A stretch of 59,096 nt of DNA from a virus. Taxonomy: Duplodnaviria; Caudoviricetes. The position numbers were made by a program, and so were the translations under genes. Where the stretch lies: IMG/VR virus record IMGVR_UViG_3300017782_000016, positions 1-59,096 of that record; one strand, 5' to 3'. This document shows, piece by piece, positions 1 through 59,096 of this stretch; position 1 is the first letter of the stretch; the number at the start of each line of letters is the position of its first letter. The notes under the pieces were generated by a model. That model did no database searches. It was not told the origin of the DNA and saw only the letters and a list, made by a program, of their open reading frames with translations.

Positions 1-2
1 CG

Positions 3-269
3 TCAGAGGAAGCTGAAGAGGTTTCAGAAAACGAAACTTCAGAAGAAGCAGTCGAAGAAACTGAAACTCAAGCGGAAGCAGAAATAATGGAGACTCCTGT
101 TGACAACGATCCAGTAGATGAAATAACACCACATTCAAATGTAGAAAGTAACGATGCTGGAGGATTTGAAGATATCCCTCAAGTAGAAACACCATTTTTT
201 GATAACCCTAGTGTGAGACCAGTATCACCAGTGTCGTCAAACAACCAATCAATATCACCAACAACATAA
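3..269 (+). CDS. 5'-truncated acidic (Glu-rich) hypothetical protein, C-terminal part
   Basis: Frame of ORF 87..269 is open back to the window start (SEEAEEVSENETSEEAVEETETQAEAEIM...); stop overlaps next start (TAATG). Confidence 0.75.
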   Translation, partial: SEEAEEVSENETSEEAVEETETQAEAEIMETPVDNDPVDEITPHSNVESNDAGGFEDIPQVETPFFDNPSVRPVSPVSSNNQSISPTT

Positions 270-577
270 TGGAATTAGATTTCACAGAACAAATTAAGAG
301 TAACGCCAGTCTTTGGGAGAATATCCGCAAAAAGAAAGAGCGTATTAAACGAGGCTCACCAGAAAAAATGCGTAAGCCTGGAGAAAAGGGTGCACCCACA
401 AAAGAGCAAATCGAAAGAGCTAAAGGTGAGGCAATGACCCCCGCCCAAAAGAAAAAGTTTATGAGGCTTGAAAAAGAGGTCTCATTAAAAGATTTCATAA
501 AAAAATATGGCGAAGAAAAAGGCAAAGCTATTTATTACGCAACACTCACAAAAATGGCTAAAGCTACGTGTAAATAA
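269..577 (+). CDS. Small basic protein with N-terminal MELDFT tag, putative internal head protein
   Basis: Lys/Arg-rich; SLWENIRKKKERIK...PGEKGAPT and KKYGEEKGKAIYYAT segments resemble phage internal-virion proteins; N-terminus shared with 46764..47759. Confidence 0.6.
   Translation: MELDFTEQIKSNASLWENIRKKKERIKRGSPEKMRKPGEKGAPTKEQIERAKGEAMTPAQKKKFMRLEKEVSLKDFIKKYGEEKGKAIYYATLTKMAKATCK
568..573 (+). promoter_or_regulatory. GTGTAA putative phage late promoter
   Basis: Hexamer 9 nt upstream of ATG 583; recurs before many genes. Confidence 0.65.
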
Positions 578-582
578 ATAAG

Positions 583-750
583 ATGATATCCGAAATACTA
601 AATCAATCCACAGGTGAACTTTTCAAGATGGCTTTATCGCTCGTCGGTATTACTTGCTTGATTTTGCACATACTACCTAAAAGCGAGAAAAAATCTGGCT
701 TCTTCGGATTCATACAAGAAATCATGAAATTTTTAAAAGCCAAAAAATGA
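583..750 (+). CDS. 55-aa single-TM membrane protein (not in ORF track)
   Basis: MISEILNQSTGELFKMALSLVGITCLILHILPKSEKKSGFFGFIQEIMKFLKAKK; preceded by GTGTAA; stop overlaps next start (ATGA at 747-750). Confidence 0.75.
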   Translation: MISEILNQSTGELFKMALSLVGITCLILHILPKSEKKSGFFGFIQEIMKFLKAKK

Positions 751-1415
751 AAAACCTAATTGCTACTCTCCTTTTCGCTACCACTACATTATCTGCCCTT
801 TCTCTGGAGCCACCAGACCTAACGCCAGATACAAGTTTAAATCTAACTTGGATGACCTTACAAAGTTTTGATTTAACCAAAAATCAAAATTATACAAGAC
901 CAGATGGAGAAGATTGGGGTTATGATGATGATGAATACTTCTACAATGTAGCAAAATTCAGTATTGAAACCCTTGGTACTTATTCAGTGCTCAATACATC
1001 TTTCAATGCAGATTATATAGGTGTAGACAGACAGTTCGGAGAAAATGAAACTTTACTACCTAACGGCACACCAGTTTGGATGAGAGACACAATGATTTAT
1101 ATTTATGATGATATATTTAATCCTTTGACACCAACAAATCCTTTATACTTTGCTGACAATGACGACTATGACGAGTACGAAGGCGAGTTAGAAGATGGTG
1201 ATTTATTGTTCTTTTTGGAATTAGATGATTTAGAGATAGATACAGAATATTATGCAGTTATTACAACTTATGAACCTAAAGTTGCTGGAGATGGCTGGAT
1301 GATGATTACTGGTCCAGGTGCAGTATCAATTGATATCATTCCAGAGCCTGCTTCGTATGCTTTGATGATTGGATTTGCATCATTCCTTTACATAGCGATC
1401 AAACGCCGTAAATAA
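747..1415 (+). CDS. PEP-CTERM sorting-domain protein (secreted, surface-anchored, very acidic)
   Basis: N-terminal signal peptide MKNLIATLLFATTTLSA; C-terminus IPEPASYALMIGFASFLYIAIKRRK = PEP motif + TM helix + basic tail. Confidence 0.9.
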   Translation: MKNLIATLLFATTTLSALSLEPPDLTPDTSLNLTWMTLQSFDLTKNQNYTRPDGEDWGYDDDEYFYNVAKFSIETLGTYSVLNTSFNADYIGVDRQFGENETLLPNGTPVWMRDTMIYIYDDIFNPLTPTNPLYFADNDDYDEYEGELEDGDLLFFLELDDLEIDTEYYAVITTYEPKVAGDGWMMITGPGAVSIDIIPEPASYALMIGFASFLYIAIKRRK

Positions 1416-1421
1416 GTGTAA
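1416..1421 (+). promoter_or_regulatory. GTGTAA putative late promoter
   Basis: 8 nt upstream of ATG 1430, inside inverted repeat TAAGTGT-AAAA-ACACTTA. Confidence 0.7.
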
Positions 1422-1429
1422 AAACACTT

Positions 1430-2299
1430 ATGGCAAGTGAAGGCGGAGACGAATATATAATCCTAAGTAAATTTGGTAGTGACACTACTCATCTTCTAAC
1501 TGGCGTACAAGATGTTTCGTTTAGCCAAAACGTTCAAGAAGAATCTGTAATGTTATTAGGTACAGATCACACTGATTACAATATAACGGGCCCAACAACA
1601 ACTAATTTAACTTTTAGTAAAGTATTTGCTAATGACGATATTGTCGACTCTACATTAACGGGTCAACGCTTAAGTGGAGCCTTTGTATATGGTGATAGGG
1701 CAATGGTTTTTGATTTTAGTTACATTGTAGGTTATTCTATAAATGTAAATATGGGAGATGTGCCCAGACTGCAATGTTCCATAAATGTTTTAGGGGACTT
1801 AAGTGGAGACAGCAGTAATGGTAACTTGTCTCATGTACAAGATCACTTTTTAAAACCAGCGTTAAAAGAAACACCAATGGAGTTGATTCCACAAACAGGA
1901 ATTAACATCACTTATGATAAATCAACAACGTTAGACCAAGTACAAAGTTTTTCTTTATCTAGGGCTTTTCCTTGGGATCCTTACTATCGTATAGGTTCTT
2001 TAGGTCCAGCTCAAGCTGTTTTAAATGGACCTATTTCTGAAGAGGTGTCTATAGATTTTGAAGTCGAAGATTATGTATTTGAAAATAAAACTGGATATAA
2101 TTCTTCAGCACCTGGTGCAAGCACAATTAGAAACAGTAATGAAATCAGCTTATCTATTTCATCAACAACTGGACTTTTGAAAACATACACGGTAAATAAT
2201 CACAGATTAGTTTCAGAAAACATATCAACCAGAGTTTCAGATACTCCAATAGCATCTTTAACATATAGAGGAATTCGCCCTGGAATCAGACCAAACTAA
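1430..2299 (+). CDS. Putative minor tail protein, tail-tube-like paralog
   Basis: Beta-rich; internal duplication GVQDVSFSQ...LLG / QVQSFSLSR...YRIGS, as in 15416..16810. Confidence 0.55.
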   Translation: MASEGGDEYIILSKFGSDTTHLLTGVQDVSFSQNVQEESVMLLGTDHTDYNITGPTTTNLTFSKVFANDDIVDSTLTGQRLSGAFVYGDRAMVFDFSYIVGYSINVNMGDVPRLQCSINVLGDLSGDSSNGNLSHVQDHFLKPALKETPMELIPQTGINITYDKSTTLDQVQSFSLSRAFPWDPYYRIGSLGPAQAVLNGPISEEVSIDFEVEDYVFENKTGYNSSAPGASTIRNSNEISLSISSTTGLLKTYTVNNHRLVSENISTRVSDTPIASLTYRGIRPGIRPN

Positions 2300-2307
2300 T
2301 AAAATAG

Positions 2308-2313
2308 GTGTAA
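2308..2313 (+). promoter_or_regulatory. GTGTAA putative late promoter
   Basis: 9 nt upstream of ATG 2323. Confidence 0.7.
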
Positions 2314-2322
2314 TAAATATAT

Positions 2323-3156
2323 ATGGCATACATAAGTTTTAGGGATTTACCAATTTACATAGCGGCTGGCGACAACGCCTTAGCAGAAGGAGAAAGCAGT
2401 TCATTAATGGTTCACGCTAACCAAGGTTCTATTTCATACACTCCTAATGTACAATCAACTAGACTTTTAGGTCAAACACCAGATGCTGGTAAAGATTATT
2501 TAATCGCTGGACCATTTTCTGCGAGTTTATCATTTTCTTTCTTTTTAAAAAATGGTGAATTTATACCTACTGCTCATACTGGTGATAGTAAGCTGTCCTT
2601 TGCGTTTGGAGATAAAGATGGACTAAGGGGTACTAACATGTATTTAAATTCATTTTCTTATACGTTAGCGCCATATGCACCCGTGCAAGTTAATTGTGAG
2701 TTTGGCATATACTCAAAACCAGAAGGGAAAATAGCATCAGTTGGCACTACTAATCTAGGACCACAACCAGGCGCAGCTGCTAGTAGTCAATATGCACACG
2801 GAGCATATTCTACTCTTACTAATCCAGTCGCAGGTACATTAACAGTCGAAAATGCGGCTTATCAATTTACAACAAGTAGACAACCAGTATACGCAATCGG
2901 AGCACTAACTCCAAGTGAAGTTTTACAATTAACTGCAGAACATCAAGTTAGTATAGCGGGAGATAACATTGACGCACTCGTAGGAGTCGGCGGAGTTGAG
3001 GAAGGAGCTGCAGTTTTAGATTTAAAAGCTCCATCTGCTCCCACCGTTACAATTATGAAATCAACTGTCAATGGTATAGTTACTGCACAAACTATGAATG
3101 CAAGTGCTGGAGGAGTAGCTCAAGGCACTACTACTATACAACAATCCTTGTTGTAG
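2323..3156 (+). CDS. Putative minor tail protein, tail-tube-like paralog
   Basis: ANQGSISYTP...LLG / VENAAYQFTTSRQPVYAIG duplication matching the tube-like family. Confidence 0.55.
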   Translation: MAYISFRDLPIYIAAGDNALAEGESSSLMVHANQGSISYTPNVQSTRLLGQTPDAGKDYLIAGPFSASLSFSFFLKNGEFIPTAHTGDSKLSFAFGDKDGLRGTNMYLNSFSYTLAPYAPVQVNCEFGIYSKPEGKIASVGTTNLGPQPGAAASSQYAHGAYSTLTNPVAGTLTVENAAYQFTTSRQPVYAIGALTPSEVLQLTAEHQVSIAGDNIDALVGVGGVEEGAAVLDLKAPSAPTVTIMKSTVNGIVTAQTMNASAGGVAQGTTTIQQSLL

Positions 3157-3158
3157 TG

Positions 3159-3186
3159 TTGAATTTTTACGCAAATCGTTTACTAT
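3159..3186 (+). promoter_or_regulatory. Host sigma70-type promoter, near-leaderless
   Basis: TTGAAT-N16-TACTAT, ATG 5 nt after the -10 box. Confidence 0.55.
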
Positions 3187-3191
3187 AAAAT

Positions 3192-3515
3192 ATGATTAAG
3201 TTTTGTTCCGAGTGTGGTGCGAAGGCTGAATATAAATTCAGTCCTCCTAAATTTTGTTCTAGTTGCGGTACCCCTATGGGTGTTGCTGCAAAAAACGAAT
3301 CTCGTCCATTGGATAGAAATGTAAATGCAAGCAGAAAAATACAAGCCATAGCAGACGACGAAACAGATGCGGAATTTGTACCACAAATAAATAAATTAGA
3401 ATATGAAATAGATACATATGACGATCAATACAATCATACAATCGGCTCTCTTGCAGGGAAAGCTCCTATGTCAAGAAGAAGAGCAACGAGGAAACATATT
3501 GATGATCTTAAGTAA
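3192..3515 (+). CDS. Zinc-ribbon protein
   Basis: FCSECG ... FCSSCG double CxxC at N-terminus. Confidence 0.8.
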   Translation: MIKFCSECGAKAEYKFSPPKFCSSCGTPMGVAAKNESRPLDRNVNASRKIQAIADDETDAEFVPQINKLEYEIDTYDDQYNHTIGSLAGKAPMSRRRATRKHIDDLK

Positions 3516-4187
3516 ATGTATAATTTTGAGGACAAACTCGAACAAATAGAAAGAGCACTAGAAAAAAAACGAAGTAAATGGGATCTAGATGCGGTACCCT
3601 CCGTTGATTACGATGATATAAAACAAATTATCATGACCCACATTTACAAGAAGTGGCATTTGTGGGATCAGACTAAACCGATTGAACCTTGGTTGAGTCG
3701 AGTCGTTGCTAATCAATTTAAAAATTTGTTACGTAATCATTATGGTAATTATGCCAGACCTTGTTTAAGGTGTGAACATAATTTAGGCGGTGACTCGTGC
3801 GGCCTTAATTCAAGCGGTAGGCAGGACAATTCTTGTCAGTTGTATGCAGATTGGGAAAAAAGAAAAAAATCAGCATACGATATAAAACTAGCGGTTACAA
3901 TCGAAAACCACACAAACGAAATCAACCAAAGACAAGATGAATTTATAGATATAGCAGATGCCACAGAAAGAATTTCTGAGCATCTCAAGCCACATTTAAA
4001 TTTAAAGCAGTACATGGCTTTCCGTATGCTTTTTATCGAAAACCACTCTGAGGAAAAGGTCGCTTCGTATTTAGGTTACAAAACCAACGAAAAGAAACGA
4101 TCAGCAGGGTACAAACAAATTAAAAATCTAAAAAAGATTTTTCAAGAGAAAGTCAAAGAAATTTTAGATAACAACGACATACTATGA
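3516..4187 (+). CDS. Phage RNA polymerase sigma70-family factor with Cys-rich insert
   Basis: Region-2-like DYDDIKQII...WLSRVVANQFKNLLR; C-terminal HTH SEEKVASYLG; insert CLRC..C..C. Confidence 0.75.
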   Translation: MYNFEDKLEQIERALEKKRSKWDLDAVPSVDYDDIKQIIMTHIYKKWHLWDQTKPIEPWLSRVVANQFKNLLRNHYGNYARPCLRCEHNLGGDSCGLNSSGRQDNSCQLYADWEKRKKSAYDIKLAVTIENHTNEINQRQDEFIDIADATERISEHLKPHLNLKQYMAFRMLFIENHSEEKVASYLGYKTNEKKRSAGYKQIKNLKKIFQEKVKEILDNNDIL

Positions 4188-5221
4188 CAGACTTAACGCA
4201 AGAACAAAAAGATAGAATCTTGGAGGAGTTCCAAAAGAACCCCAACATAATCGACATTACTAAGATTGTATTTAACGATGACACTTTGGACGGTAGGTCA
4301 AAGGAGGGACGATCTGTGACGAAGTTTCTAGCTTCTAACGGATTGAAGGCTCAGACCACGAAACATGTCAAGGTGGAATCAGTAGAATTAAATGATGAGC
4401 AAAAATCTATCATTGAAGAGCGACATGGAGACGGATGGTCTTCTTTACAGATAGCAAAAGAACTTTTTGGAAACTCAACCAAAAAGTTAAGCAAAGAACA
4501 AAGAACTGTGCATGAGTATACATCATCTATTGAAGAAGAGCCTACAACCAATGAAAGTTTTCACTACGCTGCGCCACACGCTATTTCGAGAATTATTAAA
4601 AAAATTAATGATTCAACGGGATACGGTCTAGAAGAAGGTAAGATGTCTAGGAACCAATTGACATGCTGTGAAAGATTGCGAATAAATTTAAACAACTCAA
4701 GATTCATAGCCATCGTTAATAACTACAACAACCCAAGAGACAGGGAACTTTTTGAACAAGAGTTTATTAGGCTAACATGGGATAAGCCAGATCTAACGGC
4801 AGATGAAATTAACCTATACATGAATGTGGGCAAAGAGATTATTAATTTAGAATTAATTACGTCACACCTACAAAAATTAAATGATATGTTTGAATCAGCG
4901 GACGACCAGGACGAAATGACTGTGCGTTTAGCGGAAATTATTAAAGCTAAGAGTGCTGAGTATCATCAGTGTGAAAGTCGTATAGAAAATTTAACAAAGA
5001 AACTCCAAGGCGATAGAGGTGAAAGGATGAAGAACAAACAAAAAGAAACTGCATCATTTCTATCTATTGTGCAATTGTTTCAAGAAGAAGAAGAGCGCAA
5101 GAACATGGTACACATAGCCGAAATGCAAAAGCAAATCATTAAAGAGGAAGCGAAAAAGATTGAGGGTATGGCCGCTTGGAAAGCTAGAGTTTTGGGGATT
5201 GGTATTAATGATGTCTTATAA
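4184..5221 (+). CDS. Conserved-looking helical/coiled-coil protein, possible terminase small subunit or DNA-binding protein
   Basis: HTH-like WSSLQIAKELFG, long C-terminal coiled coil, two genes upstream of TerL; function is inference. Confidence 0.45.
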   Translation: MTDLTQEQKDRILEEFQKNPNIIDITKIVFNDDTLDGRSKEGRSVTKFLASNGLKAQTTKHVKVESVELNDEQKSIIEERHGDGWSSLQIAKELFGNSTKKLSKEQRTVHEYTSSIEEEPTTNESFHYAAPHAISRIIKKINDSTGYGLEEGKMSRNQLTCCERLRINLNNSRFIAIVNNYNNPRDRELFEQEFIRLTWDKPDLTADEINLYMNVGKEIINLELITSHLQKLNDMFESADDQDEMTVRLAEIIKAKSAEYHQCESRIENLTKKLQGDRGERMKNKQKETASFLSIVQLFQEEEERKNMVHIAEMQKQIIKEEAKKIEGMAAWKARVLGIGINDVL

Positions 5222-6134
5222 ATGTAAAGAGTGCGGAGAAGAGTTTGACTCAGAAAAAGCGTTACATGCACATATAAAAAAGCATGGTTTTTATGTTGCG
5301 GATTATTATGTACAACATTATCCAAGATATAATAAACTAACTGGCGCACCAATACAATTTAAAAACAAAGATCAATACTTCAACACAGACTTTGCAAGAC
5401 GAAGTCAAATGAAGGAATGGTGCAAAACATCTGATCAAGACGAAGTAAAACAATACATACTGAAAGTATTAGCCGAAAGAGTGATTAGAAAAAAATGGGA
5501 ACACACACCCTCTTATGTTGAGCTCTACAAAGCGAAATTGCCAGACATCAGTATATACAAAAAACATTTTGGTTCTTATACCAAGGCGTCACAAGAGATA
5601 GGTTTAGAACCGCTATTTAATCAGCATTTGACGAAGAAATTCTTTGACGACTATAATGAAAAAATATTTATAGATACAAGAGAACAACAACCACTATATT
5701 TCAAAAACAGCGAATCTTTAAAATTAGCTTTCGGTGATTATACATTATCTGGAGATAAATTTACAAATACGTTTGTAGATAGAAAAAGCGCGACAGATTT
5801 TATAGGGACTTTCGGTAACGGATTCAAAAGATTCCAAAGAGAAATGCAGAGATGTGTGGAAGTGGATTGTTATATGTATATTGTTGTAGAAAAAAGCATT
5901 AAGGCAATATATAAAGATTATTTTCCTGGTAAAAGGTTATCAACCTTGAATTGGGCTTTTTCCAACATGGTCAAGCTTCAACATCAGTTTGCTGGAAACT
6001 GTCAATTCATATTTACCGAGAATAGAACGCAGAGCGAAATAATTATACCTAAGTTATTGGCATTGGGTAAAGAGCTTTGGGAAACTGACATGCAATATTA
6101 CATAGAAGAAGAAAATGTCTTGGGAGACAGGTAA
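5208..6134 (+). CDS. C2H2 zinc finger + ERCC4/XPF-type nuclease domain protein
   Basis: YKCKECG...LHAHIKKH; IDTREQQP...GDY...VDRKS..DF ERCC4 motifs; likely start ATG 5208/5211 rather than 5160. Confidence 0.8.
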   Translation: MMSYKCKECGEEFDSEKALHAHIKKHGFYVADYYVQHYPRYNKLTGAPIQFKNKDQYFNTDFARRSQMKEWCKTSDQDEVKQYILKVLAERVIRKKWEHTPSYVELYKAKLPDISIYKKHFGSYTKASQEIGLEPLFNQHLTKKFFDDYNEKIFIDTREQQPLYFKNSESLKLAFGDYTLSGDKFTNTFVDRKSATDFIGTFGNGFKRFQREMQRCVEVDCYMYIVVEKSIKAIYKDYFPGKRLSTLNWAFSNMVKLQHQFAGNCQFIFTENRTQSEIIIPKLLALGKELWETDMQYYIEEENVLGDR

Positions 6135-7968
6135 TCAAAAACCCCTTAAAAGGGAAAATGTTAATCAACAAGTTTTAGAACTTGAGGGATACCTTGAGGA
6201 CAATAAAGCTAAATATTGGTTGTACAAATTTCTTAAAGATAACATTACGTTTTCAACGCAATTACTTACTGGTATAGAATTGTTTCCGTTTCAACACATG
6301 GCAGTTAAGGCTATGATGGAGAATGATTATTTTCTAGGGGTGTGGTCGCGTGGTATGTCAAAATCCTTTTCTACGGGTATTTTTGCGCTTTTGGACGCAT
6401 CTCTGAACCAAGGGGTACATATAGGAATTATATCAAAGTCTTTTAGGCAGTCAAAAATGATCTTTAGAAAGATAGAAGATATAGCTGCAGATAAAAAAGC
6501 CGAGTTGTTTCAACAATGCATAGGCAAAGTGACCAAGTCAAATGATGAGTGGTCTATGCAAATAGGTAAAAGCCGTATTACAGCTTTGCCTTTAGGTGAC
6601 GGTGAAAAACTTCGTGGTTTCCGTTTCCAAAGAATTATTATTGACGAGTTATTGCTCATGCCAGAGAAAATTTATAATGAAGTTATTATGCCGTTCTTGG
6701 CTGTTGTTGAAAACCCAACAGAAAGACAAAAGATTAAAGATGCTGAAGATGAAATGATAAAGTTAGGTAAAATGACAGAAGAAGAAAGAACTGAGTGGCC
6801 AAGTAATAAAATGATAGGACTTTCATCTGCGTCTTACAAGTTTGAGTATTTATATAAGCTATATCAAGCATATGAGAATATGATATTTAATCCTGGAGCA
6901 AAAAACCAAGGTAGAAGATGTATTATGCAGTTTTCTTATGATGCGGCACCTAAAGCTTTGTATGATGAAAACTTAATTAGCCAAGCTAGGGGTTCTATGA
7001 GTCAGTCTCAAATTGATCGAGAGTTTAATGCTATATTTACTGATGATAGCGCAGGTTACTTTAAAATTAGTAAGATGGCCGATTGCACGATTGTGGATGG
7101 AGAATCTCCCTGTGTTGAAGTAGCAGGCGATCCAGATGCAGAATATATCATGGCGTTTGACCCATCGTGGTCCGAATCTGAAACATCTGATGATTTTGCT
7201 ATACAAGTCCTTAAATTAATGCCTCAAGAAAAGAAAGCTGTTGTGGTGCACAGTTATGCTTTACCAGGAACAAATCTAAAGAAGCACATAATATATTTCA
7301 AATACATATTAGAACACTTCAATATTATCATGATTGTAGGGGACTACAATGGTGGTGTACAATTTTTAAACTCAGCAAATGAAAGTGACATATTTAAACG
7401 AGCTAACTTACATATTGGCTGTTTTGATGCGGATTTTATAAACCCACAGAACTATGTATCAGATTTAAAAGAAGCCAGAAGACAATATAATGTTTCTAGT
7501 CGTGTGATATGTAATTTACGTAAACCAACATCTCAATGGATCAGAAACGGAAACGAAATGTTACAAACTTCTTTTGATAGAAGAAAATTATACTTTGCAG
7601 CCACAGCCATGGATGATAACTATTCGTTACAGAAATCCAAAAAAATACCTATCAAGGATTTAAAGTTTTCTAAATACGAAGACGAAAAGAATGTTGGCGC
7701 AAAAATGATAGAGTTTATAGAGCATCAAAAAGATATGCTAGACTTAACAAAAGCAGAATGTGCGCTTATACAGGTTACAACCTCCGTAGGAGGCACACAA
7801 AACTTTGACTTACCACCTAATTTAAAAAGACAAAAGGGAGCAGATAGACCTAGAAAGGACTCTTATTCTGCTTTAGTGCTTGGAAACTGGGGCATGAACA
7901 TATATTACGACATGATGGACATACCTTTAGACAATAATATTGGCTTTACTCCAATGTTTATTAATTAA
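6115..7968 (+). CDS. terL: Terminase large subunit
   Basis: LFPFQ Q-motif, SRGMSKS Walker A, IIIDE Walker B, AFDPS nuclease Asp, KDSYSAL C-terminal motif; upstream of portal. Confidence 0.93.
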   Translation: MSWETGNQKPLKRENVNQQVLELEGYLEDNKAKYWLYKFLKDNITFSTQLLTGIELFPFQHMAVKAMMENDYFLGVWSRGMSKSFSTGIFALLDASLNQGVHIGIISKSFRQSKMIFRKIEDIAADKKAELFQQCIGKVTKSNDEWSMQIGKSRITALPLGDGEKLRGFRFQRIIIDELLLMPEKIYNEVIMPFLAVVENPTERQKIKDAEDEMIKLGKMTEEERTEWPSNKMIGLSSASYKFEYLYKLYQAYENMIFNPGAKNQGRRCIMQFSYDAAPKALYDENLISQARGSMSQSQIDREFNAIFTDDSAGYFKISKMADCTIVDGESPCVEVAGDPDAEYIMAFDPSWSESETSDDFAIQVLKLMPQEKKAVVVHSYALPGTNLKKHIIYFKYILEHFNIIMIVGDYNGGVQFLNSANESDIFKRANLHIGCFDADFINPQNYVSDLKEARRQYNVSSRVICNLRKPTSQWIRNGNEMLQTSFDRRKLYFAATAMDDNYSLQKSKKIPIKDLKFSKYEDEKNVGAKMIEFIEHQKDMLDLTKAECALIQVTTSVGGTQNFDLPPNLKRQKGADRPRKDSYSALVLGNWGMNIYYDMMDIPLDNNIGFTPMFIN

Positions 7969-7974
7969 AGTTAT

Positions 7975-7998
7975 CAAAGTTACTTTAACTTTGTGTAA
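7975..7998 (+). promoter_or_regulatory. Inverted repeat CAAAGTTA-CTT-TAACTTTG abutting GTGTAA promoter motif
   Basis: Perfect 8-bp arms 7975-7982/7986-7993; GTGTAA 7993-7998, 23 nt before portal ATG. Confidence 0.6.
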
Positions 7999-8021
7999 AG
8001 AACTTTATAATACATATTGAT

Positions 8022-9968
8022 ATGCCAAGAAAATATACAAAAAAATCAGATTATTGGAATAAATTCAACCAACCACAACAAGTTGTTTCAGAGGCTTCGG
8101 TAAACGTAGAGCCTGCTAGTTTAGGAGCAGCTTATCATGTTTCAGAAGCTTCATACGGTCGAGCTGGTGCAGCAAACGCAACAAGTCAAAGATCTAGCGC
8201 TAGAATCAATAGATCCGCAGTAACTCCCGCACTTAATAAATATAGTCAAATTCGAGGTGGATTGTTACCTTTTGAATTAACAACAGATGGTGTTAATGTT
8301 AGGGACGCTATAGAGCTTTGCCAAAAAGCTTATGCCAATGTTCCGATTTTTAGAAATACTATAGATATGATGTCCGAGTTTGCTAATACGGATATATATC
8401 TAGAGGGAGGTAACGAAAGTTCCAGAAACTTCTTTGATAAGTTATTTACGAGAATTAAATTATGGGATTTGAAAGACCAGTATTTCAGAGAGTATTATAG
8501 AAGTGGCAATATCTTTTTATACAGAATAGATGGTAAATTTAATTTAGAAGATTTTAAAAAGTTCTCTAGAAGTGTCACGGAAGAGCCTGGAGAGAACAAA
8601 TTTCCACTAAAGTATATTGTTTTAAATCCGTTTGAGATTGTAGCAAAACGAAGCACTGTGTTTAATACCTCTGACGGAGCTTATGCTAAAATACTTTCTG
8701 AGTTTGATTTAGAAAGATTAGCAAACCCTAAAAATGACTATGATCAAGCTATATATGATGCATTAGATCCAGAAGTCAAAAAGCAAATTAAAGATGGAGC
8801 ATATTTTAAGGATGGATTAAAAATTAATCTAAAGAACGACAGATTGGCATATTCCTTCTATAAAAAACAAGATTATGAGCCATTTGCTATACCTTTTGGA
8901 TTTCCAGTATTAGAAGATATTAATGCTAAAATGGAAATGAAGAAGATGGACCAAGCAATCATGAGAACCGTAGAAAATGTGATACTTATGATTACAATGG
9001 GTACTGAACCCGAAAAAGGTGGTATCAATCATCACAATGTCAAAGCAATGCAATCTCTGTTTGCAAATGAATCAGTAGGTCGTGTATTAGTATCTGATTA
9101 TACTACAAAAGCTGATTTCATTATTCCAGATATCAATAAGGTTGTTGGCCCAGGTAAATACGAAGTAATTAACAAAGATATCAAGGAAGGTCTTCAAAAC
9201 ATCATACTTAATGAAGATAAGTACAATGGTGCACAAATCAAAGCTAGAGTTTTCTTGGATAGATTAAAAGAAGCTAGAGAAGCTTTCATTAACGATTTTC
9301 TACAACCAGAAATAAGAAGGGTGGCAAAAGATTTAGGTTTTAGATCTTACCCAACAGTTAAATTTAAAGATATAGATTTAAGGGACGAAGTACAACTGAT
9401 GAGAGTGGCAACTAGACTTATGGAGCTAGGCATTCTTACAGCTGAACAAGGTATGGATATTATTCATACAGGTCGATTCCCAGAATCACAAGAATTAGAA
9501 CAAGCGCAAGATAAGTTTGTTGAACAGCGTAAGAAAGGGCATTACAACCCGATTGTTGGTGGTATACCGATGATAGAAGACGATGCAATTGACGCTCCTA
9601 AACAGAATGTACCTGGAGTTCCAGGACGACCTGTAACAAAACCACAAAACAGAATATCAAGAGAAGCAATACAAGCTACAGTGTATGAAATTGAAGCTTT
9701 GCACTCTTTAGCATCAGAAGAAATGTTAAAGAAAATTAACAAGAAAAAGCTTAATAAAAACCAAACTTCAATGATCAATAAATTGTGCGAATCTGTTGTG
9801 TGTAGCACTGCAAAAGAAAATTGGACAAATTTAGCTATTTCTTGTGTAAATGATTTTACTAACATTGAGAAACTAAGCATTTTAAACGAAGTTTATGATG
9901 TTTCAGATTCACACCAATTAGAAATTTATCCATCAGCAATTTTATACCATTCAAATGAACAAAAATAA
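8022..9968 (+). CDS. Portal protein
   Basis: Position after TerL; size; YANVPIFRNTIDMM, YYRSGNIFLY, PFAIPFGFPVL portal-like segments. Confidence 0.85.
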   Translation: MPRKYTKKSDYWNKFNQPQQVVSEASVNVEPASLGAAYHVSEASYGRAGAANATSQRSSARINRSAVTPALNKYSQIRGGLLPFELTTDGVNVRDAIELCQKAYANVPIFRNTIDMMSEFANTDIYLEGGNESSRNFFDKLFTRIKLWDLKDQYFREYYRSGNIFLYRIDGKFNLEDFKKFSRSVTEEPGENKFPLKYIVLNPFEIVAKRSTVFNTSDGAYAKILSEFDLERLANPKNDYDQAIYDALDPEVKKQIKDGAYFKDGLKINLKNDRLAYSFYKKQDYEPFAIPFGFPVLEDINAKMEMKKMDQAIMRTVENVILMITMGTEPEKGGINHHNVKAMQSLFANESVGRVLVSDYTTKADFIIPDINKVVGPGKYEVINKDIKEGLQNIILNEDKYNGAQIKARVFLDRLKEAREAFINDFLQPEIRRVAKDLGFRSYPTVKFKDIDLRDEVQLMRVATRLMELGILTAEQGMDIIHTGRFPESQELEQAQDKFVEQRKKGHYNPIVGGIPMIEDDAIDAPKQNVPGVPGRPVTKPQNRISREAIQATVYEIEALHSLASEEMLKKINKKKLNKNQTSMINKLCESVVCSTAKENWTNLAISCVNDFTNIEKLSILNEVYDVSDSHQLEIYPSAILYHSNEQK

Positions 9969-10710
9969 AAACGAACTAATCGCAAATATTGACCGTAAAA
10001 ATGGCAATATAGAAATAGCTCTCGCCAACAAATATAGCGAAGCAGAAGCACCAGTGCGTGAAACTTTCCTAGCTGCGTGTGCTATGAAAGATACATACGC
10101 TGTAGACACATCCACAATGGATGACGAACAAACGGTCTCATCATGTGCATCAGCATACGACAATTCAGTTAGACCAATGATAGCAAAAATTCAAGCTAAT
10201 GTAGAAACTTTCTTAGCAAGCTTAGATAAACCACTTATGGCAATCGAAGATTATGCGAAAGCAATCGAAAATTACGCTATTGAAGATTATGCGCAAGAAA
10301 CATTTCTAGCTAATCAAGAAACCTTTTTGGCAAACCAAGAAACTTTCTTAGCAAACCAGGAAACATTTTTAGCTCGATTCCAACCGCTAATGGCTAAATT
10401 TACAAATTCATTTATGGCTGGACTAACTGATCGTCAGAAAAAGAATTTACCTCCAGCTTTACGCAAGGCAATTGTTAAGAAGATGGAATCAGAAGGAAAA
10501 ATCACCCCAGAAGAATCAAAAGCTATGGATCCTTTACTTGCTAATATGGAAACATTCTTAGCAAAAGAAAGAGCTAAAGCTCAAGAAACTTTTTTAGCAA
10601 ACGACCCTCTTTTAGCAGAAGATCAAGATATGTTATCTAAAGATGATGTTAAAAAAGATGTAGTTGCACCTCAAGACGATATCAAAGTTATAGAAAAACC
10701 TAAAAGTTAA
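9955..10710 (+). CDS. Repeat-rich head-module protein (ETFLA cassettes), putative prohead core/internal polyprotein
   Basis: Between portal and protease; eight ETFLA, three IE(D/N)YA and several P(L/M)(M/L/I)A units. Confidence 0.6.
   Translation: MNKNKNELIANIDRKNGNIEIALANKYSEAEAPVRETFLAACAMKDTYAVDTSTMDDEQTVSSCASAYDNSVRPMIAKIQANVETFLASLDKPLMAIEDYAKAIENYAIEDYAQETFLANQETFLANQETFLANQETFLARFQPLMAKFTNSFMAGLTDRQKKNLPPALRKAIVKKMESEGKITPEESKAMDPLLANMETFLAKERAKAQETFLANDPLLAEDQDMLSKDDVKKDVVAPQDDIKVIEKPKS
10294..10374 (+). repeat. Four tandem 21-bp units encoding QETFLA(N)
   Basis: caagaaacatttctagctaat/caagaaacctttttggcaaac/caagaaactttcttagcaaac/caggaaacatttttagct; differences are synonymous. Confidence 0.95.
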
Positions 10711-12272
10711 TGTCAAAATACAACTACACAGCTAGTTTTGATTTTGAAATTACTGCTGGTACTAAAATTGCTGACTTTAATTTATCGGAAGCTAACCTTC
10801 AAAATCTAGAATCTTTAATACCTAAACAAGTCGATCTGAAAAGAAATTCTGACTTGTTAGGTGTTGCGTTCAATGCTGCAGTGGTTAACGAGTTTAACAA
10901 AAATGGAGATGGAATGTGCACAAAAACCGCGATTGATTGTGTGCAACAATTTGTTCATAAGCCAACTAACATCGAACATAATAAAAAGAAAATAGTTGGT
11001 CATATAGTTAATGCTGGATTTAGTGATTATTCCGATAGCACTATTCTAGTTAACGTCGATGAGGATGAAAAGGATCCATTCAATATAGCTCTAGGAGCTG
11101 TGGTTTATAAAACCGTTGATAAGGACTTCTTTGATACGATAAGCAGAAGTGCTCAAAAAGCAAGTAATTTACATAAGGCTGTTTCTGCTAGTTGGGAAGT
11201 TGGGTTTAGTGATTATCAAATTGCTGTAGGAAGTAAAAACCTAAGAGATGCTGAAATCATTACTGATAAGGCGCAAATAGCCAAGATAAAACCTATGCTA
11301 AAAGGCTTTGGTGGCAAAGGAAGATTGGACGATGGAACACCAATTTTCCGTTTAATTTGTGGTACTGTATATCCACTTGGTATTGGTTATACGATGAAAC
11401 CAGCCGCTAATGTAAAAGGTGTAATTGCTGATGAAGAAGGGCTTGAAAATATCGTAAAAGAAAAAGAACAAAAAACAGAAGCAGAGAAAGTAATAGAAAT
11501 AAATACAAAACAAAGCGAACAACTAGAAAAAGTTGCAGCGAAAATTTCACAAAGTTTAAAAAATACTGTAAACAATAACAAAATTATGGACTTAGAAAAC
11601 CTATTAACAGAACTCAAGAGCGATCTTCAAGAGAAGAAATTTTCTCAAGAAGCTATTGCAGGCATGACATCAACATTTGCTGATGCCATTAAAACCAAAG
11701 ATGAAGAGTACAAAGCTTCTCTTGAGACTGCAGAAAATGAGAAGGCGGAAATCGCATCTGCGAATGAAGAACTCAAGAATTCTGTAGAATCAATTAAAGA
11801 GGAACTAGCTACTGCTCAAGAACGCATTGCTGAGTTTGAAAAAGCGCAAGCTGCTGTAGCGGCAGAAGCTACTTTCAATGCTCGCATGGAAGAAATTGAT
11901 TCTATCTACGATTTAGAAGAAAGTGATGCAACTTTCATTGCTGAAAAAATTAAAGGACTTGATTCATCAGAAGAGGCATATGCTTCTTTCAAATCAGAAC
12001 TTGAAGTATTTTGGTCATCTAAAAACAAAGAAGCTAAAGCTAAGATCGAGCAAGAAATTAAAGCTCGTGTCGAAGAAGAAGTTTCTGCTAGATTGAAAAA
12101 TGAGGATTACTATGCTGTAGAGGCTTCAGAAGATGTCAAAGTAGAAGATGCTTTAGACAGCGCAGAAGCAACAACAACAGAAATTCCAAACAATAACGAA
12201 GCTCAAGCTTCATCAACAACTTTAAAAGATAGATTCGCCGCTGCTTTCAGCCGTGAAAATATCACATCATAA
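10710..12272 (+). CDS. Prohead maturation protease fused to C-terminal scaffold
   Basis: NKNGD, KPTNIEH...IVGHI, VSASWEV protease-like motifs; acidic coiled-coil C-terminal half; upstream of capsid genes. Confidence 0.8.
   Translation: MSKYNYTASFDFEITAGTKIADFNLSEANLQNLESLIPKQVDLKRNSDLLGVAFNAAVVNEFNKNGDGMCTKTAIDCVQQFVHKPTNIEHNKKKIVGHIVNAGFSDYSDSTILVNVDEDEKDPFNIALGAVVYKTVDKDFFDTISRSAQKASNLHKAVSASWEVGFSDYQIAVGSKNLRDAEIITDKAQIAKIKPMLKGFGGKGRLDDGTPIFRLICGTVYPLGIGYTMKPAANVKGVIADEEGLENIVKEKEQKTEAEKVIEINTKQSEQLEKVAAKISQSLKNTVNNNKIMDLENLLTELKSDLQEKKFSQEAIAGMTSTFADAIKTKDEEYKASLETAENEKAEIASANEELKNSVESIKEELATAQERIAEFEKAQAAVAAEATFNARMEEIDSIYDLEESDATFIAEKIKGLDSSEEAYASFKSELEVFWSSKNKEAKAKIEQEIKARVEEEVSARLKNEDYYAVEASEDVKVEDALDSAEATTTEIPNNNEAQASSTTLKDRFAAAFSRENITS
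11543..11572 (+). promoter_or_regulatory. Internal bipartite promoter AATTTCACA-N13-ACTGTAAA
   Basis: Same two boxes and spacing as upstream of major tail gene (16826-16855, minus strand); in-frame ATG at 11586. Confidence 0.7.
11586..12272 (+). CDS. Nested in-frame scaffold protein (MDLENLLTELK...)
   Basis: In-frame ATG directly after the internal promoter motif, at the boundary of the coiled-coil region; analogous to lambda Nu3 inside C. Confidence 0.6.
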   Translation: MDLENLLTELKSDLQEKKFSQEAIAGMTSTFADAIKTKDEEYKASLETAENEKAEIASANEELKNSVESIKEELATAQERIAEFEKAQAAVAAEATFNARMEEIDSIYDLEESDATFIAEKIKGLDSSEEAYASFKSELEVFWSSKNKEAKAKIEQEIKARVEEEVSARLKNEDYYAVEASEDVKVEDALDSAEATTTEIPNNNEAQASSTTLKDRFAAAFSRENITS

Positions 12273-12291
12273 ATTTTAACACTTTAATATT

Positions 12292-12978
12292 ATGTCACTA
12301 AGATTATTACCATTCAGACAATATGACGAAAATGACGTCATAAATCTGTTTCGTTTAGGTGACGGTTTAGCAAATGCTCAAATCGACACTGTAGGAAACG
12401 GAGACAACGGGGTGTTTGTCAAAATCGCAACAGGAGATTTCAATCTCGAAACTGTCACATACGGAGCAGATTCTTACCTTGGTAAGACAGATTATCCTTT
12501 TGTCGCTGGCGACCAATATCCTTCAAATCCATTAAGTGTCATCCCTGCTACTAAGAATGATCGCCCATTAGGCCTCACTCTTCAACAAACAGCTAAAGCG
12601 GATGAAAATGGAGAAAAACTATTATATAACGTAACTAAAAAAGAAGAAGCTCAAGCCGTTCTTCCTGGTCAAACTGTTCCTGTTGCAACAAAGGGTATCT
12701 TTACTCTTAGCACAAACGCATTTGACAATCCAAACGGTTTAGAAGGATTCTATGCAGTTGGAACAGGTATTGCTATCGGCGCAACAGACGGTAAAGTAAG
12801 TGGTTCAGCCTTAACGGGTTCATCATTAACAAGCTACTCTAGTAAAAACTTCTCTGAGCACACAGTGTTCGGTACAGTTATTGGTACTGGAAGCCGCCAA
12901 GGTGCATCAAACAGCACAGCATCTACTATCGCAGATCAATTCTCTGGAAACTATATCGTTGTAAAAATCGATTGCTAA
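12292..12978 (+). CDS. Putative capsid decoration/cement protein
   Basis: Between scaffold and major capsid; Gly-rich beta composition. Confidence 0.6.
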   Translation: MSLRLLPFRQYDENDVINLFRLGDGLANAQIDTVGNGDNGVFVKIATGDFNLETVTYGADSYLGKTDYPFVAGDQYPSNPLSVIPATKNDRPLGLTLQQTAKADENGEKLLYNVTKKEEAQAVLPGQTVPVATKGIFTLSTNAFDNPNGLEGFYAVGTGIAIGATDGKVSGSALTGSSLTSYSSKNFSEHTVFGTVIGTGSRQGASNSTASTIADQFSGNYIVVKIDC

Positions 12979-12999
12979 TAGAAAGGAAATATTACAAAA

Positions 13000-14169
13000 A
13001 TGAAAATTACATTAAAAAATACTCCAGAACAAGTTGAGCTTATCAAAGCTATGGCTTCTCGCAACCGCAGTGTTGCTTACGAAGCTCAAACAGCTTTAGC
13101 TGAGTTCATCGGACCAGTGTTAGCAGAAGTCGTAAACCAAGCTCCAGCTTTGTCAAACCTTTTTACAACACTTCAGTACAATTCAGAGGACAATCCTTCA
13201 ATCCCATTAGATCTCTATTTTGATATCACAGATGAGGATTACGTACAGGTATTCTCTCAGTCACGTGCTGGTGGTCTTGCTACTTCAGAAGTTCTTCCAA
13301 CATCATCTGAGTTGAAAGTTGCTACATATTCACTTGATTCAGCTGTAAGCTTCGACAGACGCTACGCTGCTAAATCTCGCATGGATGTAGTTGCTAAAAC
13401 AATGACTCGTGTTGCACAAGAAATTCTTTTAAAACAAAATACAATTTCAGCAAATGTTATTATGCGTGCATTAGCATCTGCAGCAAAGAGCAATGGTCTT
13501 CAATTAGAAGAGTCACATGCTGACAAACGTTTTGTTCTTGCAGACTTAAATCGTATGTTAACTCGTGCAAAAAGAGTTAACACATCATTCGTTGGTGGTA
13601 CTCCAGACGCTCGTCAAGGAAAAGGTATTACAGATATTATCGTTTCCCCAGAGATCGTTGAAGAGTTAAGAGCTATTGCTTATAACCCAATTAGTACAAA
13701 AGAAGCTCCTATTAGTGCAGCTCTTAAAACTTCTAATAATGCTCCAGACTTCATCGCTCAACAAGCATACAGCGCAGCTGGTGCTCCTAGCTTCTATGGT
13801 ATCAACATCATAGAGTTAAGCGAAATGGGTGGTTCTGGACTTGGTGGTTCATCACGCCGCTTTAACGACATCTTCGTTAAAGAGTATGGTGCTCTTGATG
13901 GTACTAACAATATCGCTAAACCTCAAGGTGGAAGTGCTGATGCAGAATTCGCAGCTGCTGACGACTTAGTACTTGGTATTGACCGCACTCGTGAGTCATT
14001 ACTACGTCCTGTAGCAGTCGACGCTGAGAATGGCGCTGAGTTTAACCTTATCGCTGATGATCAATACAGCATCCGTCAAAACAAGATCGGTTACTTCGGT
14101 TCTCTCGAAGAAGGTCGTATTGTTGTTGACAATCGTGCTTTGATTGGTACAGCAGTTAAGGGTGCATAA
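13000..14169 (+). CDS. Major capsid protein
   Basis: 389 aa, end of head operon, highly biased codon use, AAGGA RBS, followed by strong terminator; TDIIVSPE, FYGINIIE HK97-fold-like segments. Confidence 0.85.
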   Translation: MKITLKNTPEQVELIKAMASRNRSVAYEAQTALAEFIGPVLAEVVNQAPALSNLFTTLQYNSEDNPSIPLDLYFDITDEDYVQVFSQSRAGGLATSEVLPTSSELKVATYSLDSAVSFDRRYAAKSRMDVVAKTMTRVAQEILLKQNTISANVIMRALASAAKSNGLQLEESHADKRFVLADLNRMLTRAKRVNTSFVGGTPDARQGKGITDIIVSPEIVEELRAIAYNPISTKEAPISAALKTSNNAPDFIAQQAYSAAGAPSFYGINIIELSEMGGSGLGGSSRRFNDIFVKEYGALDGTNNIAKPQGGSADAEFAAADDLVLGIDRTRESLLRPVAVDAENGAEFNLIADDQYSIRQNKIGYFGSLEEGRIVVDNRALIGTAVKGA

Positions 14170-14191
14170 ACATTCTTAAAACCTTTAAATT

Positions 14192-14222
14192 GGGTCACTC
14201 TTCGGAGTGGCCCTTTTTTTTT
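14192..14222 (+). terminator. Rho-independent terminator
   Basis: GGGTCACTC-TTCG-GAGTGGCCC hairpin (C(UUCG)G loop) followed by T9. Confidence 0.92.
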
Positions 14223-14229
14223 AGAAAAA

Positions 14230-14235
14230 GTGTAA
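14230..14235 (+). promoter_or_regulatory. GTGTAA putative late promoter
   Basis: Immediately after terminator, 18 nt before ATG 14254. Confidence 0.7.
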
Positions 14236-14253
14236 ATTAATTTATAATATATT

Positions 14254-14874
14254 ATGGAAGAAGACAAATCCCTACACGAATTAAAAGAAGAAACGATCGA
14301 AGATATGGCTACAGCTATCGAAAATGATGAAGTAGCGATACCTTTAGAAGCTAATGGCAAAGAAGAAGAAGAAGAAGAAGAAGAGGAAAATACTCCAGAT
14401 TTAGGCGATTTAGAGTATGCTGATGGTAAGGTTAGAGATGAATTAGATCTAATAGAGGAAGAAGAAAAAATCTATGGAACAGATCTATTAAGTCCATTTA
14501 AAACCGCCGATATAAGAGTTCTAAAAAGAAAATTAGAAACAATGTCTATGGAGAAAATGCAAGATATAGCAGACAAAGTAGCTGCAAGACATTACTCATC
14601 ATCTGAAGATCAAAAGCAAGAAATAATAGATGCATTTAGAAATTGGTCGTCGACAAACGGGTCTTTTCAAACAGATGCCACAATAAAAGCTGAAAAAGGT
14701 GCAAGATCTGATGCATTTGAAGATGCTGAAAGTGTAAACAAATTAGAGGAAAAGCTAAAATCTAAAACACTGTCAGACCTTCAAGCTACAGCAGCGAGAC
14801 TAGGGTTCAATCCTGGCTTTGATAGAGAAAAGCTTATTACTGTAATTAAGCAAGAATATCGAAGACAATCATGA
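14254..14874 (+). CDS. Acidic hypothetical protein with two short helical repeats (Rho-N/HeH-like)
   Basis: LETMSMEKMQDIADKV and LKSKTLSDLQATAARLG...REKLI; poly-Glu tract. Confidence 0.55.
   Translation: MEEDKSLHELKEETIEDMATAIENDEVAIPLEANGKEEEEEEEEENTPDLGDLEYADGKVRDELDLIEEEEKIYGTDLLSPFKTADIRVLKRKLETMSMEKMQDIADKVAARHYSSSEDQKQEIIDAFRNWSSTNGSFQTDATIKAEKGARSDAFEDAESVNKLEEKLKSKTLSDLQATAARLGFNPGFDREKLITVIKQEYRRQS
14362..14382 (+). repeat. (GAA)7 microsatellite within poly-Glu tract
   Basis: Direct reading. Confidence 0.9.
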
Positions 14875-15332
14875 ACATAATTGACCTAGCGAACGAAGTA
14901 TATCACAACGAGTTTGATTCCACTGGAGTTTCACCCACAACTATATCTGGTTGGTTCGCTAATAACTTAGGCACGCTTAATACGTACATATACACAAGCT
15001 TCTCTGGAGCCGATGGTGCAATCTCTAATTTTGGCCTAGAAGAGGCTGATATCTATAAAGAGATGTACATGTATCACCACTACACAAAACAAGCTAGAAA
15101 CACGCTTAGAGGCATCGCTACGGACACAAATGGAAACATATTAAGTGTGCGTGACGGGGACAACAGCATTACCTTCGTAAATAAGAACGAAGTAACTAAA
15201 GTTTATAAAAGTTTAGCCAATGATTCTTACGACAAAATGTTAAGAATGATACAGAGCTATAATAGTTATAATGCCTCTCCGAGACAAGTTGGTGGCGTAG
15301 AAAGCTTAGTGAGCATAAGTGGCACTTATTAA
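14871..15332 (+). CDS. Putative head-tail adaptor/connector
   Basis: Size, position after capsid, ILSVRDGDNSITF beta hairpin typical of adaptors. Confidence 0.55.
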   Translation: MNIIDLANEVYHNEFDSTGVSPTTISGWFANNLGTLNTYIYTSFSGADGAISNFGLEEADIYKEMYMYHHYTKQARNTLRGIATDTNGNILSVRDGDNSITFVNKNEVTKVYKSLANDSYDKMLRMIQSYNSYNASPRQVGGVESLVSISGTY

Positions 15333-15368
15333 TATTTAAAATACGAAACACTGATTATGTGAGTATAC

Positions 15369-15395
15369 AAAAAAACCCGCCTTTCGGCGGGTTTT
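15369..15395. terminator. Bidirectional rho-independent terminator between convergent genes
   Basis: A7-CCCGCC-TTTC-GGCGGG-TTTT. Confidence 0.9.
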
Positions 15396-15415
15396 GTGTT
15401 TTGTAAATTTGATTA

Positions 15416-16810
15416 CTAGTTTGCTCTGACGAAGTTAGATCCGAACACTCTCTTTGTATCATCTGGATGACCATGTTGGCCAGAGAAGAAAATGTTATTG
15501 TTGGTATCATCTGGACCACCGATTGTAACAGAGAATGTCAAATCGACTGTTTTGTTAGGTCCGATACTTGAACTAACTGATTCTGATTCTATTTTAGCAT
15601 TCTTTAGTGTGTACTCAACTTGTTTAGCACCTGCTGTATTAGAGAATGAGAATGATAATTGATCAATGAAATCATCGTTTGCAATAATGTCGTGCAAAGC
15701 TTGTTGTTTAGCAGAATTAACAACAGCACTAACTGATAGTGTTGGAGTAATTGGGAAATCTGCCACACGAGCGAAAGCGAATGTTGAACCAAGTTTTTCA
15801 ATTGGTGTTCTAGATAAAGGAACACTTAATGAAATACTTTGAACGTGACCAGCGCTTGAATCACTTGCATCAACGTTAAAGAATGATTTTCCATTGGTTA
15901 GTGTCAATGTCATGTCACCTGGTTTTAAAGCTGTTGTAAGCGCAGTTTGACCTACACCAGTAGCTTCTGAAGGCCCTTCTAGAACGATTCCAGATTTCAT
16001 AACTGATAACTGATTTCCGTCAACAACGTTAACACCTACACCACTAACTGCACCAGATGCACCGATAAAGTTAGTATCTTCTGGATCAACAGCAAGCATT
16101 TTCACTTGTTCTTGTCTTTTTGTTTCTCCATCAGAACCTGTTAATAAACCTGCATCTCTAGGATGTCCACCGACACCAAAAGATAATACTTTAGGTCCAA
16201 AACTTGCTTGGTGATGATTTTTTTCTGCTGCTGCAGAGGCACCTTCGATGTCTCCACCGTGAGCTCCAAGTCCTGTCACACCAACAACTCCTGTTGTAGA
16301 ATTAGCATTAAGACCTTCAAGAGAAACTGTAACAGTTGGGAAATCTCCAACTGAAGCATCTACAGTATAATCTGATAGATAACAATTTCCTAGTCCAATA
16401 ACATTGTTGTCAAAATCTTGAGTAGTTCTTGCAACGTTAGCGTCAACACCTTCTGGTGTTGTTAACATATAAAGATTAATTCCACTAGTTGCCTGCTCTG
16501 ATGTTGCAGAAATCTGATTTGAAATAAATCCTGTAGCGAGAGAACCAGAGGTAAACGAAAATCCTAGAGCTGACTCATTGTAACCATCTCCAAGCAAATA
16601 ACTTAAATCAACTGACACAGTTGGTGTCTCTAGGATGGTTGAGTCAATTCTGGCAAGTTGACCAAACTGGTTCACGTCGGTTCTATTAACGTTAAAGGAG
16701 TAATTAGCAGATTGAACTCGTCTTAATTGCTGGTGTTCATCGATACCAGTGGAACGAACTGATTTACTCGCGTATAACGCATCTGATTGATAAATGATTC
16801 TATTAGCCAT
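15416..16810 (-). CDS. Probable major tail tube protein
   Basis: Last gene of neck block, own promoter and terminator; RVQSANYSF...QFG / HVQSISLSVPLSRTPIEKLGS duplication. Confidence 0.7.
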   Translation of the reverse strand: MANRIIYQSDALYASKSVRSTGIDEHQQLRRVQSANYSFNVNRTDVNQFGQLARIDSTILETPTVSVDLSYLLGDGYNESALGFSFTSGSLATGFISNQISATSEQATSGINLYMLTTPEGVDANVARTTQDFDNNVIGLGNCYLSDYTVDASVGDFPTVTVSLEGLNANSTTGVVGVTGLGAHGGDIEGASAAAEKNHHQASFGPKVLSFGVGGHPRDAGLLTGSDGETKRQEQVKMLAVDPEDTNFIGASGAVSGVGVNVVDGNQLSVMKSGIVLEGPSEATGVGQTALTTALKPGDMTLTLTNGKSFFNVDASDSSAGHVQSISLSVPLSRTPIEKLGSTFAFARVADFPITPTLSVSAVVNSAKQQALHDIIANDDFIDQLSFSFSNTAGAKQVEYTLKNAKIESESVSSSIGPNKTVDLTFSVTIGGPDDTNNNIFFSGQHGHPDDTKRVFGSNFVRAN

Positions 16811-16825
16811 AATATTTTAATATTC

Positions 16826-16855
16826 TTTACAGTTAAACTTTATAAATGTGAAATT
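16826..16855 (-). promoter_or_regulatory. Bipartite promoter AATTTCACA-N13-ACTGTAAA
   Basis: Identical boxes and spacing to 11543-11572. Confidence 0.7.
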
Positions 16856-18086
16856 AAGCACGAGGAAATCTGTTAATCGATACATCAAAATCTATAAAAC
16901 CAACTTTTACACTATCTGGTAGAGAATTTTCCGTTCTTTCAGAAAGTTTAGAGGTAATTACATCCTCTATGTAATACTCTCCATTTTTTAAGTTGGTGGA
17001 TGTAGTATTGTAACTATAAAGTCCATCTTTAACGTCGCCTAATTCAGTAATTGGATGACCTGTAAAAGGTAGATGATTAAAGGTTTTGTAACGAGTATCT
17101 GAGAAGATAGATAACGCTCCATCAAGCTGATATTGATTTTCTGCCATTACCACAGCTTTGATAGAAGTAACCGTTTTATCTTCGCCACCAAAAGCAAAAC
17201 CTTCGTTTCTCATAGACTCTGAATTAATAAAAATAGCAGGTAATATTTTATCGTACGGCTTTACCCCAGAAAGTGACTTTTCATATCTACTATTTAGTTC
17301 GAAAGCGCTGTTTAAAATTAAATCTTCTTCTGTATCATTTGTTAAATATATATTAAAATCTTTAACTGCAAAAGTGCCAGTGATATCCGCATCAGCTAAT
17401 AAAGAACCGCCAGTTTCTAATATTCTTCCATTTTCAAAATCCATAACAAACCCAGAAGATCCACTAACCAAAAAATCTGAGAACACTGGACCAGATCCTA
17501 CATTAGCAAGAGCGTTTTGCCTTTGCCAACCCGTAACAGTCCAAGGATAAGCGAAGGGAGTTTGTGACTCTCCTATACCAGTTGTTGTGGCACGCCAAGC
17601 TGCTCTATTTATAGGAGCTCCAGCTCTAATTTCCCATAAACCAGAAGTTTCTGGCTTACTAACTGTGCCTTGATTTAAGGTAATTCTGTGATTAGCGACT
17701 GTATCGCTATTAAATATACGTCTACCATTTGAGTTTAAAACACCAACGTTGATGGTGTAGGTTGAATCAAAACTATCACTAGACCCAACCAAAGCAGCAC
17801 CAACACCTTGTAATTTAAAACCTGTTATAGCTGAATTATTAGCGGCTGTTTGACTACGACCAGTCCCCATAAACTCTGTTGGAATTATAGCGCCAGGTAC
17901 AGAAGAATCAGTTACCCACTGTTTATAGGAACTAGCAAATGCGTTATAACTAGAAGGTAATCTATCATCTTTATGATAGTATAATTTACCTGTTTGATTC
18001 GAAAAGGCAGAACCTTTGGTTAATAAATGATTGTCAAACCAAAGCATAAAGCTAGTCATTAATTCATGTTGAAATTGTGGTCTCAT
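16854..18086 (-). CDS. Putative tail terminator/neck protein with inserted beta domain
   Basis: PAIFI..E....GFAFGG and GFIDFDV segments; position before tail tube. Confidence 0.55.
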   Translation of the reverse strand: MRPQFQHELMTSFMLWFDNHLLTKGSAFSNQTGKLYYHKDDRLPSSYNAFASSYKQWVTDSSVPGAIIPTEFMGTGRSQTAANNSAITGFKLQGVGAALVGSSDSFDSTYTINVGVLNSNGRRIFNSDTVANHRITLNQGTVSKPETSGLWEIRAGAPINRAAWRATTTGIGESQTPFAYPWTVTGWQRQNALANVGSGPVFSDFLVSGSSGFVMDFENGRILETGGSLLADADITGTFAVKDFNIYLTNDTEEDLILNSAFELNSRYEKSLSGVKPYDKILPAIFINSESMRNEGFAFGGEDKTVTSIKAVVMAENQYQLDGALSIFSDTRYKTFNHLPFTGHPITELGDVKDGLYSYNTTSTNLKNGEYYIEDVITSKLSERTENSLPDSVKVGFIDFDVSINRFPRA

Positions 18087-18661
18087 AGTTGTATGTTTTC
18101 AAACTCCTTTTTGTATCTTTTGAGAAAGTCTGATATATATTTAGTATTTGCAAATTTTACCTTTCTTACACGTTTTTCTACTTGGATACCCAAACCAGAT
18201 CTACTAGAATTAGAAGGTTTTTTAATGTAGTATCCTAGTCCAGATAAGCCAGTTTCTATAGATCTAGCCCAACTTCTGCCAGGCATATAAGGTAAAGGTG
18301 TCACTTCAAAAATTTCTTTTGGCGTAGGTAAAATAACGGAAAATACAATTTTTTGACCTACGGCTCTACCTAAGTCTAAATTAGTTTTTTGTAATAGTTC
18401 TATGATGGGTTGTAATGGATCGGTACCCTGTTCGAAGCCTATAAAAGAAAAAAGATTTGTAATACCATTTAATGTCCCGCTTATATTTTCGGCTTCTACT
18501 CCACCTTTAATTTCTAACGAAACTGGGTGGTTTAAAAAATCTGCAATCATTTCATTTTTCTTTTTTTGAAAGCTGGATTTTACTATTTTCCTAGTTTGTT
18601 GTAAAGCTATAGTTGGTATTTGTCTCCTTAGAGATTTTTGAATTTCTAAATTTAAAGCCAT
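18083..18661 (-). CDS. Putative neck/tail completion protein
   Basis: Basic 192-aa protein in neck block; overlapping stop/start with neighbours. Confidence 0.5.
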   Translation of the reverse strand: MALNLEIQKSLRRQIPTIALQQTRKIVKSSFQKKKNEMIADFLNHPVSLEIKGGVEAENISGTLNGITNLFSFIGFEQGTDPLQPIIELLQKTNLDLGRAVGQKIVFSVILPTPKEIFEVTPLPYMPGRSWARSIETGLSGLGYYIKKPSNSSRSGLGIQVEKRVRKVKFANTKYISDFLKRYKKEFENIQL

Positions 18662-19119
18662 TATTCTTCCATTGGTTTGAGGTAGAAGTGATAATATTGT
18701 GGGCCAAATATACCAGTGGGATTTCCTTTACTATCTATTGTGTATTTTCTACCTTCAAATTCACATCTTGTAGCATCTTTAAGTAATTCAAAACCAGCGT
18801 TATCTACAGTAATTCTAACCTCTCCATCCATTAATTTAAAGTCTAATTGACTACCCACATTACCATCTACAAATCCTTGTTCTTTTGCATCGATATATTT
18901 AATTCTAGCTAGGATAGTTGTAGATGAAACGGTTTTAGTAACTGTTTTTTCTCCGCCCCCACTTCTCCCATATATGCCGTTAAACTCAGCACTAGCAGCT
19001 ATAGAGACTGTTTGCCCTTCCTTATATACAGTTATATTTCTAGCGAATGTTTGGTGGATATCATCTATGATAGATTTGATAGTATTCTTCTGGGATTCTG
19101 ATATGAGTGGAGTTGCCAT
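18661..19119 (-). CDS. Putative head-closure (stopper) protein
   Basis: 152 aa; CEFEGRKYTI...YYHFYL typical stopper-like C-terminus. Confidence 0.55.
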   Translation of the reverse strand: MATPLISESQKNTIKSIIDDIHQTFARNITVYKEGQTVSIAASAEFNGIYGRSGGGEKTVTKTVSSTTILARIKYIDAKEQGFVDGNVGSQLDFKLMDGEVRITVDNAGFELLKDATRCEFEGRKYTIDSKGNPTGIFGPQYYHFYLKPMEE

Positions 19120-19127
19120 ATTACTTT

Positions 19128-19146
19128 TTACACTTTTTATGTGTAA
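19128..19146. promoter_or_regulatory. Back-to-back divergent GTGTAA promoters
   Basis: TTACAC (19128-19133) TTTTTAT GTGTAA (19141-19146) between divergent genes. Confidence 0.75.
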
Positions 19147-19165
19147 ATAAACAGAGGAATAAGGT

Positions 19166-19465
19166 ATGATAGCTCAAGATTTTTTAAATGATCGGTCTCA
19201 TCATCATATAAGGTTTTTATTTAAATCTTATTTAATGCTGTTAGAAGACTTAAAGAAAGAACACGATATGCGTTTTCAGAAGCTATACGACATACTACCC
19301 GAAGACCAGCACGATCTAATTAAGATAAGTGATTACTTTGACGAAGAATATTACAATAATTACAGAAAAAAAGTATTAGATATTGGAAATTCTGTTTTGC
19401 GAGATTATAATAGTGAACTAGAGAACTTAGTAGTAGAATTTAGATTTAAAAATAATGGACAATAA
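19166..19465 (+). CDS. Hypothetical protein
   Basis: ORF with GAGG RBS and upstream GTGTAA; overlaps next gene. Confidence 0.7.
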   Translation: MIAQDFLNDRSHHHIRFLFKSYLMLLEDLKKEHDMRFQKLYDILPEDQHDLIKISDYFDEEYYNNYRKKVLDIGNSVLRDYNSELENLVVEFRFKNNGQ

Positions 19466-20183
19466 TAAAAATATATATCAATTTCAAGTAAACCGCGAAA
19501 TTATCGAAAAAGTTGAAACGACAAAAGAGGGCAAAGATGGTGAAGAGATTGTCACTACAAAAAACAAGAAGACTAAAAAACCAGTAACAATTGTTTTAAA
19601 AAAGCCAACCAGAAGAATGGTGGATGAAGCAGAGGAGTATTTTGCTATTGAGTTAAGTAAAAATGTAAAAAAGGGTATTGTTACAAAAGCTATGTTGGTT
19701 AAGAAATACGCTGACACAGGAGGCGCCTTAACCGAGGAAGAAAGTAAGGACATGATTCGTGCCGTACAAAAAAGCAACGAATTAACAAACAAGATACAAA
19801 TGATGGTGGCTACAAAAGCCAGCAAAGAGGAAATAGAACCCTTAGAGAAAGAATTATTTGAAGTTCGTAAAAATCTTGTAGATTTGGAAAGTTCTTTACA
19901 GGGTGTGTATAATAATACTGCAGATGCTCGAGCAGAAAGATCAACAATTGTATGGTATCTTTTAAATGTAACCAAAATTCTTAATGAACTTGGTGACGAA
20001 TTAGATTATTTTGAGGGTATATTATTAGAAGATAAACTTGACAATATGTATGATAAGGATGAAAGTGGAGATTTTTTTGATCAAGAAGTTTTGAATAAAG
20101 TTATGAGAATCATATCCTATTGGCATTATACTGGAGACACATCTAAAGAAAAAATAGATGAGTTTATCAAAGATGCAGGATGA
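19455..20183 (+). CDS. Putative tail assembly chaperone
   Basis: IVLKKPTRR motif, helical, upstream of tape measure. Confidence 0.5.
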   Translation: MDNNKNIYQFQVNREIIEKVETTKEGKDGEEIVTTKNKKTKKPVTIVLKKPTRRMVDEAEEYFAIELSKNVKKGIVTKAMLVKKYADTGGALTEEESKDMIRAVQKSNELTNKIQMMVATKASKEEIEPLEKELFEVRKNLVDLESSLQGVYNNTADARAERSTIVWYLLNVTKILNELGDELDYFEGILLEDKLDNMYDKDESGDFFDQEVLNKVMRIISYWHYTGDTSKEKIDEFIKDAG

Positions 20184-21153
20184 TTTTTTCATAGAATTAA
20201 TAGCTGATATATTTAACGAATATTCGATTGTCGAAAATTCTTTAGGTACAATATATTTAAAACATTTTAATCAAATACGCACCACTAGTAATCTTAGTAA
20301 AAAAAAGATATATGTGGAAGCGGCTCGCAAGAGAGGTTTATCCTCAGAGAAAGATGCCTTAGATTATTTAATTAAAGAAGACATGTGGGATCTTGAAAAG
20401 GAGCAACTTATTCAAGACAAAACAAAATTCTTAGAAAATTTAAAAAAATCTACGTCTAAAATTTTGCTACCATCTCAAAGAGAGAAGCATAAAGAACTAA
20501 TTCAGTTTGAAGAAAAAAACCTAAGAAACATTTCTCTTGAAAGAGCTGAACTAATTGGATTAACTGCTGAAAAACATGCAGAAAAAAAAGTTAATAGAGA
20601 CTTTTTTGAGTCTATAGCTTATTTTGATGTCGATTTTAAAAACCCAGTTTTGCACAATCTGGAGTACGATAATCGAGAAACTGAAAGAATTATTAATGAG
20701 GTTCAAGATGATTTTTTCAATAAGTTCAGAGATGCTAACATATCTAAAGCTGCTTTGTCTAATGCATATTCTCCATACTTGTCTTTTTCAGAAAATCCAT
20801 ACGAAATATATGGTAAACCATTAAAAGATATGTCTAGTTTTCAACTTAAATTATCTAGTTATGGCAAAACGTTTTTGAGTATATTTAAAAACACTAGCAA
20901 AGAAATTCCAGAAAATATAGCTAAAGATCCAGAATTATTAATAGAATTTGCTGAAGCTCAAAGAAATGATAAACGTGCTGCTACTAAAAAATCTAACGAA
21001 AATGATGGAGGATCAGCTATATTTGGAGCCTCTTCAACGGATATACAGGCCATAAAAACAGAGACTGAAGATGCTATTACCTTGGATCAAGCACTAAAGC
21101 AGAGCGGAGGTAGCATGAACATGAAAGATTTGATGAAAATGCATGGCGTTTAG
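20173..21153 (+). CDS. Putative tail assembly chaperone (second)
   Basis: Directly upstream of tape measure; YGKPLKDMSSFQ segment; start 20173 or 20158. Confidence 0.5.
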   Translation: MQDDFFIELIADIFNEYSIVENSLGTIYLKHFNQIRTTSNLSKKKIYVEAARKRGLSSEKDALDYLIKEDMWDLEKEQLIQDKTKFLENLKKSTSKILLPSQREKHKELIQFEEKNLRNISLERAELIGLTAEKHAEKKVNRDFFESIAYFDVDFKNPVLHNLEYDNRETERIINEVQDDFFNKFRDANISKAALSNAYSPYLSFSENPYEIYGKPLKDMSSFQLKLSSYGKTFLSIFKNTSKEIPENIAKDPELLIEFAEAQRNDKRAATKKSNENDGGSAIFGASSTDIQAIKTETEDAITLDQALKQSGGSMNMKDLMKMHGV

Positions 21154-21176
21154 GTGTAATTATCCTATATAGGATA
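21154..21176 (+). promoter_or_regulatory. GTGTAA promoter plus 16-bp palindrome TATCCTATATAGGATA covering RBS/start
   Basis: GTGTAA 21154-21159; perfect palindrome 21161-21176. Confidence 0.6.
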
Positions 21177-24100
21177 TGGCTAACGCAAAAATAGGAATAG
21201 ATTTTGATCCAGTAAGAACCCAAAAGGTTGAGGCAGCTTTAAGACGCATACAAGCTCAAGCTAAAGGTGTTGATTTTGGCGGAGGAGCAAGATCCCTAGA
21301 TAAGTTGTCCAGACCACTTGGTAAAATTACTGGTCAAGCCAATGAATTCCAAAAATCCTTAGAAGCATCCAATGCTCGTGTTTTAGCTTTCGGAGCTTCA
21401 GTTTTAGTTATTAATAAACTTTCAGAAGCCTTTCAACAGCTTGTTAATAATACAATTAAAGTTGAAGCCGCTTTCACTAAGATAGGAATTATTTTAGACG
21501 GCACCGCTCAAGACTTGCAAAAATTTGGTGATGGTATATTTAGAGTAGCCCAAAAAACTGGTAACGCATTTGATGAAGTTGCCGAGGGAGCCTTAGAGTT
21601 GGCACGTCAAGGTTTAAGTGTTGAGGAATCTTTATCAAGAGTTGAAACAGCTCTAAAATTGGTTAGAGTAGCTGGTATTGACTCACAGAAAGCAGTGGGT
21701 GGTTTAACAGCTGCTATCAAAAACTTTGAGGGTGCTGGTCTCACTGTAGCAGAAATAGCAGATAAGATTGCAGAAGTTGATACAAAATTCGCTACGTCAA
21801 CAGATGATTTAATAGATGGTCTTAAAAGAGCCTCTGCATCTGCCCAGGTAGCTGGAGTTAGTTTTGATGAATTGCTTAGTGCAATTACGGTTGTAGAAGA
21901 AAGAACTCAACGTGGCGGTGCTGTTATAGGTAATGCTTTCAAAACAATCTTTGCCAGGATAAGACGTACTGATGTTTTAGACGCTTTAAAAAGTGTCGGA
22001 ATAGAAGTGTTAAACACAGAAGGTAATATCAGAGGAGCTATACCACTTATTCAAGATTTAGGTGTTGTTTTAGAAGAGGTTGGTATGCGAAGCGAAGCAG
22101 CTGGTAAACTGATTGAAAAGGTTGCTGGTGTTAGGCAGGGAGATATTTTAATTAATTTAATTAGAGATTTGCAATCTGGACAAAGTCAATTTGCAAAATC
22201 TTTACAAGTATCGGCAGGCGCCTTTGGCTCTTTAGATAAAAAGAATGCTGAATATAATAAAACACTTGACGCCACAATTAATAAATTAACCGTTGCTGGA
22301 CAAAAACTAGCATTTACTGTTGGAGAAACTGGATTTGCTGATGCCGCTAAAAATTTAATAAATACTTTTGAGGGTGCAGTCACTAGAATTACCGATGTTT
22401 TAGATGGAGATACAATAGGTGGCAAGTTTGCTAGAGGATTGATCAAGGGTATTGGAAACGTTTTAACTGGCCCTGGTTTGGCTTTGGTGGGTGCGATATT
22501 TATAAAGCTATTTAAAGACTTAGCTGTTTTTGGTTTAGATTCGTTAAAAACGTTGCTAGGGGTAAATAGGGCAGCCAAAGAACAAGCTCTTCTACAACAA
22601 TCTGTTTTACAAACATTAGTATCTAATCAAGCTATACAAGCACAGATTTTAAAACTAGAGGGCGACAAGGTTGCTCAAGAACAATTACTTTTACAAATAT
22701 ATAATCAACAAGCTGCCGCTTTACAAAGGGTTCAAAATATTGCAAAGAATGTAAGCCCTGGTTTATACGGAGCTGGACTTCGTGGTGGAGCTGGTGGTGT
22801 AGAAAGAGCAAGTGGCAAAGCTTCTGGAGGATACGTTGCTGGAGAAGCTAGAGATGTTTCTAGGGGTGTAGGCGGAGCTTCACCAAGTTCTAAAGTTGTA
22901 TCAATTCCAAATTTTGCATTTGGTGGTGGACAACGAGGAACTATGATAGCAAATTCTAGTGAGTATTATGTTCCAAACTATGCTGGTGGAGGCGATGCTA
23001 TATTTAACCAAAATATGGTAAAGTCAATGGGTTTACCATCTGGCGCTAAAAAACTTAGGGGCGCTAATGGATTCATTCCTAATTTTGCTCTGAAAGGCAG
23101 TTCAGATTATTTTTATAACCTTAGAAGAAAAGAAGCAAACGGTCAAAAATTATCAGCAGAAGAGCAAAAAGATTTAAAAGCTTATTACTCTAAAAAGGGA
23201 TCCACACTAGTTATGGATGCGTCTAATCAACTTGGTGTTGCATCTATATTTCCAGGTGGAGCCAAGGCTAACACAAGCACTACAAAATTATCTGGACCAG
23301 AAAAAGCTATTCTTAAAGGAGCTTATCCAGACAGCAATATAAAAAGAGTTGCTTTAAATAATATACAAGTTAGATCTTTAGAAAATGTAGAAAAAAGTTT
23401 AAAGTCAGAAAGAGCTGATAGAAATTTAATTTCTAAATTATTTTCTGGCCCAACATATGATTACGGATCTCAGTTAATGGATTTCTTTAATAACGATGAA
23501 AGATCCAAGACATTAAACGCAATGAAGAAAAGAACGAAAGGTCCAAGTTTATTTTCTTCTGCAGTTATGGGTGGTATTTTTGAAAGCGCTGTTAGATTGG
23601 TGACTAGAGGAGCGGCAGGGATTACAGACTTTGATAGCAACTTGGGTGATCAAACACCTTTTGACTTTGAAGAAGGTCGTGCAGCGACATCAAGATTTAA
23701 CAAAAGATTTGGATTTACCCCAAATGTATTTAAGGCTGATGCTAAAAGAACGTCTACGCCAGAAGCAATTAGAAGTATAATTGGTAAAAGCATTAGAGAT
23801 AAAAATGTTTTCGGAAGGTTAAACAAAACTATGTCGGCAGCTTTTGGTTACATACCAAATTTTGCAGATCCATTGTCAGACGCGATAGAAAGAGAAAAAG
23901 CTGCTGGTGTTCCAATTAATCAAATTAGAATTAATCAAAGCAGTAAAGTTAGAAACGGGCAAAACCCATTAGGTTTAGCTGTAACAAATACAAGGGATGA
24001 ACCTACTGGTGCTATACCAAACTTCGCTGCCAAACCTGGAGGTACAGGAGGCGAAATGGGAATGGATAAAGCTTTTGGTTTAATTTTGATTTCTCAAGTA

Positions 24101-27100
24101 GCTGGCGGTTTTGCTCAATCTTTAACACAAGGTAATGCTCAACTTGAAAAATTTACAACTGGGTTAATGAATGGTATTACAACCTTTGCAACACTAACTT
24201 TATTAAATGAGCCAATTAAAAAAGGTATAGAAAATTTAAAAGGTTTTGCAGAGGGTTTGCAATCACAAACCGTTACTGGTAAGTATGGTGGCACAAGAAC
24301 ATTTAGGGGTAAAGCTCCAGGTGTAGGAGGAGCTCTAAGTAAAGTAGCCGCAGGAGCAAGTAGATTACTTGGGCCAGCTGCTATAGCAGCTTCTGTAGCT
24401 CCTTTGATTTTAGAATTAACAAAAGTTAAAGACAAGTTTGGTGAATTAAATTCGGCTTTAAGTAATTTAAAAATAAACGACTTTGCAAATGGAACAGATG
24501 CTTCTTTAAAAGCTGTAATATCTGGGACAAGAGCCCAAATAGACTATAACCGTTCTTTAGATCAAGCTGCAAATAGATCGGGCGTAGATAGAAGAGGAGC
24601 TTTTGGCGGCAAAAAAAATGAGGATAAAGTATTGCAGCAAATAGCTAAATCAGCATTACAGTCGGGATCAAATAGACAATCAGCAGCAGGTACAGGAATA
24701 ATAAATAGATTAGGTAAGGACGATTTAACTAATCTAGGAAAAATTGCAACAATAACAAATCAAGAAGGCGCAAATATAGGTGAAGACATTTTAAGGCAAG
24801 CAAGAAGCAAAGCTACAACTGTAAGTGGCAATGCAAGGAATCAAAGGACCACGTTTGACGAAAACAGATTTAACGAAGAAATAGAAAAATTAGTACAAGC
24901 TGAACTTGATAAAAGACAACAAGCGGACGCTAAACAAACTTTAACTAAAGTAGGAGATAGAACAACATTTGATACTAGACAAGCTGGGTTACAAATTGAC
25001 TCAACAGCTTCTGCTTTAGGTCAACAAAGGCAAAGAACATTTCAAACAGAAATAGCTAAACTTGATAAAGAACTTCTTGGAGACGGAGGAAGAGGTGTTA
25101 CTCGAGAAAGACAAAATCAAATTGAAATTCAAAAGCAAGAACTTGCACTGAGTAAAGAAATAGAACAACAAAGACTTGGTATTGAGCAATCGTTTGCTAA
25201 AGAAGTTATTAATACCCAAAAACTCAATGATATACAAAAAGATAGTTTAGATTCTATATTAAAACAAGTAGATGGAAAAGGTACAATAGCAGAATTAGAG
25301 CAAAAAATATTGACAGCTTTATATGGAGAAGGTGAGGCAACAAGTGTTCAAAAAGCCGCTGTTAAAAAGATAGCGGAAAATTATCAAAACCAAGAAACCA
25401 CTATTACTGACATTCAAACAACAAGAGCGAGTCAAATTGAAAATGAAAAAGAGCTGCTTGAACTTAATGAAGACAATTTAAAAATCGAAGAAGAAAGATT
25501 AAAAACTTTCCAACAAGAAATTACAGAATTAGAAAAAAAAATAGCTAAAGAACAACAATCCAACGCTTTAGCGAAAGAAAGAAATCAAAATGTCTTAAGA
25601 GAAAGTCGAGGCAAACTTTCACCTCAAGCAAAAAGACAACTTGTTTATGAAGAACAAATAAATGGCTTTAACGAAGAAAAAGTCAGAGCGGAAGTTCGTC
25701 TAACAAAAGCCCAAGCAGACAAACAGTTTTACTTAGATAATGAAGTTAATCAAAATGCCGCAAAATTACAAAGTTATAGTGCTTCAATAGATGCAGCTCA
25801 ACAAGAGTTGGAAGCAGTTATAGCATTGAATGAAGAAAGAAAAAAGGGTTCAGAATTTGACAAAGACAGAACAGCATATGATCAATATATAGAAAGTGTT
25901 AATCAAAGACTTGCTGGAATGTCAGAACAAATGCCAGTTACATTAAGTCAAAATTTAGAAAATGGACTTATGAAAGCTATGGATACAGTAGCAAGAGAAG
26001 GTGTTGATGGTATTGGAAAAGCATTAGGAGATATTGCACTAGATTTTGGTAGAGAGATACAAAGACAACTAATGCAAAAAGCCGCAGATACACTTGTATC
26101 TAGTATTGGTAGTACTGGCGTTCTTAAAAATATTAGCGAATCCCTGGGATTTGCTTCTGGTGGTATGGTTAGTGGAGGTGGTGGCATTAAAGACGACGTT
26201 CCCGCAATGCTCACTAGTGGAGAATATGTTGTTAGAAAATCAGCTGTACAAAAATATGGAACCGCGTTTTTAGATTCTCTAAATAGCGGAAGCATGGGAG
26301 GATACAATAAAGGAGGGCCAGTTGAACAAGGAATGCCCGAATATAATGGCGGAAAATTCTGGGATAATCCAGGGGGTAATGTGTTAGGTGGATCTTTATC
26401 TAACGAAAGACTTAAAAAAGCATTAGCAAAAGAATATTTTACACCAGGAACAGAAAGGGGTGACACAACATTTGGAAGAATTGAAAGTAAGGAAGCTTTG
26501 TTAGCGTTTTCTATGCAAAATGTGACCAGTGGTTCAACAGACATTATAAGTTCTGGTTCGGTTAATTTAGAAACACAAAGTAAAAGATTATCTACATTAG
26601 CTAGAATGCGAGACACTCCAGAAAGAAGACAACTCAAAGAGGCTCAAAAGCAAGCGTTTGAAATTTTCTTAGCTCAAGTTGCAGATGAAAGAGCTGTAAT
26701 AGAAGAAAACAAACAAGCTAAAAAACAAAGAGACGATATGTTTAAGGCACAAATCCAAGGTGCATTTGTTAATTCGCTTATTAGTGCTGGAGCAGCTGGT
26801 TTGGGTAATACGATGAAGGGCGGAGATTTCTTTGGTAAAAAGGTTGACCCAACACTAGGTGCTAAAGGCCTTAAGACGGACACTGGATTCAATATGGGTA
26901 ACCTTGGTGATAGATTTATTGATAATAGTGGTGATGTTGTAACACTAACTCAAACAGGTAAAGATATGGTAGGCACCATTAATTACATGAATGAATTAGG
27001 AATGGATACTGCGGCTTTCACAGACACTTTGTCTAGAAGATACGCTGGAAAAGCAACTGGCGGACCGATTGGAACAAAAATGAACGCTATGTTAACTGCT

Positions 27101-27433
27101 GGTGAATATGTCGTGGGTAGAGATTCTGCTAAAGCTATTGGCACAGATACTTTAGATGATATTAATGCCATGAATTTCCAAAACGGTGGAAGTGTTGGAT
27201 CTCCAGTTATGAAAAAAACAGGTGGTAGTGGTGGTAATGTAGGATCTATTAATATTACTGTTAATGTTGATAAGAGCGGATCTACTACACAAACTCAAAG
27301 CACTAGCGGAGGTAGCGCAGCAGATGAAGAAGCTGGAGGAAAAGGATTAGCAGAAAGAATAAGATCAACTGTTGTTAATGTTATTAACGAAGAAAAAAGA
27401 GTATCTGGTTCACTGTTTACAAGAAGTAAGTAA
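21176..27433 (+). CDS. Tail tape measure protein (TP901-type core)
   Basis: 2085 aa; ELARQG, GAVIGNAFKTIFARI core motifs; coiled coils; FASGG...DDVPAMLTSGEYVV C-terminal motifs. Confidence 0.93.
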   Translation: MANAKIGIDFDPVRTQKVEAALRRIQAQAKGVDFGGGARSLDKLSRPLGKITGQANEFQKSLEASNARVLAFGASVLVINKLSEAFQQLVNNTIKVEAAFTKIGIILDGTAQDLQKFGDGIFRVAQKTGNAFDEVAEGALELARQGLSVEESLSRVETALKLVRVAGIDSQKAVGGLTAAIKNFEGAGLTVAEIADKIAEVDTKFATSTDDLIDGLKRASASAQVAGVSFDELLSAITVVEERTQRGGAVIGNAFKTIFARIRRTDVLDALKSVGIEVLNTEGNIRGAIPLIQDLGVVLEEVGMRSEAAGKLIEKVAGVRQGDILINLIRDLQSGQSQFAKSLQVSAGAFGSLDKKNAEYNKTLDATINKLTVAGQKLAFTVGETGFADAAKNLINTFEGAVTRITDVLDGDTIGGKFARGLIKGIGNVLTGPGLALVGAIFIKLFKDLAVFGLDSLKTLLGVNRAAKEQALLQQSVLQTLVSNQAIQAQILKLEGDKVAQEQLLLQIYNQQAAALQRVQNIAKNVSPGLYGAGLRGGAGGVERASGKASGGYVAGEARDVSRGVGGASPSSKVVSIPNFAFGGGQRGTMIANSSEYYVPNYAGGGDAIFNQNMVKSMGLPSGAKKLRGANGFIPNFALKGSSDYFYNLRRKEANGQKLSAEEQKDLKAYYSKKGSTLVMDASNQLGVASIFPGGAKANTSTTKLSGPEKAILKGAYPDSNIKRVALNNIQVRSLENVEKSLKSERADRNLISKLFSGPTYDYGSQLMDFFNNDERSKTLNAMKKRTKGPSLFSSAVMGGIFESAVRLVTRGAAGITDFDSNLGDQTPFDFEEGRAATSRFNKRFGFTPNVFKADAKRTSTPEAIRSIIGKSIRDKNVFGRLNKTMSAAFGYIPNFADPLSDAIEREKAAGVPINQIRINQSSKVRNGQNPLGLAVTNTRDEPTGAIPNFAAKPGGTGGEMGMDKAFGLILISQVAGGFAQSLTQGNAQLEKFTTGLMNGITTFATLTLLNEPIKKGIENLKGFAEGLQSQTVTGKYGGTRTFRGKAPGVGGALSKVAAGASRLLGPAAIAASVAPLILELTKVKDKFGELNSALSNLKINDFANGTDASLKAVISGTRAQIDYNRSLDQAANRSGVDRRGAFGGKKNEDKVLQQIAKSALQSGSNRQSAAGTGIINRLGKDDLTNLGKIATITNQEGANIGEDILRQARSKATTVSGNARNQRTTFDENRFNEEIEKLVQAELDKRQQADAKQTLTKVGDRTTFDTRQAGLQIDSTASALGQQRQRTFQTEIAKLDKELLGDGGRGVTRERQNQIEIQKQELALSKEIEQQRLGIEQSFAKEVINTQKLNDIQKDSLDSILKQVDGKGTIAELEQKILTALYGEGEATSVQKAAVKKIAENYQNQETTITDIQTTRASQIENEKELLELNEDNLKIEEERLKTFQQEITELEKKIAKEQQSNALAKERNQNVLRESRGKLSPQAKRQLVYEEQINGFNEEKVRAEVRLTKAQADKQFYLDNEVNQNAAKLQSYSASIDAAQQELEAVIALNEERKKGSEFDKDRTAYDQYIESVNQRLAGMSEQMPVTLSQNLENGLMKAMDTVAREGVDGIGKALGDIALDFGREIQRQLMQKAADTLVSSIGSTGVLKNISESLGFASGGMVSGGGGIKDDVPAMLTSGEYVVRKSAVQKYGTAFLDSLNSGSMGGYNKGGPVEQGMPEYNGGKFWDNPGGNVLGGSLSNERLKKALAKEYFTPGTERGDTTFGRIESKEALLAFSMQNVTSGSTDIISSGSVNLETQSKRLSTLARMRDTPERRQLKEAQKQAFEIFLAQVADERAVIEENKQAKKQRDDMFKAQIQGAFVNSLISAGAAGLGNTMKGGDFFGKKVDPTLGAKGLKTDTGFNMGNLGDRFIDNSGDVVTLTQTGKDMVGTINYMNELGMDTAAFTDTLSRRYAGKATGGPIGTKMNAMLTAGEYVVGRDSAKAIGTDTLDDINAMNFQNGGSVGSPVMKKTGGSGGNVGSINITVNVDKSGSTTQTQSTSGGSAADEEAGGKGLAERIRSTVVNVINEEKRVSGSLFTRSK

Positions 27434-30129
27434 TGAGCACAATCAGCACAGATTTTGTATATAATAGAGATGTTATTACAGAGCCGCAACTGTTTAAGTA
27501 TGTATGTATGATATCGGTTGCTTCAACTGCAACAGAGCCTGTAAAGGTTTCAATTTGTTACCCTAACACTACTATATATGAAGAAGATTTAGATGGGTCA
27601 AATAGAGTTAAAATATTAGAAGCTCACGAACCTGGATTAAGAATAGGCGCATTTTCTGTCACAGCTGGTAAAGTTTACTATGGTACTAGAAATGTATCTA
27701 TGTTTGTTAATGATAGGCATCATGTAATGGTTCCCTTTAGTTTTGCGGGTTTAAATTTTAGTATTTTTAATGAAAGATCAGCGCCTAGACAGTTTTATAT
27801 TTTTCCACTTTATGATAACACTTTATTAAAAATTGGCGATAAAACATCTGCTTTATCTCCTACGGAAACAGTAACACTAACATCACAAACTGTTAATACG
27901 GCATTCACTCAAGATGAAAATGATCAGTTAACAAATTTTTCAGCTAGTAGACCTGTTTTAATTTCAAGTGCCGCTATTAACGATGATGATACCATGTTAC
28001 ATCCACCTTGTTCTAATGTTATATTTGCAAGAAATTTTGGTGGGTCTAGACGTTTGCATAAATTTGACAGTACTGAGGTAGACTCAAGTTCAACTACAAT
28101 GGGTACTTCTTACAGCAATGGAAATAAAAGAGTTTTTTATAATCCCTTTAAACCTGGATCGTTTTTTAACCCAGAAAACGACCAAGGGGACAAAAATTTA
28201 ATGATTACTGAAGTGGGCGATGGAGATGGTAGTGAAGGAGTTCAAGCTTGCCCTTACGAACTTTTAAGAACTACTTTTACATTACCAGAAAGTATAAAAG
28301 GTTATCATATTGTTTCGCCAAGGGGAACACAAGTCGATGTTTATTACAGGTCGGGCAATAAATGGGTTTTGTTTGCTAAGGAACAAATTGTTGCAGGGCA
28401 AAATGCGGCAATTGAATCAATTAGAATTGATTCTACTAACGACGGAAATACTAATAGTTATGTCAATGCATTGGGTCCAGGTTATCTTATGAGACATAGT
28501 GCTGGAACAAATATACAATCAACTTCTAGTACAAGTACACTTGTTAGTAGCTCAACGAGACAGTGGAGATTTGAAGCCAAGGATCCAGTAGCTATATGGG
28601 TAGAAGAAGCAGATGGTAATGAATATCTACTTCCTGGTTGGGGCACGAAACAAATCGCGCCAAGTATTGGAACAAAAATGGCATTCAAATCAGAGAATTC
28701 TGTTTGGTATGGACAGGGTAAAAGTTTGAATATTATGCCCGTAGGTTTAAACAACATTGCCATGAAGTGCGACTTAAATTTTCAATTACCTAAATTACAA
28801 GCTAGTGGTTTAATAGAGAAATTAGAAAATTGCACACATGGGGTTAAAACTGGAGACGCCGCTTTTAAAGGTTTAAATAATTTTGATTTTGGCACAGATG
28901 GAGAAAGTCCTCAAATTGTAAATTTAGATGAAAATATATATAATAATGTAAATGGATCTTTAGTAAGAAACTTTAATATAGATAATATGGGTGGCGATAA
29001 CTACAGTATTAATGTTGAATTAGTCAATAATAAAGTATCATCTATTATGAATACTGGTATGGGATTTGTTTCAAATCAACTGGTTGCTCCAACAACTACT
29101 CCTAAAAATAAATTTGATGTATTTTTTGAAGACACTAATGCAAACTCTAATAAATTTGATAATTTTTATTATATGAGCCAGGATGATGATAACGCATTTG
29201 CTACTTTTGAAAGGGCAACACATTCTAATGGTGGTTCTTTTGTAAGCTTTCATTCAACTCCAACAACTTTAAAATGTTTTACATCGGCGAGTCCTGGAGG
29301 TGATGGAACTATTAGAGCTGTTTCTTCCTTACCAGATAAAATTGAAGTAGAAACAGCAAACAATGTAAAAGTAAAATTAAGATGTTTTGTTGATAATATT
29401 ACGACATCTAACGGAATAGAGTTTAAACCAACTAATTCAATTGGTAATAATGGTTATGGGGCTTATAATGGCACTAACCATAAAAAGAATGGTGAAGATT
29501 TCGGAGGGGTTCTACAATTTGTTCAAGCCGACAAGGGAAAATTTGTAGAAATGGAATTTGAAGGAGATAATTCGCAAAATAATCTCCATCTTGGTTCGGT
29601 GATAATTCTCTTAGGTGCAAGTGAGCTGATTGAACTATCCCAAATTTCAATAAGTTACGAATTAAATACTTTTGTTGGTGATTTATCTGGAGAGGGTTCA
29701 AATTTAAAAGGTCCAATAACTTATGAGGGTTATGGATTAAGTCCTAGTAATTTTAATTTACATGCTACAAGAACATTTTTCTTTAGACCAGATCAATCTA
29801 CCGATTTATCTTTTGATCATTCGGCTAGACTAAATAAGATGAGAGGTACTTTTGCTCAGTTTATCAACACTTCTAATAACCAAAATTCGTTAGGAGAAAT
29901 AGACTTACGTTTCAGCAACAGAACTGATAAGGAGGCGTACGCTATTTTACATTTTTTAGAAACACATTTGGGATATAAAACATTTGTGTATAAATATGAT
30001 GATAACATAATTAATCAAAATAGAATTTTTTATTGCGACTTTTGGGAGCATGTAATTAATTTTAAAGATTCAAACACTATTTCTGCAAAATTTACAGAGG
30101 TAGCAAACCCAGTAACCCCTAATTTTTAA
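27433..30129 (+). CDS. Distal tail/minor tail protein (lambda gpM-like C-terminus) with accessory domains
   Basis: After TMP; DLRFSNRTDKEAYAILHFLETHLG...FYCDFW...TISAKFTEV. Confidence 0.7.
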   Translation: MSTISTDFVYNRDVITEPQLFKYVCMISVASTATEPVKVSICYPNTTIYEEDLDGSNRVKILEAHEPGLRIGAFSVTAGKVYYGTRNVSMFVNDRHHVMVPFSFAGLNFSIFNERSAPRQFYIFPLYDNTLLKIGDKTSALSPTETVTLTSQTVNTAFTQDENDQLTNFSASRPVLISSAAINDDDTMLHPPCSNVIFARNFGGSRRLHKFDSTEVDSSSTTMGTSYSNGNKRVFYNPFKPGSFFNPENDQGDKNLMITEVGDGDGSEGVQACPYELLRTTFTLPESIKGYHIVSPRGTQVDVYYRSGNKWVLFAKEQIVAGQNAAIESIRIDSTNDGNTNSYVNALGPGYLMRHSAGTNIQSTSSTSTLVSSSTRQWRFEAKDPVAIWVEEADGNEYLLPGWGTKQIAPSIGTKMAFKSENSVWYGQGKSLNIMPVGLNNIAMKCDLNFQLPKLQASGLIEKLENCTHGVKTGDAAFKGLNNFDFGTDGESPQIVNLDENIYNNVNGSLVRNFNIDNMGGDNYSINVELVNNKVSSIMNTGMGFVSNQLVAPTTTPKNKFDVFFEDTNANSNKFDNFYYMSQDDDNAFATFERATHSNGGSFVSFHSTPTTLKCFTSASPGGDGTIRAVSSLPDKIEVETANNVKVKLRCFVDNITTSNGIEFKPTNSIGNNGYGAYNGTNHKKNGEDFGGVLQFVQADKGKFVEMEFEGDNSQNNLHLGSVIILLGASELIELSQISISYELNTFVGDLSGEGSNLKGPITYEGYGLSPSNFNLHATRTFFFRPDQSTDLSFDHSARLNKMRGTFAQFINTSNNQNSLGEIDLRFSNRTDKEAYAILHFLETHLGYKTFVYKYDDNIINQNRIFYCDFWEHVINFKDSNTISAKFTEVANPVTPNF

Positions 30130-33100
30130 ATGAGCGATAATTCACAACGACCAGTCATAGGATATGAAAATATAGCATTATTCCAAGGGAATAGTGATGC
30201 AAATCTTACTGGATCTAATAGTGGAGACGCACTAAAGTTTATTCCTCAAGTTCAAAATTTATCGTTTAGTTTTAGCAACAATCAAGTAAATATAAATGGT
30301 TTGGGATCAAAGAAAACTTTAATTAACCAAAATACTTTAGCCCCAGATATTAGATTGAATATTTCTAAGGTAGAAGATTTTGAAAATGATTTATTCTCTA
30401 CTTTAATACCTTATGGAGATTTTAAAGATGGCGATTTAAATAAGGACAGAAATTTTTATGCAATTATTGGAGATATTAAAGGGTCTGATGTTTCATCTAA
30501 AACTTTGTCTGGCAAAAATGTAATTAGTTTTGGTAATTGTTTCCTAGAGAATGTAACATTAACACAGGATGCTAATGCTATGTTGATGTCCAACTATTCT
30601 TTTGTGGCAAGCAATATACAAGCTCAAACATTTTCTCCTAGAGTAATTTATCATAATAGTTTTGAACAATTGCAAACTGGGGATTATAGCCCATATTATG
30701 GTGGTGGAACTGTTGAAGCAAAAGATTTAGAAGATAGTATTGGATTATTAAGAATAACAAATCACGGAATACAAGGCGCTATTGGAACAGGAGAAGGTAT
30801 TGTACTTTCTGATCAAGACACAAAAGCTAGAGGGTATGAAACTGTCACTGGATTTAGGAGTTTGGCTATATATGATGGGGCTATAATTAACGGTATTGCT
30901 TTTCATAATAAAACTGGAGACGGTCTTTCTTTACCTACTGATGAATATTATCATAGTGGCAATCTATCAACTGGGATATTTAATACAAATTCTATATATG
31001 AAGTTACTGGTAACTTTAGAACTAATAATGATGCAGCGTATTTAGATATATTTTTCCAAACTGGTGATGGAATATCTTCCAATAATTTACACGCCACTGT
31101 AAGAAAGACTATTAAACCTAATTTAACAACTAGAACAGACGATCACGCTGGAACTTATATTTCAACACCATTCAGTGTTACTGGAAGTTTTAATCCAGAT
31201 CATTATGGAGCCGTCAAGGGTTCTGGCGCTCCAAGTGGTTGTATAATGATAAGTTCTAGGAAACTAAATGGTTACGGTGGATTAACAGGAATTAAAGTAG
31301 AACCAAGAGATTCAACTTATAAATATGTATCTGTACCAGGTGGCATTACATTTGAAAACGCATTTAATCAAGCTGTCCAAAACCATAACGGAAGATTAGC
31401 TGTCATAGATACATTAGAAAAATTTCACAAATTTACTGGCACGTTTGCAAACGATGCAAAGGATCAGTCTATATTGGCAAATGGTTGGGTGGCATTAACT
31501 GACAGTGAGTCTTATGGGGCATCAGAAAGTAACGCAGAATCAACATTGGCGTTAAAAAGAGCTAAATTTAAATGGTCAAACGGTGTTGAAAATATATTCA
31601 CGGATGATATTTATTGGAATGATTTAGAGCCTAATAATGCTGGCGGTTTAGAAGATTTTATTCATTTTAGAGGTACTACTTTAACACCATCGACCACTGA
31701 AGGTGTGCCAGCAACCGCTTCATCTGGACCGTGGAATGATTTAAATGCAACTAGCACAACACCTACGGGTTTTTATATAGAGCAAATTAATTCAGCTGTA
31801 TTTATATCTGATTTGACTATTAGAAAATTGGATGAATTCCAACTAGACGCACCGTCTATAGATTTAACTGGGCCACAAATACAAAACACTACAGGTTATT
31901 TTAACGAGTTAAACACTTACTACAAAAGTCCTGCAAAAAACTTTTCTAAGGGTAAAAATACAAAAATAGTAATAAAGAAAAAAAATGAAGGAACAATAGT
32001 ATTTAAAGATAATTTCGCTAGTGGTATAGTTGATAATGATTATGCTGTAGCGCCAAGTGGTGTTGAGGGTTTTTCTTTTTCACGGTTATTCCATAATGGT
32101 TTAAATTCAGAAGCTGGAGATGAAGTAACCACAGGTATCAACAGAGCAGATTTCTTTAATCAGACTCAAGGTAATCCAGCAATACAATCTTCACCACCAT
32201 CTTTGGAAATAAAAATTAATGTTGGAGACACAGGTTTTGCTTATGGAAACCCAAGTAGTGTTTACAGTGGCGCTAAAGCAGCTGCTGTAAGAATTGGTCA
32301 AGATATAATAGGTGGAGGAAATAATGGAACTGGTTTTAAGGCTAGTGGAAATTACATTTTACAAGGTGAATTTAGGGTTTCTATGCCTGGTGGATATACT
32401 GGAGCTGTTGCGAGAGTTGATATTTCTGATTACGAATCACATAACACACCACAAGTGACTCCTGGTGGTTTAATGGGAGATGGATTTGCAACACAATCAC
32501 AAACATTTGTTCCGTTTGATATGAGAATAACTGGTTTTAACCAGAGAGACGCAAGAACTAGTGGTAATTTTAAGTGGTTTGATCTTACTGTTTTCAGTCA
32601 AAAGGGTGGTTTCCCTAATGCTCAAACATTAAATCCTCCTTCGCCAGATGGATCAACATCTTTTACAAATTTTTTAAATTCTGGATCTTGTGCCGCTCAA
32701 TTTAGAAACATAACAGTAAGAGAAGTTCAAAACTTTGAAGAAGAAAACTTTTTGTTTGAGACTGATACTGTACAAAATTTTGATATAACTTTACCTGTTG
32801 AAAGAAAATCTGTATATCAAATTGGCAACAAATATCCAAGCAAAAGAAAAAGGCTTTATCCAAATAATTGTGAAATTAGTCTTGCGGCTTTAGTGTCAAA
32901 CATTAACAAAGAAAATGAAACTGAATACGAAAGATATTTAACAGTAGACTCTGCTAAGAAAACCACAACAGCTAATTTAAAAAGTTTTATAGAAGAAAAT
33001 GCAAAATACGAAATACTAATATCTGGTGTTGGCGACAATGATAAAAAATATTCTTTACATATAGATGATGCATATCTTACTGCACAAGATATATCAAGCT

Positions 33101-35085
33101 CTATGGATAATTTTTCTTTAGCTAATTTGTCTTTTGGTTTTGACATGCAAGATTTTAAAAACAAAAACTACTTAAACAATTTTGATGCTGCTAGAATATA
33201 TGTAGATAGAAAGAATGAAAGATGCGTGCCTAATACTGGAGGTTTAGAGGTATTTGATATATCGGACAAACCTTTAAACACACCTTATCCAGAGACAAGT
33301 ACAAATTTAAACTTCGCTCATCCAGAGGTCAGCCCAGGTGTGGCTAACTTAAGTTCGAGAAATGTTAGCGGTAAAGTGGGATTAAGTGAAGACGGTTTTG
33401 TTTTTGACCCATTGTATACTGCTGGCAAAGTTTATACTGATAAGACTTTAGATGGTAATCGTTACTATTTAAGTAATTTCTTTTCTACTGTAGGAGAAAG
33501 GAGTAATTTTGATTTTGTAAATGCTCCAATGTTACAATTCGCAAATGAAAGTAGTTTCCTTGATGATGGTGCTGCGGAATTAAATTCAGCCTTAACTTAT
33601 TTATTGTGGATAAAACCTTATACATTGCCTTATTTTCAAAGTAATACTTTTAAGAGTAAAAGTGCTAGTAGGTTATCTACTTTAATGAGTCAAGCTTTAA
33701 ACAATGAATCTAGGCCTAGATTTACCGTTGATAGTTTTGGCGCTCTTGGTTTTCAATCTTGGAGTATGCATGGTCAAGTTTTTACTGGCGACACTTTTAC
33801 AAATGCCAATGGTCGTCAAATACAAAGATTAGATATACCTAGAATTTTTGATACTGGTTCAAAAGTAGCCACAACTAGAATGCAGCTTTCTGGTAGTTCA
33901 ATAATAGCTAAAAGAGATGGAGTTGCGTATACTGATCAAAATGCTGGCACTAATACAAATTTCTCTGGAACAAGAGGTGCATCTGTTAATACATTTAAAT
34001 TTAGTTCAGAACAAGTAGTTCAAACTGGGGTCTGGCAACAAGTTGTTATGACCTTAGAAAACAGAACTGGTAGTTTAGGTATAGATCATAGTGATTTTGG
34101 AACAACATTACAGTTTTATCGCAACGACACTAAACTAAACACAATTGACATATTATCAACAAGATCAGAATATAATGGTGGTAGTACTAATTTTGCTACA
34201 AATGGTTTGATAGATTTAAGTGATCAAGCTAATTTTGGGGCAAATGCTTTACCTTCTAGTGGTATTGGTGTTATTCAAAATCTTGGTAGAGCAAGTGAAG
34301 GTTTTAGAATTGGTGGCACTTTTGCTGGTGATGAAGAACCTTACGATTTGTTTAAAGGTGAAATAGCGGTAGCAGCCGTATATAACAAGGCATTAACTCA
34401 TGAAGAAGTTAAAGATAATTACAATAGAATTAGACAAAGGTTTGATCACAAGGAAAGGTCAAATGCTAAAAGTATACAGGTTAGAAGGCAGGGTACTTTA
34501 TTCCAACCAGGAGCCAATAATTGCGAACTAAATGGAAGCGAATTGAAAGAAGATTATGTAACTTTTTTTGCTACTGAGTCTGATAGAGAATTTATGTTAG
34601 TTTATCTTGAAGAATCTGATTATTTAAATATTGAAGGTACATCTTTTGAAATAGAAAACGTAACTACAAATATTAATGGCACATATGTTTTTCACGGTCC
34701 TAACGATGCTTTTCCAGGTAATTTTGTTCATCAAGACCGTCCATCGTATAGATTTTTTAGAGATAAGAAAAAATGGAAATTCTATAATAGTGGCGTTACT
34801 ATTGAAGAAACAGCACGAATAAGAGGTAACAAGGTTTATGATGCTGACTATGACTTGGGTTCAGATGGCACTATAAGCAACAGGTATTCTATTGCAGAAT
34901 TTACTTCACCTCCTAATTTTGTAAATGTCGTTGAAGTTGAACCGTTAATTACAATAGATGAAGGTGAAGCTAAGATAGGCAAGGTGTATTATGAAAAAGA
35001 TGATGATAGTTTTAGATTTATAGTTTACGATATAAAATCAAATGTAAAAATAACTATCAATACAATAGACGCACAAAATAATTAA
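30130..35085 (+). CDS. Large tail protein: tube-like scaffold with inserted C-type lectin domain and C-terminal LamG-like domain
   Basis: QVQNLSFSF/TVQNFDITLPVER tube motifs; WVALTD..FKWSNG..EPNN..WND; WQQVVMT..FKGEIAVAAVYNKALTHEEV. Confidence 0.75.
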   Translation: MSDNSQRPVIGYENIALFQGNSDANLTGSNSGDALKFIPQVQNLSFSFSNNQVNINGLGSKKTLINQNTLAPDIRLNISKVEDFENDLFSTLIPYGDFKDGDLNKDRNFYAIIGDIKGSDVSSKTLSGKNVISFGNCFLENVTLTQDANAMLMSNYSFVASNIQAQTFSPRVIYHNSFEQLQTGDYSPYYGGGTVEAKDLEDSIGLLRITNHGIQGAIGTGEGIVLSDQDTKARGYETVTGFRSLAIYDGAIINGIAFHNKTGDGLSLPTDEYYHSGNLSTGIFNTNSIYEVTGNFRTNNDAAYLDIFFQTGDGISSNNLHATVRKTIKPNLTTRTDDHAGTYISTPFSVTGSFNPDHYGAVKGSGAPSGCIMISSRKLNGYGGLTGIKVEPRDSTYKYVSVPGGITFENAFNQAVQNHNGRLAVIDTLEKFHKFTGTFANDAKDQSILANGWVALTDSESYGASESNAESTLALKRAKFKWSNGVENIFTDDIYWNDLEPNNAGGLEDFIHFRGTTLTPSTTEGVPATASSGPWNDLNATSTTPTGFYIEQINSAVFISDLTIRKLDEFQLDAPSIDLTGPQIQNTTGYFNELNTYYKSPAKNFSKGKNTKIVIKKKNEGTIVFKDNFASGIVDNDYAVAPSGVEGFSFSRLFHNGLNSEAGDEVTTGINRADFFNQTQGNPAIQSSPPSLEIKINVGDTGFAYGNPSSVYSGAKAAAVRIGQDIIGGGNNGTGFKASGNYILQGEFRVSMPGGYTGAVARVDISDYESHNTPQVTPGGLMGDGFATQSQTFVPFDMRITGFNQRDARTSGNFKWFDLTVFSQKGGFPNAQTLNPPSPDGSTSFTNFLNSGSCAAQFRNITVREVQNFEEENFLFETDTVQNFDITLPVERKSVYQIGNKYPSKRKRLYPNNCEISLAALVSNINKENETEYERYLTVDSAKKTTTANLKSFIEENAKYEILISGVGDNDKKYSLHIDDAYLTAQDISSSMDNFSLANLSFGFDMQDFKNKNYLNNFDAARIYVDRKNERCVPNTGGLEVFDISDKPLNTPYPETSTNLNFAHPEVSPGVANLSSRNVSGKVGLSEDGFVFDPLYTAGKVYTDKTLDGNRYYLSNFFSTVGERSNFDFVNAPMLQFANESSFLDDGAAELNSALTYLLWIKPYTLPYFQSNTFKSKSASRLSTLMSQALNNESRPRFTVDSFGALGFQSWSMHGQVFTGDTFTNANGRQIQRLDIPRIFDTGSKVATTRMQLSGSSIIAKRDGVAYTDQNAGTNTNFSGTRGASVNTFKFSSEQVVQTGVWQQVVMTLENRTGSLGIDHSDFGTTLQFYRNDTKLNTIDILSTRSEYNGGSTNFATNGLIDLSDQANFGANALPSSGIGVIQNLGRASEGFRIGGTFAGDEEPYDLFKGEIAVAAVYNKALTHEEVKDNYNRIRQRFDHKERSNAKSIQVRRQGTLFQPGANNCELNGSELKEDYVTFFATESDREFMLVYLEESDYLNIEGTSFEIENVTTNINGTYVFHGPNDAFPGNFVHQDRPSYRFFRDKKKWKFYNSGVTIEETARIRGNKVYDADYDLGSDGTISNRYSIAEFTSPPNFVNVVEVEPLITIDEGEAKIGKVYYEKDDDSFRFIVYDIKSNVKITINTIDAQNN

Positions 35086-35492
35086 TCTTCTATCTTTAAG
35101 CCAGCTTTGTCAGCTTTTGCTTTAGTCTTTTCCCAGTTTTCTTTCATTTGCTGTGGGTGTAATTTACCGTTTGTCATTTTACTATAATCGGCATATTGTT
35201 TTTGTTTTACTGGGTCTACACCATTTTTTTGAGCTCTTTTTTCTGAAGCTTCTGCAGACTTATCAAAAAGTTCTCCGTATGTGTAATTTTTATTTTGAGC
35301 GGAGGTTACGAATGATTTATCGCTATACTCGTCTACATTAGTGTCAAAAGATAGGTTAGGATTAACATAAACACGTCTCCAGAGGCCTTTCTCGCGACCG
35401 TTGGTACCGTGATACTCGTGCTTCTCCATCATCCCTTGAAAGACCTCTACGACCTCTCCTGTTTCTTCGTTTTCGTATAAATATAATGGCAT
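35082..35492 (-). CDS. FmdB-like (Cys-less zinc-ribbon) hypothetical protein
   Basis: MPLYLYENEETGEVVEVFQGM N-terminus. Confidence 0.6.
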   Translation of the reverse strand: MPLYLYENEETGEVVEVFQGMMEKHEYHGTNGREKGLWRRVYVNPNLSFDTNVDEYSDKSFVTSAQNKNYTYGELFDKSAEASEKRAQKNGVDPVKQKQYADYSKMTNGKLHPQQMKENWEKTKAKADKAGLKIED

Positions 35493-35511
35493 AAATTTAA
35501 ATATTTTTTTT

Positions 35512-35551
35512 AAAAAAAATCCCCCCTATGTTTTTTACACATAAGAGGGAT
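35512..35551 (-). terminator. Rho-independent terminator after hsp20 with GTGTAA at the stem top/loop
   Basis: Minus strand ATCCCTCTTATG-TGTAAAAAA-CATAGGGGGGAT then T-run. Confidence 0.75.
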
Positions 35552-35564
35552 ATTTTAGATTATG

Positions 35565-35891
35565 CTAAGACACCTTAACTTGAATAGATTCTGCAACTTC
35601 GCGTTTAGGCAAAGTAATTTGCAGAATACCATCTTCTAATTTAGATGAAATTGAATTTATATCTACCAAACCACCAAGGTTAATTTTTCTTAGTAGTTTT
35701 TTGTCCTTATCTTCTGTAAGGAAAACTTTTAAAAAATCGTTTGTAGCAGAGATAGAAACTTTATTTTTCTTAACTCCAGGCATTACGATTTTAGCTTGGT
35801 AAACATCACCTAATGATTTAACCCCATCGATAGATGCGTTGTCGATACCATATAGGTCGTTGAATATAATGTCTAATAATGAATTGTTCAT
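35565..35891 (-). CDS. Small heat shock protein (Hsp20/alpha-crystallin)
   Basis: MPGVKKNKV...ISSKLEDGILQITLPK. Confidence 0.9.
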   Translation of the reverse strand: MNNSLLDIIFNDLYGIDNASIDGVKSLGDVYQAKIVMPGVKKNKVSISATNDFLKVFLTEDKDKKLLRKINLGGLVDINSISSKLEDGILQITLPKREVAESIQVKVS

Positions 35892-35902
35892 GCATTTATT
35901 TT

Positions 35903-35919
35903 TGCATTTACCGTGCCAA
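35903..35919 (-). promoter_or_regulatory. Sigma54 (RpoN) -24/-12 promoter
   Basis: Minus strand TTGGCACGGTAAATGCA vs consensus TGGCACG-N4-TTGC; ATG 12 nt after the GC. Confidence 0.75.
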
Positions 35920-35924
35920 AAACA

Positions 35925-37010
35925 CTAAAGGCTCTCTAGCTCAGTAAGTAAGCGGTCTGCAGTCTTTTCATAAGAAAATTGCTCTCTTAATTTTTCTCCT
36001 TCTGGGTTATTTTGTCCCTTTTTAGAGACAGCTTGATCCATTGCTTGTGACACAGTGTCACTATCCCAAGTGTGTATATTACCTTGGTTAAATGGCTGAT
36101 CCTCTATGAAGAATTTACCATCATAAGCTGGTTCGGTCCCATTAGGTTCGATAAGGATACAATTATCTTTATTGGCCCAATCTTTATGTGAAGTGTGATT
36201 AACAACTAAACTCCATTTGCCTAAAGCAGTAGCATTAAAGGCAGGTAAGTTCCAACCCTCAGCCCCACTTAAACCTGTTAGGTCAACATCAATAGAATTT
36301 AAAAATTCATTTACCTCTGAGTTTTTGTTTAAGAATGGTAAAAAATTTATATTAGTATACCTCTTGCCATCCAAACAATTTAGAAGAATGTTTTGCATTT
36401 CTTCTGGCTTAAAGAACGGATTGTTAACGCAAACACTTAATTGATAATCGTTATTATTGCCATATTTTTGTAGCCATAATCTAATTATTTTTTCAGTATT
36501 TTTGCGTTTTTCAAATTTACCCATCAAACCAAAATGCACAACATTTTTGCTAAGATACTCTTTATCTGTTTTAACAAAGTCTTCATCGAAACCCATTGAT
36601 ACAGAACCACAATCAACATTGTGATTTTTGAAAAGGTCCTCTGAAAACTTACTAGAAAATAAAGTTTTAGTTTGAAATTTAGCAATATTAATTTCAGATG
36701 CTGTGGCTTGATCTAATTCATGAAACGTAAGAAGCAATTGTTTGGGCGATATTCTTGTCTGACTCCCATTCAAATGCCACATTTTAAATGTTGGTTTATC
36801 CTTAGATAATTTAGCATTTGCTTCCATTGCTGATTGATGTAACCAGTCGTGAAATTTAGGGTCTACTTTATCGTAAACATTTAAATCTATTCCGCCTCCA
36901 ATTGGATAAAGGGCAACGTCAACACCCTTCCGCCAAAATTGACGGAGGATGTTGTATGTAACATTCCCAAACGAAAGTGAGTTTAATGGTGCTTCTACTA
37001 TAATTTCCAT
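35925..37010 (-). CDS. GT-B (GT4-like) glycosyltransferase
   Basis: GKFEKRKN and SGAEGWNLPAFNATALG motifs. Confidence 0.8.
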   Translation of the reverse strand: MEIIVEAPLNSLSFGNVTYNILRQFWRKGVDVALYPIGGGIDLNVYDKVDPKFHDWLHQSAMEANAKLSKDKPTFKMWHLNGSQTRISPKQLLLTFHELDQATASEINIAKFQTKTLFSSKFSEDLFKNHNVDCGSVSMGFDEDFVKTDKEYLSKNVVHFGLMGKFEKRKNTEKIIRLWLQKYGNNNDYQLSVCVNNPFFKPEEMQNILLNCLDGKRYTNINFLPFLNKNSEVNEFLNSIDVDLTGLSGAEGWNLPAFNATALGKWSLVVNHTSHKDWANKDNCILIEPNGTEPAYDGKFFIEDQPFNQGNIHTWDSDTVSQAMDQAVSKKGQNNPEGEKLREQFSYEKTADRLLTELESL

Positions 37011-37363
37011 TAGAAAGGAATTTCGTCGTCTGAACTAGATGCTGCAGCAGCTTCTGTTTCCTTTTTAGAACTTAGGAACTGCACATTATCACCCTTAATA
37101 TATAATTTAGAGTTTTTCTTGCCATCTTTTTCCCACACATCTTGGAATAAGCGACCTTCTACTAGAACTTTACTACCCTTAGATAGGTATTTTGCAGTGT
37201 TTTCTGCAGTTTTATTCCACGTTTCTACATCAATGTAATGAGCTTTATCTTTCTTCACTACATCATTAACAGCTACTACTAGCCGTGTCACTTGGTTGTC
37301 TCCAACCTTCTTATTTTCTGGATCTCTTGCGAGATTGCCCATGATTATTGATTTATTGAACAT
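37010..37363 (-). CDS. ssb: Single-stranded DNA-binding protein
   Basis: GNLARDPE, YLSKGSKVLVEGRL, C-terminal DDEIPF. Confidence 0.95.
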   Translation of the reverse strand: MFNKSIIMGNLARDPENKKVGDNQVTRLVVAVNDVVKKDKAHYIDVETWNKTAENTAKYLSKGSKVLVEGRLFQDVWEKDGKKNSKLYIKGDNVQFLSSKKETEAAAASSSDDEIPF

Positions 37364-37922
37364 ATTTTTTTATCTCCTTTAAATAGTTATTATGTATATT
37401 AATACATCCTTGTATCGATAAGTCAAGCTCTTTTGCAATTTTTTTCCAAGGAACTAGTTTTTTATCGTCTGAATATCTAAGCTGAAAGATTTTTTTAACT
37501 CTTTCATCTTTAGATTTATTAACAGCTTTAAATATTTTTTTGATGCTTTCGTTCTCTTCGAGAACTTTTATGCCTGGATCGCAAGCGATCTCATTTAATT
37601 GTTTGACTTTAATATTTTCAAACGATTGGTGTGGGAATTTTAAATTTTTATTATATATATTTAAGCATTTCCATTTAGTTATATTACCTAGATATGTGCT
37701 GAATTTAGTGTTTTTTGTTTCATCATAATTGATTATAGCATCATAGATACGGTAATTTTTTTCATCAAGTATATCTTCTTTTCTGATACCTTCGAATGTA
37801 TTAGGTATATACCTATTTACCATTTCAACATAGATGCCAGAATGCTTTTCAATCAAGAGTTTTAAAGAGCTTTCGTCTTTATTTTCTTTTACGTTTTTAA
37901 TTAATTCAAATTCTGTTTCCAT
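37353..37922 (-). CDS. Second sigma70-family factor
   Basis: YDETKNTKFSTYL region 2; IFQLRY...WKKIAKELDLS region 4 HTH. Confidence 0.85.
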   Translation of the reverse strand: METEFELIKNVKENKDESSLKLLIEKHSGIYVEMVNRYIPNTFEGIRKEDILDEKNYRIYDAIINYDETKNTKFSTYLGNITKWKCLNIYNKNLKFPHQSFENIKVKQLNEIACDPGIKVLEENESIKKIFKAVNKSKDERVKKIFQLRYSDDKKLVPWKKIAKELDLSIQGCINIHNNYLKEIKKYVQ

Positions 37923-38476
37923 TTTTCTTTAATATAATGAGGGGTCATTTGCCATAAAATTTCGGCGTGATCATCACACTCTGACATATTATCAGCCAAT
38001 GGTGGCCAAGAGTGACACTGGTCTGAAATTGCTGCAACTTTTGGGTCATTCTCTTTTTCGGTTTCGTTTGGTGCTTCATTACCCGTTTTTTCTATATGGA
38101 TAACCCATCCATCTTTTTCAGAGATGTGTTTAGCTTCAAAATCAAATCTTACGTCTGCGACAATATAAAGTTTTTTATCTTTTCTGCTTGCAAGTTTTTC
38201 TTCTAGTTTATCTAACCAAACTCGCTCGCCCCATTTTTCTTTCATAGCTTCACCGTAAGCTACAAGGATTGGTCTAATCAAATTTTTATCATCAGTATTA
38301 TCGGTTCTTACTGGGAAATGAAAATTACAAGCTATAAGTTTATCTAAGTCAGACTTAATTTGATCTGCTAAAGATACGATTTCAACTTCACATTCAAACT
38401 CTCGTTCTATGATTTTTTTTAAACACAATGCTAATGTGTCTTTTCCAGATCTTGCTATACCACTAATCCCTATCAT
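37901..38476 (-). CDS. Deoxynucleoside monophosphate kinase-like P-loop protein
   Basis: GISGIARSGKDT, RPILVAYG, IVADVRF.FE. Confidence 0.85.
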   Translation of the reverse strand: MIGISGIARSGKDTLALCLKKIIEREFECEVEIVSLADQIKSDLDKLIACNFHFPVRTDNTDDKNLIRPILVAYGEAMKEKWGERVWLDKLEEKLASRKDKKLYIVADVRFDFEAKHISEKDGWVIHIEKTGNEAPNETEKENDPKVAAISDQCHSWPPLADNMSECDDHAEILWQMTPHYIKEKWKQNLN

Positions 38477-38759
38477 TATTTAACAACTCCCTTAACGCTT
38501 GTGATTCTTTATACATACCTATGTCAGATAACATTTCATCCATTCTAAACAGTTCATCAGAAATTTCAACTTCTTCGTTGATTTTTTTTACTCTAATGAC
38601 AGCTGCGACGTTAGCACCTAAACCTAATTCATCTATTATGTAGGTTAAAGCCTTATTTGCGGCTTCGTTCTTATTTTCAGCTATGACTACTGTAGTCCAA
38701 TCAGAACTACTACATAGATAAAAATCTTCTTTTTCTCCATCTAATTTTATTAAGAACAT
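38463..38759 (-). CDS. Hypothetical protein
   Basis: First ORF of leftward operon, overlaps next gene, promoter directly upstream. Confidence 0.7.
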   Translation of the reverse strand: MFLIKLDGEKEDFYLCSSSDWTTVVIAENKNEAANKALTYIIDELGLGANVAAVIRVKKINEEVEISDELFRMDEMLSDIGMYKESQALRELLNNDRD

Positions 38760-38765
38760 GAAAAG

Positions 38766-38794
38766 AAGATATAATAAAAATTTCTAAAAGTCAA
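38766..38794 (-). promoter_or_regulatory. Sigma70-type promoter, leaderless
   Basis: TTGACT-N17-TATCTT, 6 nt, then ATG (38759). Confidence 0.65.
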
Positions 38795-38883
38795 TATTAC
38801 TTTTATATATTTATTAAAATACTTTAAAGTATTTAAGATATTTTATATGTATATATATTAACTCGCTCGCCCTTGCTCGCTCG
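38785..38883. other. AT-rich palindromic tract plus GC-rich direct repeats, candidate replication origin
   Basis: 18-bp palindrome AAATACTTTAAAGTATTT (38817-38834); CTCGCTCG at 38862 and 38876; longest intergenic region, at a divergence point. Confidence 0.4.
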
Positions 38884-38895
38884 TTAAACAACTTT

Positions 38896-38923
38896 ATGTT
38901 ACACTGAAACTTACAAAATTCAA
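38896..38923 (-). promoter_or_regulatory. Composite promoter TTGAAT-N13-GTGTAACAT
   Basis: Sigma70-like TTGAAT-N16-TAACAT overlapping GTGTAA. Confidence 0.5.
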
Positions 38924-38960
38924 GTAAAAAATTTTATTTTTATTTTTTCAGCAAAAAGTA

Positions 38961-38988
38961 TTGACTAATCAGAATGACAGTGTAAATT
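38961..38988 (+). promoter_or_regulatory. Composite promoter TTGACT-N13-GTGTAAATT for nrdBA
   Basis: Sigma70-like TTGACT-N16-TAAATT overlapping GTGTAA (38980-38985). Confidence 0.6.
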
Positions 38989-38998
38989 CTTATTACAT

Positions 38999-39970
38999 AT
39001 GCTATTCGAGGAACAAGTATCAAGGAAACCAAATCTCTATCCGTGGACAGAGGAATTTGTAAACGCCATGCATAATGGCTTCTGGACCGACAAGGAGTTT
39101 AACTTCCAGTCTGATGTGCAGGATTTTAAAGTAAATCTCAACGATCAAGAGCGAGAAATTGTTAAAAGGACGCTGTCAGCTATTGGTCAAGTAGAGGTTT
39201 CTGTTAAGAAATTTTGGGCTAACTTAGGTAATCACCTACCGCATCCAGGAATTACTGATTTAGGTTATGTGATGGCCAACATAGAAGTTATTCATAACAA
39301 CGCATATGAGCGACTTTTGAGCGTTCTAGAGCTAGAAGACGTATTTGAAGAGAACCTAAAACTACCAATTATTAAGGGTAGGATAGACTATCTAAAAAAA
39401 TATCTAGAAAAATGCTACAAAGACGACAAAAAACAATATATCTATTCTATGATTTTGTTTACCTTGTTTGTAGAAAATGTTTCTTTGTTTAGTCAATTTT
39501 ATATTATTAACTGGTTTAACAGGTTTGACAATGTGCTAAAAGATACAGCGCAGCAAGTAGCATACACAAGTCGTGAAGAAAATATTCACGGTTTAGTTGG
39601 GACAAAAATTCTCAATACATTAAGAGAAGAGTACCCAGAGCTTTTCAATGCTGATTTACCAGATAGATTAAAAGAAGAAGCCCAGTGTGCATTTGAGGCA
39701 GAATCAGATATCATTGACTGGATCATAGGCGATTATGACAGAGAAGGATTAAATGCCGACATTTTAAAAGAATTTATAAAAAACAGATTAAATGAGTCAC
39801 TAGAACAAATTGGCTTTGATAAGGTTTTTGAGGTTGACAAAAAGAAACTTTCTCTTACTATATGGTTTGATGAGGATGTATTAGGTAATTCTGCTACAGA
39901 TTTTTTCTTTAAAAGACCTACCGAATACTCTAAAAAAGACAAATCATTTGACGAAGAGGACTTATTTTAA
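38999..39970 (+). CDS. nrdB: Ribonucleotide reductase class I beta subunit
   Basis: FWTDKE, EVIHNNAY, VENVSLFSQF, REENIH, DFFFKRPTEYSK. Confidence 0.95.
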   Translation: MLFEEQVSRKPNLYPWTEEFVNAMHNGFWTDKEFNFQSDVQDFKVNLNDQEREIVKRTLSAIGQVEVSVKKFWANLGNHLPHPGITDLGYVMANIEVIHNNAYERLLSVLELEDVFEENLKLPIIKGRIDYLKKYLEKCYKDDKKQYIYSMILFTLFVENVSLFSQFYIINWFNRFDNVLKDTAQQVAYTSREENIHGLVGTKILNTLREEYPELFNADLPDRLKEEAQCAFEAESDIIDWIIGDYDREGLNADILKEFIKNRLNESLEQIGFDKVFEVDKKKLSLTIWFDEDVLGNSATDFFFKRPTEYSKKDKSFDEEDLF

Positions 39971-41616
39971 TGAAAGATTATTACTGGCTTAACAGAGATT
40001 CAAGAACATTCTTGAAGAGAGGATACCTGGACGATGGAGAAACTCCAGAGGAAAGAATTAAAAACATAGCTGACGCAGCTCAAGAATTACTATCCATACC
40101 AGGTTTTTCTGAGAAGTTCCAGAGTTATATGTCTAAAGGATGGTATTCTTTATCATCTCCAATATGGGCTAATTTTGGTAAGAAAAGAGGCTTACCTATA
40201 TCATGTTTCGGATCTTACATTGATGATACTATGGAATCTATCCTTAAAAAATCATCAGAAGTAGGAATGATGACAAAGTGTGGGGGTGGTACATCTGGTT
40301 ATTTTGGGGCCATAAGAGAACGTGGCTCTGACATTGGAAGTGGTGGAAAATCTAATGGACCAATACACTTCTTAGAAATATTTGAAACAATTGCAAATGT
40401 CGTATCTCAATCAAATGTTCGTCGTGGTAGCTTTGCTGCTTATTTACCTGTTGAGCATCCAGATATTTTAGAGTTTTTGCAAATCAGAAATGATGGCCAT
40501 GCAATTCAAAACTTATCTATTGGTGTCACAATTGGAGACGCCTGGATGAAAGAAATGCTAGCTGGCGACAAGGACAAAAGAAAAGTTTGGGGAGCTATTA
40601 TTAAAAAACGTTTTGAGAGCGGATACCCCTATATCTTCTACAAAAACGCAATGAATAGAAATGCTCCTTTAGTATATCAAGACAAAGGATTGGAAATTTA
40701 TGCAAGTAATTTATGCTCTGAAATCGCATTACATTCAAATACAGAAGAATCATTTGTTTGTAATTTATCATCTTTAAACGTCTTACATTACGATGAATGG
40801 AAGGATACAGATGCACCAGAAATACTTACTTATTTCTTAGATGCAGTAATGACTGAATTTATTGATAAATGTAAAAGTAAACCATTTATGGATGCACCTA
40901 GAAATTTTGCTAAAAACCAAAGAGCTTTAGGTATAGGTGTTTTAGGTTGGCATTCCTTATTACAATCTAAAATGATTGCATTTGAGTCTATGGAAGCTAA
41001 GTTTTTAAATCAAGAAATACATAAAAAAATTCAAGAAAAAACTAAATATGCAACCAAAGAGTTAGCTAAAGTTTACGGAGAACCGCCCCTACTTAAAGGT
41101 TATGGAGAACGTAATGTCACAACAATGGCTATTGCTCCAACCACTTCTAGTTCATTTATTCTTGGTCAAGTATCCCCAAGTATTGAGCCATTGAACTCAA
41201 ATTATTTTGTTAAAGACTTAGCTAAAGGGAAATTTACATACAAAAATCCATATTTAGAAGCCTTACTAGAAGAAAAAGAACAAAACACACAAGCAGTTTG
41301 GAAAACAATACTAGTTAAGGGTGGATCCGTACAACATTTGAATTTTCTAACAGATGAGGAAAAATCTGTATTTAAGACTTTTGGAGAAATCAGTCAGAAA
41401 GAAATCATTATACAAGCCGCTCAGAGACAGAAGTTTATAGATCAGTCTCAAAGCTTAAACATAATGGTACACCCTAAATCTTCACCCAAAGATGTCAGTC
41501 AACTAATGATTTTTGCTTGGGAGCAAGGAATTAAGACCTTATACTATCAAAGAGGCACAAACCCTTCTCAAGAGCTAAGTAGGAATTTATTAGAATGTGC
41601 ATCATGTGAGGGATAA
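39970..41616 (+). CDS. nrdA: Ribonucleotide reductase class I alpha subunit (no ATP cone)
   Basis: PISCF, SNLCSEI, VCNLSS, AIAPTTSSS, KTLYY, C-terminal CASCEG. Confidence 0.95.
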   Translation: MKDYYWLNRDSRTFLKRGYLDDGETPEERIKNIADAAQELLSIPGFSEKFQSYMSKGWYSLSSPIWANFGKKRGLPISCFGSYIDDTMESILKKSSEVGMMTKCGGGTSGYFGAIRERGSDIGSGGKSNGPIHFLEIFETIANVVSQSNVRRGSFAAYLPVEHPDILEFLQIRNDGHAIQNLSIGVTIGDAWMKEMLAGDKDKRKVWGAIIKKRFESGYPYIFYKNAMNRNAPLVYQDKGLEIYASNLCSEIALHSNTEESFVCNLSSLNVLHYDEWKDTDAPEILTYFLDAVMTEFIDKCKSKPFMDAPRNFAKNQRALGIGVLGWHSLLQSKMIAFESMEAKFLNQEIHKKIQEKTKYATKELAKVYGEPPLLKGYGERNVTTMAIAPTTSSSFILGQVSPSIEPLNSNYFVKDLAKGKFTYKNPYLEALLEEKEQNTQAVWKTILVKGGSVQHLNFLTDEEKSVFKTFGEISQKEIIIQAAQRQKFIDQSQSLNIMVHPKSSPKDVSQLMIFAWEQGIKTLYYQRGTNPSQELSRNLLECASCEG

Positions 41617-41620
41617 AAAT

Positions 41621-41626
41621 GTGTAA
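41621..41626 (+). promoter_or_regulatory. GTGTAA putative late promoter
   Basis: 8 nt upstream of ATG 41635. Confidence 0.7.
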
Positions 41627-41634
41627 ATACCTGT

Positions 41635-41970
41635 ATGGCAGCAGGCACACATAATATCACAATTGAAAAAAAGGCTAGTTTTAGTTTTTCAGCTACCTTT
41701 AAACAACCAAATGGATCAGCTTTAAACCTAACGGACAGAACACCATCTGCTCAAATACGTAGAGATTTCGACAATGGTCTTCAAGCCACATTTACAGTTG
41801 TTAAAACAGATGCTACTAATGGAATCGCTACTTTATCTCTCACTTCCGCTCAAACTAGCGCCTTAACAGAAGACCCAAGTCATTATGATTTATTCTTTAC
41901 TTTGAGTAACGGAACTGTAGAAAAAGTTTTGCAAGGATCCGTCTCAATCATTAAGAATGTAACAACATAA
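41635..41970 (+). CDS. Small Ig-like virion protein (BppU-N-like fibre adaptor)
   Basis: NITIEKKASF...ALNLT...AQIR...GIATLSLT...YDL...VLQG pattern. Confidence 0.6.
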   Translation: MAAGTHNITIEKKASFSFSATFKQPNGSALNLTDRTPSAQIRRDFDNGLQATFTVVKTDATNGIATLSLTSAQTSALTEDPSHYDLFFTLSNGTVEKVLQGSVSIIKNVTT

Positions 41971-44900
41971 TGTCAGATGTTAATATTAGAATCACTACTA
42001 CAGAAGGAGCAACCGTTATCACATCAACAACGGGTGCTAGTCATGTAGTAAATGATAGCGCATCTATACAAGCTTCTGTTATTGCTTCTACTGACCCAGC
42101 TGCAGAAATCAGCACAACCAGTGATGGCGCGGCTGATGTAACAATTGATGATACTTTTTTTGAACCAACAATTGCCAGTGATCTTCTAGAACTAAGAACT
42201 GCCACTGGTTTATTAGATACATCAACTGGACTTTTACAAAGTTCCATTACTGGTTTAACTGGTGCTACTGGAGAGTTGTTTGATTTAGTCACAGGTCTGA
42301 CTGGCGCAACAGGTGAGTTATCTAGTTCTGTTACTGGGTTGATAGGAGCAACTGGGGAACTAAGCACTGCTACAGGCATTTTAAAAACATTATCTGATAA
42401 TTTCGATACTTCGCTCAACAATACTGTTAACAATAAATTAGATACAAACAACCCAACAGCCACAGGTTTCTTTAGTTTGGATGGGGTTAGTGGCAATAAG
42501 TTAGCTTTTTTACTTAATGATGGAACAGCGCGCATTACACCTAGAAATGGTGTTGGTCTACATTTAAAAACAAATGCAACAAACAATGCTGCAGTTTCAC
42601 TAAAAGTTGAAGGCACAACTACAGTAACCCATGATTTTTTTAAAGACAGTGGTCAAACTAATGGGTTTGCCGATAATTCAAATCACTTTCATGACATCAC
42701 AACTATTAATCAAATTACACAGCAAGGCATTGGTAATAATCTAAATTTAGAAAGACTACAAGAAAGATATTATGCAGTCACTGATAACTTCGTTAGATTA
42801 GCGACAGGGTTGCAAGCAACCGATGTATTTTCAATATATCCAGATTCTCTTTGCCACGGTTTTGAAGGAGTAATGGACGGCAATAATGTAGTCCAACATA
42901 GTGGACTTCATTTAGGTATAGCAACTGGAACTGGTACACATATCGTAGAAACTGGAGTCACTGGTCAAGCAGCCTTTTTAAGTAAACACAGGGTCGCAAG
43001 AACAATAGGCACTAACGATATAGTAGAAACAAATTCTAACGGAGATGTTATAGGTTCAGCTGTTTTAAATATTACTGGTTTAGTCGCAAGCTCTAATAGA
43101 AGCGCTAATGCGCAAAGATTTTTTGTTTCTAACACTACACCGTTAGGTAAAAGTGAGCCATTAGAAATTAATTTTAATTTTGATCACCCACTAAAAATAG
43201 GTCAAAATGTTAGAATGAATTTTTCTCAATCTTTCGAAGGTCCAATAGTAGCAGCTTCTTTATTTGGTACTGTATCTAATACGGGATCTGGCAATGGAGT
43301 AATAACACCACAAACAGCTGACATAGAATTATTTGGTGGTAATTACAAAACTACTAATGAGGTTCCAGCTAACGCTTTAGATTTAACTGGTTTAGCTCAC
43401 GGCTGGAGTTTAGAGTCATTATCAAATGGAACTAGATTAGGTAGAGAGGGTGTTTTATCCCTACAAGATAAATCTTATACAGGTTTACCAGGTGGACCCA
43501 GATCTTATAATGAGCTTCTGCATATCACCTTTACTGGAGGTCAACAACACGGTTTAGAACAAAACGAAACAGTTACTCTTATTACTAATGGTCAAAATGA
43601 TTTGATTGTACATCAAAATGCATATGTTATAGATGCTCATGCTACTGGTGCACCAACAGGTATGTTTGCAATTACAGGAGCAGTAACATTTCAACCAAAT
43701 AATTTAAACACATTATCTAATTTTAATAGCACCTTAAAACCTTTTTTAAGTGGTCAAATCCTTAAAAGCATTTCTAATACAACTGGTTTCAATATAAATG
43801 GCTCAACCGTTAGTATTAATACTACAGAAGATCACGGTTTAAATGTTTTTGATACAGTTACAATTAACGGTTTAGGTAATCTACCCACAGATGGAGCTTC
43901 TTCGCCACTTGATGGTACAGCTGATACTGTTAGACATTTAGATGGGACATTCTTAGTTGTTGACACGCCAAGTGCTAAGAATTTTAAGTATTTAAGAGTT
44001 TTAGGGGATGCAAAAGACGGGAGCACACTTTATCAAATTACAGGTAGGGGTGGAGCTGTCGGTTCTACAGTTAGCCATTATCCTAACGCTACAGCTTTAA
44101 CTAGTGGGTCAGCTGCTATACTTTCTTATGGTCGTTTAATTAGACAACACAATCTACAAACAATTGAACCCCAAACAGGTAACTGGACAATACATAGAGG
44201 TAGTTTAGACGGTATACATAACGAAACCTTGGGCGATCAACTTTATACATTTTTTGCAGATAATAGTGGTCACTATAAAAGTTATCAGATTGGCCCTGGT
44301 TCTCAAGTAGATACTCACGGTATAGCATTAGGCAAAAGCGTTTATAATAATAATTACGAAACAATAAAAATCGGTTATAATACTGAAAAAACAAGTCCTA
44401 GTTTAAGTTTGGGCCCAAATCAAAAATCAGCAATTTGTCTAGAATCCGCTCAAGAAACTTTCAATATTACAGATGATATAGGTAATATTATTACATCTGT
44501 TTCTAAAACAGGTCTTCTATTTAATACTGATATAACCGCTAATGGCAGTATTTCAAGCAGTGGTCTTGTAGTAGGATTAACTGGAGCCAGATTTAATGAT
44601 GTTGTAGATGTTACTGGGAGTATAGGTGCTCAAAGAATAAGCATTAATGCTAGTGGCCCAAATGATGTTGCTGGCGTCTTAGAAGTTGGTGGGCATGCAG
44701 AATTTATTAGTACTGTAAATGTCGGCACAAGTCGAGATGATGTTAATAGATTGCAACTTACTTCAAGCAGTTTAGGGTTTGTATATGGGGGAACTATAAG
44801 TAATATCACTCGATTAAATGTTGATAAAATTGTTCCCGCTATAAGTTCAAATTTAGAATTAGAAGCTTCAAACACGACCATTGATATGCAAAAAACATTC

Positions 44901-45080
44901 AGTACAGGAACCTTAACTGTTTTGGGTAATGAGCATATTAGTGGAAATTTAACAGTTAGCGGCAACCTAACAGTAGATGGAACAGGCTTACACTTACCAA
45001 ACCTAACCTCTGGTGATCCAAGTATCAGTGGTCAAATTTATTATGATGCAAACGGCTTTTTAAAGCGCTCTTTTGGCTAA
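41970..45080 (+). CDS. Tail fibre/spike-like virion protein
   Basis: Thr/Gly-rich; N-terminal 14-aa repeats; three H(G/P)L-x-x-x-x-x-V beta modules; C-terminal SGNLTVSGNLTV and GQIYYDANGFLK. Confidence 0.7.
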   Translation: MSDVNIRITTTEGATVITSTTGASHVVNDSASIQASVIASTDPAAEISTTSDGAADVTIDDTFFEPTIASDLLELRTATGLLDTSTGLLQSSITGLTGATGELFDLVTGLTGATGELSSSVTGLIGATGELSTATGILKTLSDNFDTSLNNTVNNKLDTNNPTATGFFSLDGVSGNKLAFLLNDGTARITPRNGVGLHLKTNATNNAAVSLKVEGTTTVTHDFFKDSGQTNGFADNSNHFHDITTINQITQQGIGNNLNLERLQERYYAVTDNFVRLATGLQATDVFSIYPDSLCHGFEGVMDGNNVVQHSGLHLGIATGTGTHIVETGVTGQAAFLSKHRVARTIGTNDIVETNSNGDVIGSAVLNITGLVASSNRSANAQRFFVSNTTPLGKSEPLEINFNFDHPLKIGQNVRMNFSQSFEGPIVAASLFGTVSNTGSGNGVITPQTADIELFGGNYKTTNEVPANALDLTGLAHGWSLESLSNGTRLGREGVLSLQDKSYTGLPGGPRSYNELLHITFTGGQQHGLEQNETVTLITNGQNDLIVHQNAYVIDAHATGAPTGMFAITGAVTFQPNNLNTLSNFNSTLKPFLSGQILKSISNTTGFNINGSTVSINTTEDHGLNVFDTVTINGLGNLPTDGASSPLDGTADTVRHLDGTFLVVDTPSAKNFKYLRVLGDAKDGSTLYQITGRGGAVGSTVSHYPNATALTSGSAAILSYGRLIRQHNLQTIEPQTGNWTIHRGSLDGIHNETLGDQLYTFFADNSGHYKSYQIGPGSQVDTHGIALGKSVYNNNYETIKIGYNTEKTSPSLSLGPNQKSAICLESAQETFNITDDIGNIITSVSKTGLLFNTDITANGSISSSGLVVGLTGARFNDVVDVTGSIGAQRISINASGPNDVAGVLEVGGHAEFISTVNVGTSRDDVNRLQLTSSSLGFVYGGTISNITRLNVDKIVPAISSNLELEASNTTIDMQKTFSTGTLTVLGNEHISGNLTVSGNLTVDGTGLHLPNLTSGDPSISGQIYYDANGFLKRSFG
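42249..42362 (+). repeat. Three 42-bp-period repeats encoding TGL(T/I)GATGEL
   Basis: Units start at 42249, 42291, 42333; synonymously diverged. Confidence 0.85.
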
Positions 45081-45085
45081 TTTAT

Positions 45086-45091
45086 GTGTAA
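45086..45091 (+). promoter_or_regulatory. GTGTAA putative late promoter
   Basis: 9 nt upstream of ATG 45101. Confidence 0.7.
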
Positions 45092-45100
45092 AACATTTTA

Positions 45101-45388
45101 ATGCCCGAAAATGAAGATAGACTAACTCGAATGGAGGAGAAGATAGATAAACTATCTGATGCTGTTATTTCAATTGCTAGAGCCGAAGAAAAATTAATTC
45201 AATTAGGAACTCTTACAGATGTTTTATTTAAAAAAATAGATGACATGGGAGAAAGAATGATTGAGATGGAAAAAACCTCGGCCGAAACAAAAGCCTTTAT
45301 GAATGGATTTAATAAAATTACTTGGGTATTTGTTAGTGGACTACTTACAGCATTAGCTGGTATAGTTGCATATAATTTGTGGGGTTAA
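45101..45388 (+). CDS. Coiled-coil protein with C-terminal TM helix (XhlA/holin-like)
   Basis: RLTRMEEKIDKL coiled coil; ITWVFVSGLLTALAGIVAY. Confidence 0.6.
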   Translation: MPENEDRLTRMEEKIDKLSDAVISIARAEEKLIQLGTLTDVLFKKIDDMGERMIEMEKTSAETKAFMNGFNKITWVFVSGLLTALAGIVAYNLWG

Positions 45389-45400
45389 TCTCCATTTTAT

Positions 45401-45406
45401 GTGTAA
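45401..45406 (+). promoter_or_regulatory. GTGTAA putative late promoter
   Basis: 8 nt upstream of ATG 45415. Confidence 0.7.
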
Positions 45407-45414
45407 AATAGCTT

Positions 45415-46746
45415 ATGTCCAGAGAACATGTCAATTTATTCAGATCTGAAATCAAATCAGAAACAGGTGTAGACCAAACTACATACGAAGTACTTAGAAA
45501 AAAAATAATAAGAACCTTCATGGATACAGTTGAGGGCGCACCAAGACACGATTATGATAGTCGTCTGATCAGAGAATTTAATAATAGATGCGATCAATTA
45601 GGTTTCGACGATTCTATAAAAATAGTTCCAACAGATGCTGGAGGCACTTATATAGGTAATTTTGCTGGAATCCCAGCGCCAGTAGAAAACAACGCAATAC
45701 CTAATGAAAATTTTACAGGAAATAACACCCAAGATACTAATCCTGGTATTTATGGCTTTTTGTTTGAAAATTTTAACGGACATCCCGTAGGTCCAAGTGC
45801 TAATACCAATACAGAAGTCCAAATGTCTGGTTGGTATTTTCATTCACCAATGTTTACTAACACTTACAATTACAATACTTTAATGTTGGGCGCATTATTT
45901 TCTAAAGAATCCTATAACTTACTTGAAAGCGGACAACTGCTTGGTTATGGCGATTTTATGCAAGATAGAGTTTTAAAACTTTTTGGTCAAAATAACGCCA
46001 TGGCTTCTCCAGGCGTTAACTCTGATTTTAATTCAGAATTAAATAGATTATTTTTTAATGGTAGCCTTTTTACTAGCCCAATTACTATGATGGGAAATAC
46101 AGCTGGTGCTCCAGGATTAAATAGTTTTCAAACAGGTTATTGGTGTAGATATGATATTGGTTTTAACCTTGGAGAAAATGATTTTGCGCCATCGATTCCA
46201 ACAAATACAACAGGAATTTCTTTTGGCTGTTATGTTAAAATTGAAAAAGATGACCCCTTACTGGATTTAAACTTTGGTGGTATGTATATTAGACAAATAA
46301 CTGGTGATGGTACTAATCAAAGAGATTTTGTTGACGTTTTACAAGTAAAAGGCTCTAATTTTACGCAAACGCCAAGTATGATGGGCACAACTGATTACGC
46401 TACTGTAGCTGGTACTAACGGTTGTTATAATTGGGGTAATGGTCGTTCTCTTGAATCCGCTGGAGGTGGAGCGCAATTAAAATTATTGGAAACATTTCCC
46501 CCATTCGGAACTTCCGTAAGGGCTTTAGAAACAAAATTACAAACTGATGCAAGAGATTGGGTTTTACTCTCTGGTCGAACACCATACCTCACGGGAGATA
46601 TTAACCATATTCCACATACTGGAATTAATGCAGTTTTATTTTATGGGGAGAATCATGAGCATTTAGGTAAAGGGGTTAGTGGATTAAGTATTGACGATCC
46701 AGGTGCTATATATTTCTCACAACCTTTTGTAGAATTTTTATCATAA
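45415..46746 (+). CDS. Hypothetical, probably virion-associated protein
   Basis: Helical ~75-aa N-terminus then Gly/Asn-rich beta region; late motif upstream. Confidence 0.6.
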   Translation: MSREHVNLFRSEIKSETGVDQTTYEVLRKKIIRTFMDTVEGAPRHDYDSRLIREFNNRCDQLGFDDSIKIVPTDAGGTYIGNFAGIPAPVENNAIPNENFTGNNTQDTNPGIYGFLFENFNGHPVGPSANTNTEVQMSGWYFHSPMFTNTYNYNTLMLGALFSKESYNLLESGQLLGYGDFMQDRVLKLFGQNNAMASPGVNSDFNSELNRLFFNGSLFTSPITMMGNTAGAPGLNSFQTGYWCRYDIGFNLGENDFAPSIPTNTTGISFGCYVKIEKDDPLLDLNFGGMYIRQITGDGTNQRDFVDVLQVKGSNFTQTPSMMGTTDYATVAGTNGCYNWGNGRSLESAGGGAQLKLLETFPPFGTSVRALETKLQTDARDWVLLSGRTPYLTGDINHIPHTGINAVLFYGENHEHLGKGVSGLSIDDPGAIYFSQPFVEFLS

Positions 46747-46749
46747 AAA

Positions 46750-46755
46750 GTGTAA
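46750..46755 (+). promoter_or_regulatory. GTGTAA putative late promoter
   Basis: 8 nt upstream of ATG 46764. Confidence 0.7.
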
Positions 46756-46763
46756 TATATGAT

Positions 46764-47759
46764 ATGGAGTTAGATTTTACAAAGAAAATTTTAGAGATGT
46801 TCGCGAGTCGCCCTGGACCTAAGAGCGGTGCACAAACACCTTCTAAGCCAGAAGAGCGAAAAAAGGGATCTTCTAAAAACGAACCTGGTTCGGCAGGCAC
46901 ATCTCCAAACTCCAAAGAAAAATCGAAAAAAATCCTAAAGAGACAGGACGATAAGACATTAATAAAAGAATCACAAGCTAAAATTACTTTTAGTGAAAAA
47001 GTCACAAACTCTTTAAAGAAAAAAGTAAAAGAGCACAACGAAAAACACTCCAGAAAAGTGACTCTGGGTATGCTTAAAAAAGTTTATCGAAGAGGGGCTG
47101 GCGCTTTTTCGGGTTCTCATAGACCTGGGCAGTCACGTGCGTCTTGGGCTATGGCTCGCGTTAACACCTTCCTTAGAATGATGAGAGGTGGAAAAGTCAA
47201 AGATTCTTACAGAAAAGCCGATTCAGATATTGCTCGAGCATCTGATGAGGCGATTGCAAGTTTGCCAGATAACTTTGATGTTTGGTCGCCTTCTGATTTC
47301 GATGCACAAAGAGACACTACAAAGATAGAATGGTCACTAGCTCGCATCGACTTATTAGCTTCTGGTTCAACATTGGACGAGATTCTAGAATCAGATTTTT
47401 GTTTCGATGAGGAAGTAGCAGAAGCAAAAGAAAAAAAAACCCTAAATAAACCGTTTAGATTAAAAGACGGCAAAAAGAAATTTGGCGTATACGTCAAAAA
47501 TGACAAAGGTAATGTTGTTATGGTAAAATTTGGCGACCCAAATATGGAAATCAAAAGAGATGATCCAGAGCGTCGCAAGTCTTTCAGAGCTCGCCACAAA
47601 TGTGACACAAACCCAGGCCCCAAATATAAAGCGAGATATTGGTCTTGTAGACAATGGCAATCTGGTAAAAAGGTAGAAGCAGAACTTGAGTCTAACGCTA
47701 GTTTATTAGATATAGACCCAAATTTAGTTTATGCAGAAATAGTTGAAGATATGGATTGA
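46764..47759 (+). CDS. Modular basic protein with MELDFT tag (DUF5824-like and DUF6321-like modules)
   Basis: LKKVYRRGAGAF..SHRPG..WAMARVN and LNKPFR..KKFGVYVK..VKFGD..SFRARHKC..ARYWSC segments recognised from memory. Confidence 0.65.
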   Translation: MELDFTKKILEMFASRPGPKSGAQTPSKPEERKKGSSKNEPGSAGTSPNSKEKSKKILKRQDDKTLIKESQAKITFSEKVTNSLKKKVKEHNEKHSRKVTLGMLKKVYRRGAGAFSGSHRPGQSRASWAMARVNTFLRMMRGGKVKDSYRKADSDIARASDEAIASLPDNFDVWSPSDFDAQRDTTKIEWSLARIDLLASGSTLDEILESDFCFDEEVAEAKEKKTLNKPFRLKDGKKKFGVYVKNDKGNVVMVKFGDPNMEIKRDDPERRKSFRARHKCDTNPGPKYKARYWSCRQWQSGKKVEAELESNASLLDIDPNLVYAEIVEDMD

Positions 47760-47783
47760 TTTTTTTATTATGCGGTTTAGTAT
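47756..47783 (+). promoter_or_regulatory. Sigma70-type promoter for glycosylation operon, leaderless
   Basis: TTGATT-N16-TAGTAT; second ATG (47790) lies 6 nt after the -10. Confidence 0.5.
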
Positions 47784-47786
47784 CGC

Positions 47787-48677
47787 ATGATGAAAGTTTT
47801 ATTTGTATCTGATTTTGCTAGTGATAAACCAGGAGGAGCTCAATTAAGTAATCGTAAGATTATTGAAAAAGGTCGTGATTTGGGTTTTGATATTACTGAA
47901 TTAAACATAAACTCAAGCAGATTACCATTATCTTTTCAATATGATGTTGTTATAACTTCTAATTTTGATTGGTTTTTAAAAGAACCAGACATTAATTTTA
48001 TTTTTGATAAGATTACAGAACACTCGTGTCACGTTAGATACGAACACGATTCCTGCACTTATTTCGCTCCACAAATAAGAAAAAAATTTATGGAATCGGT
48101 CAAATTAAATCTTTTTCTATCTGATTTCCATTTACAGTTTTTTCAAAATGATTACGGTGATTTATATCACAACAATGCTATCATTTACGATCCGATAGAC
48201 ACAAAGATATTTAAAACTAAAGATGTAGAAAAAGAGTATGATTACATCTACTGTGGTTATGTACATCCCTTAAAAGGTTTTTTAAACTATGCCAGATTGG
48301 TAGAACAAAATCCAGATAAAAAGTTTTGTTTAATAGGTTGGAGCGATGATAGTTCCCACGATCATTTTAGACACCACAATTTTAATTTACAAAAATTTCT
48401 AGAAAACAATAAGAATTTAACTTTGTTGAATTATCAGACACAAGAAAAGGTAGCTGAATATTTTCAAAAAAGTAAAAAGATATTTCACAAACCAATGGTC
48501 AACGAGCCTTTTTGCAGAATGGTTGCTGAAGCACTTTTGTGTGGTTGTGAATTTGAAGGTAATAAAAATACAATCGGTAGCTATTTAGAATACAATAAAC
48601 ATGGCGCAGAGGCTTTTAAAGAAGGATGTAAAAACGCTGCAGATTTATTTTGGGCGCAAATTAAGGAAAATCTATGA
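47787..48677 (+). CDS. GT-B (GT4-like) glycosyltransferase
   Basis: GGAQ N-terminal loop; HPLKG; EPFCRMVAEALLCG. Confidence 0.85.
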   Translation: MMKVLFVSDFASDKPGGAQLSNRKIIEKGRDLGFDITELNINSSRLPLSFQYDVVITSNFDWFLKEPDINFIFDKITEHSCHVRYEHDSCTYFAPQIRKKFMESVKLNLFLSDFHLQFFQNDYGDLYHNNAIIYDPIDTKIFKTKDVEKEYDYIYCGYVHPLKGFLNYARLVEQNPDKKFCLIGWSDDSSHDHFRHHNFNLQKFLENNKNLTLLNYQTQEKVAEYFQKSKKIFHKPMVNEPFCRMVAEALLCGCEFEGNKNTIGSYLEYNKHGAEAFKEGCKNAADLFWAQIKENL

Positions 48678-49360
48678 AGATATCTATAATCTGTTCTGTA
48701 TACAACGCCTCAAAATATTTAATAAATTATTTAAATATGGCAAACGATCAACTTTTAAAAGAATTTGAAATTATTTTTGTTGACGCCAACTCTACAGATA
48801 ATTCTTTAGATTTAATTGAGTCTTTTAAATTTAGAAACGGTATTGAGGTTAAAATACTTCCGCAAAAAGAAAGGGTTACAATATACGATGCTTGGAATAT
48901 AGCTATTAAAGAATCAACTTGCCACTATGTTATGAATTGGAATACGGATGATTTACTATTTCCAAATGCATTACTCACCTATCAGAATTACATTAAATCT
49001 TTTCCAGACGTTGATGTATTTTATAGTCCCTGTGGCATAGTAAATAAGCATTCTTTCGATGCGTACACAGGAATTAGTAACTGGCCTCAATATAGTCACG
49101 ATACGCTACTACAATTATGTATATGTGGGCCATTCCCACTACTAAGAAAGTCTGCAGTAGAAGCTTGTGGATATTTTAACCCAAAATATATTTCTTCTGG
49201 AGATTACGAAATGTGGCTAAAGCTTTCTAAAAATAAATACACATTTAAAAAAATACCAGATATCATAGGTTCTTTTTTATACAGAGCTGATTCCACATCA
49301 AATCAAAAAATTAAAGAAGCACAAAAAGAAGATTTAGAGATACAAGAATTATACCGATGA
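48674..49360 (+). CDS. GT2 glycosyltransferase
   Basis: ISIICSVYN, EIIFVDANSTD, NTDD, GDYEMWL. Confidence 0.92.
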   Translation: MKISIICSVYNASKYLINYLNMANDQLLKEFEIIFVDANSTDNSLDLIESFKFRNGIEVKILPQKERVTIYDAWNIAIKESTCHYVMNWNTDDLLFPNALLTYQNYIKSFPDVDVFYSPCGIVNKHSFDAYTGISNWPQYSHDTLLQLCICGPFPLLRKSAVEACGYFNPKYISSGDYEMWLKLSKNKYTFKKIPDIIGSFLYRADSTSNQKIKEAQKEDLEIQELYR

Positions 49361-50040
49361 AAAAAATAATATCATTTAGTTTGTGGGGAGACAACCCAAG
49401 ATATACTTTAGGAGCTATTAGAAATTGTGAGTTAGCATTAAAAATTTATCCAGATTGGATTTGTCGATTTCATGTTGGGTTAAGTACACCCAAAGATATC
49501 ATAGATTGTTTAGATGATTTTCCAAATTCAGAAATCCTTATGAAAGAAGATGAAGGAAATTGGACAGGTATGTTTTGGAGATTCGAAGATGCATCAGACC
49601 CAACTGTAGATGTCATGATATCTAGAGATTGTGACAGTAGATTAACATTAAGAGAAAAAAATGCAGTAGATGAATGGTTGAATAGTGGTGAATATTTTCA
49701 CATTATGAGGGACAATATAGCCCACGCTACACAAATTCTTGGAGGTATGTGGGGCGTAAGAGATGGATTTTTAAAAAACATTCATAATATGATAGAAGAA
49801 TATTCGAAAGGTAATTTTTGGCAGGTGGATCAAAACTTTCTTAGAGAAAAAATATATCCAATAGTTAAAGATAATTGTTATGTTCATACTGAATTAGTAA
49901 AAATGATGGGAGAAAACTCTTTTTCTTTTAGTGATGAAAGAGATCCACAACACTTTATAGGTCAAGCTTATGATGGTAATGACAAAATATTAGACCAAGA
50001 TGATTATTTTATAGATAGATTATATGAAAGTACACACTAA
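49357..50040 (+). CDS. Putative GT-A glycosyltransferase (KKIISFSLWG family)
   Basis: MFWRF, ISRDCDSRL (DxD), ILGGMWG, DQNFL; cluster context. Confidence 0.6.
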   Translation: MKKIISFSLWGDNPRYTLGAIRNCELALKIYPDWICRFHVGLSTPKDIIDCLDDFPNSEILMKEDEGNWTGMFWRFEDASDPTVDVMISRDCDSRLTLREKNAVDEWLNSGEYFHIMRDNIAHATQILGGMWGVRDGFLKNIHNMIEEYSKGNFWQVDQNFLREKIYPIVKDNCYVHTELVKMMGENSFSFSDERDPQHFIGQAYDGNDKILDQDDYFIDRLYESTH

Positions 50041-50851
50041 CACAATATTCAAAAACGAAGCAGTTTTATTAAAAGAAGTTTTACCTATATGGGAAAAATA
50101 TCCAGTAGATAAGTTTGTCTTTTATGATGATAACTCTACGGACGAAAGTGTAGATATAATCAAAGAAATACTTGAAGATAGGTGTGTTATACTGAATAAT
50201 AATCTAAAGGATTTCCACGAATCACATCACCGATCTACTATTTTAGAATATAGTAGAGAAAATAATGCAACACACGTAGTTTCAATAGACTGTGATGAGC
50301 TTTTATCTACTAATCTTCTACAGAATTTTAATGAAATTGTTTCTACGTGTGATAAATATAACCTACATTTATATCAATACAATGTAGTTAACGGTCTAGA
50401 TTTTTATAGACAAGATCCAGCTTACGAAAACAATTATAGGAATTTTATTATATCACTGAAAAAAACCCATAAGTTTGACACCAGTCAATCTAAATTTCAC
50501 ACACCCAGAATACCAAAAGTTAATTTAGTGCCAGTAATGTTAAAAGATGCTGGCTTCATACATCTACAAGCCATCAATAGAAAATTTTACGCCCTAAAAC
50601 AATTATGGTATAAACATTACGAATACAGAAATTATGATCACACAATCGGCCAAATTAATCAAAGATATGACCCAGTGGTCAATGGTTTAAATTTTAAACC
50701 AGTTACAACACCAAAAAATATTATTGACGGTATAAAATTTGACATTTCAATTTATGATAGTTTAGAGGAAATGAAAGGTTACAAGAAATACATCTTAGAA
50801 AAACCAGTAGATGAACTTATTACATTTGGCAAAGCTTATTTAGAACTATGA
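50024..50851 (+). CDS. GT2-like glycosyltransferase
   Basis: FKNEA, YDDNSTDES, IDCDE. Confidence 0.8.
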   Translation: MKVHTNTIFKNEAVLLKEVLPIWEKYPVDKFVFYDDNSTDESVDIIKEILEDRCVILNNNLKDFHESHHRSTILEYSRENNATHVVSIDCDELLSTNLLQNFNEIVSTCDKYNLHLYQYNVVNGLDFYRQDPAYENNYRNFIISLKKTHKFDTSQSKFHTPRIPKVNLVPVMLKDAGFIHLQAINRKFYALKQLWYKHYEYRNYDHTIGQINQRYDPVVNGLNFKPVTTPKNIIDGIKFDISIYDSLEEMKGYKKYILEKPVDELITFGKAYLEL

Positions 50852-51543
50852 ATTTAAATATATACCATCATCTAGGTTTAGGCGATCATTTTGATTGTAA
50901 CGGCATGGTACGACACTATGCTTCTAATTTTGACTATGACTCAATTGGCGTTTTTGCAAAGTCTAATTATTATGAAATGGTCAAGTATATGTATAGAGAT
51001 GATGAAAGAATTAATGTAATTAAGGTTGATAAAAACAATGAACAAGGTGGTGTACAAAAATATTTACTAGAAAATACAGGCCATCATTTTTTAAAGGTTG
51101 GTCACGAACATTACAAAAACCAAGAAAATAAAAATTGTTGGGAAATATTTTACGAACAAGTGGACTTACCATTAGAAACTAGATATGAAAAATTCCATGT
51201 AGAAAGAGATAAGGAGGCAGAAGATTTACTTTATCAAGAACTTACCAACAACGAACCATATATTTTTGTTCACGATGATCCATCTCGTGGTTTTACTTTA
51301 GATAGATCTCATATAGAAAACAAAGATATTAGAATTATTGAAAATGATGTATCTAAAAATATTTTTTATTTTATAAAAATTATAGAAAACGCAGAAGAAA
51401 TACATTGTATGGAAAGCTCTTTTAAAACATTAATAGATATTTATGCTAAACAAGAAAAATTATTTTTTCATAACTTTAGGAACCACCCACTTGGGACTCA
51501 AAGCAACAAAAATTGGAAAACAGTAAATTATGAAACAAAATAA
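50848..51543 (+). CDS. Putative GT-B glycosyltransferase-like protein
   Basis: HHLGLGD N-terminal loop; IIENAEEIHCMESSF; cluster context. Confidence 0.55.
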   Translation: MNLNIYHHLGLGDHFDCNGMVRHYASNFDYDSIGVFAKSNYYEMVKYMYRDDERINVIKVDKNNEQGGVQKYLLENTGHHFLKVGHEHYKNQENKNCWEIFYEQVDLPLETRYEKFHVERDKEAEDLLYQELTNNEPYIFVHDDPSRGFTLDRSHIENKDIRIIENDVSKNIFYFIKIIENAEEIHCMESSFKTLIDIYAKQEKLFFHNFRNHPLGTQSNKNWKTVNYETK

Positions 51544-52162
51544 ACCATGGTCTTTAACAGAAGTGGCTAACGCTCATAAGTATTTTTCGGAATCTGATCA
51601 AAATGATCCAGTGCATCATCACGATATTTTTGCTGGTTTTTTAAAAACCAAAAAGAATCCTAAAGTTTTAGACATAGGATGTGGAAATTCTAGAGTCTTA
51701 AATAGTATTTCACATTATTCTAAATACCTTGGCGTAGATTTGTGCGAAGATTTAATTACATCTTGTAATAAAAGATTTAAAGATAATACTGAGGTGAGTT
51801 TTTTAGCAATGGATATAGAATCTGATGACTGGCCAAAAGAAATAAAAGAATATAATGTAGCGTATTTAGATAGCACTTTTACAATGATGGAAAATCCAGA
51901 TTTATTATTTAAAAGGTTAATAAAAACTTTTGAAACTATTTTTTTTAATAGAACTCGCATTTATCGAAATTATGATAATATTGAAATGATAAAAACAAAT
52001 CATCGTTGGGCGGGTATGAAAGAAATGTCCCCATTATGGAAGTTTGGGCCACAATATTTTATAAATTTTTGTGATTCTTACGGAGGCGGGTGTGCAGCTT
52101 ACGCAGAAGATATTGTGATTTACGAACAAAACAAAAAATTTGAGCGATTTTTAAAGGTATGA
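51530..52162 (+). CDS. Class I SAM-dependent methyltransferase
   Basis: VLDIGCGN, YLGVD. Confidence 0.88.
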   Translation: MKQNKPWSLTEVANAHKYFSESDQNDPVHHHDIFAGFLKTKKNPKVLDIGCGNSRVLNSISHYSKYLGVDLCEDLITSCNKRFKDNTEVSFLAMDIESDDWPKEIKEYNVAYLDSTFTMMENPDLLFKRLIKTFETIFFNRTRIYRNYDNIEMIKTNHRWAGMKEMSPLWKFGPQYFINFCDSYGGGCAAYAEDIVIYEQNKKFERFLKV

Positions 52163-53016
52163 GTAATTTAAAATTTATTAACTATAACTGGTATGGAACA
52201 ATCGCTGATCATTGTGTGGATTTTACAGAGCAAGAATACATTGATTGTGGGGTAACTAAATTACATAATAAAAATTTAATCCCAGAAAATGTAAAAGAAA
52301 ACGATATTATCTTTGTTAAGGTAGATTATATATATAATGGCCTTTTTCAAAGTGAGTTTTTACCCAGAATATCCAATAAATTTTACTTAATCACAGCAAA
52401 CTCTTCTTACGATGTTACCAAAGGAGCAAACATCACAAGTATTATTTCTAATAAATTTTTACAAAAATGGTATTGTACAAACGCCCCACAAGATTTAAGC
52501 GATAAAATAGTCCCTATACCAATCGGATTCGAGGAAAAAGAAAGGTTTGGTGGTGATCAAGACATAATAGATAAATGCTTTAAAAATAAAAAACCATATA
52601 GCGAAAAAAAAGATAAGATACTTCTGCCATATCATAATGTTTCAACAAACTCAGAAAGAGCTGCTAATGTAAAATATTTATCTTCTCTACATCACGTCGA
52701 TGTACAAACAGAAAAACTACCTTTTGAAGATTACCTTAATTTACTAAATGAATACAAGTATGTTATTTGTTTAGAGGGTGCTGGTCAAGATTTACATAGA
52801 TTTTATGAAACCTTACTAGTTGGTTCAGTGCCGATAGGTATTAAAAACTCTATTGAATTTTTATTTAAATACTGGGATTTACCTGGACATTTTGTGCGTA
52901 AATGGTATATTGATCAAATGTGGGTTGACATATTTAAAAAAGAACATACATTTAAAAATGTAGAAAATTTTCTTACAATAGAACATCACACAAAAAATAT
53001 TAAAAATGAAAGTTGA
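52159..53016 (+). CDS. Exostosin (GT47)-like glycosyltransferase
   Basis: YKYVICLEGAGQDLHRFYETLLVGSVPI matches the F.L.P.G...T.R..EAL..G.VP pattern. Confidence 0.65.
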   Translation: MSNLKFINYNWYGTIADHCVDFTEQEYIDCGVTKLHNKNLIPENVKENDIIFVKVDYIYNGLFQSEFLPRISNKFYLITANSSYDVTKGANITSIISNKFLQKWYCTNAPQDLSDKIVPIPIGFEEKERFGGDQDIIDKCFKNKKPYSEKKDKILLPYHNVSTNSERAANVKYLSSLHHVDVQTEKLPFEDYLNLLNEYKYVICLEGAGQDLHRFYETLLVGSVPIGIKNSIEFLFKYWDLPGHFVRKWYIDQMWVDIFKKEHTFKNVENFLTIEHHTKNIKNES

Positions 53017-53401
53017 AGTAGCAATAGGAGAAATATTTGACAAGATTACAATCTTGGATATTAAACTAAAAAGAATTACAGATCAAGCTAGACTAGATTT
53101 TGTTAGAACTGAAAGAGTGGCATTAGCAGACGCTTTATTTGAAGAGGGTGTCGTTATGCAAGACGAGTTATACGCAGAACTAAAAAGCATCAATACTAAA
53201 ATATGGGACACCGAAGCTGGTTTTAGAGAAAAGGAAGCCAAAAAAGAATTTGATGATGAGTTTATAGAATTTGCTAGATTAAATGCAAAATACAACGATG
53301 AAAGATTTGTAGTAAAAAATAAAATAAACACACACTACGAATCTAAAATTAGAGAACAAAAATCTTACGACGCCTTATATGAATCCGATAATTCAAATTG
53401 A
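53006..53401 (+). CDS. DUF6165-like protein
   Basis: GEIFDKITILDIK...IWDTE...NDERF..KNKIN...EQKSY. Confidence 0.75.
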   Translation: MKVEVAIGEIFDKITILDIKLKRITDQARLDFVRTERVALADALFEEGVVMQDELYAELKSINTKIWDTEAGFREKEAKKEFDDEFIEFARLNAKYNDERFVVKNKINTHYESKIREQKSYDALYESDNSN

Positions 53402-54473
53402 ACCTTGGATTGACAATAGTGAATTGATACAACTCAAAAAGGTTATCAAATCAACTTTTGTTTCTGAGCATAAATTAAACCAAGAGTTTGAAGATAAAAT
53501 TAAGAAAATTACTGGTTCAAAATATGCAGTTTCTATGACGAATGGAACTGCCGCAACTTTTTGCGCTTTAAAAGCTTTAGGTATTGGTAAAGGTGACGAA
53601 GTTATTGTTCCAAACATGACATTCATTGCTTCATCTAACGCTGTAATTTTTGCTGGCGCTACGCCCGTTTTATGTGACATAGAAGAAGATACGATGTGTA
53701 TGTGTCCTAAAGATCTTGCAAAAAGAATCACATCTAAAACTAAAGCTATAATGCCTGTACATCTGTACGGAAGAAGCTGTAACATGACTGAACTACGTAA
53801 GATAGCGGCCGCTAAAAAAATTAAAATTATCGAGGATGCTGCTCAAGGTATGGGAGTTCTTTATAGAGGTCAACACGTTGGAACATTTGGTCACGCTGGT
53901 ATTCTTTCTTTTTATGCAAACAAAACAATTACATGTGGAGAAGGTGGCGTTGTATTAGCCCCCAACAAAAGAGTCATAGAAGATTGTTACAAGATGAAAA
54001 ACCACGGTAGAGCAAAAAAGGGTGTATTTGTACACGAATCTATAGGTTTTAATTTTTCTTTTACCGAAATGCAAGCCGCTGTTGGCGTATCACAACTAAA
54101 CAAACTCAAAAGAGTTATAGCAAAAAAACAAAAGATTTATAATTTTTACAAAAAACATATTGATAACGAATACCTTATAGATATACCAATTAATAAAGAC
54201 ACAACACCAGTTCACTGGTTTAGTTCTTACTATACAGACCATAAAAAAAGCTTTATCAAACATATGAAAGACCACAACATACAAACTAGAGAGTTTTTCT
54301 ATCCATTGAATTTACAACCCTGTTACAAAAAAAGTAATCTAATTAAAATTAAGGATGATATGCCAGTAAGTAAAAAAGTTTTTGATCGTGGAATATCCTT
54401 ACCTTCTGCTTATAATATCTCTACCAATCAATTAAAATATGTTTGCGACACTATTAATAAATTTAAACCATGA
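53379..54473 (+). CDS. DegT/DnrJ/EryC1/StrS aminotransferase, GDP-perosamine synthase-like
   Basis: NGTAA, MPVHLYG, IEDAAQ, SFYANKTITCGEGG (catalytic Lys present). Confidence 0.88.
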   Translation: MNPIIQIEPWIDNSELIQLKKVIKSTFVSEHKLNQEFEDKIKKITGSKYAVSMTNGTAATFCALKALGIGKGDEVIVPNMTFIASSNAVIFAGATPVLCDIEEDTMCMCPKDLAKRITSKTKAIMPVHLYGRSCNMTELRKIAAAKKIKIIEDAAQGMGVLYRGQHVGTFGHAGILSFYANKTITCGEGGVVLAPNKRVIEDCYKMKNHGRAKKGVFVHESIGFNFSFTEMQAAVGVSQLNKLKRVIAKKQKIYNFYKKHIDNEYLIDIPINKDTTPVHWFSSYYTDHKKSFIKHMKDHNIQTREFFYPLNLQPCYKKSNLIKIKDDMPVSKKVFDRGISLPSAYNISTNQLKYVCDTINKFKP

Positions 54474-55624
54474 TTAAATTAGTTAAAGATACAATATCCA
54501 AAGATGAAATAAATAGCTTAATTAACTGGCTAGAGACCGACCCTAGATTAACTAAGGGCGATCTTACCGTTCAATACGAAAAACAGTGGTCTCAAAAAAT
54601 AGGTTGTAAACACTCTGTGTTTGTAAACTCTGGCTCGTCTGCTATTTTAATTTCCCTATATGCTTTAATTGCAAACGGTACACTTAAAAAGGGAGATAGT
54701 GTTATAGTTCCAGCTCTTGCTTGGGCTACGGATTTATCTCCAGTTGTTCAATTAGGATTAAAACCTATTTTGTGTGATTGTAATATGGAGAATTTATCAG
54801 TAGATCCGCACTACTTAAGATCTATTGTGTCAAACCATAAACCTAAAGCTTTAATATTAGTTTCAGTGCTAGGTTTAGTTCCAGATATGGATTTTATAGT
54901 TAATTTTTGTGAAGATAACGATATAGTTCTTATTGAAGATGCTTGCGAATCTTTGGGCTCTCAATATAAAGGTAAAAATTTAGGTAATTTTGGTTTGCTA
55001 TCTTGCTTTTCTACTTACTATGGGCATCACATTTCTACTATTGAAGGAGGCATGGTTTGCACTAATGACGATGAACTTTATAATTTATTAAAATCTTTAA
55101 GAAGCCATGGTTGGGACAGAGACATGGACCCAGAGTATTCTAAAGAGCTAAAAGAAACATTTAATATCAATGATGATTTTGATTCTTTATATAAATTTTA
55201 TTACTTTGGATTTAATCTTAGGTCTACAGATTTACAAGCTTTTATTGGTATCAATCAATTAGATAGGCTGTCAGATATTATTAGTAAAAGGAACTCTAAT
55301 TATAATCTATATCGTGATTTATTATCCGATTACCAGTGGCAACCACCAGCATCAACAGATGAAAATTACATATCTAATTTTGCGTACCCTATTATACATC
55401 CAAATAGAAACGAAATTATCAACAAGTTAAAGAAACAAAACATAGAATCAAGACCTTTAATTTGTGGGTCTATGGGTAAACAACCTTTTTGGATTAAAAA
55501 CTTTGGCTCTATTAGACTTCCTCACGCTGATCACATAAATGATTTTGGTTTGTACTTGCCCAATAATCATCAACTAGAAGAAGAAGAGATTAACCTCATA
55601 GCTGAAACAATTAAAGATATATGA
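54470..55624 (+). CDS. PLP-dependent 3-dehydratase, ColD/RfbH-like
   Basis: VNSGSSA, EDACES, STYYGHHISTIEGG (His in place of Lys), RSHGW. Confidence 0.82.
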   Translation: MIKLVKDTISKDEINSLINWLETDPRLTKGDLTVQYEKQWSQKIGCKHSVFVNSGSSAILISLYALIANGTLKKGDSVIVPALAWATDLSPVVQLGLKPILCDCNMENLSVDPHYLRSIVSNHKPKALILVSVLGLVPDMDFIVNFCEDNDIVLIEDACESLGSQYKGKNLGNFGLLSCFSTYYGHHISTIEGGMVCTNDDELYNLLKSLRSHGWDRDMDPEYSKELKETFNINDDFDSLYKFYYFGFNLRSTDLQAFIGINQLDRLSDIISKRNSNYNLYRDLLSDYQWQPPASTDENYISNFAYPIIHPNRNEIINKLKKQNIESRPLICGSMGKQPFWIKNFGSIRLPHADHINDFGLYLPNNHQLEEEEINLIAETIKDI

Positions 55625-56433
55625 AAATTTTAGTTACAGGCTCTTCTGGGTTTGTTGGCTCACACATAGTTCAACAACTAAGAGATTTAGGTTTTGATGT
55701 AGTACCACTAGATGTTAAAGTAAAACAGTATAACGTCTGTGATTATAATTATATTCGACCTTTGTTTATGGGTGTTGATTGTGTTTTGCATTTAGCCGCA
55801 GAGGTTAGAATACAAGATACACTGAAAGACCCAATACTAGCAGCAAAAACTAATGTTATGGGCACTGCTACGGTTTTAAGACTAGCTCAAGAACATGGCG
55901 TAAAAAGATTTGTGTTTAGCTCTACGGCTGCCGCCTACACAGATAATCCAAATCCATATTCTATTACAAAAATAGCTGGTGAAGAATATTGCAAAATGTA
56001 CACAAATTTATTTGGCTTACAAACTGTTATTTTAAGATACTTTAATATATACGGAGAGGGACAACCTACAAAAGGTCAATATGCTCCAGTAATGGGCATT
56101 TTCTTAGATCAAAAGAGAAACAACAAACCAATGACAATTGTTGGCGACGGGTCTCAACGCAGAGATTTTATACATGTATCTGATGTTGCTAAAGCTAATA
56201 TCGCTTGCTTAGATTTAGAAAACAAAGATATTGTTGGGAAAACATTTGACATAGGAACTGGCACAAGTCATTCTATATTAGATATAAAGAATATGATAGG
56301 TGGAAAACATATACACTTACCCGAAAGGAAAGCGGAAATCAAAAATTCGGTTGCTGACATAGAAAACACATTAGAACTTTTAGATTGGAAACCAGAAATA
56401 AAACTTGAAAACTGGATTAAACAAGTAATATAA
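55621..56433 (+). CDS. NAD-dependent nucleotide-sugar epimerase/dehydratase
   Basis: TGSSGFVG, YSITK, LRYFNIYG, GDGSQRRDFIHV. Confidence 0.92.
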   Translation: MKILVTGSSGFVGSHIVQQLRDLGFDVVPLDVKVKQYNVCDYNYIRPLFMGVDCVLHLAAEVRIQDTLKDPILAAKTNVMGTATVLRLAQEHGVKRFVFSSTAAAYTDNPNPYSITKIAGEEYCKMYTNLFGLQTVILRYFNIYGEGQPTKGQYAPVMGIFLDQKRNNKPMTIVGDGSQRRDFIHVSDVAKANIACLDLENKDIVGKTFDIGTGTSHSILDIKNMIGGKHIHLPERKAEIKNSVADIENTLELLDWKPEIKLENWIKQVI

Positions 56434-56439
56434 TTAAAG

Positions 56440-57564
56440 ATGAATCAACTACAAAAAAATAAAATAATCGATACGGTTGATATTTTAAATATTGACGAAG
56501 CAACAAAACTAGCACAAGGTCAAAAATGTGTTATAGTTACAGGCGTAACAGGTCAAGATGGTAGTTATATGGTAGAGCACTTGTTGGAAAATACAGACTA
56601 TCTAATTTTTGGTGGCGTACGCAGATTGAGCGTATATAATCACGAAAACCTTTCTACAATTAGTTCAGATAGATTTAAATTAATTAATTTTGACTTAACA
56701 GATAGTCATACTATTTCTAGAATTATTGAAAAGTTACAACCAAGTTATTTTATTAATTTTGCTGCACAAAGCTTTGTTGGTAGCAGTTGGGATTTTCCGC
56801 AACAAACTTGGCATACAAACACTACATCTGTAATTGATATATTGGAAGCAATTAGACTTTATAACCCTTCTTGTAAATTTTATCAAGCTGGGTCTTCGGA
56901 AGAATTTGGAGATGTACAATACACACCTCAAGATTCTAAACACCCATTAAGACCAAGAAGTCCATATGGTGCATCTAAAGCAGCCGCACGACAAGTTGTC
57001 AAAGTATGGAGAGACTCTTACGATTTGTTTGCAGTTCAAGGTTGGTTGTTTAATCACGAATCAGAAAGAAGAGGGGAAGAATTTGTAACTAGAAAAATCA
57101 CTAAAAACGTAGCTAGAATCAAAAAAGCTATTGATAACAGTGAAGATTTTGAACCAATAGAATTAGGTAATATGGAAGCCAAAAGAGATTGGAGTCACTC
57201 TGCAGATTTTGTAGAGGCGGTTTGGTTGATGTTGAATCAAGAAAAACCTAAAGATTATGTTTTAGCTTCTGGAGAAACCCATACAGTAAAAGAATTTGTA
57301 GAAAAATCTTTTGAGTATGCTGGTATTGGTGTGCATTGGTACGAGGATGAAGAAAATCCAATGCTAAACAAACTCATGGATAAAAACACTGGTAAAATTT
57401 TAGTTAGAATAAATCCTAAATACTATCGTCCAGCGGAAGTTGAATTACTCTTAGGCGATCCAACAGAAGCGGAAAGTGAACTAAATTGGCAAAAAAGAGT
57501 TGACTTTTCAGAATTAGTTCGTAGGATGGTTATTAATGACATCGAAAAAATTAACGCCATTTAG
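56440..57564 (+). CDS. gmd: GDP-mannose 4,6-dehydratase
   Basis: TGVTGQDGSY, AAQSFV, PRSPYGASK, FNHES.RRGEEFVTRKI, RPAEVELLLGD. Confidence 0.95.
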   Translation: MNQLQKNKIIDTVDILNIDEATKLAQGQKCVIVTGVTGQDGSYMVEHLLENTDYLIFGGVRRLSVYNHENLSTISSDRFKLINFDLTDSHTISRIIEKLQPSYFINFAAQSFVGSSWDFPQQTWHTNTTSVIDILEAIRLYNPSCKFYQAGSSEEFGDVQYTPQDSKHPLRPRSPYGASKAAARQVVKVWRDSYDLFAVQGWLFNHESERRGEEFVTRKITKNVARIKKAIDNSEDFEPIELGNMEAKRDWSHSADFVEAVWLMLNQEKPKDYVLASGETHTVKEFVEKSFEYAGIGVHWYEDEENPMLNKLMDKNTGKILVRINPKYYRPAEVELLLGDPTEAESELNWQKRVDFSELVRRMVINDIEKINAI

Positions 57565-57895
57565 AAGAAGACAACTAACTATTGAAAGGTTAGTTAAAGG
57601 TGCCGTAGATAATAAAAGCAGACAATTCTGGAAAATTCAGATGAAAATGCTGAATGAACTAGAAGAGAAATATTCTTTAGAATTTTTAGAGGTTTTAACC
57701 CTAGACTTTCAAGTTGATCAAATGGCATCCTTGGGACATAAAAACTTTAAATCAAAAATTGACAGAAAGTGGCGTAATTTTAACTTTAAAGTTGACTTAT
57801 CGAAATATACAGTATACGATATATCAGAAAAATGTGGAAAAGACTACGAATCCATATATAATAAACCGAAAAATACAAAAGATTTATTTAAATGA
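57536..57895 (+). CDS. Hypothetical protein
   Basis: Overlaps both neighbours in operon fashion. Confidence 0.65.
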   Translation: MTSKKLTPFRRRQLTIERLVKGAVDNKSRQFWKIQMKMLNELEEKYSLEFLEVLTLDFQVDQMASLGHKNFKSKIDRKWRNFNFKVDLSKYTVYDISEKCGKDYESIYNKPKNTKDLFK

Positions 57896-59004
57896 GTGAT
57901 ATAGATTCAGAATTATTAGACAAGTTTCTCAAAGCCAAGAAGGATGATCACTACAATTTTGAGAAAACAATTGATTATAAAGCATCAAGCGGCTCCTTAC
58001 AGCTTGATTTAAACTTAAATGGTGGGTTTGGCCCAGGTTTGCATAGATTCGTAGGCATGAACGAGGGTGGTAAAACAAGTGCCGCTCTTGAAGTTATGAA
58101 GAATATGCTTAATACACAAAAAGACGCAAAAGGTTTTTATATTAAGGCTGAAGGTCGCCTATCTAACGAAATGGTGGCGAGGTCGGGTATAAATTTTGTC
58201 TATGACGCTAAAGAATGGAAAACAGGGACTTGTTTTGTCTTTGAAAGTAACATTTATGAAGTTGTAGTTGACGCTATTAAGACTTTGGTAGAACAAAACG
58301 AAGATGAACATAAATACTGCTTCACACTAGACTCTGTAGATGGTTTAATTTCCAAACAAGATATAGATAAATCCTTCTATGACTCTAATAAAGTTGCAGG
58401 TGGCGCTGTAATCGCAGCCAACTTTATGAAGAGAATGTCCATATCCCTTGCAAAAAGGGGTCATATGGCCATTTTTATTAGTCAAGTAAGGGCAGATATC
58501 AAACTAGACCCATACACCAAAGCTCCGATACGTCAGACGTCAGCAACGGGCGGTAATGCATTATTGCACTTTGCTAATTACATTATAGAGTTTGAGCCAA
58601 GGTTTAAATCAGACCTAATTTTACAAAATCCATCAATTAAACAGCCAGATCCCAAAACAAATCCAATTATTGGACATTGGGCAAAAGCTACAATCAAAAA
58701 ATCACCCAACGAAAAGACTAATAACACCATTTCATATCCAATTAGATATGGTAGAGTTGGTGGAAAATCAATTTGGGTGGAGAAAGAATTAGTAGATTTA
58801 CTTTATATGTGGGAATTTGTCACTAAAAAAGGTGCTTGGATTACAATTGAAGAAGAATTTAGAGAATTGGTAGCTGAATCCGCTTCAGACCTACCAGAAA
58901 AGATACAAGGAGAAGCTAATTTATTCAAATTAATTGAAGAAAATGAAGCTTTGTGTACTTTCTTGATCGATTATTTCAAAACAAATATAGCCGAACTAGT
59001 GTAA
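57892..59004 (+). CDS. recA: RecA/UvsX-like recombinase
   Basis: SSGSLQLD, GMNEGGKT Walker A, LDSVDGL, FISQVR, TGGNALLHFA, KKGAW. Confidence 0.9.
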   Translation: MSDIDSELLDKFLKAKKDDHYNFEKTIDYKASSGSLQLDLNLNGGFGPGLHRFVGMNEGGKTSAALEVMKNMLNTQKDAKGFYIKAEGRLSNEMVARSGINFVYDAKEWKTGTCFVFESNIYEVVVDAIKTLVEQNEDEHKYCFTLDSVDGLISKQDIDKSFYDSNKVAGGAVIAANFMKRMSISLAKRGHMAIFISQVRADIKLDPYTKAPIRQTSATGGNALLHFANYIIEFEPRFKSDLILQNPSIKQPDPKTNPIIGHWAKATIKKSPNEKTNNTISYPIRYGRVGGKSIWVEKELVDLLYMWEFVTKKGAWITIEEEFRELVAESASDLPEKIQGEANLFKLIEENEALCTFLIDYFKTNIAELV

Positions 59005-59030
59005 AGGCTACCTAGCCCTCAGTAGGGGTT
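58999..59030 (+). promoter_or_regulatory. GTGTAA motif overlapping recA stop, followed by hairpin AGCCCCT-CAGT-AGGGGTT
   Basis: Direct reading. Confidence 0.45.
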
Positions 59031-59040
59031 GATTTAAGTT

Positions 59041-59096
59041 ATGGAAATACTAAAAAATAATAAGATTAAAGTGGGACTTGTTGTCGCAGCTATTGC
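59041..59096 (+). CDS. 3'-truncated ORF with signal-peptide/TM-like start (MEILKNNKIKVGLVVAAI...)
   Basis: ATG at 59041, open to window end. Confidence 0.5.
   Translation, partial: MEILKNNKIKVGLVVAAI

Follow-up and report, generated by a model that had tools for sequence, protein, structure and literature searches.

A two-gene unit for a PEP-CTERM-type protein in an uncultured marine tailed phage and its possible sorting by a host exosortase

Introduction

Protein sorting by the PEP-CTERM/exosortase pathway is widespread and its biochemistry is poorly known; to our knowledge, it has so far been treated as a purely cellular system. Among Gram-positive bacteria, the LPXTG surface proteins of prophages, such as SasX of Staphylococcus aureus, are prophage-encoded sortase substrates. 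We also know of almost no phages of the streamlined marine clade of Verrucomicrobiota that figures in the host analysis below. PEP-CTERM regions are much more alike within than between species, according to the excerpts of Haft et al. (2006, PMC1569441) used here, and PEP-CTERM genes are needed for floc formation, according to those of PMC9850573. A literature search brought up no account of a PEP-CTERM protein encoded by a phage; the portion of 10.64898/2026.09.15.751708 that we draw on mentions a mobile element of Dehalococcoides that has virus-like features and a PEP-CTERM domain protein, in an unrelated sequence context.

Here we analyse a 59,096-nucleotide viral stretch (Duplodnaviria; Caudoviricetes; IMG/VR record IMGVR_UViG_3300017782_000016, positions 1 to 59,096), the whole of which we refer to as the window. 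An initial annotation, made from the sequence alone, had noticed a PEP-CTERM protein coupled to a small membrane protein at 583–1415 and proposed that the phage uses the sorting system of its host to remodel the infected cell surface, with superinfection exclusion, receptor masking or aggregation as candidate roles. Our reading is that this two-gene unit of an uncultured marine tailed phage supplies an acidic cargo which the host exosortase would sort to the surface or exopolysaccharide layer, and we give this a probability of roughly 0.6.

Results

The cassette is carried by a phage

The window, an IMG/VR record of 37% completeness, is a phage fragment and not a piece of host DNA. It carries genes for TerL, tape measure, RNR and SSB, and its GC content is 34.5%, with the cassette even with the rest of the phage. 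Near-identical DNA was found in viral and seawater metagenome runs from 13 studies; for positions 300–2300, 13 runs, with 13 studies represented, contain at least half of the sampled words. The gene junctions of the cassette are bridged by metagenome contigs, for example a 1,092-base contig from an independent run which spans 509–1592, and the one candidate RNA run, whose RNA label is a guess and which may be DNA, supplied contigs covering 380–909 (530 bases; the sole hint of transcription) and 996–1146. The same gene order as in the window recurs in 11 IMG/VR loci and 31 metagenome loci.

That the cassette might instead be a misassembled host fragment, or lie on a chimeric contig, was a concern of the initial annotation. 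The sole ground for it is that PEP-CTERM proteins are known from bacteria, and we found no evidence for it. It is contradicted by the recurring gene order, the recurrence across 13 studies, the bridging contigs and the even GC, and scanning 185,579 species genomes with whole-protein patterns yielded no cargo relative. We consider such an artefact extremely improbable.

Marker genes in the window say little about the host: TerL is at most 29% identical to its closest cultured-phage matches, in phages of Bacillus, Clostridioides and Lactococcus, and identity reaches 63% for the RNR large subunit, whose matches include phages of Alphaproteobacteria, both genes being uninformative on this point. 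ARAGORN found no tRNA in the window. A large cluster of sugar-nucleotide and glycosyltransferase genes is also present in the window, and its occurrence alongside a PEP-CTERM cassette suggests a phage that invests heavily in altering the host surface.

Organisation of the two-gene unit

The features of the unit, in which the small ORF precedes the PEP-CTERM gene, are as follows.

568..573, plus strand: GTGTAA motif, 10 nt upstream of the small ORF ATG
583..750, plus strand: ORF of the 55-aa membrane protein (single hydrophobic helix; C-terminus basic and amphipathic)
747..750, plus strand: ATGA, 4-base overlap of the small ORF stop and the PEP-CTERM gene start
747..1415, plus strand: ORF of the 222-aa PEP-CTERM protein
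747..803, plus strand: signal-peptide-like N-terminus, residues 1–19 (hydropathy, model, conserved start)
834..1337, plus strand: predicted acidic beta-sandwich domain, residues about 30–197 (model, fold matches)
1338..1412, plus strand: PEP-CTERM-type tail, residues 198–222 (HMM alignments, conservation)
1416..1421, plus strand: following GTGTAA motif, 9 nt ahead of the next gene (1430–2299), marking the end of the unit

The initial annotation had placed the pair behind a phage GTGTAA motif and had concluded that it appears wired into phage regulation. The motif is indeed at 568–573, and of the 18 plus-strand copies in the window, 13 lie 9–24 nt before plus-strand gene starts, against 0.41 expected (binomial P about 4e-18). 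The copy at 568–573 probably serves the two-gene unit as an initiation signal or phage promoter. GTGTAAATAAATAA is kept before the small ORF in the window and in the related loci L002, L003 and L011, and is absent in L006, L009 and L010. Regulatory wiring is suggested by this motif only, and as GTGTAA precedes many genes of all classes, it carries no information on timing.

The ATGA shared by the two ORFs, also as first annotated, is a predicted translational coupling of the small ORF and the PEP-CTERM gene. The 4-nt start/stop overlap is retained in L002, L003, L010 and L011, with a short gap instead in L004, L006 and L009. The partnership of the two genes recurs wherever upstream DNA is available, in all 10 viral loci and all 20 metagenome loci. 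The small protein has a single hydrophobic stretch (residues about 12–34 by hydropathy) and is conserved in relatives down to 22% identity; compared with its nearest relative, the gene shows 28 synonymous and 3 nonsynonymous differences, and dN/dS is about 0.05–0.1 where computable, indicating that strong purifying selection acts on it. It belongs to no known family, with no matches in Pfam, NCBIfam or PHROG and nothing above 0.87 in an Atlas search. This 55-aa protein would be an obligate, co-translated partner of the PEP-CTERM protein and might serve as a membrane chaperone or gatekeeper for its tail.

A putative exported protein with an acidic domain

The signal peptide and acidic domain attributed to the 222-aa protein in the initial annotation both agree with our analysis. 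Residues 1–19 comprise K2, a hydrophobic core and then A-L-S; the hydrophobic N-terminal helix occupies residues 4–20 by hydropathy, the model has a helix at 3–15 followed by a disordered linker, and an M-K-K-L-hydrophobic start is conserved among the aligned relatives. By the hydropathy heuristic, hydrophobic windows occur only at this N-terminus (starts 4–6, about residues 4–20) and at 202–219, that is, a putative signal peptide with no other membrane segment before the tail. The mature residues 20–197 have a pI of 4.05, with 38 D/E against 6 K/R, and include an acidic loop, DNDDYDEYEGELEDGD, at residues 137–152.

The protein was modelled with a pLDDT of 75, and its cargo domain resembles a calpain C2-like domain (Z 10.1, rmsd 3.0, 118 aligned), the Tk-SP jelly roll (Z 9.5) and the ColG collagen-binding domain (Z 8.0). 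The crystals of this ColG domain were obtained with calcium present, and LipL32, also among the fold matches, is calcium-bound; the very acidic beta-sandwich of the phage protein probably binds calcium, and such a domain would suit a surface-matrix or adhesive role. Atlas look-alike clusters, in which PF04151 (PPC) is found in 27–54% of members, include Pseudomonadota and Cyanobacteriota. Other sequence and structure searches returned nothing: Foldseek gave no match to the cargo domain at E <= 1e-3, the PF04151 HMM did not match the 222-aa protein at E <= 1, profile searches of PDB sequences with the family alignments were empty, and a tblastn comparison of the protein with 50,697 GenBank phage records was likewise negative. 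In an alignment of 19 relatives, 57 columns are invariant, mostly in the cargo domain. The cargo diverges fast between conserved flanking genes: the small ORF of L124 is 100% identical and its cargo 51%, and in L134 TerL is 95% identical and the cargo 49%.

The PEP-CTERM-type tail

The tail (residues 198–222; IPEPASYALMIGFASFLYIAIKRRK) consists of IPEP, a hydrophobic helix (201–221 in the AlphaFold model, hydropathy peak 202–219) and a KRRK end, and the PEP-CTERM HMM alignment covers 198–222 of 222, the extreme C-terminus, end to end. This is the arrangement that the initial annotation had called canonical. The layout holds; the word overstates it, since by hmmscan the window copy falls below both curated cut-offs, scoring 13.9 against 20.7 bits for Pfam PF07589 and 14 against 16 for TIGR02595 (17 against 16 in a six-frame search), the latter being a short, unspecific model which in a control gave matches at E <= 10 in 13 of 14 well-known genomes, two of them over cut-off. 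Failure against PEP-CTERM HMMs had been named as grounds for abandoning the idea; the window copy does narrowly fail by hmmscan, but the family does not, and its orthologues straddle the cut-offs. Three of five related viral records exceed the TIGR02595 cut-off, and among 29 family or related proteins, 16 match PF07589 at E <= 1 (three above the gathering score) and 13 have no match. Across the 19 aligned relatives, which are 47–88% identical overall, P199 and E200 are invariant (19/19) and P201 is kept in at least 90%; one of eight viral orthologues (L006) has PEL in place of PEP. At the level of the family, these alignments mark the tail as a genuine and conserved signal of the PEP-CTERM type.

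There is one PEP-CTERM match in the window and at most one in each of the five related viral records, not several paralogues; a single copy per record is what would be expected of a virus-borne gene. Searched alone against GenBank phage records, the tail had no significant match, the five Ralstonia phage records recovered being at E = 4, and the P0063-type family, which combines a different N-domain with a near-identical tail, gave no locus in viral contigs.

A barrel gene follows the cassette in most relatives

In 19 of the 29 metagenome loci with downstream DNA, the cassette is followed by a gene for a modelled 18-strand outer-membrane barrel, which is absent from the window. In Foldseek, the barrel model (pLDDT 82) matches the Occ porins as well as AlgE, an alginate exporter (E about 2e-8, TM about 0.5). 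By sequence, there are weak BBP2_2 matches (E 0.01–0.03), below all curated cut-offs, one distant homologue carries PF10082, and no NCBIfam family was matched. One barrel homologue bears a Porticoccaceae MAG name.

Tail likeness points to small-genome marine Verrucomicrobiota

As initially annotated, the window has no exosortase (PF09721), and none was found on the five related phage records either, the window and these records all being 14–37% complete. For a virus-borne substrate, the relevant genome in which to seek the exosortase is that of the host. Since tails are more alike within species (as stated in the excerpted part of PMC1569441), tail flavour is a reasonable host marker. A pattern built from a three-sequence tail alignment recovered 60 loci from 185,579 species genomes, 52 of them with Verrucomicrobiota titles. 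The family profile was run on sampled Verrucomicrobiota and one gammaproteobacterial class, matching 65 of 401 genomes at E <= 1e-3 in the former and 1 of 400 at E <= 1e-4 in the latter, and this sole gammaproteobacterial match sits on a contig 68–79% identical to, and syntenic with, the Verrucomicrobiota genome G433. The suggestion that the tail hints at the host group is thereby borne out, in favour of Verrucomicrobiota and not of the Gammaproteobacteria sampled.

The highest scores are concentrated in the family of G433, where seven genomes of 1.2–1.5 Mb score 34–40 bits, all other matches scoring at most 32.2 bits. The loci of these small genomes have 34–38% GC and tails, such as VPEPSTYALIAGFAAFLFVAIRRRK, that are nearly identical to that of the phage (IPEPASYALMIGFASFLYIAIKRRK; 34.5% GC in the window). 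Each of six tested members of this small-genome clade (6/6) encodes one or two exosortase genes, and G433 encodes seven PEP-CTERM proteins over cut-off. The host is likely a low-GC, small-genome marine member of the Verrucomicrobiota, from the family containing a record titled Coraliomargaritaceae, as far as tail sequences can indicate it; a common amino-acid bias due to low GC, or an ancient capture of the tail, could account for part of the likeness. A direct phage-host link was not found by TerL searches (none in 301 genomes of G433's order or in five clade members), by the barrel profile (none in the 301 genomes) or by the whole-protein pattern scan. Two side observations fit this host less well, namely the Porticoccaceae name of one barrel homologue and the Pseudomonadota and Cyanobacteriota clusters among the Atlas look-alikes.

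The top tail match, a MAG with a Legionellales title, was rejected as a host clue, because its order nearly lacks the system (0/31 with exosortase, 1/31 with PEP-CTERM), its class has the tail in 1 of 400 genomes and its contig is syntenic with a Verrucomicrobiota genome.

Discussion

A proposed route to the cell surface

We propose that the two-gene unit is read from the phage-specific GTGTAA signal and that the 222-aa protein would be exported by Sec. Its C-terminal helix would then hold it in the inner membrane with the PEP motif at the periplasmic face, where the host exosortase would recognise and cleave the tail and pass the cargo towards the surface or exopolysaccharide layer, as it does for host PEP-CTERM proteins. 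There the cargo may alter the infected cell surface, for example by blocking further adsorption or changing aggregation, and in most relatives the 18-strand barrel could carry or anchor it across the outer membrane.

A wider version is more tentative, and we think it rather less probable than not to hold in full: an abundant marine phage lineage would possess a portable two- or three-gene surface-display cassette (small inner-membrane partner, PEP-CTERM cargo and, mostly, an AlgE/Occ-like barrel), host exosortase would display a fast-evolving, calcium-binding viral protein on infected Verrucomicrobiota, and the tail would act as a barcode assigning uncultured phages to exosortase-bearing clades.

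Alternative explanations

A plain tail-anchored protein would account for several of the observations without any exosortase: the acidic domain would be tethered by the helix to the periplasmic side of the inner membrane, with the PEP motif a relic of a captured host tail, and the protein would work with its 55-aa partner, for instance in preventing other phages from injecting their DNA or in regulating lysis. The sub-threshold HMM scores of the window copy, the PEL orthologue, the tight coupling to a small membrane protein and the lack of an exosortase on any phage fragment fit such an anchor, as do an unproven host and the failure to find TerL in the candidate clade. The invariance of P-E in 19 of 19 relatives, with the third P in at least 90%, as the remainder diverges to 47% identity is more than a bare anchor needs, however; the tail closely tracks the flavour of one exosortase-bearing clade, and the outer-membrane barrel added by most relatives points beyond the inner membrane. 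We therefore regard a simple anchor as unlikely, if a reading to be taken seriously. Less probable again, and in our view doubtful, is that the protein is a decoy, a substrate mimic which floods the host exosortase and stalls host PEP-CTERM sorting, so weakening the surface layer or EPS before lysis or removing receptors. A tail that is a near copy of host-type tails, carried by only one such gene per phage record, and a cargo that diverges fast between conserved flanks (L124, L134) could be read in this way, but a pure decoy needs neither a well-folded cargo (pLDDT 75) nor one conserved across the family (57 invariant columns, mostly in the cargo), and the barrel gene of relatives suggests real export.

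An N-terminal signal with a C-terminal helix, next to a small membrane protein that recalls holins, could also belong to a spanin-like or other lysis component, and we take the topology of the 222-aa protein to resemble that of phage T1 gp11-type u-spanins. There is no lipobox cysteine, though (residues 1–30 of the window protein have no Cys, and 1 of 19 relatives has one there), no endolysin adjoins the cassette, the small ORF matches no holin family and the PEP motif would be left unexplained; a role of this kind seems very improbable. Sorting of the cargo by a host exosortase remains our preferred reading.

Implications and comparison with known systems

Exploitation of the exosortase pathway by phages would be demonstrated by a virus-encoded substrate that is conserved and abundant, a parallel to the sortase substrates of Gram-positive prophages. 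If true, the surface-display reading would also identify phages that infect small-genome marine Verrucomicrobiota (the family with the record titled Coraliomargaritaceae), and work on exosortase recognition would gain in the 222-aa protein a natural substrate that is small and well folded and has a defined partner. In common with the Gram-positive prophage substrates, the virus would supply a surface protein whose C-terminal signal is read by a transpeptidase-like enzyme of the host; the envelope, signal and enzyme family differ, and here the carrier resembles a large marine phage of lytic type rather than a pathogen's temperate prophage. The greater likeness of tails within species, as given in the part of Haft et al. 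(2006, PMC1569441) relied on here, offers a new and testable way to predict the hosts of uncultured phages.

At the level of fold, the cargo shares an eight-stranded jelly roll and an acidic loop with PPC/collagen-binding and calpain C2-like domains (PDB 1nqd, 5sv5, 2qfe, 3afg; VIA-align Z 8.0–10.1, rmsd 2.5–3.0, 92–118 residues aligned), but identity is at most 11%, it lacks the Pfam PPC and Foldseek matches noted above, and calcium binding by the phage cargo is only presumed. The barrel encoded after the cassette in related phages models as the class of Occ/OprD porins and AlgE (PDB 5dl8, 8pz4) and BBP2_2 (PF10082), differing in that the window has no such gene and that the barrel of its relatives scores below all curated cut-offs.

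The flocculation-associated protein PepA (NF033554) is, like the phage protein, a small PEP-CTERM protein of the secreted type, thought to act in the extracellular matrix (the relevant part of PMC9850573). The phage tail matches the final part of the PepA model at E 0.0018 and 18.2 bits, far below its 80-bit cut-off; the tail alone aligns and the cargo is unrelated. From the PEP-CTERM/exosortase systems of Gram-negative bacteria (EpsH, Xrt; TIGR02595, PF07589; as set out in the portion of Haft et al. 2006, PMC1569441, used here), the locus differs in that the protein is encoded by a virus, as a single copy and not as many paralogues, on fragments seen without an exosortase; its gene is always preceded by one for a co-translated 55-aa protein and, in relatives, is mostly followed by a barrel gene, and the HMM score of the window copy is at or below the cut-offs. 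What it shares with them is the order of the last 25 residues, PEP, hydrophobic helix and basic cluster, in a flavour that matches one exosortase-bearing lineage.

Gene pair and upstream motif

The window clearly derives from a tailed phage, as it encodes a terminase large subunit (TerL), a tape measure protein, ribonucleotide reductase (RNR), SSB, a sigma-like factor and a dNMP kinase. The IMG/VR record is linear, 59,096 bases long with 34.5% GC, and has an estimated completeness of 37%; its TerL shares at most 29% identity with any GenBank phage, the nearest cultured relatives being remote.

Features discussed in the text (window coordinates, strand where assigned)
583-750, +, small ORF (55 aa)
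747-1415, +, PEP gene (222 aa), start overlapping the small-ORF stop as ATGA
1430-2299 and 2323-3156, conserved genes without assigned function, each with its own GTGTAA ahead
6115-7968, TerL
21176-27433, very large ORF, tape measure protein (2,085 aa)
30130-35085, very large ORF (1,651 aa)
41970-45080, very large ORF (1,036 aa)
46764-57564, +, long sugar-nucleotide synthesis and transfer cluster
568, 1416, 2308, 7993, 14230, 19141, 21154, 38980, 41621, 45086, 45401 and 46750, +, GTGTAA (often GTGTAAA), 9-24 nt before a gene start
19128, -, GTGTAA before one - strand gene

The small ORF encodes a single hydrophobic helix followed by an amphipathic basic end and matched no family in searches that included the Atlas, yet it is a real gene, its position and length being conserved down to 22% identity. 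It differs from its nearest relative by 28 synonymous and 3 nonsynonymous changes (dN/dS ~0.05-0.1 where computable), and a survey of related phages found it together with the PEP gene, lying ahead of it in all ten viral and all 20 metagenome loci with enough upstream DNA.

A GTGTAA motif lies 10 nt upstream of the small ORF, and the pair had been thought to be wired into phage regulation on this account. On the + strand, 13 of 18 copies lie 9-24 nt ahead of + strand gene starts (0.41 expected, P ~4e-18), with no Shine-Dalgarno sequence in between. Spacing this short and constant suggests that the hexamers are either promoters recognised by a phage sigma factor and yielding nearly leaderless mRNAs, or an atypical signal for translation initiation. 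The motif is a general mark of phage gene starts and is uninformative on timing, since the genes behind it are of varied classes, among them putative structural genes as well as those for the tape measure protein and the RNR small subunit. The extended motif GTGTAAATAAATAA ahead of the small ORF is kept only in the four closest lineages.

The 222-aa protein and its C-terminal tail

The initial annotation saw a signal peptide, an acidic domain and an IPEP-TM-KRRK tail, coupled through ATGA to the 55-aa ORF, and ORF coordinates, hydropathy, pI and a structural model agree with each element. A hydrophobic helix follows K2 at the N-terminus (hydropathy windows from residues 4-6; model helix 3-15), after which the model shows a disordered linker and a beta-sandwich of ~170 residues; the C-terminus consists of IPEP, a helix (201-221) and KRRK. 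Acidic residues strongly dominate the mature part (pI 4.05, 38 D/E vs. 6 K/R), which contains the loop DNDDYDEYEGELEDGD and five N-x-S/T sites. Foldseek found nothing among solved structures at E <= 1e-3; VIA-align groups it with a calpain C2-like domain (Z 10.1, rmsd 3.0, 118 aligned), the Tk-SP jelly roll (Z 9.5), the ColG collagen-binding (PPC-type) domain (Z 8.0) and LipL32 (Z 7.8), Z values which exceed background only modestly. As several of these structures were solved with bound calcium, it is a fair guess from the model that the acidic beta-sandwich cargo binds calcium. The beta-sandwich domain (window 834-1337; residues ~113-200), which appears to belong to a family without a name, is repeated in tandem, 2-7 times, in long proteins (comparison set P0058, P0059, P0061 and P0068-P0070), some of which also have NHL repeats or a 7TM domain, and structurally similar Atlas clusters include some assigned to Rotifera.

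Whether the tail passes as a PEP-CTERM signal in profile searches depends on the copy and the search. By hmmscan the window copy falls just below both cut-offs (PF07589 13.9 bits, cut-off 20.7; TIGR02595 14 bits, cut-off 16), in an alignment spanning all 24 model positions at the extreme C-terminus, whilst a six-frame search with TIGR02595 gave 17 bits, above its cut-off, although this short, unspecific model also matched 13 of 14 well-known control genomes at E <= 10 and exceeded the cut-off in two. Among 29 family or related proteins, 16 matched PF07589 at E <= 1, three of them above the gathering score, and 13 gave no match; the TIGR02595 cut-off was exceeded in three of five related viral records, by a single match apiece. 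The protein has 53 homologues, apparently all metagenomic, and the few with source names are marine (Tara). An alignment of 19 sequences with 47-88% identity to the window protein shows no variation at P199 and E200 and almost none at P201; one orthologue has PEL in place of PEP. The evidence for a PEP-CTERM signal is stronger for the family than for the window copy alone, and the low scores seem due to the many aromatic residues of the membrane helix, a composition typical of low-GC genomes; on locus L013 (below), a genuine bacterial protein whose tail is of this kind also stays under the Pfam cut-off (19.6 bits).

Host inference

As initially reported, the window holds no exosortase (PF09721), and none was found in five related viral records, every one a fragment, so the tail was used to search for a host. 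Scanning 185,579 species genomes for the tail pattern returned 60 loci, by record title 52 from Verrucomicrobiota, five from Gemmatimonadota and one each from Planctomycetota, Thermodesulfobacteriota and 'Legionellales'. The last, L013, was the best match, on a 13 kb contig (35.5% GC) that encodes a TonB-dependent receptor and two sulfatases besides the PEP-CTERM protein. Mis-binning is the most likely explanation, and the match was rejected as a host clue: the contig is syntenic with, and 68-79% identical to, one from the Verrucomicrobiota genome G433, whilst in the order of the bin exosortase occurs in none of 31 genomes and PEP-CTERM in one, and in its class the tail occurs in one of 400.

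A family profile, run on sampled Verrucomicrobiota and the class of the 'Legionellales' bin, matched 65 of 401 Verrucomicrobiota in the tail region only, with G433 on top. Among the 101 genomes of its family, to which G008 (record title Coraliomargaritaceae) belongs, seven with sizes of 1.2-1.5 Mb scored 34-40 bits and all other matches at most 32.2. In this clade the loci are 34-38% GC and encode tails like VPEPSTYALIAGFAAFLFVAIRRRK, compared with IPEPASYALMIGFASFLYIAIKRRK in the phage. All six clade members tested have one or two exosortase genes; G433 encodes at least seven PEP-CTERM proteins, and its main exosortase satisfies the signature model for exosortases/archaeosortases without falling into any named Xrt subtype. 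We read the tail as a host marker because PEP-CTERM regions are described by Haft et al. (2006, PMC1569441) as far more alike within species than between species, and from this likeness we infer a probable host within the G433-type, low-GC, small-genome Verrucomicrobiota clade. Against this, TerL and the family of an outer-membrane barrel gene found in related phages were not detected in G433's order or clade, one barrel homologue bears the name of a Porticoccaceae MAG, and Atlas look-alikes include Pseudomonadota and Cyanobacteriota clusters.

Variability of the cassette

This barrel gene (~385 aa), absent from the window, comes directly after the PEP gene in 19 of the 29 metagenome loci whose DNA extends downstream, and is present in several viral loci.

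Barrel gene in related viral loci
L004, 809-1972
L006, 4651-5838
L009, 3316-4479
L010, 1548-2696

The protein bears a signal peptide and ends in Phe, and its model (pLDDT 82) is all-beta with about 18-20 strands, resembling Occ/OprD porins and the alginate exporter AlgE (Foldseek E ~2e-8, TM ~0.5); matches to BBP2_2 are weak, and its 96 metagenome homologues have no Pfam assignment.

Loci L124, L122 and L134 exhibit a sharp mosaic boundary against window 269-3156, with TerL and the pre-cassette genes 82-100% identical, whereas identity falls to 49-51% in the highly diverged PEP-CTERM protein and to 26-34% in the two genes after it. For example, identity of L124 to the window is 100% in the small ORF and 94-96% in the upstream genes, 51% in the PEP protein and 29-34% in the next two genes, and L134 has 95% identity in TerL and 49% in the PEP protein. 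In more distant phages the cassette lies amid different genes. The cargo evolves, or is exchanged, much faster than the surrounding genes, and, given this and its varying gene context, the cassette behaves as a host-interaction or moron-type module. Genes 1430-2299 and 2323-3156, which have no match in Pfam, NCBIfam or PHROG, diverge as rapidly as the PEP-CTERM gene.

Proposed role and alternatives

We favour, with a probability of roughly 0.6, a phage-supplied protein that is a genuine client of the exosortase. After export of the 222-aa protein by Sec, its tail would hold it for processing by the host exosortase and delivery to the surface or matrix, where the acidic, possibly calcium-binding domain may alter the properties of the infected cell; candidate benefits are exclusion of other phages, receptor masking or aggregation. 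The small partner, joined in relatives by the barrel, suggests a dedicated route. The sugar cluster encodes a GDP-mannose 4,6-dehydratase, an NAD-dependent epimerase/dehydratase, two DegT-type aminotransferases, a methyltransferase, GT1 and GT2 glycosyltransferases and a DUF5824 protein, and points to modified glycans on the host surface or virion; a link to the five N-x-S/T sites of the cargo is speculative. The tape measure protein implies a very long virion tail, whilst family searches with the 1,651-aa and 1,036-aa proteins gave no match.

A plain tail-anchored periplasmic protein is an unlikely alternative, and an exosortase decoy is more doubtful still. A lysis component is highly improbable, the lipobox Cys being missing. 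Misassembly can practically be dismissed, as it is contradicted by an arrangement shared by 11 IMG/VR and 31 metagenome loci, by near-identical DNA to window 300-2300 in 20 runs from 13 studies (all viral, seawater or marine metagenomes), and by a 1,092-base contig from an independent run that bridges 509-1592.

Full-text literature searches found no paper on phage-encoded PEP-CTERM proteins; one preprint (10.64898/2026.09.15.751708) mentions a PEP-CTERM domain protein on a Dehalococcoides mobile element. The 222-aa family has no relative among 50,697 GenBank phage records. The nearest concept is that of the LPXTG sortase substrates borne by prophages.

Follow-up and report, generated by a model that had tools for sequence, protein, structure and literature searches.

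The repeat gene behind a putative portal gene in the viral DNA analysed here (59,096 nucleotides, in full called the window) is tentatively read as coding for a prohead-core or internal accessory protein. It takes the position of gp67 and gp68 of phage T4 without homology to them, and its flexible segments would carry multivalent contact or spacer elements. Its family is anchored by a folded N domain, in which two cysteines are invariant, together with a basic helix module; the flexible segments lie between and after these two parts. In the window protein, the peptide ETFLA of helix 1 of the N domain is copied to seven extra places and kept identical by purifying selection. Most likely, the repeats serve as additional sticky or spacer elements within the head during its assembly and are not a precursor of small peptides. 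The features discussed are listed in Table 1.

Table 1. Positions of the repeat gene, its parts and its neighbours in the window.
Feature	Position	Strand	Description or basis
Putative portal protein, 648 aa, upstream neighbour	8022..9968	+	weak matches
Repeat-bearing gene	9955..10710	+	251 aa
N domain, residues 1-82, conserved	9955..10200	+	alignments, AlphaFold2 model
Insertion 1, residues ~83-144 (~62 residues)	10201..10386	+	alignment; missing in relatives
Tandem array, 21-nt units encoding QETFLA(N/R) x4	10294..10373	+	Tandem Repeats Finder, codons
Basic helix module, residues ~155-183, conserved	10417..10503	+	alignment
Insertion 2, residues ~192-226 (~35 residues)	10528..10632	+	alignment
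Acidic/basic tail	10633..10707	+	common to relatives such as P0015 and P0016
Downstream neighbour, 520 aa	10710..12272	+	alpha/beta N-terminal domain and coiled-coil C-terminal half
Putative major capsid protein, 389 aa	13000..14169	+	position and conservation (synteny) only

The gene order in related viral contigs is terminase, portal, repeat gene, 520-aa gene, 228-aa gene and 389-aa putative capsid gene. A portal gene was located upstream of the repeat gene in 80 of 80 loci and the 520-aa gene downstream in 76, the remaining four loci ending at the repeat gene. In the window, the end of the portal ORF and the start of the repeat gene overlap by 14 nt, and at the other end its stop codon and the following start codon overlap (TAATG). 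Support for the portal is weak, consisting of a match to phrog_16240 (E 0.008) and a tblastn match to the portal annotated in Bacillus phage Stahl (E 3e-4); the gene follows that of the large terminase (phrog_2, E 6e-25). No match to the 389-aa protein was found in Pfam, PHROG, phage records or PDB sequences.

For the 520-aa protein, Pfam and PHROGs gave no match up to E 10, and PF04586 had no match on the window. Alignment of the protein by hhalign with T4 gp21, HK97 gp4 and the gp21 family alignment yielded probabilities of 0.2-0.4%, its profile retrieved only coiled-coil rows from the PDB sequences (E >= 0.31) and Foldseek found no match on PDB at E <= 0.001. Nothing significant was obtained with VIA-align, the fold searches being filled by the coiled-coil half. 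This C-terminal half is a long coiled coil of the scaffold type. The N-terminal alpha/beta domain contains the invariant residues His83, His90, His98, Ser159 and Ser161, and the nearest named ESM-Atlas clusters to the protein are Peptidase_S77 and S80 (0.92 and 0.91), to be taken as a lead only. The N-terminal domain may be a prohead protease. The original prediction had placed the repeat gene between portal and prohead protease genes and, as one of two options, its product in the prohead core. This position is shown in part only. The portal side depends on a weak call, the slot corresponds to that of T4 genes 67 and 68, and the adjacent protease was not confirmed by Pfam, PHROG, PF04586 or hhalign.

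ETFLA is present eight times in the 251-aa protein, at residues 36, 84, 115, 122, 129, 136, 199 and 211, and all eight six-frame matches across the window fall inside this ORF. IE(D/N)YA occurs three times and P[LM][LMI]A five times, with four other six-frame matches to the latter pattern in frames with stops; the numbers given for these motifs in the original prediction, including the four tandem copies of ETFLA, were therefore confirmed. Tandem Repeats Finder reported the tandem array with a period of 21, 3.8 copies and 78% matches. When the protein was shuffled 200,000 times, no 5-mer reached eight copies, the maximum being five. The eight 15-nt cores encoding ETFLA show a mean difference of 2.5 nt (range 0-5), and all differences are synonymous. 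At least six synonymous and zero non-synonymous changes are needed to explain them (P ~1e-4), because just 10 of the 45 possible single changes are synonymous. On this sequence evidence the peptide, rather than the DNA, is under purifying selection, as had been proposed. By inspection, no hydrophobic stretch was found at the N terminus, so that no signal peptide is seen, also in agreement with the prediction. The proposal that the units end in alanine is less firm, being one possible parse of a protein in which this residue is the commonest (35 of 251) and in which hydrophobic-x-Ala is found 18 times versus 9.1 expected.

The N domain was modelled as a beta-hairpin and two helices, with an AlphaFold2 pLDDT of 75-93 over residues 11-80. 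Its residues C42 and C64 are invariant across the family alignments. The first ETFLA copy sits in helix 1, where relatives have E/K-K/S-F-M-G/S. Insertion 1 contains ETFLA copies 2 to 6, the three IE(D/N)YA motifs and PLMA, and is helical by prediction. The basic helix module has the consensus G-L-T-x-x-Q-K-K-N-L-P-x-x-L-x-K-A-I-V-K-K-M, with invariant alignment columns G156, L157, Q161, K162, K163, L165, P166, I173 and G181. Insertion 2 reads, in order, DPLLA, METFLA, KERAKA, QETFLA and NDPLLA and is absent from relatives having the same tail. The tail was modelled at low confidence, with a pLDDT below 50 from residue 235. The protein was originally described as polyprotein-like and made of short cassettes; its folded N domain and basic module, with the repeats as two insertions, contradict this.

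Relatives in the same slot were found on about 110 viral contigs. Most of them have 118-157 aa and no repeats. The family core consists of the folded N domain (~80 residues, two invariant Cys) followed by the basic helix module, and the repeats are two lineage-specific insertions, in the linker and in the tail, of a family of ~150 aa. ETFLA was found in none of the 80 viral-contig relatives searched, and a linker or tail element of any kind is missing in 37 of the 56 aligned family members. The homologue P0001, 96% identical to the window protein, keeps all eight ETFLA copies with the same sequence, and in the variant P0107 copy 2 is Q-T-F-L-A. It had been stated beforehand that absence of the repeats from close relatives would speak against the original prediction. 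Since they are missing in most relatives, the comparison does so in part, although P0001 keeps its eight copies and comparable arrays, built from another element, are present in other relatives.

The gene comes in two forms, one of which carries short hydrophobic, F-containing elements in linker and tail. In a tree of the N domain, elements were present in 21 of 21 rows of one gene type and in 0 of 41 of the other. In relatives of the element-bearing form the element is a different one, A-N/S/G-L-F, and occupies these two places in one to eight copies, with three copies in one clade, five in L001, six in L007, six in P0025 and seven in P0024. Some units of P0024 read Q-A-N-L-F or Q-A-D-L-F; A-S-L-F and A-G-L-F are found in other relatives. 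As with ETFLA, the copies in L007, L001, L013 and L020 show synonymous differences only. The repeat gene evolves much faster than its neighbours (34-58% versus 65-93% identity). In a covariation check, no column of the neighbouring proteins cleanly tracked the presence of the elements, a test that has no power because there are only four to five independent contrasts.

A protein-seeded scan of metagenome contigs gave no further ETFLA-bearing relatives. A degenerate DNA pattern for two tandem units matched 0 viral contigs and one metagenome contig, which encodes an unrelated protein. No cultured member of this lineage was present in the phage records searched. The 251-aa protein had no match in Pfam or PHROGs, and nothing was found by tblastn against 50,697 phage records. 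Foldseek against BFVD gave no match at E <= 0.001, and both this search and VIA-align in its wide form (best Z 6.5) yielded generic helices only. A search of the ESM Atlas with relative P0020 led to no known family (best 0.83).

The product of the repeat gene would be a small accessory of the head-assembly module, synthesised alongside the portal protein and the scaffold-like protein and located in the prohead interior as a core or scaffold accessory or as an internal protein. The ETFLA copies could serve as contact or spacer elements that are weak singly and multivalent together. They would bind to further molecules of the same protein, to its N domain, or to the scaffold or shell, and would make the protein longer and of higher valency within the head under assembly. 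Later the protein might be degraded, as are gp67 and gp68 of T4, or retained in the capsid. The conserved gene order and the start/stop overlaps with both neighbours argue for this reading, as do the match of the slot to T4 20-67-68-21-22-23 and the scaffold-like, long coiled-coil half of the downstream protein. The family anatomy, the invariant residues and the N domain model are consistent with it, and so are the faster evolution than that of the neighbours, the synonymous-only copies and the presence of elements at the same two places. Against it, the searches described above gave no family, fold or sequence match to a known head protein, presence in prohead or virion is deduced from gene position alone, and the neighbours are assigned as portal, protease and capsid proteins on weak or positional grounds. 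A family-wide partner moreover predicts conserved elements, yet the majority of aligned members noted above have none.

Other explanations were weighed against this one. It is unlikely that, as one option of the original prediction had it, the units are cutting sites of a prohead protease, by which linker and tail would be shredded to peptides of 5-12 residues that leave the head. Precedents are given in the extracts of two papers: in T4 the protease breaks down gp67 and gp68, whose genes occupy the same slot, to small peptides (PMC9958956), and gp245 of SPN3US cuts after A-X-E, with several sites in propeptides (PMC10052503). Candidate cuts in the window protein would be after Glu (A-x-E type) or after Ala (hydrophobic-x-Ala). 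A-x-E occurs six times versus 3.2 expected, with a DYA/NYA or TFLA unit following immediately in five cases. This excess, that of hydrophobic-x-Ala and the lead towards Peptidase_S77/S80 favour cutting, although the motif counts do not decide the matter. However, the neighbour is a putative protease only, three of the four tandem units follow N-Q-E, a sequence of neither the A-x-E nor the L/I-x-E type, and Glu and Asp are altogether absent from the units of relatives such as P0025. ETFLA is also found in no other window protein and is therefore not a site common to the putative capsid or scaffold protein. A structural role of QETFLAN heptads is likewise doubtful. They would form a helical extension of coiled-coil type, lengthening a rod that connects the N domain to the basic module, and their conservation would reflect packing rather than partner binding or cleavage. 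The period of the tandem part is exactly seven residues, four times, and AlphaFold2 models residues 111-152 as a single helix (pLDDT 67-80). The unrelated small membrane proteins P0017 and L084 contain four to five FLANQxx heptads that run on into ordinary heptads, so that an intrinsic structural repeat fits as well as a contact motif. The hydrophobic moment of the tandem part is nevertheless low (0.22-0.44 versus 1.2-1.3 for residues 83-110), because on the helix face Phe and Leu are separated by Gln. Outside the tandem part, the remaining four ETFLA copies do not keep to the heptad register, with spacings of 48, 31, 63 and 12 residues, and Pro and Gly occur within the arrays of relatives (P0025, P0003-type tails), which therefore cannot form continuous helices there.

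A functionless low-complexity expansion, tolerated in a dispensable linker after slippage or duplication, is improbable. The many family members without any element and a copy number ranging from 0 to 8 would suit it, but the differences among old copies are synonymous only, the copies are dispersed over two separate segments and their number and sequence are unchanged in the 96%-identical homologue. Very little weight is given to host-directed mimicry, in which the protein would be packaged and ejected and its arrays would act as short linear motifs capturing a host hub such as the beta sliding clamp. The units of relatives resemble the weak beta-binding consensus Q-L-x-L-F, five of the eight window copies read Q-E-T-F-L, and a sporadic, fast-changing distribution fits host-directed functions. 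In four related virus records (64-87% complete), a DnaE-type polymerase is encoded in three and a DnaN or gp45-type clamp, PolA or PolB in none, the clamp families PF00712 and PF02916 having no match there. Yet the likeness is based on three to four residues, most of the units in L001, L007, P0025 and the three-copy clade have another residue than Gln at position 1, and the C termini of the phage DnaE ORFs carry no clamp-type motif. An extension of this idea, in which a large group of uncultured marine phages would have a dimorphic 'cargo' slot and the motif arrays of one gene form would be packed and delivered with the DNA for multivalent capture of a host hub, is considered just as improbable. 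Its most concrete target would be the beta sliding clamp, needed by a clamp-less, DnaE-encoding lineage, with ETFLA as a version of the A-N-L-F element directed at a new target. The least probable reading, to which we give hardly any credence, is that of a precursor of many identical peptides of six to seven residues, which would be packaged and then injected to act as signals, effectors or inhibitors of defence. Nothing was found in support of such a release, one of the two outcomes put forward in the original prediction, apart from the fact that the peptide is strictly conserved. A leader-core architecture is absent, as is any modifying enzyme or dedicated peptidase nearby, the repeats are insertions in a folded family that is mostly without them, and copy 2 of P0107 departs from the common sequence.

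How proteins are sorted and held inside a phage prohead is called unresolved even for T4 in the consulted extract of PMC9958956. The family is a natural series of a small head-slot protein with 0, 1, 3, 5, 6, 7 or 8 peptide elements that selection maintains, and the uncultured marine phages encoding it form an abundant group. This copy-number series makes multivalent short-motif contacts in head assembly, or motif-based host capture by a packaged protein, directly testable. The slot between portal and scaffold evolves by swapping whole gene forms between lineages.

Several known systems share single traits with the window protein. The membrane proteins P0017 and L084 have the same seven-residue unit in tandem, four to five times, but possess a transmembrane segment, lack the N domain and basic module and are unrelated to the window protein. 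The basic module of the family, L-T-x-x-Q-K-K-x-L-P-x-x-L-x-K-A-I, resembles DUF2680 (PF10925, YckD-like), to which the module of P0024 scores 28.2 bits with a cut-off of 25; the window protein itself has no Pfam match. The DUF2680-like module recurs, alone and repeated, in unrelated metagenomic proteins, and to our knowledge DUF2680 has no known function. Like beta-clamp motifs, the elements are short, lie in flexible regions and combine a small or polar residue with two hydrophobic ones behind it, Phe among them; in the weak consensus, as given in part of PMC4549789, positions 4 and 5 are hydrophobic. Most units differ in having no Gln at position 1, and known clamp motifs are found once or twice per protein, usually at an end, whereas the window element is arrayed.

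The closest parallel in position is T4, in which genes 67 and 68 lie between portal gene 20 and protease gene 21. The extract of PMC9958956 gives ~340 copies of gp67 and ~240 copies of gp68 for the T4 core. Both are small charged proteins, encoded between the portal and the protease/scaffold genes, and have acidic and basic low-complexity parts, as the window protein has. Homology was tried and rejected, hhalign of family alignment A3 giving a probability of 0.2% for gp68 and 0.1% for gp67. Unlike the window protein, gp67 and gp68 have no repeated peptide, Cys-bearing N domain or DUF2680-like module, and the window phage is not T4-like, its putative capsid protein lying outside the PHROG and Pfam families and the phage records. 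A cleavage motif common to the window protein and other head proteins was not found, ETFLA-like patterns being absent elsewhere in the window. According to the extracts of PMC9958956 and PMC10052503, short peptides also place proteins in the prohead core in the T4 internal proteins, with their capsid targeting sequence, and in the propeptides of SPN3US/phiKZ type, and these are removed by the prohead protease at repeated sites. The signal of T4 and SPN3US is a single N-terminal leader, whereas the element of the window protein occurs in up to eight internal repeats.

All eight matches to ETFLA in the six-frame translation of the 59-kb window lie inside the open reading frame of one protein, here called the window protein, where they start at residues 36, 84, 115, 122, 129, 136, 199 and 211. 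Residues 114-141 consist of Q-E-T-F-L-A-(N/R) four times in tandem, and Tandem Repeats Finder detected a period of 21 at 10294-10373, with 3.8 copies and 78% matches. The window protein also contains three IE(D/N)YA and five P[LM][LMI]A motifs. Over 200,000 shuffles of the window protein, the highest count of a 5-mer was five, and eight was never reached. Among the eight 15-nt ETFLA cores the codons vary (ACT/ACA/ACC, TTC/TTT, TTA/CTA/TTG, GCA/GCT) and the residue is never altered; this takes six or more synonymous substitutions and no non-synonymous one. With 10 of the 45 possible single-base changes in the core being synonymous, the chance of an all-synonymous outcome is about 1e-4. The original prediction of selection on the peptide is sound. 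Its statement that nearly every unit ends in Ala is one way of parsing a protein rich in Ala (35 of 251 residues), in which hydrophobic-x-Ala was observed 18 times against 9.1 expected.

A word-indexed search yielded 16 true relatives of the window protein. One of them, P0001, has 96% identity and keeps all eight ETFLA copies; the remaining fifteen, of 144-162 aa, do not contain ETFLA. An exhaustive profile search gave 86 representatives at E ≤ 0.001. From a scan of viral contigs, in which 110 loci were found, 80 were kept. The family gene follows the portal gene in all 80 loci, and the gene of a 520-aa protein is next downstream in 76, the remaining four loci ending at the family gene. Identity to the window across the loci is 65-93% for the neighbours versus 34-58% for the family gene. 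In the sub-lineage of loci L058-L061, about 1.4 kb separates the portal (2661-4601) from the family gene (6001). Within this gap, positions 1957-2439 of L059 match the 228-aa protein encoded after the 520-aa protein (46% identity), and the gap therefore contains a paralogue inserted in the slot.

The family core starts with an N domain of approximately 82 residues, consisting of a beta-hairpin and two helices (pLDDT 75-93) with invariant C42 and C64. It is followed by a linker and a basic helix module, in which G156, L157, Q161, K162, K163, L165, P166, I173 and G181 are invariant. A variable acidic or mixed tail lies C-terminal to the core.

Two insertions set the window protein apart from its relatives. 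The first (around residues 83-144) holds ETFLA copies 2-6, the IE(D/N)YA units and one PLMA; the second (around 192-226) holds copies 7-8 and two DPLLA. Copy 1 is located in helix 1 of the folded N domain, where all other family members have E/K-K/S-F-M-G/S, so that in the window lineage the same five residues are common to helix 1 and the inserted copies. At the V-E-T-F-L-A sites of the window, locus L001 has V-E-K-M-L-A and V-E-K-L-L-E. The element of the relatives at the same two places is A-(N/S/G)-L-F, with x-Q and P-M-L/F-A/G frequently following, in varying copy number. The linker itself (E-A-N-L-F ... M-L-A-G-L), immediately preceding the basic module, represents the single ancestral unit, and PLMA/PLLA of the window is the counterpart of its second half. 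Element copies in L007, L001, L013 and L020 likewise vary at synonymous sites. P0107, a 124-aa protein in the 90% cluster of P0001, has V-Q-T-F-L-A at copy 2 and ends early inside the tandem array (Q-E-T-F-L-A-N-Q-Q-P-F); either a frameshift or faulty assembly of the repeat may be the cause.

Location of the window protein gene and copy number of the repeated element in related loci (L) and proteins (P)
Feature	Position or carrier	Strand	Detail
Window protein ORF	9955..10710	+	251 residues
Element, one copy	L008, L015, P0002		
Element, two to three copies	clade of twelve rows		
Element, five copies	L001		
Element, six copies	L007		
Element, six copies	P0025		unit A-N-L-F-Q-S-Q-P-M-L-G
Element, seven copies	P0024		

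An N-domain tree (FastTree, 62 rows, few columns) splits into groups of 21 and 41 rows, with a local support of 99 each. At least one linker or tail element was found in 21 of 21 rows of the first group and in none of the 41 of the second. The high-copy rows (the window with P0001, L001, L007, P0024 and P0025) branch without resolution within the first group, each with its own unit flavour. On a portal tree of 63 rows, 14 of which represent the element-bearing form, the gene form changes at least seven times (300 shuffles: mean 12.8, minimum 9). These changes indicate that the two forms are exchanged between lineages, and suggest whole-gene exchange between related phages.

The AlphaFold2 model of the window protein (mean pLDDT 75.2, pTM 0.37) shows the N domain followed by long helices at 57-106, 111-152, 167-179 and 185-215. 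The tandem part is modelled as helical (pLDDT 67-80) with a low hydrophobic moment; Pro and Gly are present in the arrays of relatives. Fold searches with the window protein returned generic helical matches only. Four to five tandem FLANQxx heptads, identical in unit to those of the window protein, follow a transmembrane segment in P0017 (141 aa) and L084 (734-1081), which are unrelated small membrane proteins, so the heptad unit may also be an intrinsic structural repeat.

The basic helix module was also found alone and repeated in unrelated metagenomic proteins, and that of P0024 matches DUF2680 with 28.2 bits (cut-off 25); it behaves as an independent mini-module. L-T-x-x-Q-K-K-L-P-x-x-L-Q-K-A-I occurs two to three times per protein, with acidic linkers in between, in otherwise unrelated proteins from metagenomes (P0066, P0067, P0069, P0087, P0096, P0097, P0099, P0102). 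In P0033, P0039, P0041, P0046 and P0095, the part from helix 1 to the basic module is fused to other small marine-phage modules including DUF5824, a domain that another, separate window gene (46764-47759) carries as well. The family tail is a swap site. A helical C-terminal add-on of 45 aa ending in R-I-R-D-M-L is found at L008, L015, L023, L031, L040, L041, L050, L062 and L070, and a His/Tyr-rich one of about 35 aa (H-M-M-Y-D-P-K-T-G-K ... G-Y-T-H-E) at L044, L047, L049, L051, L063 and L069; the latter resembles weak DUF3721 matches in the fused proteins P0033 and P0046.

The window spans an entire IMG/VR virus record of an uncultured lineage, with an estimated completeness of 37%. Its genes include those for a large terminase (phrog_2, E 6e-25), a 2085-aa tape-measure-like protein, a ribonucleotide reductase, an SSB, a RecA-like protein and a sugar-nucleotide and glycosyltransferase cluster. 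At 47787-57564 lies a phage-borne sugar-nucleotide pathway, a gene run that comprises glycosyltransferases, a methyltransferase, two DegT-type aminotransferases, an epimerase and a GDP-mannose 4,6-dehydratase. The ORF at 5160-6134 overlaps the start of the large terminase gene; its product combines a C2H2 zinc finger with an HNH-associated repeat and an ERCC4 nuclease domain.

The head genes are highly divergent. For the 648-aa putative portal, the PHROG match (E 0.008) and the tblastn match to an annotated portal (E 3e-4) are both weak. The 520-aa, 228-aa and 389-aa proteins gave no match in Pfam, PHROGs or 50,697 phage records, nor did the profile of the 389-aa protein against PDB sequences, and 'capsid protein' is therefore a positional label for the latter. 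The first 75 or so residues of this putative capsid protein (13000-14169), almost invariant across all relatives, hold two L-A-E triplets (T4-type L-x-E) and L-S-N-L-F-T-T, a sequence similar to the A-N-L-F element.

In the 520-aa protein, the N-terminal part is alpha/beta, with His83, His90, His98, Ser159 and Ser161 invariant, and the C-terminal half forms a long coiled coil. All profile and fold tests for a prohead protease were non-significant. In the best hhalign alignments, likewise non-significant, its first conserved motif pairs with the first one in T4 gp21 and HK97 gp4, and in one its S-A-S-W-E-V-G-F-S falls on the gp21 region ending at the invariant Ser140. Of the named ESM-Atlas clusters, Peptidase_S77 and S80 lie nearest (0.92 and 0.91, scores flagged as often due to chance). 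A protease-scaffold fusion is likely but unproven.

The window protein would be a prohead-core or internal accessory protein, a role that fits because of its slot, the overlap with both neighbours, its charged composition and its fast evolution. The repeated elements would act as multivalent contacts or spacers in two flexible segments. That the inserted copies are identical to the protein's own helix 1, and that the element-bearing form is perfectly linked with one N-domain type, is compatible with self-association; simple linkage within one gene accounts for both equally well. Shredding by a prohead protease at the repeated units, as originally proposed, is possible: A-x-E directly precedes five units, and SPN3US is described as cutting after A-X-E (PMC10052503). 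However, the protease is a putative one, and no site is shared with the other head proteins of the window. The alternative proposal, many identical injected peptides, would agree with the peptide conservation and with nothing beyond it.

It is very improbable that the relatives' units are beta-clamp-binding motifs. They resemble Q-L-x-L-F, given as a weak consensus in PMC4549789, and three of four related virus records encode a DnaE-type polymerase (Pol III alpha, 852-858 aa; L085-L087 at G001:C1:19579-20394, G002:C1:42038-42853 and G003:C1:68462-69277), but Gln at position 1 is missing in most units and the phage DnaE carries no clamp-type motif at its C terminus. DnaN, a gp45-type clamp, PolA and PolB were not found in the four records, which are 64-87% complete.

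For the putative prohead-core or internal accessory role, T4 gp67 and gp68 offer a comparison. Although the window protein shows no homology to them, their genes lie between 20 and 21, a slot like its own, and they are described as occurring at hundreds of copies and being broken down into small peptides (PMC9958956).

Follow-up and report, generated by a model that had tools for sequence, protein, structure and literature searches.

The protease-scaffold-like locus, the tube gene and the two-box element

The stretch of DNA analysed here (the window; 59,096 nt) carries a protease-scaffold-like fusion gene of 520 aa on the plus strand (10710–12272), located between a portal-sized gene and a capsid-like gene. 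Its product is laid out as an N-terminal domain (residues ~15–230), a variable linker (~240–277) and a coiled-coil C-terminus. No Pfam or PHROG match was found for this protein, and the Pfam families of lambda C or Mu I did not match it. In a structural comparison based on a low-confidence model, the top match of 48,161 chains was the T4 prohead protease gp21 (5jbl_A; Z 8.0, rmsd 4.1), aligned over 137 residues within model positions 15–230, and the model showed long helices at 313–463 with coiled-coil structural matches. The original prediction had named this gene a protease gene with a scaffold start nested in it: the coiled-coil C-terminus agrees with the scaffold part, while the protease identity depends on the one borderline match (Z 8.0), so that the modelled N-terminal domain may be called protease-like at a borderline level.

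Two genes follow on the same strand, one for a cement/decoration-like protein of 228 aa (12292–12978), which lies downstream of the first copy of the element described below, and one for a major-capsid-like protein of 389 aa (13000–14169), which is preceded by the Shine-Dalgarno-like sequence AAAGGAAA. Atlas look-alike clusters of the 228-aa protein carry PF22758 (Phage_cement) on 15–41% of their members (score 0.96–0.97), and those of the 389-aa protein bear the names Mu GpT or major capsid protein, PF25209 being carried by 92% of the members in one of them (score 0.97); both identities are taken as leads only. The capsid-like gene is the last before an intrinsic-terminator-like hairpin and T-run on the plus strand (14192–14213; a 9-bp stem with 6 GC pairs, then TTTTTTTTT), and the same hairpin and T-run recur in relatives upstream of the next gene.

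On the minus strand lies the gene for the major tail tube protein (464 aa, with T5 pb6-like tandem tube domains; 15416–16810), and between this gene and a convergent 153-aa gene we found a bidirectional terminator-like hairpin (15372–15395; its 10-bp stem includes 6 GC pairs and scores on either strand). The two hairpins would close a putative scaffold-cement-capsid unit and a putative tube unit, respectively. The top Foldseek matches of the 464-aa protein were the T5 tail tube protein pb6 (7qg9_A, E 3.7e-7; 9iny_A, E 4.4e-7), followed by DT57C, P74-26 and Hcp, with a sequence identity of only 7–12% to the structural matches. Although confidence in the model is low (pLDDT 52.7, pTM 0.58) and the sequence-profile search of the PDB gave one chance-level match (E 0.49) and no tube protein, the gene product is, by its predicted fold, a tail tube protein, in agreement with the original prediction of a major tail gene at this place.

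The element shared by these two regions is AATTTCACA-N13-ACTGTAAA, 30 bases in length, with two exact copies in the window. Copy 1 (AATTTCACAAAGTTTAAAAAATACTGTAAA; 11543–11572, plus strand) is embedded in the coding sequence of the 520-aa ORF, with box 1 (11543–11551) in codons K-I-S-Q, an A/T-rich spacer of 13 nt, and box 2 (11565–11572) in codons T-V-N. It is followed by an A-rich leader of 13 nt and an in-frame ATG at 11586 (codon 293; leader and ATG, 11573–11588, plus strand), which is a putative nested scaffold start. Copy 2 (AATTTCACATTTATAAAGTTTAACTGTAAA; 16826–16855, minus strand) is intergenic and occupies the 43 nt that separate the 410-aa ORF upstream (16854–18086, minus strand) from the 464-aa ORF. 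The first letters of box 1 belong to the stop codon of the 410-aa gene, and copy 2 ends 15 nt from the tube ATG at 16810. The two copies have opposite orientations, and both are exact in boxes and spacing, as had been claimed; box 2 was likewise correctly described as a one-base variant of GTGTAA, from which CTGTAA differs by one base. As a pair, the boxes are an imperfect inverted repeat (TTTCACA versus the complement of TGTAAA, with one extra base), and their centres, read from the sequence, are approximately two helical turns apart.

Translation from the ATG at 11586 gives a nested in-frame ORF of 228 aa (11586–12272, plus strand), which begins MDLENLL and comprises the coiled-coil, scaffold-like C-terminal part. 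Database proteins of 228–232 aa start at this Met, but on short contigs, and the scaffold-only product is putative. A Shine-Dalgarno sequence is absent before both the nested ATG and the tube ATG, in contrast to the capsid gene.

Conservation in relatives and constraint at synonymous sites

Taken by itself, the window does not distinguish the element from chance. No further copies with up to 3 mismatches were found in it; in shuffled windows, the mean number of such matches was 0.84, with at least 2 in 23 of 100 shuffles. Identical 9+N13+8 word pairs numbered 11 in the window versus 3.9 ± 2.9 (maximum 13) in 40 Markov-1 simulations. A repeated gapped word is thus within chance here, and it is the conservation in relatives that places the reality of the element far beyond chance.

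We searched about 80 related phages, all of them marine and uncultured, for a relaxed core, TTTCACA-N(12–16)-TGTAAA; the count covers 80 relatives and the window (81 sequences). All 110 matches were located at the two homologous places and all 110 had N=15, while a reversed-pattern control gave 0 matches. The core was present in 77/77 loci covering the protease-scaffold gene site and in 28/28 loci covering the tube gene start. In all five records of 59–113 kb, exact cores occurred exactly twice and only at these places; in this clade of uncultured marine siphophages, the element is present twice per genome. The scan of the genome and its relatives therefore bears out the repeated element, although the 'promoter class' originally proposed has only two members per genome. 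The proposal that the element marks the highest-copy genes holds for the tube gene and the nested scaffold start, but neither the cement-like nor the capsid-like gene has its own copy.

The relatives are not near-clonal (36–76% protein identity). At copy 2, the boxes are conserved among 23–25 distinct relatives and the spacer varies in sequence with its 13-nt length fixed; TAA or TGA stands immediately 5' of TTTCACA. A relative with 46% identity (L139) keeps both copies with N13, and two with 36% identity (L140 and L141) show ATTTC...N...TGTAAAC with unchanged geometry and an in-frame ATG downstream. The in-frame ATG at 11586 is invariant in 77/77 sequences, and box 2 lies 13 nt from it in 45 of 47 distinct coding contexts, counting those with an in-frame ATG within range. 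Within one genome of the main clade, this distance is 13 nt at the gene copy versus 14–15 nt at the tube copy, with similar leaders. Among clades, the distance shifts from 13–15 nt to 21–22 and 27 nt (22 nt at the gene copy and 21 nt at the tube copy in L139), whereas the box-to-box distance is constant.

The synonymous-site constraint expected at 11543–11572 was clear. Synonymous diversity at codons 278–291 was 0.028 compared with a gene mean of 0.39 (69 distinct coding sequences), the lowest of any 14-codon window in the gene. Conserved-residue codons without synonymous variation made up 7/10 in this window versus 8/285 elsewhere (Fisher p = 2e-8), and the mean diversity at those 285 conserved codons was 0.42. 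The ATT TCA CAA and GTA codons were invariant in 40/40 distinct sequences and ACT was kept in 37/40; diversity was low also at the leader codons 288–291, and the variable linker immediately upstream of the element varies freely. An antisense ORF (11387–11617) overlaps copy 1; it was ruled out as a source of the constraint, which is confined to 42 nt. Synonymous-site constraint, together with intergenic conservation around a free spacer, indicates that the element is a genuine cis signal under selection, as judged from sequence comparison.

Candidate function of the element

The single-box motif GTGTAA, to which box 2 is related, recurs before many genes in the window, directly 3' of terminators and where divergent operons begin. 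Conservation of the motif was seen before the portal gene (40/45 distinct upstreams), the p152 gene (20/20) and the p206 gene (10/16), while before internal operon genes the motif was found in 0/48, 0/45, 0/45 and 0/19 distinct upstreams. For the decoration and capsid genes, the counts are 0/48 and 0/45 distinct upstreams, so these two genes would gain only via their position downstream of copy 1.

We consider it probable, with moderate confidence, that the element is an internal phage-specific promoter acting at the DNA level, or a core-promoter-plus-factor site, for scaffold-cement-capsid and tube messages. Box 1 (TTTCACA) would take the ‒35-like position and box 2 (yTGTAAA) would be a ‒10-like box, kin to the GTGTAA motif of other operons, the two being kept at a rigid distance of 13 nt. 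The copy 1 message would start a few bases 5' of the ATG at 11586, end at the 14192–14213 terminator and encode the 228-aa scaffold-only protein, the cement-like protein and the capsid protein; the copy 2 message would encode the tail tube protein and end at the 15372–15395 terminator. If so, these high-copy proteins would be made in excess over the protease fusion and the upstream minor proteins of the same operons. A rigid box spacing with a free spacer sequence is the signature of a promoter. This reading is favoured because the spacing is constant at long range while the ATG distance shifts, because box 2 is kin to GTGTAA after terminators and at operon starts, and because in the window each copy is followed by its high-copy genes and then by a strong terminator. 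It is favoured also by the nucleotide-level selection inside the gene, by the confinement of exact cores to the two places, by the herpesvirus precedent of an internally transcribed scaffold and by the presence of candidate trans factors that are conserved in relatives.

The reader would most likely be the host RNA polymerase carrying, or aided by, a phage-encoded factor. One candidate is a sigma-factor-like protein of 189 aa (37353–37922, minus strand), which matches PHROG 351, RNA polymerase sigma factor (E 3.4e-10), and Pfam Sigma70_r2 below the cut-off (E 7e-4), and has a homologue in 3 of 4 larger relatives. A second, of 223 aa (3516–4187, plus strand), gave a weak match to sigma-70 region 2 (Pfam Sigma70_r2, E 8.7e-5; 22.7 bits, under the 24-bit cut-off) and no PHROG match, and has homologues in 4/4 larger relatives at 66–79% identity. 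Either protein may recognize the element, the link being drawn by presence only. Against the promoter reading, the boxes do not fit sigma-70 (TTCACA-17-TAAACA, wrong at the last ‒10 position), and a sigma-70 scan did not list this alignment. It also weighs against it that transcription from such a promoter is predicted to give a leader of only ~6–8 nt, without a Shine-Dalgarno sequence.

A less probable but still serious alternative is that the signal acts at the RNA level on a long operon mRNA, as a translation-initiation enhancer or an operator of a phage RNA-binding protein at the nested and tube ATGs, without a new transcript. The nearly equal box 2-to-ATG distances of the two copies within a genome suit a signal read on the RNA together with the start codon equally well. 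The copies end at a near-fixed 13–15 nt from the ATG in the main clade, the two distances shift together in L139 with similar leaders, and the leader codons 288–291 are low in synonymous diversity; across clades, however, the box-to-ATG distance ranges from 13 to 27 nt and the box-to-box distance never changes. Both starts are without a Shine-Dalgarno sequence while the capsid gene has one, and precedents for nested scaffolds in phages use internal translation starts. Invariant boxes 20–43 nt 5' of the start, with rigid spacing and a free spacer, are nevertheless unusual for ribosome recognition, and box 2 belongs to the GTGTAA family, whose sites after terminators call for a new transcript. 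As is usual for initiation regions, this one is A/U-rich and predicted to be unstructured: the transcribed-strand RNA gave minimum free energies of 0 to −4.5 kcal/mol with z-scores of −0.64 to +2.0, and no Rfam family matches the element region. This lack of predicted structure also argues against an RNA-level signal, and supports the promoter reading.

It is unlikely that the boxes are half-sites of a DNA-binding regulator, a late activator or repressor that times or throttles scaffold, capsid and tube; the true core promoter would then lie elsewhere, or the site would serve as a roadblock or antitermination site. The imperfect inverted repeat with its two-turn spacing would suit such a protein, two sites per genome are typical of a dedicated regulator, and Mu late promoters depend on the activator C, as reported in PMC4461284. 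The symmetry is imperfect, however, and the boxes vary independently in relatives (ATTTCATA, ATTTCCCT, AATGTAAA, GTTGTAAA); box 2 alone, as GTGTAA, stands before many genes, which better suits a box read by polymerase, and our analysis yielded no candidate regulator. Finally, it is very improbable that the element has no cis function and reflects chance with protein conservation and codon bias, or recombination sites flanking an invertible 5.3-kb segment: chance alone would yield a repeated 9+N13+8 word in one 59-kb A/T-rich window, the peptide KISQ.LKNTVN is conserved among relatives and the copies are mutually inverted, but this reading is contradicted by the intergenic copy, which protein constraint leaves unexplained, by synonymous sites that are fixed only here, with variation at equally conserved residues in the rest of the gene, by the placement of all core matches at two homologous places, and, for an inversion switch, by a relative (L053) in which the tail module is inverted, the copies are thus direct repeats and both are retained.

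Comparison with known systems

The candidate promoter resembles those of the sigma-70 family: two conserved boxes face a start codon and are separated by a spacer that is rigid in length but free in sequence. TTCACA is one letter off the ‒35 consensus and lies 17 nt from TAAAnA, and this phage encodes a small sigma-like protein, the family itself including small two-domain sigma factors. The ‒10 consensus of sigma-70 is TATAAT, which the ‒10-like box mismatches at the key last position. In T4, late promoters consist of one A/T-rich ‒10 box that a sigma-like protein of the phage recognizes, and internal late promoters of T4 yield shorter in-frame proteins. Here, too, a short A/T-rich box (GTGTAA[AT] generally, yTGTAAA at the element) is found close to the starts of late genes, within operons and 3' of terminators, a phage sigma-like gene is present, and an internal promoter would give an N-terminally shorter protein; unlike in T4, the box sequence differs and the two sites have a second, upstream box. 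The predicted tube fold matches the tube proteins of T5, DT57C and P74-26, all of which are long.

The arrangement of a scaffold in frame within the 3' part of a protease gene, between portal and capsid genes, is that of lambda C/Nu3 and Mu I/Z. In lambda and in Mu, ribosomes start internally on one and the same late mRNA to make the short protein; the nested lambda genes were reportedly described by Shaw and Murialdo in 1980. At the present locus, in contrast, the internal start comes after a sequence-specific element of two boxes, a second copy of which stands ahead of the tube gene. Both the capsid-like and the cement-like neighbour resemble Mu-type head proteins (as leads only). One late promoter of Mu precedes head gene I and a further one precedes a tail gene, as reported in PMC4461284.

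In herpesviruses, a transcript that starts inside the protease-scaffold gene encodes the scaffold as a short isoform and reaches a level ~10-fold above that of the fusion transcript, as reported in PMC11565193. Like herpesvirus UL26/UL26.5, the locus described here would combine a protease-scaffold fusion gene with a shorter in-frame scaffold, putative as read from the sequence, and a conserved signal precedes an invariant in-frame ATG at the domain boundary. The modelled N-terminal domain appears to share its fold with T4 gp21, and the gp21 fold is kin to that of assemblin. Unlike the herpesvirus case, the virus here is a bacterial one, and the candidate prokaryotic two-box promoter is shared with the tail tube gene.

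Two-box element and its conservation among relatives

We examined the element formed by box 1, a 13-nt spacer and box 2. Both copies described in the original prediction were exact, at 11543‒11572 (+) and 16826‒16855 (‒), and the distance of 13 nt from the end of box 2 of the first copy to the in-frame ATG at 11586 was likewise confirmed. The first copy is located inside a 520-aa gene (10710‒12272, +), where this ATG opens a nested 228-aa ORF beginning MDLENLL. The second occupies the 43-nt gap between the 410-aa gene and the 464-aa gene (15416‒16810, ‒), leaving 15 nt between its end and the ATG of the latter at 16810. Taken from the window alone, a repeated element would not be convincing. 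Two or more matches at three mismatches were present in 23 of 100 shuffles of the window, and identical pairs of 9- and 8-nt words separated by 13 nt numbered 11 in the window, compared with 3.9±2.9 (maximum 13) in 40 simulated sequences.

Based on an IMG/VR scan with the 520-aa protein, we confirmed 237 relatives, of which the best 80 (59‒76% identity) were kept. The scan of the genome and its relatives, proposed earlier as a check, gave no further match in the window, even at three mismatches, and the element was conserved at two homologous places. In the window and the best 80 of the 237 relatives (81 sequences), the relaxed core TTTCACA-N(12‒16)-TGTAAA gave 110 matches, all of them at one of these two places and all with N=15; two matches provisionally classed as 'other' were the same sites in loci with a split BLAST match. 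The consensus was below 60% at spacer positions and at least 90% in the boxes, so that the element combines conserved boxes, a fixed distance and a free spacer, as in a two-box promoter. Box 2 was ACTGTAAA in 45 of 49 distinct coding contexts and 24 of 25 distinct intergenic contexts. All 28 loci reaching the start of the 464-aa gene carried (A/G)ATTTCACA-N13-(A)ACTGTAAA, with an intergenic spacer that differed in sequence among relatives and was constant in length. The initial letters of box 1 belong to the stop codon of the upstream gene (TAA/TGA), indicating that the true box is (A)TTTCACA.

The exact core was detected twice per record in the window and in four larger relatives (85‒113 kb), one-mismatch matches beyond the exact pair added 1, 3 and 0, and a reversed-pattern control gave no match in these five records. 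Because the relatives are all metagenomic fragments and the five whole records are at most 83% complete, two copies per genome is a minimum. In several loci of related phages (L014, L039, L041/L043/L070 and L072), box 1 was tandemly doubled or tripled before the tube homologue with a 7-nt period (TTTCACA/CTTCACA), and only the gene-proximal repeat kept the 13-nt distance to box 2.

A second scan started from the most remote of the first matches and added loci L139 (46% identity), L140 and L141 (both 36%). L139 carried ATTTCACA-N13-AATGTAAA as its intragenic copy and ATTTCATA-N13-ACTGTAAA before the tube gene, with the distance from box 2 to ATG lengthened to 22 and 21 nt, respectively, and with similar purine-rich leaders. 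In L140 and L141, the intragenic copy reads ATTTCCCT-N13-GATGTAAA and is followed, after 27 nt, by an in-frame ATG. The box-to-box distance was thus invariant over the entire range sampled. The distance from box 2 to ATG was near-fixed within the clade (13 nt in 45 of 47 coding contexts, 14‒15 nt in 23 of 25 intergenic contexts) and varied between clades.

Synonymous constraint and the proteins encoded around the element

In an alignment of 77 sequences of the 520-aa protein, a variable linker gave way to an island, K-I-S-Q-x-[LI]-K-N-T-V-N-N-x-x-I-M, the Met of which (codon 293, ATG) was invariant in all 77; an in-frame ATG was also present in the relatives at 46% and 36% identity. This conserved internal start stands at a domain boundary, as in a nested protease/scaffold pair. 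Within the island, ATT TCA CAA and GTA were the same in all 40 distinct versions and ACT in 37 of 40 (two GCT, one ATT), and the adjoining Leu, Val and Ala codons varied freely. The constraint on synonymous sites that had been suggested as a check was also found: among all 14-codon windows of the gene, codons 278‒291 showed the lowest synonymous diversity (0.028, against a gene mean of 0.39; 69 distinct coding sequences). Codons of conserved residues lacking synonymous variation accounted for 7 of 10 in the island and 8 of 285 elsewhere (Fisher P=2e-8; Mann–Whitney P=3e-7). Since the N-terminal domain is highly conserved yet has a synonymous diversity of about 0.5, the island does not simply reflect low divergence or codon bias. 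With respect to annotation, these results show that the conserved peptide KISQ.LKNTVN is the product of a DNA or RNA constraint and not a protein motif.

The window, an entire IMG/VR virus record (59,096 bases) judged 37% complete, is A/T-rich (28‒40% G+C), and a tRNA scan of it gave 0 genes. On the plus strand, TerL (6115‒7968; PHROG 2, E 6e-25; Pfam Terminase_6N) is followed by a 648-aa gene, assumed to encode the portal from its size and position only, a 251-aa gene, the 520-aa gene, a 228-aa gene, a 389-aa gene and two small genes. The order from TerL to the 389-aa gene was kept in relatives, and the place of the 520-aa gene between portal-sized and capsid-like genes is that of known nested protease/scaffold genes. 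On the minus strand, from 19119 down to 15416, the 152-, 192-, 410- and 464-aa genes follow in order of transcription. Three small plus-strand genes then precede the 2085-aa tape measure gene (21176‒27433, +; Pfam PhageMin_Tail, E 4e-26). Of the 15 proteins near the element, 13 were without a PHROG or Pfam match; otherwise these searches yielded TerL and three weak matches. Neither blastn of 10100‒18000 nor tblastn of the 389-aa capsid-like protein gave a match against 50,697 phage records. TerL matched 116 of these records, all below 60% identity and, among the matches listed, at 23‒29% to distant Firmicutes phages. There is accordingly no close cultured phage relative among the 50,697 records. 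Apart from these genes, the window carries sugar-modification cargo that is large for a phage: a block at 47787‒57564 with three glycosyltransferases, a methyltransferase, two DegT-family aminotransferases, an epimerase/dehydratase and a GDP-mannose 4,6-dehydratase, and another glycosyltransferase at 35925‒37010.

The structural model of the 520-aa protein, of low confidence (pLDDT 54.9), consists of a mixed alpha/beta domain (residues ~60‒228), an unconfident linker (228‒299) and long helices (313‒399 and 404‒463). In an exhaustive structural alignment against 48,161 chains, the T4 prohead protease gp21 ranked first (Z 8.0, a borderline value in the range of common best scores; rmsd 4.1; 137 of 165 residues; model residues 15‒230), and ranks 2‒50 were coiled coils on the C-terminal helix. 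Foldseek gave no match for the model at E≤0.001. Pfam, PHROG and PDB sequence searches were without match, PDB profiles matched at chance level only, and a Pfam scan of all 25 alignment members gave weak and inconsistent matches. Given the gp21 match and the gene position, the assignment as a protease–scaffold fusion has moderate support. The C-terminal part is an elongated helical coiled coil in the model and may function as the scaffold. A search for shorter homologues gave 215 matches, and 8 of the 18 examined begin at the internal Met; such database gene calls, of 228‒232 aa and starting MD(L/I)E.., stand on short contigs. Of the downstream products, the 389-aa protein had nearest Atlas clusters named Mu GpT or major capsid, with PF25209 on 92% of one cluster, and the 228-aa protein had nearest clusters named cement protein, with PF22758 on 15‒41%. 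By this likeness, capsid and cement are leads to their identities.

The 464-aa model was also of low confidence (pLDDT 52.7, pTM 0.58). Foldseek gave tail tube proteins throughout, those of T5 (pb6; E 3.7e-7 and 4.4e-7), DT57C, SH-Ab15497 and P74-26, then Hcp. For the T5, DT57C and P74-26 tubes, E was 3.7e-7 to 1.5e-5 at a probability of 1.00, with TM of 0.36‒0.42 on this low-confidence model. With its predicted T5 pb6-type tube fold and the length class of a tandem-domain tube, we accepted the protein as the major tail tube protein. The length of the tape measure protein implies a tail of great length and, with it, a large requirement for tube protein, which is consistent with a tube gene carrying its own expression signal.

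Transcription units and the role of the element

Downstream of the capsid-like gene, at 14192‒14213, there is a strong terminator-like hairpin and T-run, and a bidirectional terminator-like hairpin lies at 15372‒15395 between the convergent 153-aa and tube genes. A transcript from the first copy would cover scaffold, cement and capsid and then stop at 14192‒14213; one from the second would cover the tube gene alone. As the original prediction had pointed out, box 2 is one letter away from GTGTAA, a sequence that our analysis marks as an operon-start motif. Of the 25 occurrences of the single-box motif GTGTAA[AT] in the window, 13 are intergenic, 14‒48 nt before a same-strand ATG: 1416, 2308, 7993, 14230, 19133(‒), 19141, 21154, 35540(‒), 38980, 41621, 45086, 45401 and 46750. 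These include one directly past the terminator ending at 14213 and the divergent pair 19133/19141. In seven of the 13, the motif starts exactly 14‒15 nt from the ATG, so that an mRNA begun there would be leaderless or nearly so. Among distinct upstream sequences in relatives, the motif was kept before the portal gene (40/45), p152 (20/20) and p206 (10/16), and was absent before the cement (0/48), capsid (0/45), p251 (0/45) and p192 (0/19) genes.

Several features were observed beside these motifs. Before the portal and p206 genes, TATAAT lies 7‒8 nt past the motif. A divergent control region at 38760‒38998 separates a minus-strand replication and nucleotide module (SSB, dNMP kinase-like and sigma-like proteins) from ribonucleotide reductase genes; a TATTGACT box is present on either side, and TTGACT precedes TGTAAA by 14 nt on the plus side, near the geometry of the element. 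At 35500‒35545 (‒), between two minus-strand genes, a T-run comes after a terminator-like hairpin whose loop contains a GTGTAAA.

We consider an internal promoter the most economical reading of the element, and a fairly probable one. It is favoured by the rigid box spacing with a free spacer, by the relation of box 2 to a motif located at sites that require a new transcript, by the placement ahead of high-copy genes and a terminator, and by the lack of predicted RNA structure or an Rfam family: four RNA folds gave minimum free energies of 0 to ‒4.5 kcal/mol (z ‒0.64 to +2.0) with no structure predicted, and Rfam gave 0 matches at gathering score in the whole window. The last of these points bears on the main rival, in which the element acts in RNA as a translation signal on a long mRNA. 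For this rival speak the near-fixed distance from box to ATG, which co-varies at both sites, the constraint on the A-rich leader codons and the lack of a Shine–Dalgarno sequence at both starts; we regard it as rather unlikely. A hairpin pairing UUU(C)ACA with UGUAAA between the boxes was rejected, as the folds were weak, the invariant boxes leave no covariation to score, and box 1 of L140 and L141 changes without compensation.

Six seawater or marine RNA libraries were found and four were mapped on 6000‒20000 as assembled Logan contigs, which are blind to starts, ends, strand and level. Contigs lay on 9933‒13753 and 15407‒16794, with almost none on 6000‒9735 or beyond 17208, gaps that are not evidence. 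No piece among those listed spans 11443‒11656, and uncovered parts are again not evidence. In one run (X1), word depth was 3.2‒4.3 on 9967‒11443 and 17.5 on 11656‒13026, contig depths that likewise do not count as evidence.

The promoter, if such it is, is not a canonical sigma-70 promoter. The sigma-70 consensus is TTGACA/TATAAT, and its ‒10 element has A as the second base and T as the sixth. Compared with this consensus, the first box is good, TTCACA matching the ‒35 sequence at 5 of 6 positions, and the second is poor, TAAACA/TAAAGA lacking T at position 6. A sigma-70 scan of 9500‒19500 listed the TTCACA-17-TAAACA alignment at neither site. The leader from the putative promoter would be about 6‒8 nt. 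Two candidate factors are encoded in the window: a sigma-like 189-aa protein (37353‒37922, ‒; PHROG 351, E 3.4e-10; Sigma70_r2 below the cut-off), present in three of the four larger relatives, and a 223-aa protein whose gene lies immediately before those for packaging and head (3516‒4187, +; sub-threshold Sigma70_r2 match), present in all four. By inferred link, either protein could read the element.

A binding site for a regulator is an improbable reading, and that the element has no function is very improbable indeed. Three further candidates were rejected. A programmed ‒1 frameshift at the spacer sequence T-TTA-AAA fails as the heptamer is lost in relatives with ATA and the intergenic copy is non-coding, and the antisense ORF at 11387‒11617, the candidate overlapping gene, is far longer than the 42 nt under constraint. 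An invertible segment between the inverted copies is at odds with L053, which keeps both copies despite a flipped tail module. In L053 (14535‒17407) and L140 (12467‒14251), the p152/p192/p410/tube module lies on the head-gene strand, the opposite of its orientation in the window and in most relatives.

Implications and comparison with known systems

Virion proteins are needed in very unequal numbers, yet they share operons. Here, a 30-bp signal marks exactly two points of the genome, and the highest-copy proteins are encoded after each. At the intragenic point, the synonymous sites of 14 codons are frozen throughout an abundant clade of uncultured marine phages, which makes it a clean and testable case of a regulatory element overlapping coding sequence and predicts a nested scaffold protein. 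The phage may use a herpesvirus-type solution to head stoichiometry, in which a promoter in the protease–scaffold gene yields an abundant scaffold–cement–capsid message and the same promoter class, read by a phage sigma-like factor, drives the tube gene; we put this forward tentatively, as possible but short of probable. If true, the copy-number ratio of head shell to tail tube would be under the control of one factor, and the transcript pair of the herpesvirus protease/scaffold gene would have its counterpart in a bacterial virus. The two-member regulon and the two sigma-like candidates offer a way to find the cognate transcription factor of the phage. Should the nesting share its ancestry with that of UL26/UL26.5, the transcriptional organization of the capsid maturation module would be older than the separation of tailed phages and herpesviruses.

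Within the literature covered, a search for GTGTAAA or TTTCACA with phage and promoter gave nothing relevant, and a search on nested scaffold terms found nothing. T4-type late promoters have one A/T-rich ‒10 box of 8 bp, lack a ‒35 element and are served by a gp55-like protein, a co-activator and the sliding clamp. Box 2 presumably resembles the T4 late box; unlike the T4-type promoter, both copies of the element have a second conserved box. In lambda C/Nu3 and Mu I/Z, the signal is an RNA-level one for translation on a long mRNA. The closest functional analogue of the 520-aa gene with its copy of the element is the herpesvirus protease–scaffold gene, the scaffold isoform of which is reported to be separately transcribed at an approximately ten-fold higher level (PMC11565193). 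Mu, the head proteins of which the neighbours of the 520-aa gene resemble by the Atlas leads, has four activator-dependent late promoters, two of which precede head gene I and a tail gene, respectively (PMC4461284). Compared with these systems, what is new is a sequence-specific two-box element in coding sequence at the putative protease/scaffold boundary, documented by the freezing of synonymous sites across a clade and common only to the protease–scaffold gene and the tail tube gene.
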